Sequence record: SRR31156797_2095
DNA: 20,000 bases
Direction: 5' to 3' (one strand)
In this document: one piece after another, positions 1-20,000 of the stretch
How positions within the stretch are numbered: the first letter of the stretch is position 1
How the letters are laid out: the number at the start of each line of letters is the position of its first letter
The notes under the pieces: model-generated
What the model was told of the DNA's origin: nothing
The model's input: the letters and a program-made list of their open reading frames with translations, nothing else
The model's database searches: none
Program-made: the position numbers and the translations under genes

Positions 1-1
1 G

Positions 2-3000
2 ATAAACGGCACATGGTACATCGACGGCAATGAAAGAAAATTTAAGCGGAGAGCTATTGTCTCTTCTATTAAAAAGATAAATGAAAGTGATGAAATCTCA
101 TATAAAACAGGACTCCAGTTATACGCAGAAGACTCTTCTTCCCAAGGCATTGAGCTAATCGTTGTTACAGGCGACGGGCTTCCAAGTGATGGCGTAAGGA
201 TGGTTAAGAACGACTACGGCTATCTTAAGATTTACTCAGACGACAGCTCATCCGGTATGTACTACTGGATGAACTCAACAGAGAGGGCTGCAATGGTTTC
301 TGCTATGCAGTCAAACGGTTACGCTGAATACGCCTTCACAGCTTATACAGCGAAAACAACTAACTATGAACCATCAGGTAGTGCTCTTCAAACTATTAAG
401 CAGAAGATATATCCTACTGTCCTCCCACTTACTAACACTGAAAGCGACATCGACCCGCACTTTCTGTCTGTATCCGGGATGCAAAGCCACAATATAAGCT
501 CTCTCAGCTCCGGCGGAACACTTAACCTTGCCTATACTGCCGGAACTAACAATATACTCTACGGCGATATTAAATTCGAATGCGAAGATGTTTCTGGCGG
601 GTATCACGACACCTCAGACGATCTGCCTATAGGAACTACAGCTATCTCGGTCGCTCTTCCGACTGCTAACTACAGCCTGCTTCAAGAGTGCTACGCATAC
701 ATATACTACTTCGACTATGCATTCACAAAGATGATCACAAGCTGGAAGTTTATCACCAGCACATCTGAGATGAGTGACGAGGCACTCCTTATCAGCACTG
801 TCAGTAATGTAGACATTAATAATCTGCTCGGAGGAAACTCCGGCTACAGCACTGTTACCACTGATCTCTACCTCCCTGTATCATTAGGCAGTAATATCTC
901 TCTGAGCTGGTCATCGAGCAACACATCTGCTATCTCAAACTCAGGTACTGTCTCAAGACCTTCCGCAAGTTCTGGAGCGATAGATGTCACTCTAACTGCT
1001 ACTGCAACACTTAATCAGGAGAATTACTCACAGGATTTTACATTTACAGTCCTGCCTGAGGATGAAATATATAACTCGGCAAGAGTTTATGCTGGGGCTA
1101 TAGCTGACGGAATTGTAGAAATATATAAAACATCAGATATGAGCTCACCAGTCATAACCACCAACACAAGCTCTGACAGTGACGATGTCTCTCTGATAGG
1201 TCTGTTCCAGTATCCTACTTCATCAATCATTCCTGAAGAGCTATATATAGTTATGGTTTACGGCGGAACAGCATTTGACGCAAATTATCAAGGATCGGAT
1301 CCAGACAGAGGTATGGAGCAGAACCCTGACGGACAGACGCCTGTAGTAACTTTAAACAAAGGAAATGTATATGCTGTCCTTTCCGGCGAAGACCTTATTA
1401 ACGGTAACTTCAGCGTAAATGTACTGACAGATATAGTTTACCGTAAAATATCCTATATGATCTCTGCGGGAATGCCGTATCAGAAGATCGTGGATAAGAT
1501 AGATGAATATGCAAATATGCTCCTCGACGGCAATGATATTGAGATAGATGGACAGATTAACAATGGAGATATTCTCCTTTTTAACCCGTATACTGATATC
1601 GACAGTACAGCTTTCAGTTCACTTTCTCAGTTCTCCAGCTATATGAATGAGATATACAGCAACTCTATGAACTCGTCTTACAAGTACCTCAGTATGATGA
1701 ATTTCTCTGAAGTACATAGTATGACAGCCTATGACACCGCCCACTCATTTATCGAAAATGACATTATATATGTCTCTGAATACGACTATGGTATAAAGAT
1801 ACTAGATGTTAGTGATCTTGCATCGCCAAGCTACCTGGGCGGAATAATGGAAGCAGGCGATTACGTTGTCAAATCAGTAAAGCATGGCGATTATCTCTAT
1901 CTTGCTGACAGAGGAGAAGGCTTTATATCAGTAGATATATCCGACCCTGCATCACCAGCAAAGGCGGATACATTCACTGGTGACAGCTACTCATCTATAT
2001 CGGACATAGCTATCCACTCTAACGGAAACTATGCATATGTAGCTTATTCAGCTTCGTCCTCTGTGAGAATAATAAATATTTCTGATCCGACTAATCTTGT
2101 CGATGTAGGAACCTATAACACTCCGATTGCTATCGGTGAGCTTTATATGGACACCACAAATGACCTGCTCTATGCGGCGGACACATCTGGATATGCAGGG
2201 GCTGTCATTATCAACGTATCAAGTCCTGAATCTCTCTCTCTTCATAATGGTGAAAATATCTTTTATCAGGATGAATATAATACAATATATGATATAGCCG
2301 CAAAAGATGACGGCACTAACAGGGCAGTTTACATCGCTGGGCAAAACTCCATTGAGATTTTTGATGCTACAAACCTAAACACTGTCGCATTCGAAATGAA
2401 TCTAGGTAACGCAATTGCAGTCTCCCTTAAAATAGATAATGACATGCTCTATGTAGGCACAAATCAGTCGGAGGTAACTGTCTTTGACATATCCGATGCA
2501 CTTAGCCCGCAAAAACTATATGAATTAACTCCTGATATAACAGGAACAAATAATATATCCCTCTCTGACGGAATAATTCACTTTAACACCGCATATGGTG
2601 TTCAGATAATTGAAGACAGTGGAAACTTTGCATCAAGACTCGGTGCATATACAGATATGGGTTACGCTTTTAGCTCGATAAAAGGTACAGACTCAAGAGT
2701 TTACGGAGCTGGGTACAAAAACAACAGTAACTATATAGTAGTAATGGACAGCTCAAATCCGGAAGACATCACAAGCCTTAGCAGTCAGGCGTACGGCGAC
2801 TCAAATACAATACAGAGCCTCGCATATGATGAAACATACTTCTCCGACACAGTGTTTGCCACTACATGGGGTAAGACACTTCTGTTCGGTATAAAAGATA
2901 CTGAAACAGTTGATCCGCCAACGCTTTACGCTCCGGGAAGTGGAATAGCCAGACTCGACCCTATAGAAATAGTGGGTGACGAAAACAAGATGATCGTAGG

Positions 3001-6000
3001 TAACAGAGGCAGCTTTGATGTTTTTGACATTTCAGGTGCTCCGGCTTCTGCGACACTTTTAAACACCCATAGCCTCGGCACATCATCTGCACTGCTATAC
3101 AGTGTTATTGAGCGTAACGGTTATGTATACGGTGCTCAGAACTATACAGGGCTTACAGTTTCGCACATTGATACCGGATTTATGGGCGGAATAAACAGCA
3201 GCAACGCATACGGCTTAGCCATTTTTGAAGACAGATACCTTCTGGTTACTGGCTACGAATACGGCGGCGGGATGAACATTTACGATCTGGACACCAGCCC
3301 GACCGACCCTATGCTGGTCGGCAGTATAAACCTCGGACTTGATGGTGATGATATTATAAAAGTCAGCGTGAGTGACAATTTCGCATATGTTTACGATCCA
3401 TACTTTATACACGTAATTGATATCAGCGACGTAAAATTACCTCGCATAATTGCAGCGATACCGACCACAGCAAACAGTGTTGACATCAATGAGGACACTG
3501 TATTCATATCACACTCAGGAGGAGGCGTAACAACTCTCCCTAAAGCCTCGGTATCACTCCCATATAAAACATTTTCAATGGAGTTTCTCGCAACTGCACA
3601 GGATGAGCTTTCACTTGCAACAATACTCGGCTCTAATCCATCTTCAACAGCAATAGATTTAGACCTAAACCTTCCGGACAGTCTCACAAGCGGAGCCTAT
3701 GTGAGCTGGATTCTTGATGATAACGGCTATATCCTCTCAAACGGAACACTCGACCCTCCGACCTATCAGGACGGCGACACAACCGTATACATATACGCTA
3801 ATGTATCATACGGAAATGAGTCATACATATTAGGCTACGAACTTACTGTGCTCTCACTCCCTCCTACAGATGACGATCTTGCTGAAGAGGCGTTAAGTAT
3901 GCTTACGATTGAGGACATACTCGCAGGAAACTCCGACGGAGATAACATCCTTACAGACATGAACCTCCCTACTTCAATAAGCGATGGTATTTCCTTATCG
4001 TGGGATGTAGGAAATGCTCTCTCTATTAATAGCTCAGGTGTTGTAACCAGACCAGCTTTCGGCGTAGGGAACGAACCGGTGACTCTCTCAGCTTCTGCAT
4101 GGTATGGCGGCTCTGACGTACACAACAGAACTTTTGACATAACCATCCTCGCTGAAGATGCTGTTAATATTAACGTAGACGTTGGTTATGGAGGATACAT
4201 AGGGGACTACTCCATGTATGCAGGTGAATACTATCTTTATTACTACGACAAAGTAAACGAGACGATGTCCGTAGACGCAAGTAGTTCAACCCCGAACTAC
4301 AGTGGTCCAGATGTTGATGCTGGTGGTGACTTTACATTTATCGCTAACCAGAACAACTCTGTTAGCTCTGGCGATATCTTTATCTTAAGCGTATTTGGAG
4401 GAACACTGCAAGACGTTGACTACAACGGAGAGATAGATGATCCGGTAACTGATAACTTCGGAGCTTTACACGCTATACTCCCTGGTGATGCTATTGGTAC
4501 TGACGGCAATACTGTCGGCGTAAACATAATAACCGACATCATCTTCCATAACGTCGAATATATGATCGAAGCTGGTATGACCTCAACTGAGATTATGGCG
4601 GCAGCAAACGCATATGCGCAAAAGCTTATAACCTCTGACATTAACTCTGACTATGTAATAGACTATAAAGATGCTCTGGCTATCAACGCTTACAGCGACT
4701 ATGGCATTACAAATATAATTGACGGAAGCTCAACGAATAAGACAAGCCTAAGCACTGATTATATTCAGGCATACATTAATAAGCTAGCAAATCATATAAT
4801 TATACCTACTGACTATACGGCACCATTTAATAATGTGCAGTTCTCAATAGGAAACTCAAGTGATGTAAATGAGTTTATAAGTGTAAAAAACGGCTACATA
4901 TCTCTTATCTCTGATGAGGCAAAGGTTTCCTCATACGAAATCAACGATGGGTTACACTCTCAATATGTAATTAATGACGTCATCCATGACTCATCACCTG
5001 CTATGATTACTGATGTTGCTGACATAGTAGTAACAGACTCTTACGCAGCTTTGGCGAAGCAGAGCGAGCCGTTCATACATATATTAGAAACCTTCACAGA
5101 TTCAACAACACCGATAGGTAATAACTCAATATTTGAGCTAGGAAGTGATTTCATATCAGAAAAGCTTCTTGCTGATGAAACAAACAACATACCTTATGAA
5201 ATTTATACCGATACCGGATCTCTCTATCTGAATGCATATAATATGGCTGACCCTTCATCACCTACTGATATGATAGCTGATTTATTAGTGGCAGCAGCGA
5301 GCACACTTAAAGACGCTGTAATCGACAGCAGTGGAGACTATATATATGTAGTCGTTGATGAAGGCTATATTTATCCGGTGGACATAAGCGCTGTAAGGGC
5401 GGCGGGTTCACCTTCTACACTCACATCCAAAAAGAGCTCATACGCTGGTTCATCAGTCTATGATGCTGATATCAAAGACAGCACACATCTCTATGTTGCA
5501 ACTGATTCCGGAGTTGAGGTTTTTGATCTTTCGACACTGCCATCAGCGGCAGCTACGGGTAGTATAGCTATCAGCTCAGCCTCAGATATCCGTAATCTGG
5601 AAGTTGCCAGCGGTTACTTGTACGCATTTAACTACGACCTATATGCGCCGCAGAAATACTGCATAGATACTCCTCTCTCACCGAGCCTCGAAAAATCTAT
5701 GACAGACAGAAAGCTAACTAGCTCTGTGGTTGACATGGAATACGGATATGATGGAATCCTCTATGTAGCGAGTTCAACAGAACTGGTTGCTTATAACCCT
5801 GACATCACTCAAACCAGCTATTACGGTGAAACATTTTCTAACGGAAAATATGTAAGAGACGTCGCTGTGGATGGAGCAAAAGCTTATGTAGCTGTTAATG
5901 ATACAGCGCTGAATGTGTACGACATTACGGATATAAAGAACATCTCAGTCGCTTCCGGCGGAACACCGGACACACCGGATAGCGGAACGTATGACGGTTA

Positions 6001-6787
6001 TCTGGTAGATGTTTACGGCAGCCACGCAGTTGTTATGACTGCTGATTCACTGCTTAGATACACTACATCTAACCTTGCAGACAGCGTGAAAGTAAGCCCT
6101 GCTGACACAACAGTTTACACTGACATGTATATCGACAGCACAGGCGACATCTACGCATCAGGTGCCCAGATGACAATGCCGGTAGACGTTGTTTTGATTG
6201 AGCCAATTATAGATATAGCATCTGTAGCAACTATGGATTCTACTGTAGACAGGATCATACCTGGTGCATCAACCGTTACTATGGAAGCTCTGATAAAGGC
6301 GACTAACTTCGTGTTCTACTCTGATAAAACAGATACTTCTATCAACTATGTAGGAAATCTTCCTGCTGGTGATATGACAGGAGTCGCTACAGATCCAACG
6401 GGTATTGGTGACCTTGGTATGATTAATGATACAATATTACTACTGGATTCTAATAACTCAAATCTCGAGTTGTATTCGTACAATAGCTCAACAGGGGACG
6501 CAACCCAAATAACCTCCCTGTCAGTCTCTGATGATGTGAAAAAGGTGTATGCTGATGAAAGCAACAGCTACATTTACATCACTCATTCTGCTGGTGTTTC
6601 AGTTGTTTACTGGGATGGCGGATCGACACTTGAGTATTCTGCCTTCCTCCCTTCGGCGGGCAATACGATGAACGTAGATGCTGATAATGACTATCTGTAT
6701 ATAGCTAGCGGGCTTGGCGGGCTGCACGTTGTTCCTCTGATAAAAGGTGACTACGTGATACCTGATAACGGACGCGACCCAAGTTAA
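2..6787 (+). CDS. Giant secreted/surface-type protein, 5'-partial: 3 atrophied bacterial Ig-like domains, 2 LVIVD-repeat beta-propeller regions and 2 copies of an unnamed domain with Ca-binding-like loops
   Basis: The frame of the 200..6787 ORF is open back to position 2 (INGTWYIDGNERK...VVTGDGLPSDGVRM), so the real start lies upstream of the window. The Ig-like motif 'D(L/M)xLP......xSW......I.S.G..' occurs at ~820-1060, ~3620-3855 and ~3914-4153. LVIVD-type repeats (YLYLADRGEGFISVDISDPASP, FAYVYDPYFIHVIDISDVKLP, YLYIASGLGGLHVV) occur at ~1750-3540 and ~4860-6740. Composition is acidic and S/T/D/Y-rich. Confidence 0.85.
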   Translation: MNGTWYIDGNERKFKRRAIVSSIKKINESDEISYKTGLQLYAEDSSSQGIELIVVTGDGLPSDGVRMVKNDYGYLKIYSDDSSSGMYYWMNSTERAAMVSAMQSNGYAEYAFTAYTAKTTNYEPSGSALQTIKQKIYPTVLPLTNTESDIDPHFLSVSGMQSHNISSLSSGGTLNLAYTAGTNNILYGDIKFECEDVSGGYHDTSDDLPIGTTAISVALPTANYSLLQECYAYIYYFDYAFTKMITSWKFITSTSEMSDEALLISTVSNVDINNLLGGNSGYSTVTTDLYLPVSLGSNISLSWSSSNTSAISNSGTVSRPSASSGAIDVTLTATATLNQENYSQDFTFTVLPEDEIYNSARVYAGAIADGIVEIYKTSDMSSPVITTNTSSDSDDVSLIGLFQYPTSSIIPEELYIVMVYGGTAFDANYQGSDPDRGMEQNPDGQTPVVTLNKGNVYAVLSGEDLINGNFSVNVLTDIVYRKISYMISAGMPYQKIVDKIDEYANMLLDGNDIEIDGQINNGDILLFNPYTDIDSTAFSSLSQFSSYMNEIYSNSMNSSYKYLSMMNFSEVHSMTAYDTAHSFIENDIIYVSEYDYGIKILDVSDLASPSYLGGIMEAGDYVVKSVKHGDYLYLADRGEGFISVDISDPASPAKADTFTGDSYSSISDIAIHSNGNYAYVAYSASSSVRIINISDPTNLVDVGTYNTPIAIGELYMDTTNDLLYAADTSGYAGAVIINVSSPESLSLHNGENIFYQDEYNTIYDIAAKDDGTNRAVYIAGQNSIEIFDATNLNTVAFEMNLGNAIAVSLKIDNDMLYVGTNQSEVTVFDISDALSPQKLYELTPDITGTNNISLSDGIIHFNTAYGVQIIEDSGNFASRLGAYTDMGYAFSSIKGTDSRVYGAGYKNNSNYIVVMDSSNPEDITSLSSQAYGDSNTIQSLAYDETYFSDTVFATTWGKTLLFGIKDTETVDPPTLYAPGSGIARLDPIEIVGDENKMIVGNRGSFDVFDISGAPASATLLNTHSLGTSSALLYSVIERNGYVYGAQNYTGLTVSHIDTGFMGGINSSNAYGLAIFEDRYLLVTGYEYGGGMNIYDLDTSPTDPMLVGSINLGLDGDDIIKVSVSDNFAYVYDPYFIHVIDISDVKLPRIIAAIPTTANSVDINEDTVFISHSGGGVTTLPKASVSLPYKTFSMEFLATAQDELSLATILGSNPSSTAIDLDLNLPDSLTSGAYVSWILDDNGYILSNGTLDPPTYQDGDTTVYIYANVSYGNESYILGYELTVLSLPPTDDDLAEEALSMLTIEDILAGNSDGDNILTDMNLPTSISDGISLSWDVGNALSINSSGVVTRPAFGVGNEPVTLSASAWYGGSDVHNRTFDITILAEDAVNINVDVGYGGYIGDYSMYAGEYYLYYYDKVNETMSVDASSSTPNYSGPDVDAGGDFTFIANQNNSVSSGDIFILSVFGGTLQDVDYNGEIDDPVTDNFGALHAILPGDAIGTDGNTVGVNIITDIIFHNVEYMIEAGMTSTEIMAAANAYAQKLITSDINSDYVIDYKDALAINAYSDYGITNIIDGSSTNKTSLSTDYIQAYINKLANHIIIPTDYTAPFNNVQFSIGNSSDVNEFISVKNGYISLISDEAKVSSYEINDGLHSQYVINDVIHDSSPAMITDVADIVVTDSYAALAKQSEPFIHILETFTDSTTPIGNNSIFELGSDFISEKLLADETNNIPYEIYTDTGSLYLNAYNMADPSSPTDMIADLLVAAASTLKDAVIDSSGDYIYVVVDEGYIYPVDISAVRAAGSPSTLTSKKSSYAGSSVYDADIKDSTHLYVATDSGVEVFDLSTLPSAAATGSIAISSASDIRNLEVASGYLYAFNYDLYAPQKYCIDTPLSPSLEKSMTDRKLTSSVVDMEYGYDGILYVASSTELVAYNPDITQTSYYGETFSNGKYVRDVAVDGAKAYVAVNDTALNVYDITDIKNISVASGGTPDTPDSGTYDGYLVDVYGSHAVVMTADSLLRYTTSNLADSVKVSPADTTVYTDMYIDSTGDIYASGAQMTMPVDVVLIEPIIDIASVATMDSTVDRIIPGASTVTMEALIKATNFVFYSDKTDTSINYVGNLPAGDMTGVATDPTGIGDLGMINDTILLLDSNNSNLELYSYNSSTGDATQITSLSVSDDVKKVYADESNSYIYITHSAGVSVVYWDGGSTLEYSAFLPSAGNTMNVDADNDYLYIASGLGGLHVVPLIKGDYVIPDNGRDPS

Positions 6788-6810
6788 GCAGATGTCGCTT
6801 ATTTACTAAC

Positions 6811-6839
6811 AAAAAAAGGGGAACCAAACGGTTCCCCTT
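6811..6839 (-). terminator. Intrinsic terminator between convergent genes (U-tract on minus strand; possibly bidirectional)
   Basis: AAGGGGAACC-AAAC-GGTTCCCCTT is a perfect 10-bp stem (6816-6839), preceded on the + strand by A7 (6811-6817). Confidence 0.85.
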
Positions 6840-6869
6840 ACTATTTTCGATATTTAACTTTAATCAGGT

Positions 6870-7811
6870 TCATAACCTGTTGTGCGGTACTTCGCCTTTA
6901 AAAACTTGTATAAGCGAATCACAGCAAAGCCTTGCCATAGCCTCACGGGTTGCATAGCTTCCGCTTCCGATATGCGGAGCAAGCACGACATTATCAAGTT
7001 TGAAAAGTCCGTCATCAATCTTCGGCTCTTCCTCATAAACATCAAGCCCAGCGGAAAAGATAAGCTTGCTCTCAAGAGCACGCACAAGGTCTTTCTCTTT
7101 GATTATCTCGCCACGACCGATATTTACCAGGATAGCGGAAGACTTCATCTGTACAAAAGTCTCCAGAGTAAATTTATGCTTAGTCCCCTCATTAGCAGGG
7201 GCAGTAATTATCAGAAAGTCAGATTTGCGGATAAGCTCTTCAAAAGATACTTTTGTCGCTCCGGTGAGAAGCTCCGCCTGTGGTTTCTTAGAACGTGAGT
7301 TATAGATAATATCCATATTAAAACCGGATGCCATCTTAGCAACCGCCTGCCCTATCCTTCCGAAGCCGAAAACCCCTAGTGTCTTCCCATACAAATCCAT
7401 ACCGAGGAAAAGATCAGGCTTCCACCCTTTAAACTTCTTCTTACGGGTAAATGTATCCGACTCAGAAATTCGCCTCGCCGCAGACATCATCAGTGAAAAG
7501 CCAAGTTCAGCAGTGGTCTGTGTCAGGACATCAGGAGTGTTGCACACAGTGACACCAAGTTCGTTAGCCGACTTAATATCTATATTATTATACCCGACGG
7601 CGTAGTTAGCCACTACTTTCAGATTTTTACACGACTCAAGCAAATCACGGTCAATTTTATCTGAGAGCATGGATATTATCCCGTCTGCGTCCTCTGCACG
7701 CTTCTTTAGCTCTTTAGCCGTAAGAGCCTTCCCTTTATTATAGTCGAGTTCATGCCCTTTCAGATATTCCTCTACATCAAACGGAAGCTCAGCAGTAATA
7801 AGTATTTTCAT
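6870..7811 (-). CDS. D-isomer-specific 2-hydroxyacid dehydrogenase (glyoxylate/hydroxypyruvate reductase, D-glycerate dehydrogenase-like)
   Basis: 313 aa; AVGYNNID, NTPDVLT, Rossmann GVFGFGRIG, catalytic R (NIGRG), E (DVYEEEP) and H (PHIGS). Confidence 0.92.
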   Translation of the reverse strand: MKILITAELPFDVEEYLKGHELDYNKGKALTAKELKKRAEDADGIISMLSDKIDRDLLESCKNLKVVANYAVGYNNIDIKSANELGVTVCNTPDVLTQTTAELGFSLMMSAARRISESDTFTRKKKFKGWKPDLFLGMDLYGKTLGVFGFGRIGQAVAKMASGFNMDIIYNSRSKKPQAELLTGATKVSFEELIRKSDFLIITAPANEGTKHKFTLETFVQMKSSAILVNIGRGEIIKEKDLVRALESKLIFSAGLDVYEEEPKIDDGLFKLDNVVLAPHIGSGSYATREAMARLCCDSLIQVFKGEVPHNRL

Positions 7812-7825
7812 TTTAATACCCCATC

Positions 7826-7905
7826 AGGTTTGCAGCGCAAACCGCAAAACTAGGTCGCACAACATGCGATCACAGTATTGTAATAAGCCACCAGTGCTAG
7901 CCGGT
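7826..7905 (+). repeat. Dispersed multi-hairpin element, copy A
   Basis: AGGTTTGC-AGC-GCAAACC ... GGTCGCA-CAACA-TGCGATC ACAGTATTGTAAT AAGCC ACCAGT-GCTA-GCCGGT; aligns along its length with the copies at 14.7-14.9 kb and 19.8-20 kb. Confidence 0.75.
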
Positions 7906-8408
7906 TATTTGTACTTTTTGCGGCGAAAGAGATCAGTACGCTTAGAAATCACTCTATCTATAAAGAGCGTACCCTCAAGGTGGTCGGTTTCGTGCTGAAT
8001 AAGTACAGCCTCAAATTCCTCCGCCTCGATAACTCTCTCTTCGAAATTCTCGTCTTTAAATTTGATAAGTATCTTGCGTGCACGGTTAACATTACCTGTA
8101 AAATCAGGCACAGACATACATCCTTCACGAAACTGAAGCATACCTTCCCACTTCATAATCTCAGGGTTGATCATTATCAGCCTGCCGTGATGGTTTTCAC
8201 ACTTTTTATTCTTAGAAGCATCAGCCACAACAATCCGCAGGTTTTCACCTATCTGTGTGGCAGCAATTCCGGTTGAGTGACCGGAAGCCTCCATAGTATC
8301 AAGCAGATCCTGAATGACCTGCTTCGCTTTATCGTCAAGTTCCTCGACATCATCCGCCATCTCTTTCAGGCGTGGGTCAGGATATTTAAGTACTTCTCTA
8401 ACTGCCAT
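7905..8408 (-). CDS. def: Peptide deformylase
   Basis: 167 aa with all three PDF motifs: TGIAATQIG, EGCMS and QHETDHLEG. Confidence 0.95.
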   Translation of the reverse strand: MAVREVLKYPDPRLKEMADDVEELDDKAKQVIQDLLDTMEASGHSTGIAATQIGENLRIVVADASKNKKCENHHGRLIMINPEIMKWEGMLQFREGCMSVPDFTGNVNRARKILIKFKDENFEERVIEAEEFEAVLIQHETDHLEGTLFIDRVISKRTDLFRRKKYK

Positions 8409-8951
8409 TTAAAACTCGTATGTCTCTATATGTCTGATATTTACGTCGGTGCCAAGCTCACGGGAAATCTTTTTAAGATCGTCTTCCCAACCGCTAACAT
8501 CAGCATCGTCCTCGATGATTACTTCAAGCACCATGATATATATAGGGCTTTCATCTGAGCCTGCAACCTTTGTCTGCAGATCCATAATATTTATCTTTCT
8601 TTCTGACAGATAGTCAGCGATCTTATTAACTATTCCCGGTTTGTCAGAGCCATAAACAGAGATAACATAGTGCTCTCCCTCAGGCTTTGCTACAGGTTCG
8701 CTGATACTCTGGACATAAACTTCTATGTCCATCTCAGACTCCAAACCGCCAAAAAGTTTTTTAATATCAGCCGCACTGCGCCCCTCAGGACAATTCACGA
8801 TAAAAATCGCAGAGAAAAAGCCCTGAAGCATAGTGGAGCTCGAATCCTCTATATTAAAATTATTCTCAAAAAACACCCTGGAAACGCCGGCAACAATGCC
8901 CGGTCTGTCTGACGCAATAAGCGTGACAGCGAAAAGATTTTCTGTGTTCAT
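8409..8951 (-). CDS. Tandem ACT-domain protein (GcvR-like / amino-acid-binding)
   Basis: Two ACT repeats (ASDRPGIVAGVSRVF...NIEDSS; GSDKPGIVNKIADYL...NIMDLQ). The ATG at 8951 follows a GAGGTG Shine-Dalgarno and is preferred over the ORF-track start at 8963. The stop directly abuts the def start (TAAATG). Confidence 0.85.
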   Translation of the reverse strand: MNTENLFAVTLIASDRPGIVAGVSRVFFENNFNIEDSSSTMLQGFFSAIFIVNCPEGRSAADIKKLFGGLESEMDIEVYVQSISEPVAKPEGEHYVISVYGSDKPGIVNKIADYLSERKINIMDLQTKVAGSDESPIYIMVLEVIIEDDADVSGWEDDLKKISRELGTDVNIRHIETYEF

Positions 8952-9082
8952 ATTACACCTCAATTACAAGATACTTCTTTTAGTATAGTCAGCTGAAAGG
9001 GCTTTGGCAAGATACAAGCTTCTGTTCATAACAATTACGAGCAGTTTAATCCGAATAAAGGTATTTCTAACCAAGATAACAC

Positions 9083-9112
9083 TTGAAAAAGACACGGTGT
9101 CAGCAATATAAT
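9083..9112 (+). promoter_or_regulatory. Putative sigma70 promoter of clpC
   Basis: TTGAAA (9083-9088), 18-nt spacer, TATAAT (9107-9112); GAGG SD before the ATG at 9134. The spacer contains the palindrome GACAC-G-GTGTC. Confidence 0.55.
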
Positions 9113-9133
9113 ATAGGATGAGAGGAATATAAC

Positions 9134-11542
9134 ATGTTTGAACTTTTTACAGATAGAGCCAGAAGAGTAATACTTTTTGCAAGAGAAGCTTCAGAGCGGC
9201 TTATGCAAACTTCTATAGATACAGAGCACATCCTGCTCGGGCTTCTACGGGAGCGTTCGGGGCTAGCCGCAGAGATTTTCAGCCGCAGAGGGATAGACGT
9301 GACCATGCTTATGAACGATGTCAAAGCGGTCAGCGAAAAGGGAACAAACCTTATGATAAAAGGGAGCCTCCCTTTCAGCCCAAACGGGAAAAGCGTTCTC
9401 GACTATTCCGTAGAGGAAGCTAAAGTTCTTAAAAATAAGTATGTAAATACTGAGCACATCCTGCTCGGACTACTCAGAGAGAAGAAAGGTAAATCATCAA
9501 TGCTCCTTTCAAAGCTCGGTTTCGACCTTGTTACACTGAGGGAAGAGATACAGAAACTTTCAAAAACATATTCGAAGAACACTGAACAGGCAGCGACACC
9601 TACCCTCGACGAATTCGGTCAGGATCTCACTAAAAAAGCGAGAGACGGAAAGCTCGACCCTGTTATCGGACGCAGTACAGAAATTACCCGCCTCATACAG
9701 ATTCTCGGAAGGCGTATAAAGAACAACGCTGTCATCATCGGCGAGCCAGGAGTTGGTAAAACAGCAATAGTAGAAGGACTTGCGCTCAAAATGGCATCCG
9801 ATGATGTTCCTGATTTCCTCAGAGACAAAAGACTCTTCTCACTTGAACTAGGCAATGTAGTAGCCGGAACAAAATACCGTGGTCAGTTCGAAGAGCGGAT
9901 GAAGAACCTTATAAAAGAGATAGAGACTGACGGAAACGTCATTGTTTTCATAGACGAGATTCACACCATTGTCGGCGCTGGTGCTGCGGAGGGGTCTATT
10001 GACGCTTCTAACATGCTTAAGCCTGCACTCGCCAGAGGTGTTTTCCAGTGTATCGGTGCTACAACCCTCAGCGAATTCCGTAAGAATTTCGAAAAGGACG
10101 GCGCACTTAACAGGAGATTCCAAACCATCCCTGTCGATCAGCCGGATGCGGACGAGACTGTACTTATCCTAGACGGCATCAAGCGTTTCTATGAGGATTT
10201 CCATAAGGTGCTCATACCTCACGATGTTCTCGAAGAGATAGCAAGGCTCACAGACAGATATATAACCGATAAATTCCAGCCGGACAAGAGTATCGACGTC
10301 TTAGACGAGGCTTGCTCAAGGCTGAAACTCGCAACACGCACTATGCCGGACGACATGGTTCGTATAAAAGATAAGCTCAATCATCTCAAAGAAGTGCGTG
10401 ACGAAAAGCTGCGTGCCAACGACTATGACAACATCCAGAAATATTCTAAGGATGTTGAGCGCTGGGCTAACAAGCTCTCCGTTACTCAGAAAGAGTGGGA
10501 AGAGGAACTTGACCTTAACTGGCCTAACCTCACCATAGACAATATCTCTGAGGTTGTGGCGCACATGACAGGCATCCCTCTCCAGAAACTTAAAACTGAC
10601 GATATGGCTAGAATATCTAATGTTGATAGCGATATAAAAGAATTCATCATCGGACAGGATGAAGCTGTTGACGCTCTCGCCAGATCTATAAAGAGAAGCT
10701 TTGCAGGGCTTTCAAACCCAGCAAGACCGCTCGGTTCCTTCATATTTATGGGACCTACTGGTGTTGGTAAAACCGAAGTTGCTAAAAAACTTGCTGAGAT
10801 AGTATTCGGTTCCGAATCATCACTCATACGCATCGATATGACAGAATATATGGAGAGATTCAACTCTTCACGCCTTATAGGTGCTCCTCCGGGATACGTT
10901 GGCTATGAGGAAGGCGGAAAGCTCACTGAGCAGGTTCGCAGAAAACCTTACTCTGTTGTTCTTTTTGACGAGATCGAAAAAGCGCATCCGGAAGTGCTTA
11001 ACGTACTCCTCCAGATACTCGATGACGGTCATATAAATGACAGCCTCGGGCATAAAGTAAACTTTAAAAATACCATTATAATAATGACTTCTAACCTCGG
11101 AACAAAGCTGAGCCTAAATCAAAAGACAATGGGCTTTGATACTGGGGAGGATGAAGGTGACCTCATAGACTACGACACTTTCAGCTTTAACGCTCACAAA
11201 GAGCTTAAAGATAAGTTCCCTCCTGAATTTATTAACAGAGTAGACAACCTAGTTGTGTTCAAACCACTTGGTAAACCGGAGCTGAAATCTATCATCGACC
11301 TCCAGATTGACGAAATCAATGAGAGGCTAGAGATTGCCGGAAAGCACATTGAGATAGAGGAAGAGGTTAAAGATTACCTCGTAAGCGGCGAATACGACTA
11401 CAACTACGGTGCGAGACCTATCAAGAGGCTCCTGCAGGCGAAGGTTGAAGACCCGCTCAGCGAACTGATGCTCTCTGGTAAATTCGCTAAACGCAAAAAC
11501 CTTAAGGTGAAACTGGTAAAAGATGAAATCGTATTCAGATAA
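9134..11542 (+). CDS. clpC: ATP-dependent Clp protease ATP-binding subunit ClpC
   Basis: 802 aa; double Clp-N repeat ([11 protein letters not shown] x2), Walker A GEPGVGKT and GPTGVGKT, pore loops KYRG and GYVG, a short coiled-coil middle domain, and the ClpP-docking MGF loop. Confidence 0.92.
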
Positions 11543-12836
11543 ACGCATACTGATAGCTGGCGCTGGCGCCATAGGAAGTTTTTACGGCGGTTTCATGGCT
11601 AAGGCTGGATATGACGTTGAACTTCTCGCACGTGGCAAACACCTTACGGCTATGCAGAAAAGCGGTAAACTTACCATCAAAAGCTGGAAACATGGAAATC
11701 ACGAAATAGATGTAAATGCTGTGACTGAACCTACAGGTCAGTATGATATAATATTTTTCTGTGTAAAATCTCAAAACAGTATGGAGATGATCGGGCAGAT
11801 TAAGGACTCCCTTAAGCCTGACGGATGTGTTGTCTCATTTCAAAATGGGGTGGAAAACCCTGATATATTAGCTAAATTCTTCGGTAAAGAGCGCACTGTC
11901 GCCGCAAGCTTATTCATAGGTTTATCCATCGAGCCTGCCGGCACAGTTAATCACTCTGCAACAGGTGACTGCCACTTCGGCGGATGGAGCGAAGAATCTA
12001 AAAAGTTCGAGCCTATGCTTCTGGAAATCCTTAACAGCAGTGATATAAAGGCGAGTATCACTCCGGACGTGCACCATACAATATGGTATAAGCTCGTGTG
12101 GAATGTCGCTTATAACCCGCTTTCAGCACTCCTTAATAGTACCTGCGGTCCTATGATACACTCGGAAACCATCAACCCTCTGATAGAGAACATGGTTCGC
12201 GAAGTTGTAGCCGCCGCTAAAATGCACGGTGTCACCATAACCGAGGAGCAGTGGAGGGCTAAAATCGCACCACAGCCGTCCTTAGAAAAGTATAAGACAA
12301 GCATGCTGCAGGACATTGAAAACAACCGTAACCCCGAAATAGACGGGATTCTGGGACCTGTTGTCCGCACACATGAAGCGAACGGCGAGAAAGCTCCCTA
12401 CTGCGAAACAGTTTTCCGCTCACTTGAATTTAAATTCGGTTCACATTTCATACATTGCCCAAGGCTCACAGTTGATATGGTCGTCAGAAATGGCGACAAA
12501 ATATTACTCATCGAGAGGAAATATGAGCCATACGGATGGGCACTCCCCGGCGGATTTGTAGATTACGGTGAAACAGTAGAACATGCGTCACGCAGAGAGC
12601 TTATGGAAGAGACGGGAATAAGGGCTGACGAAATCACTATGCTAGGCGTGTATTCTGACCCTGAGCGTGATAAGAGAGGTCACACTGTATCAGTAGTTTA
12701 CCATACAAAAACTTCACAAAATCCTAAAGCTGGCGATGATGCCAAGAATGCTGTTTTCTACGATATAGCTAATCTACCATATGATATTGTTTTCGATCAC
12801 AAAAAAATTATTAACGACTACTTACTAAATTCATAA
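11523..12836 (+). CDS. panE: 2-dehydropantoate 2-reductase (PanE/ApbA family) fused to a C-terminal Nudix hydrolase
   Basis: N-terminal part has GAGAIG, FCVKS, FQNG, WYKLVWN, TSMLQDI and EIDGILG (ketopantoate reductase motifs). The C-terminal ~125 aa has a complete Nudix box GFVDYGETVEHASRRELMEETGI plus RDKRGHTVS and AGDDA. One uninterrupted frame, overlapping the clpC end by 20 nt. Confidence 0.85.
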   Translation: MKSYSDKRILIAGAGAIGSFYGGFMAKAGYDVELLARGKHLTAMQKSGKLTIKSWKHGNHEIDVNAVTEPTGQYDIIFFCVKSQNSMEMIGQIKDSLKPDGCVVSFQNGVENPDILAKFFGKERTVAASLFIGLSIEPAGTVNHSATGDCHFGGWSEESKKFEPMLLEILNSSDIKASITPDVHHTIWYKLVWNVAYNPLSALLNSTCGPMIHSETINPLIENMVREVVAAAKMHGVTITEEQWRAKIAPQPSLEKYKTSMLQDIENNRNPEIDGILGPVVRTHEANGEKAPYCETVFRSLEFKFGSHFIHCPRLTVDMVVRNGDKILLIERKYEPYGWALPGGFVDYGETVEHASRRELMEETGIRADEITMLGVYSDPERDKRGHTVSVVYHTKTSQNPKAGDDAKNAVFYDIANLPYDIVFDHKKIINDYLLNS

Positions 12837-12914
12837 ATACTAACAATAACTTTTCACATATTGGACTCTTGATTTTTCACTATTTTTTACGATATTATTA
12901 ACACGAGGGCTTTA

Positions 12915-13364
12915 ATGCAGAATAGGCAAGAAAACCGTAGAGAATACATGCGTGTGAAATCCACCCTCCATTTTTGTATCAGAGTTATAGAGAGTATCGA
13001 CGAAGAGACAGGCAGATACATCTATGGAAAGTGCTTTTGCACTAAGACTACTGATATTTCAATTGGTGGAATATGTACATCTCATAACGGGGACATCAAT
13101 GTCGGATTTGGGCTCGAAATATCTACACCGGAAAAAATGACAAAAGCAGAATGCCTAACGTGTGACAAAGCGTACTTACGAAACAACCCGCTTCCCCTCA
13201 CACCCATTTTCGGCTCTGTTGTGTGGATGACCAACGATAGATGTGGAATTAAATTTAATAATCTCAGCGTTAGAAATGAGAACATCCTCTCAAAGTATAT
13301 TTGGGAGGCACACCTTGACGGTGTCAGGAGCACAAAGGAGCAGAAAGCAAAACGAAAGTTCTAA
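12915..13364 (+). CDS. Stand-alone PilZ-domain (c-di-GMP-binding) protein, Cys-rich
   Basis: RxxxR (RREYMR) and DxSxGG (DISIGG) motifs, C-terminal VVW...CGIKF strand; GAGG SD upstream. Confidence 0.8.
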   Translation: MQNRQENRREYMRVKSTLHFCIRVIESIDEETGRYIYGKCFCTKTTDISIGGICTSHNGDINVGFGLEISTPEKMTKAECLTCDKAYLRNNPLPLTPIFGSVVWMTNDRCGIKFNNLSVRNENILSKYIWEAHLDGVRSTKEQKAKRKF

Positions 13365-13371
13365 TTACTCT

Positions 13372-13401
13372 TTGACTAGCGGGTGAACCTAAAGATATAC
13401 T
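13372..13401 (+). promoter_or_regulatory. Putative sigma70 promoter (likely leaderless transcript)
   Basis: TTGACT (13372-13377), 18 nt, TATACT (13396-13401); the GTG start is at 13408 and has no clear SD. Confidence 0.5.
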
Positions 13402-13407
13402 GGTATT

Positions 13408-13950
13408 GTGAATAAAGTATATCTTCTCTCTATTTTAATTCTGACCTTCATAATCTCAGGCTGCGCTATGACCGAACCTGAATACAGTATAGGTGCGGGC
13501 AGAAACGCCTATATTGAAAAAGATATGCTCGGAACCTACACAGGTGCGGGTCTCGTTAAAGGAGCCAGGGGTAATGTCCTTAAAACCTTCGAAGCTGAGA
13601 TGCTCGGCTACGAAGAGCAGGGTGTCATATACCTGCGGGAGACTTACCTATATAGCGACGGCAAAAAAACTGTCTCAACTTATCGTATAACACCAACCAG
13701 CAGCCCTTATAAATACTCCTGTGTACGCATCGAAGACCTTAACTCATGCTCTGTAAAACGTGCGGGCGGTACCATATCGCTTAAGATAAACTCTGTCGAT
13801 GCTAAGATGACAAGTGTCGATCTTGAGATGTTAAGTCAGGCTTTTCACTTCCTTAACGGTGATAAAATGATTAAACACACCTACTATAATAAACTTCTTT
13901 TCCTTCATGATATTGATGAAATTGTGCACTACACAAGAGTTTCACAATAA
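13408..13950 (+). CDS. Lipoprotein, DUF3833-like
   Basis: Signal peptide II with lipobox ISG-C; the pattern G.V.K.F...M.G......L.E...YSDG resembles DUF3833 (recalled from memory, not searched). Confidence 0.6.
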   Translation: MNKVYLLSILILTFIISGCAMTEPEYSIGAGRNAYIEKDMLGTYTGAGLVKGARGNVLKTFEAEMLGYEEQGVIYLRETYLYSDGKKTVSTYRITPTSSPYKYSCVRIEDLNSCSVKRAGGTISLKINSVDAKMTSVDLEMLSQAFHFLNGDKMIKHTYYNKLLFLHDIDEIVHYTRVSQ

Positions 13951-13986
13951 AACCACACTAATCGGACTTTTTTTATCTTTTTCATC

Positions 13987-14015
13987 TTGACTATTTTTAT
14001 TATCTAATATATTCT
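13987..14015 (+). promoter_or_regulatory. Putative sigma70 promoter of ahpC
   Basis: TTGACT (13987-13992), 17 nt, TATTCT (14010-14015); GGAGGA SD before the ATG at 14048. An inverted repeat TCTAA-N8-TTAGA straddles the -10. Confidence 0.55.
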
Positions 14016-14047
14016 TTAGAAAATAAAACATTACGGAGGATTCATAA

Positions 14048-14644
14048 ATGAGCCTAGTAACAAAAGCTGCACCAAAATTCGCAGCAGAAGCAGTAGTAAA
14101 CAAAGAGTTTAAGCAAGTTAGTCTTGAAGATTATAAAGGTAAGTGGGTTGTACTTTTCTTCTACCCGCTCGACTTCACATTTGTATGCCCGACAGAGATC
14201 ACAGCTCTCTCAGATGCATACGGTGAGTTCCAGAAGCGCGAATGCGAAGTTATCGGTGTTTCTACCGACTCTAAATTCAGCCACCTCGCTTGGATTAACA
14301 CTCCACGTACAGAAGGCGGTCTCGGCGCTATTAACTACCCACTCGTAGCAGACTTTACTAAATCAATCTCTGCTGACTACGGCGTTCTTCTCGAGCCTGG
14401 TATGGCTCTCCGAGGAACATTTATCATCGACCCTGAAGGTAATGTTCAGTTTGAACTTATCCACGATCTTGGTATCGGACGTAACGTTAACGAGATCCTC
14501 AGAAACCTTGACGCTCTTCAGTTCGTAAGAAAGCACGGCGAAGTTTGCCCTGCTGGCTGGACTCCAGGTAAAGAGACTATGGTTGCTGACCCTGAGAAGA
14601 TGAAAGATTACTATAAGAACAACCCGGAAGGCTGGGAGAAGTAA
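14048..14644 (+). CDS. ahpC: Typical 2-Cys peroxiredoxin (AhpC/Prx1)
   Basis: [13 protein letters not shown] peroxidatic motif, GGLG, GRN and the EVCPAGW resolving Cys. Confidence 0.95.
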
Positions 14645-14711
14645 ATCGAATTGTTCAACACTTAGTTGTTGTAACTATATAGACACCACACACCACACCA
14701 CACAACGAAAT

Positions 14712-14743
14712 AAAGGGAGTTTCCGAAAGGGGCTCCCTTTTTT
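14712..14743 (+). terminator. Intrinsic terminator of ahpC
   Basis: AAAGGGAGTTTCC-GAAA-GGGGCTCCCTTT stem with a GNRA loop, running into a T6 tract. Confidence 0.9.
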
Positions 14744-14745
14744 CA

Positions 14746-14824
14746 TATGGTAGCACCACAGGCGAATCACAATACTGTGACCGTTATATCAAAGACCATG
14801 TCTTACGGCTCCCGCTGGTCGCTT
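14746..14824 (-). repeat. Dispersed multi-hairpin element, copy B (inverted)
   Basis: The reverse complement reads AAGCGACC-AGC-GGGAGCCGTAAGACATGGTC...GGTCACAGTATTGTGATTCGCCTGTGG-TGCTA-CCATA and aligns with copies A, C, D and E. Confidence 0.8.
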
Positions 14825-14842
14825 ACAGCAGTCACGCCCAGT

Positions 14843-14926
14843 ATCAGCGAACCAAAGGTAAGCGTAAAATAAGGCAGATAAGAATATATTCACAGTTTTG
14901 TGCTATGCCTCAAAGTGCTAACTTTG
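14843..14926 (+). repeat. Dispersed multi-hairpin element, copy C
   Basis: ATCAGCGAACC-AAA-GGTAAGCGTAAAATAAGG...TTCACAGTTTTGTGCTATGCCTCAAAGT-GCTA-ACTTTG. Confidence 0.8.
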
Positions 14927-14974
14927 CTATGCGTCAAAGTGCTAACTTTGCTGTGCCTCAAAGTGCTAACTTTG
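14901..14974 (+). repeat. 3 x 24-bp tandem repeat of the terminal hairpin of copy C
   Basis: TGCTATGCCTCAAAGTGCTAACTT at 14901, 14925 (one C>G) and 14949 (one A>G); ends flush with the stop codon at 14975. Confidence 0.95.
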
Positions 14975-15826
14975 TTAGATGAGCATAAGAGTGCTGAAAG
15001 ATATCAGAAGAAATATGCCGGCGTACTCTACAGCGCCGTAAACCTTTTCGTATCGACCGCTCATAGATAGAACAGACTTAAAAAAGTAAGTCGCTACTGC
15101 TACACCGGAAATAGTAAGCGCCATCCCCAGAGCCATAAAAAGTACAGCCATAAAGCCGGCGAAAGGCATCTCGTTGGAGAATGCGAACATAGTAAGAACC
15201 ATCGCACCGGGGCAAGGAACAAGACTAATCAGAAGTGCACTGGACAAGAATCCTCTATCGTGATTGTGAGAATGTTTATGTTTTCTCACTTTTTTGTAAA
15301 GCATTAACAGACCGATAAAAAGTATAGTCGCATACGATATATTAGAGAGGATCACTGATGCTGAGTCGAACCCGCCTGTCACTGAGCCTTTTATGATGTA
15401 ATAGATAACCGCCACAGAACCAAATGCAACAAATGCGTGACCAAAAGCGACCAATAGACCAAACAGGGCAGACTTTACCAATGCAGTCTGGCTGGAAAGA
15501 ACATAGCCTGAGACAAGTGTCTTAGCATGCCCAGGTCCTAGTGAATGAAAGGCGCCATAGGCGAAACTTAAAAACAGAAACATCAGATAGCTCACAGACA
15601 GCGGCTTGTCTTTAATCTTGTCAAATTCAGAAGTGATCTTACCTCTGATGAGCTTCTGCTTCTCAACCAGATAAACGTAAAAATCATTCTGTTTAACAAC
15701 CTCAGCCTTTGTCACCTCTGTAGGCTTCCCCCCTGAAAAGGGGTTATTCGGTTTTCCGCTTGTAAAAGGATTAGCTAAAGCAGTTGAAAACATTAATAAA
15801 ATTAAAAATACAATGAAAAGTCTCAT
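14975..15826 (-). CDS. RcnA/NicO-family nickel/cobalt (or zinc, ZevB-like) transporter
   Basis: HSLGPGHAKT motif, His-rich loop KHKHSHNHD, LVPCPGA motif, multiple hydrophobic helices and an N-terminal signal-like segment. Confidence 0.85.
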   Translation of the reverse strand: MRLFIVFLILLMFSTALANPFTSGKPNNPFSGGKPTEVTKAEVVKQNDFYVYLVEKQKLIRGKITSEFDKIKDKPLSVSYLMFLFLSFAYGAFHSLGPGHAKTLVSGYVLSSQTALVKSALFGLLVAFGHAFVAFGSVAVIYYIIKGSVTGGFDSASVILSNISYATILFIGLLMLYKKVRKHKHSHNHDRGFLSSALLISLVPCPGAMVLTMFAFSNEMPFAGFMAVLFMALGMALTISGVAVATYFFKSVLSMSGRYEKVYGAVEYAGIFLLISFSTLMLI

Positions 15827-16317
15827 TTCAGCTCCATATATTGCCTTCCGCCCAGATCGTCTACAATCTTCGCACCGACAGCCTTACTTATTGTTATATC
15901 AGAATAAAGCGTATCGTCATAATGATATATCTGCACATCTTTCCTGCACTTTTTGATTGGGATTTCCAGAGTGAATTTATAACTCACAAACCTCTTATCA
16001 GACAGAACCTCAAAGTTATCCACAGCCCGGACATCCATAAGCTCGTTACCGCAATAAGCTTTTAAGAAGTAATCGAATCCGCTAAGATTATCAAACATCC
16101 CGCTTTTAACTTTTTTCACTTCCATACCAATAAACTGCCTGTCGCCGTCTATGTCGAAATCAGCGTAAAAGATATTGCTGAACATCTCATCGAACTTCCA
16201 GCTGAGGTAAAGCTTATCCCCTCTGATCAAAACCTTAGAATCTATCCACACATGCGGATGTGCAAAAGATAGGCTGCTGATAAGAAATACCAGCAGCAGT
16301 AATATCATTTTCTTCAA
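15823..16317 (-). CDS. DUF1007-family periplasmic protein (ZevA-like metal-binding)
   Basis: Signal peptide ending SFA followed by HPHVWID; W.FDEMFS and DIDGD motifs; 4-nt ATGA overlap with the transporter gene. Confidence 0.8.
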   Translation of the reverse strand: MKKMILLLLVFLISSLSFAHPHVWIDSKVLIRGDKLYLSWKFDEMFSNIFYADFDIDGDRQFIGMEVKKVKSGMFDNLSGFDYFLKAYCGNELMDVRAVDNFEVLSDKRFVSYKFTLEIPIKKCRKDVQIYHYDDTLYSDITISKAVGAKIVDDLGGRQYMELK

Positions 16318-16354
16318 TTAGTCACCATATTTACACTCTTGAAGTGAGTCTTTA

Positions 16355-16900
16355 TCATTTAACTATCTTAGATATCTCTTTGAATTCAGGAGTACCCGCT
16401 TTGCCTAGCATCATAAAGAGAACGGCTTCTGCGCAAGTGATAACAGCTCCTGCTTTCTCCATCATTCCGATGGCGATCTCCCAGTTGAAATCTGACCTGC
16501 TGCAAACCGCATCAGCGGCTACGTGAACATTATAACCATCTTCAAGTAGGTCAAGAACAGTCTGAAGGACACAAACGTGAGACTCCATACCTGCTATAAC
16601 AACATTCTTTATACCCTTATCCTTAAGAGCCTGTTTGAATGATTCCTCGCCGCAGCAAGAGAAAGTAACCTTCTCAACATGCCCCTCTATTTCGCTGGCA
16701 AGCTCGCCAACGGTAGCACCGAGCCCTTTAGTGTACTGCTGAGTAGCAATAACTGGTACATCGAGCACGTTAGCACCTTTTACAAGCTTTGAAGTGTTTG
16801 CGAGCATATCAGCGTAAATGTCCTGATCCATAGCTACCACAAGCCTCTCCTGCACATCTATAACAACAACAGCAGTGTTCTCTTTCCCGATCTTAAACAT
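16355..16900 (-). CDS. Isochorismatase-family cysteine hydrolase (YcaC-like)
   Basis: Catalytic triad motifs IDVQE (D), EKVTFSC (K) and GMESHVCVLQT (C); GAGGTG SD. Confidence 0.9.
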   Translation of the reverse strand: MFKIGKENTAVVVIDVQERLVVAMDQDIYADMLANTSKLVKGANVLDVPVIATQQYTKGLGATVGELASEIEGHVEKVTFSCCGEESFKQALKDKGIKNVVIAGMESHVCVLQTVLDLLEDGYNVHVAADAVCSRSDFNWEIAIGMMEKAGAVITCAEAVLFMMLGKAGTPEFKEISKIVK

Positions 16901-16909
16901 ATGTCACCT

Positions 16910-17509
16910 CTATAGTTTTAATAACTCTTCGATCTTTTTAATATCATTTTCCCAGTCGATAAAGTGGTAAACCTGCATCCCTGCATCAGTGGCTCTTTCG
17001 ATATGCCCTGCGTTATCATCAACAAACAGCACATCAGAAGGCTCCTCGCCAAAATCAGCGCAAACCTCACCGAAAACCTCAGGATGCTTCTTCCCTTTGC
17101 CAAGATGATATGAATTATACACCTTTTCGAACTTAGGAAAAAATTTATGCTCTTCGTTGAAAACGTCAAGCCAGTTTGTCTGGTCGCTTAAAATACCTAA
17201 TCTATACCCTGCCCTGCCTATCTCTTCGATAAGTTCCAGCACAGGTTTTCTAATTACAAATCTATCAAAAATCTGCTGACGCATTTCATCAACAGTCATT
17301 TTAAAATCATATCTTTCAGAGAGTCCAGCCCAGAATTGCTCTTCTGTCGCTTTCCCATACATATATCCGGTGTTCCAGAGCACATCACAAGCATCATCGA
17401 AGAATTTCACAGGGGCTACTTTGTGATAGTTTGCAATATCGTTTAACCCTTTTTCCCACCCCTCTTCTGCTATAACTCCGCCGAAATCAAAAAACACAGC
17501 TTTAATCAT
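16910..17509 (-). CDS. HAD-family phosphatase (YihX-like, DxGG motif)
   Basis: FFDFGGVI motif I, LSD motif II, KKHPEVF motif III and FVDDN motif IV. The ATG at 17509 follows GGAGGAG and is preferred over 17521. Confidence 0.85.
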   Translation of the reverse strand: MIKAVFFDFGGVIAEEGWEKGLNDIANYHKVAPVKFFDDACDVLWNTGYMYGKATEEQFWAGLSERYDFKMTVDEMRQQIFDRFVIRKPVLELIEEIGRAGYRLGILSDQTNWLDVFNEEHKFFPKFEKVYNSYHLGKGKKHPEVFGEVCADFGEEPSDVLFVDDNAGHIERATDAGMQVYHFIDWENDIKKIEELLKL

Positions 17510-17564
17510 CAGCTCCTCCATGGTGTAAAGATACAGTATAAAATGTAAAGTTCAAAGAATGAAG

Positions 17565-17593
17565 TTGAAAAAGAGACGAGTGTGTCCTATTGT
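17565..17593 (+). promoter_or_regulatory. Putative sigma70 promoter of mnmA (likely leaderless transcript)
   Basis: TTGAAA (17565-17570), 17 nt, TATTGT (17588-17593); the ATG at 17600 has no SD. Confidence 0.45.
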
Positions 17594-17599
17594 GCCTGT

Positions 17600-18634
17600 A
17601 TGAAAGAAAAAGTTTTAATTGCTATGAGCGGCGGGGTGGACAGCACTCTTGTTGCACATATGATGAAAGAGAAAGGGTACGACGTTATCGGCTGTACTAT
17701 CAAGTTTTTCGAAGGTCAGGACCAAGCTGTCGCAGATGGCGAAAAAGCAGCAAAAGAATTAGGTATCAACTGGTACTCTGCTGACTACAGCGAATATTTC
17801 AGCGAAGATGTCATATCATATTTTATACGCACATATATTCAAGGGAGAACCCCTAACCCTTGCGCACACTGTAACAGGCACGCAAAGTTCAACTATCTCT
17901 TTCGTGAGATGAAAGCGAACGGAGCCACAAAAATAGCCACCGGTCACTATGCAGACAAGGTTCAGATTGGTGAAAAATATTTTATTAAAAAAGGCGCAGA
18001 CATTCGAAAAGACCAGTCATATTATATGTGCCTGCTTAAAGATTATCAGCGTGAAGTGCTGGAACTGCCTCTCGGAAATGTAGAAAAAACCGTGATAAAA
18101 GCGAAAGCAGCGGAGCTTGGGCTTTCTGTTGCTGATAAAGAGGAGAGTCAGGATATATGCTTCCTTCAGGGGGGCGACTATAGAGAATTCCTCGAATCAA
18201 AAATTGGCAAAGATAAAATAAAAAAAGGCTGGTTTATAAAAGACGGGGAGCGCTTTAAGGAACACGAGGGTATAATATACTACACTGTTGGTCAGAGAAA
18301 AGGTTTGGGTATAGGTTACCATGAACCACTATTTGTTAAAAGCATAGACGCTGACAGCGGAGATATAGTAGTATGTGACAAGAGCGAAGTTACCGGACGT
18401 GGTGTTAAGGTAAATGACCTTGTCTTTCCAGAGGAACACGACAGGATTTTCCGTGCAGAGGTTAAAGTAAGATACCGCATGGCTCCTGTCCCATGTATGG
18501 TAGAGATTAAACCTGACAACAAAGCTACTATCCTGTTCGACGAGCCGGAGTTCGCTCCGACACCGGGTCAGATAGTTTGTGTCTATGAAAATAATGTGGT
18601 GGTTTGCGGTGGATATATTCAAGAAGTATTTTAG
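17600..18634 (+). CDS. mnmA: tRNA-specific 2-thiouridylase MnmA (CxxC type)
   Basis: AMSGGVDS PP-loop, TPNPCAHCN, ATGHY, KDQSY, ESQDICF, YTVGQRKGLG and PGQ. The start at MKEKVLIA (17600) fits the family better than the GTG at 17582. Confidence 0.95.
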   Translation: MKEKVLIAMSGGVDSTLVAHMMKEKGYDVIGCTIKFFEGQDQAVADGEKAAKELGINWYSADYSEYFSEDVISYFIRTYIQGRTPNPCAHCNRHAKFNYLFREMKANGATKIATGHYADKVQIGEKYFIKKGADIRKDQSYYMCLLKDYQREVLELPLGNVEKTVIKAKAAELGLSVADKEESQDICFLQGGDYREFLESKIGKDKIKKGWFIKDGERFKEHEGIIYYTVGQRKGLGIGYHEPLFVKSIDADSGDIVVCDKSEVTGRGVKVNDLVFPEEHDRIFRAEVKVRYRMAPVPCMVEIKPDNKATILFDEPEFAPTPGQIVCVYENNVVVCGGYIQEVF

Positions 18635-19289
18635 TCAATTTACTAATGCAGTGGTCACCCTCAGCGGTGGTGCTGATTCTGCTTGTGTTTTAATGATGGC
18701 GGTGCAGTATCTGGGCAGAGAGAATGTCCTGGCTGCTACTTGTGTGAACAGTCACTTTTTCAGAAGTGAGGTCGAGACAGCTAAGGAAGTTGCACTAAAA
18801 CTCGATGTCCCTCATATGCAATATTCTGTAACTATGCCTAAAGAATTTTACGGCGGCGGCTGGAACAAATGCTACTACTGTAAAAAGACTATTATGTCCG
18901 CTGTGGTTGAAAGTGAAGGCTTTTCAGTTGTTTTCGACGGTACAAATTTTGACGATGACCTCGAAGAGAGACGTGGCAGCGTGGCTATAAAAGAGCTGGG
19001 CATAAGATCACCTCTTCACGACCTTGGTCTCGGTAAAACATTTGTACACAACGCTGTAAAAGACCTCGGAATAGCATTTCGTGACGAATCCTGCAAAGCT
19101 ACAAGGCTTGAAGGGAAAGTTGACGACTTTCGTATGAATCAGGTTGAAGCTTTCGAATCGCAGCTCAGAGACACACTTCCAGGCATAAGATACCGGATAG
19201 ATAACGGTCGTATTGAGTTCAAGCGACCTCTTAAGTTAAGTAGCGACCAGTTCGAGCTTGTTAACGAACTAAAAGGCTGCTTCGTCTAG
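18609..19289 (+). CDS. larE: LarE-like PP-loop ATP-dependent sulfur transferase
   Basis: LSGGADS PP-loop, CYYCKK, DGTNFDD...R.G..A..ELGIRSPL and SCKATR (cf. LarE SCLASR). Probable GTG start at 18609 after GTGGTGG, overlapping the end of mnmA. Confidence 0.7.
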   Translation: MDIFKKYFSQFTNAVVTLSGGADSACVLMMAVQYLGRENVLAATCVNSHFFRSEVETAKEVALKLDVPHMQYSVTMPKEFYGGGWNKCYYCKKTIMSAVVESEGFSVVFDGTNFDDDLEERRGSVAIKELGIRSPLHDLGLGKTFVHNAVKDLGIAFRDESCKATRLEGKVDDFRMNQVEAFESQLRDTLPGIRYRIDNGRIEFKRPLKLSSDQFELVNELKGCFV

Positions 19290-19684
19290 TCTGCGAGAGG
19301 ATCCTCACCCTCCTGCCATGAAGCGAGATAACGCTCATGCAGATGGAAATCCTCACCTTTATGCTCTGTGAAAGTTACATAAATATTCTGATGTGGAATG
19401 CTCCATATATCATGAATAACCCCCATAAAGCCGAGTGCCAGCGAGCGCCTTTTAACTATCTCACGCCCTTCACGTATATCAGCGTTCACAAGGGCAACAC
19501 CCTCTTTATTATCCTCCACCCTTCCGATGAAAAGATTATAGGTATCGTGTTCTCTTATTGAGATGCTGATGTGGTCTGTACCTGTGTCCATCACTTCAGA
19601 AAAGAGGTTTTTGATCTGCTCTGAAAAGGCGAGTTTCTCCTCGTCACGAGCTTTAAGGTTTATATCGAATTGAAGGTGTGGCAT
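19286..19684 (-). CDS. Tautomerase/MIF superfamily protein (Pro1)
   Basis: M-P-H-L-Q-F start with catalytic Pro1; two beta-alpha-beta units, DIREGR and NIYVTFTE. Its stop shares CTAG (19286-19289) with the convergent larE-like stop. Confidence 0.8.
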   Translation of the reverse strand: MPHLQFDINLKARDEEKLAFSEQIKNLFSEVMDTGTDHISISIREHDTYNLFIGRVEDNKEGVALVNADIREGREIVKRRSLALGFMGVIHDIWSIPHQNIYVTFTEHKGEDFHLHERYLASWQEGEDPLAD

Positions 19685-19757
19685 AACTTCCCCCGATTAG
19701 TTTATACTGATAAGTATAATACGAAATGGTTTCAGTTCAATACTATATAAGTAGGAG

Positions 19758-19790
19758 AAAAAAAAGCTGGGCAGCGTAAACCACCCAGCT
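19758..19790 (-). terminator. Intrinsic terminator for a minus-strand transcript arriving from the right
   Basis: The minus strand reads AGCTGGGTGGT-TTAC-GCTGCCCAGCT and runs into a T8 tract; the G-U pairs work only on the minus strand. Confidence 0.8.
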
Positions 19791-19808
19791 AGTATTTAGT
19801 TATATTTT

Positions 19809-19891
19809 AGGCGAGTGCAACTAGCCGTATAGACTTGGTACACTATCCCGTGTTCACAGTTTTGAGATATGCCTCAAGGTGCTAAGCTTAC
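19809..19891 (+). repeat. Dispersed multi-hairpin element, copy D
   Basis: Near-identical to copy E (4 substitutions and 1 indel over 83-84 nt); repeat period 108 nt. Confidence 0.92.
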
Positions 19892-19913
19892 CTCGCAATG
19901 ACTACTAAGCTAA

Positions 19914-20000
19914 ATCAGGCGAGTGCAACTAGCCGTATAGACTTTGGTACACTATCCCGTGTTCACAGTATTGTGATATGCCTCAAGGTGCTAACCTTGC
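19914..20000 (+). repeat. Dispersed multi-hairpin element, copy E (reaches the window end)
   Basis: ATCAGGCGAGT-GCA-ACTAGCC GTATAGACTT TGGTACAC-TATCCC-GTGT TCACA-GTAT-TGTGA TATGCCT CAAGGT-GCTA-ACCTTG. Confidence 0.92.

Follow-up and report, generated by a model that had tools for sequence, protein, structure and literature searches.

The 20,000-nt window analysed here (the whole stretch of DNA from sequence record SRR31156797_2095) carries a short repeat in the intergenic DNA beside the peptide deformylase gene (def), between ahpC and a gene for a NicO-like permease, and at the right-hand end of the window. A sequence-only reading had described five copies (A to E) of an 80- to 85-nt element with four hairpins (H1 to H4); the positions and strands of the five copies are borne out by pattern matches and a profile search, with H4 being the hairpin for which pairs are given below.

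7855 to 7869, minus strand: H2 of copy A in the sequence-only reading; in gene sense a terminator-like hairpin followed by TAGTTTTG
7870 to 7905, plus strand: core of copy A, N4 spacing (profile E 6.1e-9; 5/6 H4 pairs)
7905 to 7907, minus strand: native TAA stop codon of def, abutted by copy A
14712 to 14740, plus strand: intrinsic terminator of ahpC, the context of copy B (weak chance match to the patAB leader)
14745 to 14780, minus strand: core of copy B, N4 spacing (E 1.6e-8; 5/5 H4 pairs, 5-nt loop)
14890 to 14926, plus strand: core of copy C, made up of a conserved 11-nt head and the first of the 24-nt hairpin modules (E 2.6e-10; 6/6 H4 pairs)
14925 to 14974, plus strand: two more tandem 24-nt hairpin modules, GCC/GCG - CAAAGT-GCTA-ACTTTG (partial profile matches; both 6/6)
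14975 to 14977, minus strand: native TAA stop codon of the NicO-like permease gene, abutted by the C array
19765 to 19790, minus strand: strong intrinsic terminator just left of copy D (11 pairs, T8 tail)
19809 to 20000, plus strand: 108-109-nt tandem duplication bearing D, E and their flanks (repeat families D1 and D11)
19854 to 19890, plus strand: core of copy D, with a degenerate right arm of 4/6 pairs (E 1.3e-10)
19963 to 19999, plus strand: core of copy E, 6/6 pairs (E 7.1e-12), its 3' flank cut by the window end

The unit shared by these copies is a core of about 37 nt with a hairpin, not the 80- to 85-nt four-hairpin element. The core has the layout TCACAGTWTTG-N6-GCC-N4/5-GTGCTA followed by a 6-nt right arm; read in gene sense, it is a 6-bp hairpin with a fixed TAGC loop, then GGC, then the fixed tail CAAWACTGTGA. 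The pattern TCACAGTWTTG-N13/14-GTGCTA has five matches in the window (at 7870, 14780 on the minus strand, 14890, 19854 and 19963), compared with none in any of 200 dinucleotide shuffles. A profile built from the five cores recovers all five in a search of the window (E 7e-12 to 1.6e-8) and additionally finds the two partial 24-nt modules at 14925-14974 (E 5.5e-4 and 3.1e-3), beyond which the best remaining match has an E of 2.2. The blocks TCACAGT, TTG, GCC and GTGCTA are invariant among the cores, and the spacing inside the core differs by 1 nt between copies (N13 vs. N14). Neither terminal inverted repeats nor target duplications are visible flanking the cores in the window.

Copy A stands alone, B and C form an inverted doublet, C in addition carries the 24-nt hairpin module in tandem amplification, and D and E lie within a local duplication. 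The tandem array at 14901-14974 (TRF period 24, 3.1 copies, 94% matches) went unmentioned in the sequence-only reading. The D/E duplication has a period of 108-109 nt and includes 28 nt that are 100% identical and 55 nt that are 95% identical. D and E therefore represent one locus rather than the separate witnesses they had been taken for, leaving four independent loci in the window, and the H1 and H2 that they have in common are not independent.

Other contigs of the source run, at a depth of 18.7-19.5 compared with 18 in the window, match the core only, and their flanks diverge. Differences from the window number 7 in record 2 (over 14883-14926), 6 in record 5 (over 19962-19998) and 2 in record 3 (over 19858-19883), the last being a 26-nt match that by our estimate could be due to chance in the 915-Mb run. 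Copies outside the window, which the sequence-only reading had anticipated, are thus found on other contigs of the same organism (two clear and one weak). The repeats seen comprise five full and two partial copies in 20 kb plus at least two clear and one weak on contigs of the same depth, the latter count being a floor as the aligner missed known cross-matches.

Beyond the source run, the copies were unmatched in 185,579 species genomes, metagenomes, viral contigs, plasmids and phages. A search with Rfam covariance models at E up to 1 returned three weak matches, none on any copy, in keeping with the sequence-only reading, which could assign the repeat to no family known to it; a tRNA and tmRNA search of the window returned none.

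Pairing in H4 was counted over six positions on each side of the GCTA loop. All three C modules and E form 6/6 pairs, A forms 5/6 and D 4/6, and B forms 5/5 only with a 5-nt loop; among 20,000 random positions, at least 5/6 pairs occur in 3.0% and 6/6 in 0.26%. A single compensated pair distinguishes the stem of C from that of E, and the stems of A and B are different sequences. Pairing in H4 is therefore kept on differing stem sequences beneath an invariant GCTA loop, and the proposal of a fixed apex on varying stems stands. For H3, the left arm is invariant, but A, C and D have an imperfect right arm.

The behavior of the H4 stem bears directly on whether the repeat could be a double-stranded DNA site for a nucleoid-associated protein or global regulator, recognized through the dyads TCACA-N4-TGTGA and CAARGT-N4-ACYTTG. 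The two dyad-symmetric blocks of 14-16 bp at a fixed spacing, the four invariant blocks and the exclusively intergenic occurrence all agree with such a site. However, the two halves of the H4 stem co-vary, which a protein reading the bases would not tolerate, the GCTA at the center lacks symmetry, the spacing is not constant (a 1-nt difference), and the copies lie downstream of genes or between convergent genes, outside promoter regions. A protein site of this kind is accordingly considered improbable.

Upstream of the core, the 45 nt on its 5' side were compared with random windows, and the fraction of the null at least as stable was 0.008 for A, 0.25 for B, 0.80 for C, 0.36 for D and 0.33 for E. 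Upstream folding thus exceeds random only in A and lies at the null level in 4/5 copies, so that the proposed pairing and covariation of H1 and H2 are not upheld. Across whole copies, the TGCTA strand gives a fold z-score of -2.46 for A and values from -0.62 to +0.03 for B to E (the gene-sense strand gives -0.06 to -1.88), and the minimum free energy folds hold no four-hairpin layout common to the copies. The idea of a four-hairpin ncRNA or mobile unit with covarying H1 to H4 can draw on the two strong upstream hairpins of copy A (0.008 of the null) and on a 5-bp hairpin directly upstream of the core in record 5, the latter read from a loose end. Set against these are the null-level upstream folding of B, C, D and E, the folds without a common layout, the origin of D and E in one duplication and the alignment of the copies on other contigs over a core of 37-44 nt only; the 80- to 85-nt size is not supported, and the four-hairpin unit is largely refuted and now extremely unlikely. 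With its terminator-like form and TAGTTTTG behind it, H2 of copy A probably belongs to the def-dehydrogenase spacer as a local feature outside the repeat. A discrete structured ncRNA is likewise not indicated, as the copies give no fold signal and are framed by neither a promoter nor a terminator. The inverted pair B/C folds as one long hairpin across its 106-nt spacer (z -3.57; 0/200 shuffles as stable); such an inverted doublet is present at 1/4 loci.

All four of the independent loci lie in intergenic DNA, which makes up 1,315 bases or 6.6% of the window, and by simple arithmetic the chance of this is about 2e-5. The repeat accounts for the two unusually long spacers of the window (330 and 316 nt) and serves as a warning to annotators against calling sRNAs in them. 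Both gene-adjacent copies, A and the C array, begin exactly at TAA stop codons (0-1 nt behind), with the right arm of A sharing 1 nt, the final base, with the def stop codon and the end of the C array coinciding exactly with the stop codon of the NicO-like gene. These stops are native: among the 120 listed homologues of def, 70 are 167 aa long at 100% query cover, like the window protein, and of seven aligned homologues of the NicO-like protein, five end at the same residue and two are one residue longer. The right arm is followed by TTA at offset 0 or -1, equivalent to TAA before the gene-sense hairpin, in 4/6 independent copies with a visible flank (present in A, C and records 2 and 5, absent in B and D). 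No long reading frame ends at the TTA of record 5, where an in-frame TGA lies four codons upstream (from 30 letters). The TGCTA strand is antisense to the preceding gene at 3/3 judgeable loci, and within the same 20 kb copy B, 5 nt from the ahpC terminator, points the other way from A, C, D and E. That two native stops are abutted exactly hints, in a testable way, at either the choice of a target site or a function when translation ends.

The latter function could fall to an RNA module of the 3'-UTR, in which a UAGC-loop hairpin directly behind the stop, followed by CAAWACUGUGA, would act on the gene-sense transcript. Such a module could shield the 3' end of the mRNA, serve as a protein-binding site or affect how translation terminates. 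This proposal is consistent with the same strand of the element being gene-sense at 3/3 judgeable loci, with A and C abutting native stop codons exactly, with the tandem identical-loop hairpins of C, which resemble a multi-site RNA, and with copies of the C, D and E type carrying gene-sense stop codons in all three frames. D and E also sit upstream of the minus-strand terminator at 19765-19790, which implies that minus-strand transcription runs through E and then D. Conversely, B lies behind the ahpC terminator and would therefore be mostly untranscribed, the G-T pair of its stem works only on the TGCTA strand, gene-sense fold z-scores are weak (-0.06 to -1.88), and three concordant orientations of three have a chance probability of p = 0.125. 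On balance, a 3'-UTR module is an unlikely but credible explanation.

A related proposal, which we regard as doubtful at best, is a minimal single-hairpin mobile element inserted directly 3' of a coding-strand TAA, its hairpin being read by terminating ribosomes or decay enzymes. Insertion would home to the first base behind stop codons, which would amount to a REP-like system that ties both its choice of target and its orientation to the ends of genes.

The terminator left of D is also relevant to whether the core is a promoter for small or antisense RNAs, its TGCTA strand supplying TTG and an extended -10 (TGCTAnnnT). On the other strand, the equivalent would be TTAGCA-N17/18-WACTGT, which at D would yield an RNA of about 95 nt ending at the 19765-19790 terminator. 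The motif TGnTAnnnT is found in 4/5 copies, and the arrangement at D, with a strong minus-strand terminator behind it, looks like that of an sRNA gene. Nevertheless, a sigma-70 promoter and terminator scan placed no site at any core (its only overlap being H2 of copy A on the minus strand), actual promoters in this DNA are canonical (e.g., TTGAAA-18-TATAAT at 9083), and the TGCTA-strand spacer of 14-15 nt falls short of the 16-18 nt between sigma-70 consensus hexamers. From B, transcription would yield only a terminator hairpin, B and C would fire head-on if the other strand were used, and no Rfam sRNA is matched. The promoter proposal is thus very unlikely.

Combined, these results lead us to favor, at somewhat below an even chance, a lineage-restricted REP-type family of short extragenic repeats on a Denitrovibrio-like (Deferribacterota) chromosome, perhaps copied by a Y1 transposase. 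REP/RAYT or IS200/IS605 logic, raised by the sequence-only reading, remains the best-fitting known category. The 37-nt unit would fold as single-stranded DNA, and a RAYT- or IS200/IS605-type Y1 (HUH) transposase may copy it, or once have copied it, recognizing the hairpin, its loop and the flanking motif. Copies would then persist where no gene is broken, particularly immediately downstream of TAA stop codons. Enzymes of this kind are present in Deferribacterota, where a Deferribacter plasmid carries an annotated tnpA-tnpB pair of IS200/IS605; the Y1_Tnp domain was found in 0/16 main ORFs of the window. Counting against the REP-type reading, none of the other genomes searched contains the strict pattern. 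The gene-tied orientation, with B opposite, is unlike that predicted for single-strand transposition biased to one replication strand, and fits an RNA role equally. If the REP-like reading is correct, REP-type repeats would extend to Deferribacterota, and a fixed-loop hairpin with an 11-nt tail would provide a very small unit for probing the recognition needs of Y1 transposases.

REP families run to tens or hundreds of copies in a genome, typically with copies on either side of the cognate RAYT (Y1_Tnp) gene. The REPs of Enterobacteria and pseudomonads carry a GTAG-type tetranucleotide head at the foot of the stem. In contrast, the invariant part of the 37-nt unit is the loop; GTAG occurs on the gene-sense strand only in B (GGTAGCAC), within the loop, while C, D and E read GTTAGC and A reads GCTAGC. 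PMC3337134 describes REPs as a palindrome flanked on its 5' and 3' sides by conserved sequence, and REPINs as inverted REP doublets, about 71 bp apart, that are mobilized by RAYTs. Like the REPs and REPINs of Enterobacteria and Pseudomonas (PMC3337134, PMC3116915, 10.1101/2022.05.22.493013), the present repeat is short (~35-40 nt) and extragenic, has an imperfect palindrome with conserved asymmetric flanks, occurs as singles, inverted doublets and clusters, and is lineage-restricted, without terminal inverted repeats or target duplications. It differs from described REPINs in having one doublet only, at 1/4 loci, with a longer spacer of 106 nt, and from REPs and REPINs in an orientation that seems tied to the neighboring gene. 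No REPIN reports for Deferribacterota were found in a literature searched only indirectly, which is too little to claim that none are in print.

The hairpin with flanking single-strand motifs, possible recognition signals, is also reminiscent of the miniature elements derived from IS200/IS605 (PATEs), as is the lack of inverted ends or duplications. PATEs insert, with no duplication, right behind a tetra- or pentanucleotide of fixed sequence, and the present repeat may likewise be inserted on the 3' side of a short constant word (TAA), as judged from six copies (4/6). The two ends of a PATE are unlike, each bearing a subterminal hairpin, and the element generally exceeds 100 nt, whereas this repeat is a single 37-nt unit with one well-kept hairpin (H4), its second dyad (H3) being imperfect in 3/5 copies. 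The BIME clusters of E. coli and the BOX elements of pneumococci are modular, with repeated REP clusters or boxB; the threefold 24-nt hairpin module of C resembles them in the tandem amplification of one module, but the modules are much shorter and share no sequence similarity. Finally, E. coli REPs no more than about 15 nt from a stop codon reportedly influence translation termination (work ascribed to Liang, Rudd and Deutscher, 2015). The stem described here has only 6 bp, and in 2/2 gene-adjacent copies the hairpin repeat lies, as in those stop-adjacent REPs, close behind the stop codon of the upstream gene (0-1 nt).

Five copies of a repeat had been proposed in the window by the sequence-only reading, and their positions were borne out together with the motif that they share: TCACAGTWTTG-N13/14-GTGCTA has exactly 5 matches in the window and 0 in 200 dinucleotide-preserving shuffles. 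An alignment of the five copies showed that the blocks TCACAGT, TTG, GCC and GTGCTA are invariant within about 37 nt (hereafter the core), with no conservation upstream of the core except between copies D and E. The cores lie as follows:

7870-7905, plus strand, core of copy A
14745-14780, minus strand, core of copy B
14890-14926, plus strand, core of copy C
19854-19890, plus strand, core of copy D
19963-19999, plus strand, core of copy E

D and E form a tandem duplication with a period of 108-109 nt (28 nt identical, 55 nt 95% identical); the window therefore has four independent loci. Behind copy C lie two additional 24-nt hairpin modules that the first reading had missed (14901-14974, period 24, 3.1 copies, 94% matches), and a profile of the five cores recovered the five copies and the two partial 24-nt modules, with the next match in the window at an E-value of 2.2. 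No terminal inverted ends or target duplications were found around the core.

The probable source run, listed together with one small sister run and apparently a community sample given its 1.5 million contigs, has the window's organism at a depth of about 18. Alignment of its contigs to 14600-20000 at 80% likeness returned the window's own contig and short matches, including:

14883-14926, 7 differences, record 2, a contig of 18.9 kb and depth 18.8
19962-19998, 6 differences, record 5, a contig of 9.1 kb and depth 18.7
19858-19883, 2 differences, record 3, a contig of 53.9 kb and depth 19.5

In records 2 and 5, the match ends within 1-7 nt of the core boundaries and the flanks are unlike on both sides, so the repeated unit is the core and is also present outside the window. 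The expectation of further copies is thus confirmed on contigs of near-equal depth, whereas the proposed unit size of 80-85 nt is not, as both records fit the core bounds only. By our own estimate, the 26-nt match of record 3 could be chance in 915 Mb; this contig also matches the window at a second, unrelated place (25 nt, 16925-16949). A fourth contig (record 4, depth 12.7, 18273-18315) was rejected as an element copy, its match being inside mnmA. Because the aligner missed most cross-matches among the window's own copies, the counts on other contigs are a floor.

Beyond the source run, a strict 20-base pattern gave one match among 185,579 species genomes (a Bacillota MAG) and one among metagenome contigs; both were judged to be chance because the sequence around them is GC-rich, looks coding and lacks the hairpin. 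Viral contigs gave 0 matches for two patterns, plasmids gave no match to the repeat, and phages gave nothing meaningful (a 26-nt match at E 0.8 only). The first reading's failure to match the element to a known family agrees with an Rfam scan of the window, which had no match on any copy; ARAGORN found no tRNA or tmRNA in the window.

The window itself is ordinary chromosomal DNA with 43% G+C, in which Pfam domains assign the following genes:

2-6787, plus strand, probably a giant surface protein (>2,261 aa, open at the window 5' end), with three atrophied bacterial Ig domains and an LVIVD repeat
11523-12836, plus strand, PanE-NUDIX fusion, a single 437-aa ORF with ketopantoate reductase (ApbA and ApbA_C) and then a C-terminal NUDIX
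17582-18634, plus strand, MnmA
18579-19289, plus strand, PP-loop protein, a 236-aa ORF with weak NAD_synthase and QueC matches
elsewhere in the window, 2-hydroxyacid dehydrogenase, peptide deformylase (def), ACT-domain protein, Clp ATPase, PilZ protein, DUF3833 protein, AhpC, NicO-like permease with DUF1007, isochorismatase, HAD hydrolase and tautomerase-like protein

The PanE-NUDIX ORF shares its first 20 nt with the end of the Clp ATPase gene, and the PP-loop ORF overlaps mnmA by 56 nt in a different frame; the true start of the PP-loop gene may be further downstream than 18579. MnmA is 83% identical to its D. acetiphilus homologue and 92% identical to that of a second source, to which Def is 98% identical; on the strength of named homologues, the host is placed in the Deferribacterota, near Denitrovibrio. 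Among the Denitrovibrio papers listed that mention repeats, none deals with repeats of this kind. Between convergent genes, at 6816-6839, a perfect 10-bp hairpin that has a T-run on each strand serves as a bidirectional terminator; it caused weak chance Rfam matches to MicX. A short CACAC / ACACCAC run was observed between the ahpC stop codon and the ahpC terminator (14683-14703).

Each copy had been described as four hairpins, H1 to H4, of which only the last was upheld as a conserved hairpin. Scored over six positions either side of its GCTA loop, H4 pairs at 6/6 in C (three modules) and E, 5/6 in A and 4/6 in D, and at 5/5 in B with TGCTA as the loop; among 20,000 random positions, 5/6 was reached in 3.0% and 6/6 in 0.26%. 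Between the stems of C and E there is a single, fully compensated pair change (A-T to G-C), and those of A and B are unrelated sequences with the same loop. Together, these results make H4 a conserved hairpin with a fixed loop on varying stems, and the covarying stem argues against the element being a duplex protein-binding site. For H3 (TCACA-N4-TGTGA), the palindrome is intact in B and E, whereas A, C and D each have a single mismatch. With its left arm invariant and its right arm variable, H3 resembles a sequence signal more than it does a stem. H1 and H2 were not supported as conserved hairpins, since the 45 nt upstream of the core were more stable than random windows in A only (share of 3,000 random windows with equal or greater stability: A 0.008, B 0.25, C 0.80, D 0.36, E 0.33). 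The predicted whole-copy folds have no common arrangement; on the strand reading GTGCTA (the TGCTA strand), the z-score is -2.46 in A and ranges from -0.62 to +0.03 in the other copies, and on its complement (the gene-sense strand) it ranges from -0.06 to -1.88.

The def-dehydrogenase spacer has two strong hairpins at 7826-7869, GGTTTGC/GCAAACC and GGTCGCA/TGCGATC, the latter being the H2 of A. This H2 is likely a local feature; on the gene-sense strand, where it is followed by TAGTTTTG, it was flagged as a terminator-like hairpin lying between the def and dehydrogenase genes, and this order suggests a possible attenuator between the two.

All four independent loci are intergenic in a window with an intergenic share of 1,315 bases (6.6%). 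Copy A occupies the end of the 93-nt def-dehydrogenase spacer, where one base of its right arm is shared with the def stop codon, and the last base of the C array directly precedes the stop codon of the NicO-like gene in window coordinates. Both stop codons are native: 70 of the 120 Def homologues listed are 167 aa at full query cover, as is the window's protein, and the NicO-like C-terminus coincides with 5/7 aligned homologues, the remaining 2 being one residue longer. At an offset of 0 or -1 behind the right arm, A, C and records 2 and 5 have TTA (TAA on the complementary strand), which B and D lack; the flank of E is cut off by the window end. By our own reading, the TAA in record 5 closes no long frame. 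TAA is already the commonest stop codon in the window (9/16 genes), so the exact abutment is the point of note and not the codon.

Copies A, B and C each follow the 3' end of a gene to which their TGCTA strand is antisense, and D and E, upstream of a strong minus-strand terminator, point the same way. Orientation and stop-codon position fit a 3'-UTR RNA module, with which the position of B behind the ahpC terminator and the G-T pair of B disagree. B and C, inverted relative to each other and separated by 106 nt, fold together into a single long hairpin (z -3.57), as would any two inverted copies. A promoter reading fails on its spacing, on its geometry at B and C and on an unsupportive promoter scan. 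On comparison of the motif by eye with consensus sequences, sigma-54, sigma-28 and sigma-32 promoters, attC sites, parS/matS, a CRP-like site and DNA uptake sequences were dropped. On the gene-sense strand, C, D and E type copies (14890-14977 and 19854-20000) have stops in all three frames (TAG in the loop, TGA in CTTTGAGG or CCTTGAGG, and TGA in CTGTGA), and A and B type copies have stop codons in one or two frames. The small ORFs that span the copies were dropped as genes, as they look like translated repeats.

For a repeat of the REP/REPIN kind, the core would fold as single-stranded DNA and would be copied by a Y1 (HUH) transposase. Insertion in the IS200/IS605 style, 3' of a short word, would fit the recurrent TAA at the gene-sense 5' boundary, an idea resting on six copies, two of them without TAA; insertion 3' of TAA would account for both the stop-codon abutment and the gene-linked orientation. 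Y1 transposases occur in the Deferribacterota, as the record of the Deferribacter desulfuricans megaplasmid pDF308 opens with an annotated IS200/IS605 tnpA and a TnpB gene (549-2328). The possible homing of the element to stop codons is the point of most interest.

The previously suggested dispersed repeat is therefore confirmed in part and its REP-like reading supported in part; the four-hairpin architecture does not hold. The element is extragenic and about 37 nt long, an imperfect palindrome whose loop is fixed and whose conserved flanks are asymmetric. It is found alone, as an inverted doublet and with one module amplified in tandem, lacks inverted ends and target duplications, and is confined to one lineage. 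Together, these features match the REP/REPIN kind as described in PMC3337134 and in the abstracts of PMC3116915 and 10.1101/2022.05.22.493013.
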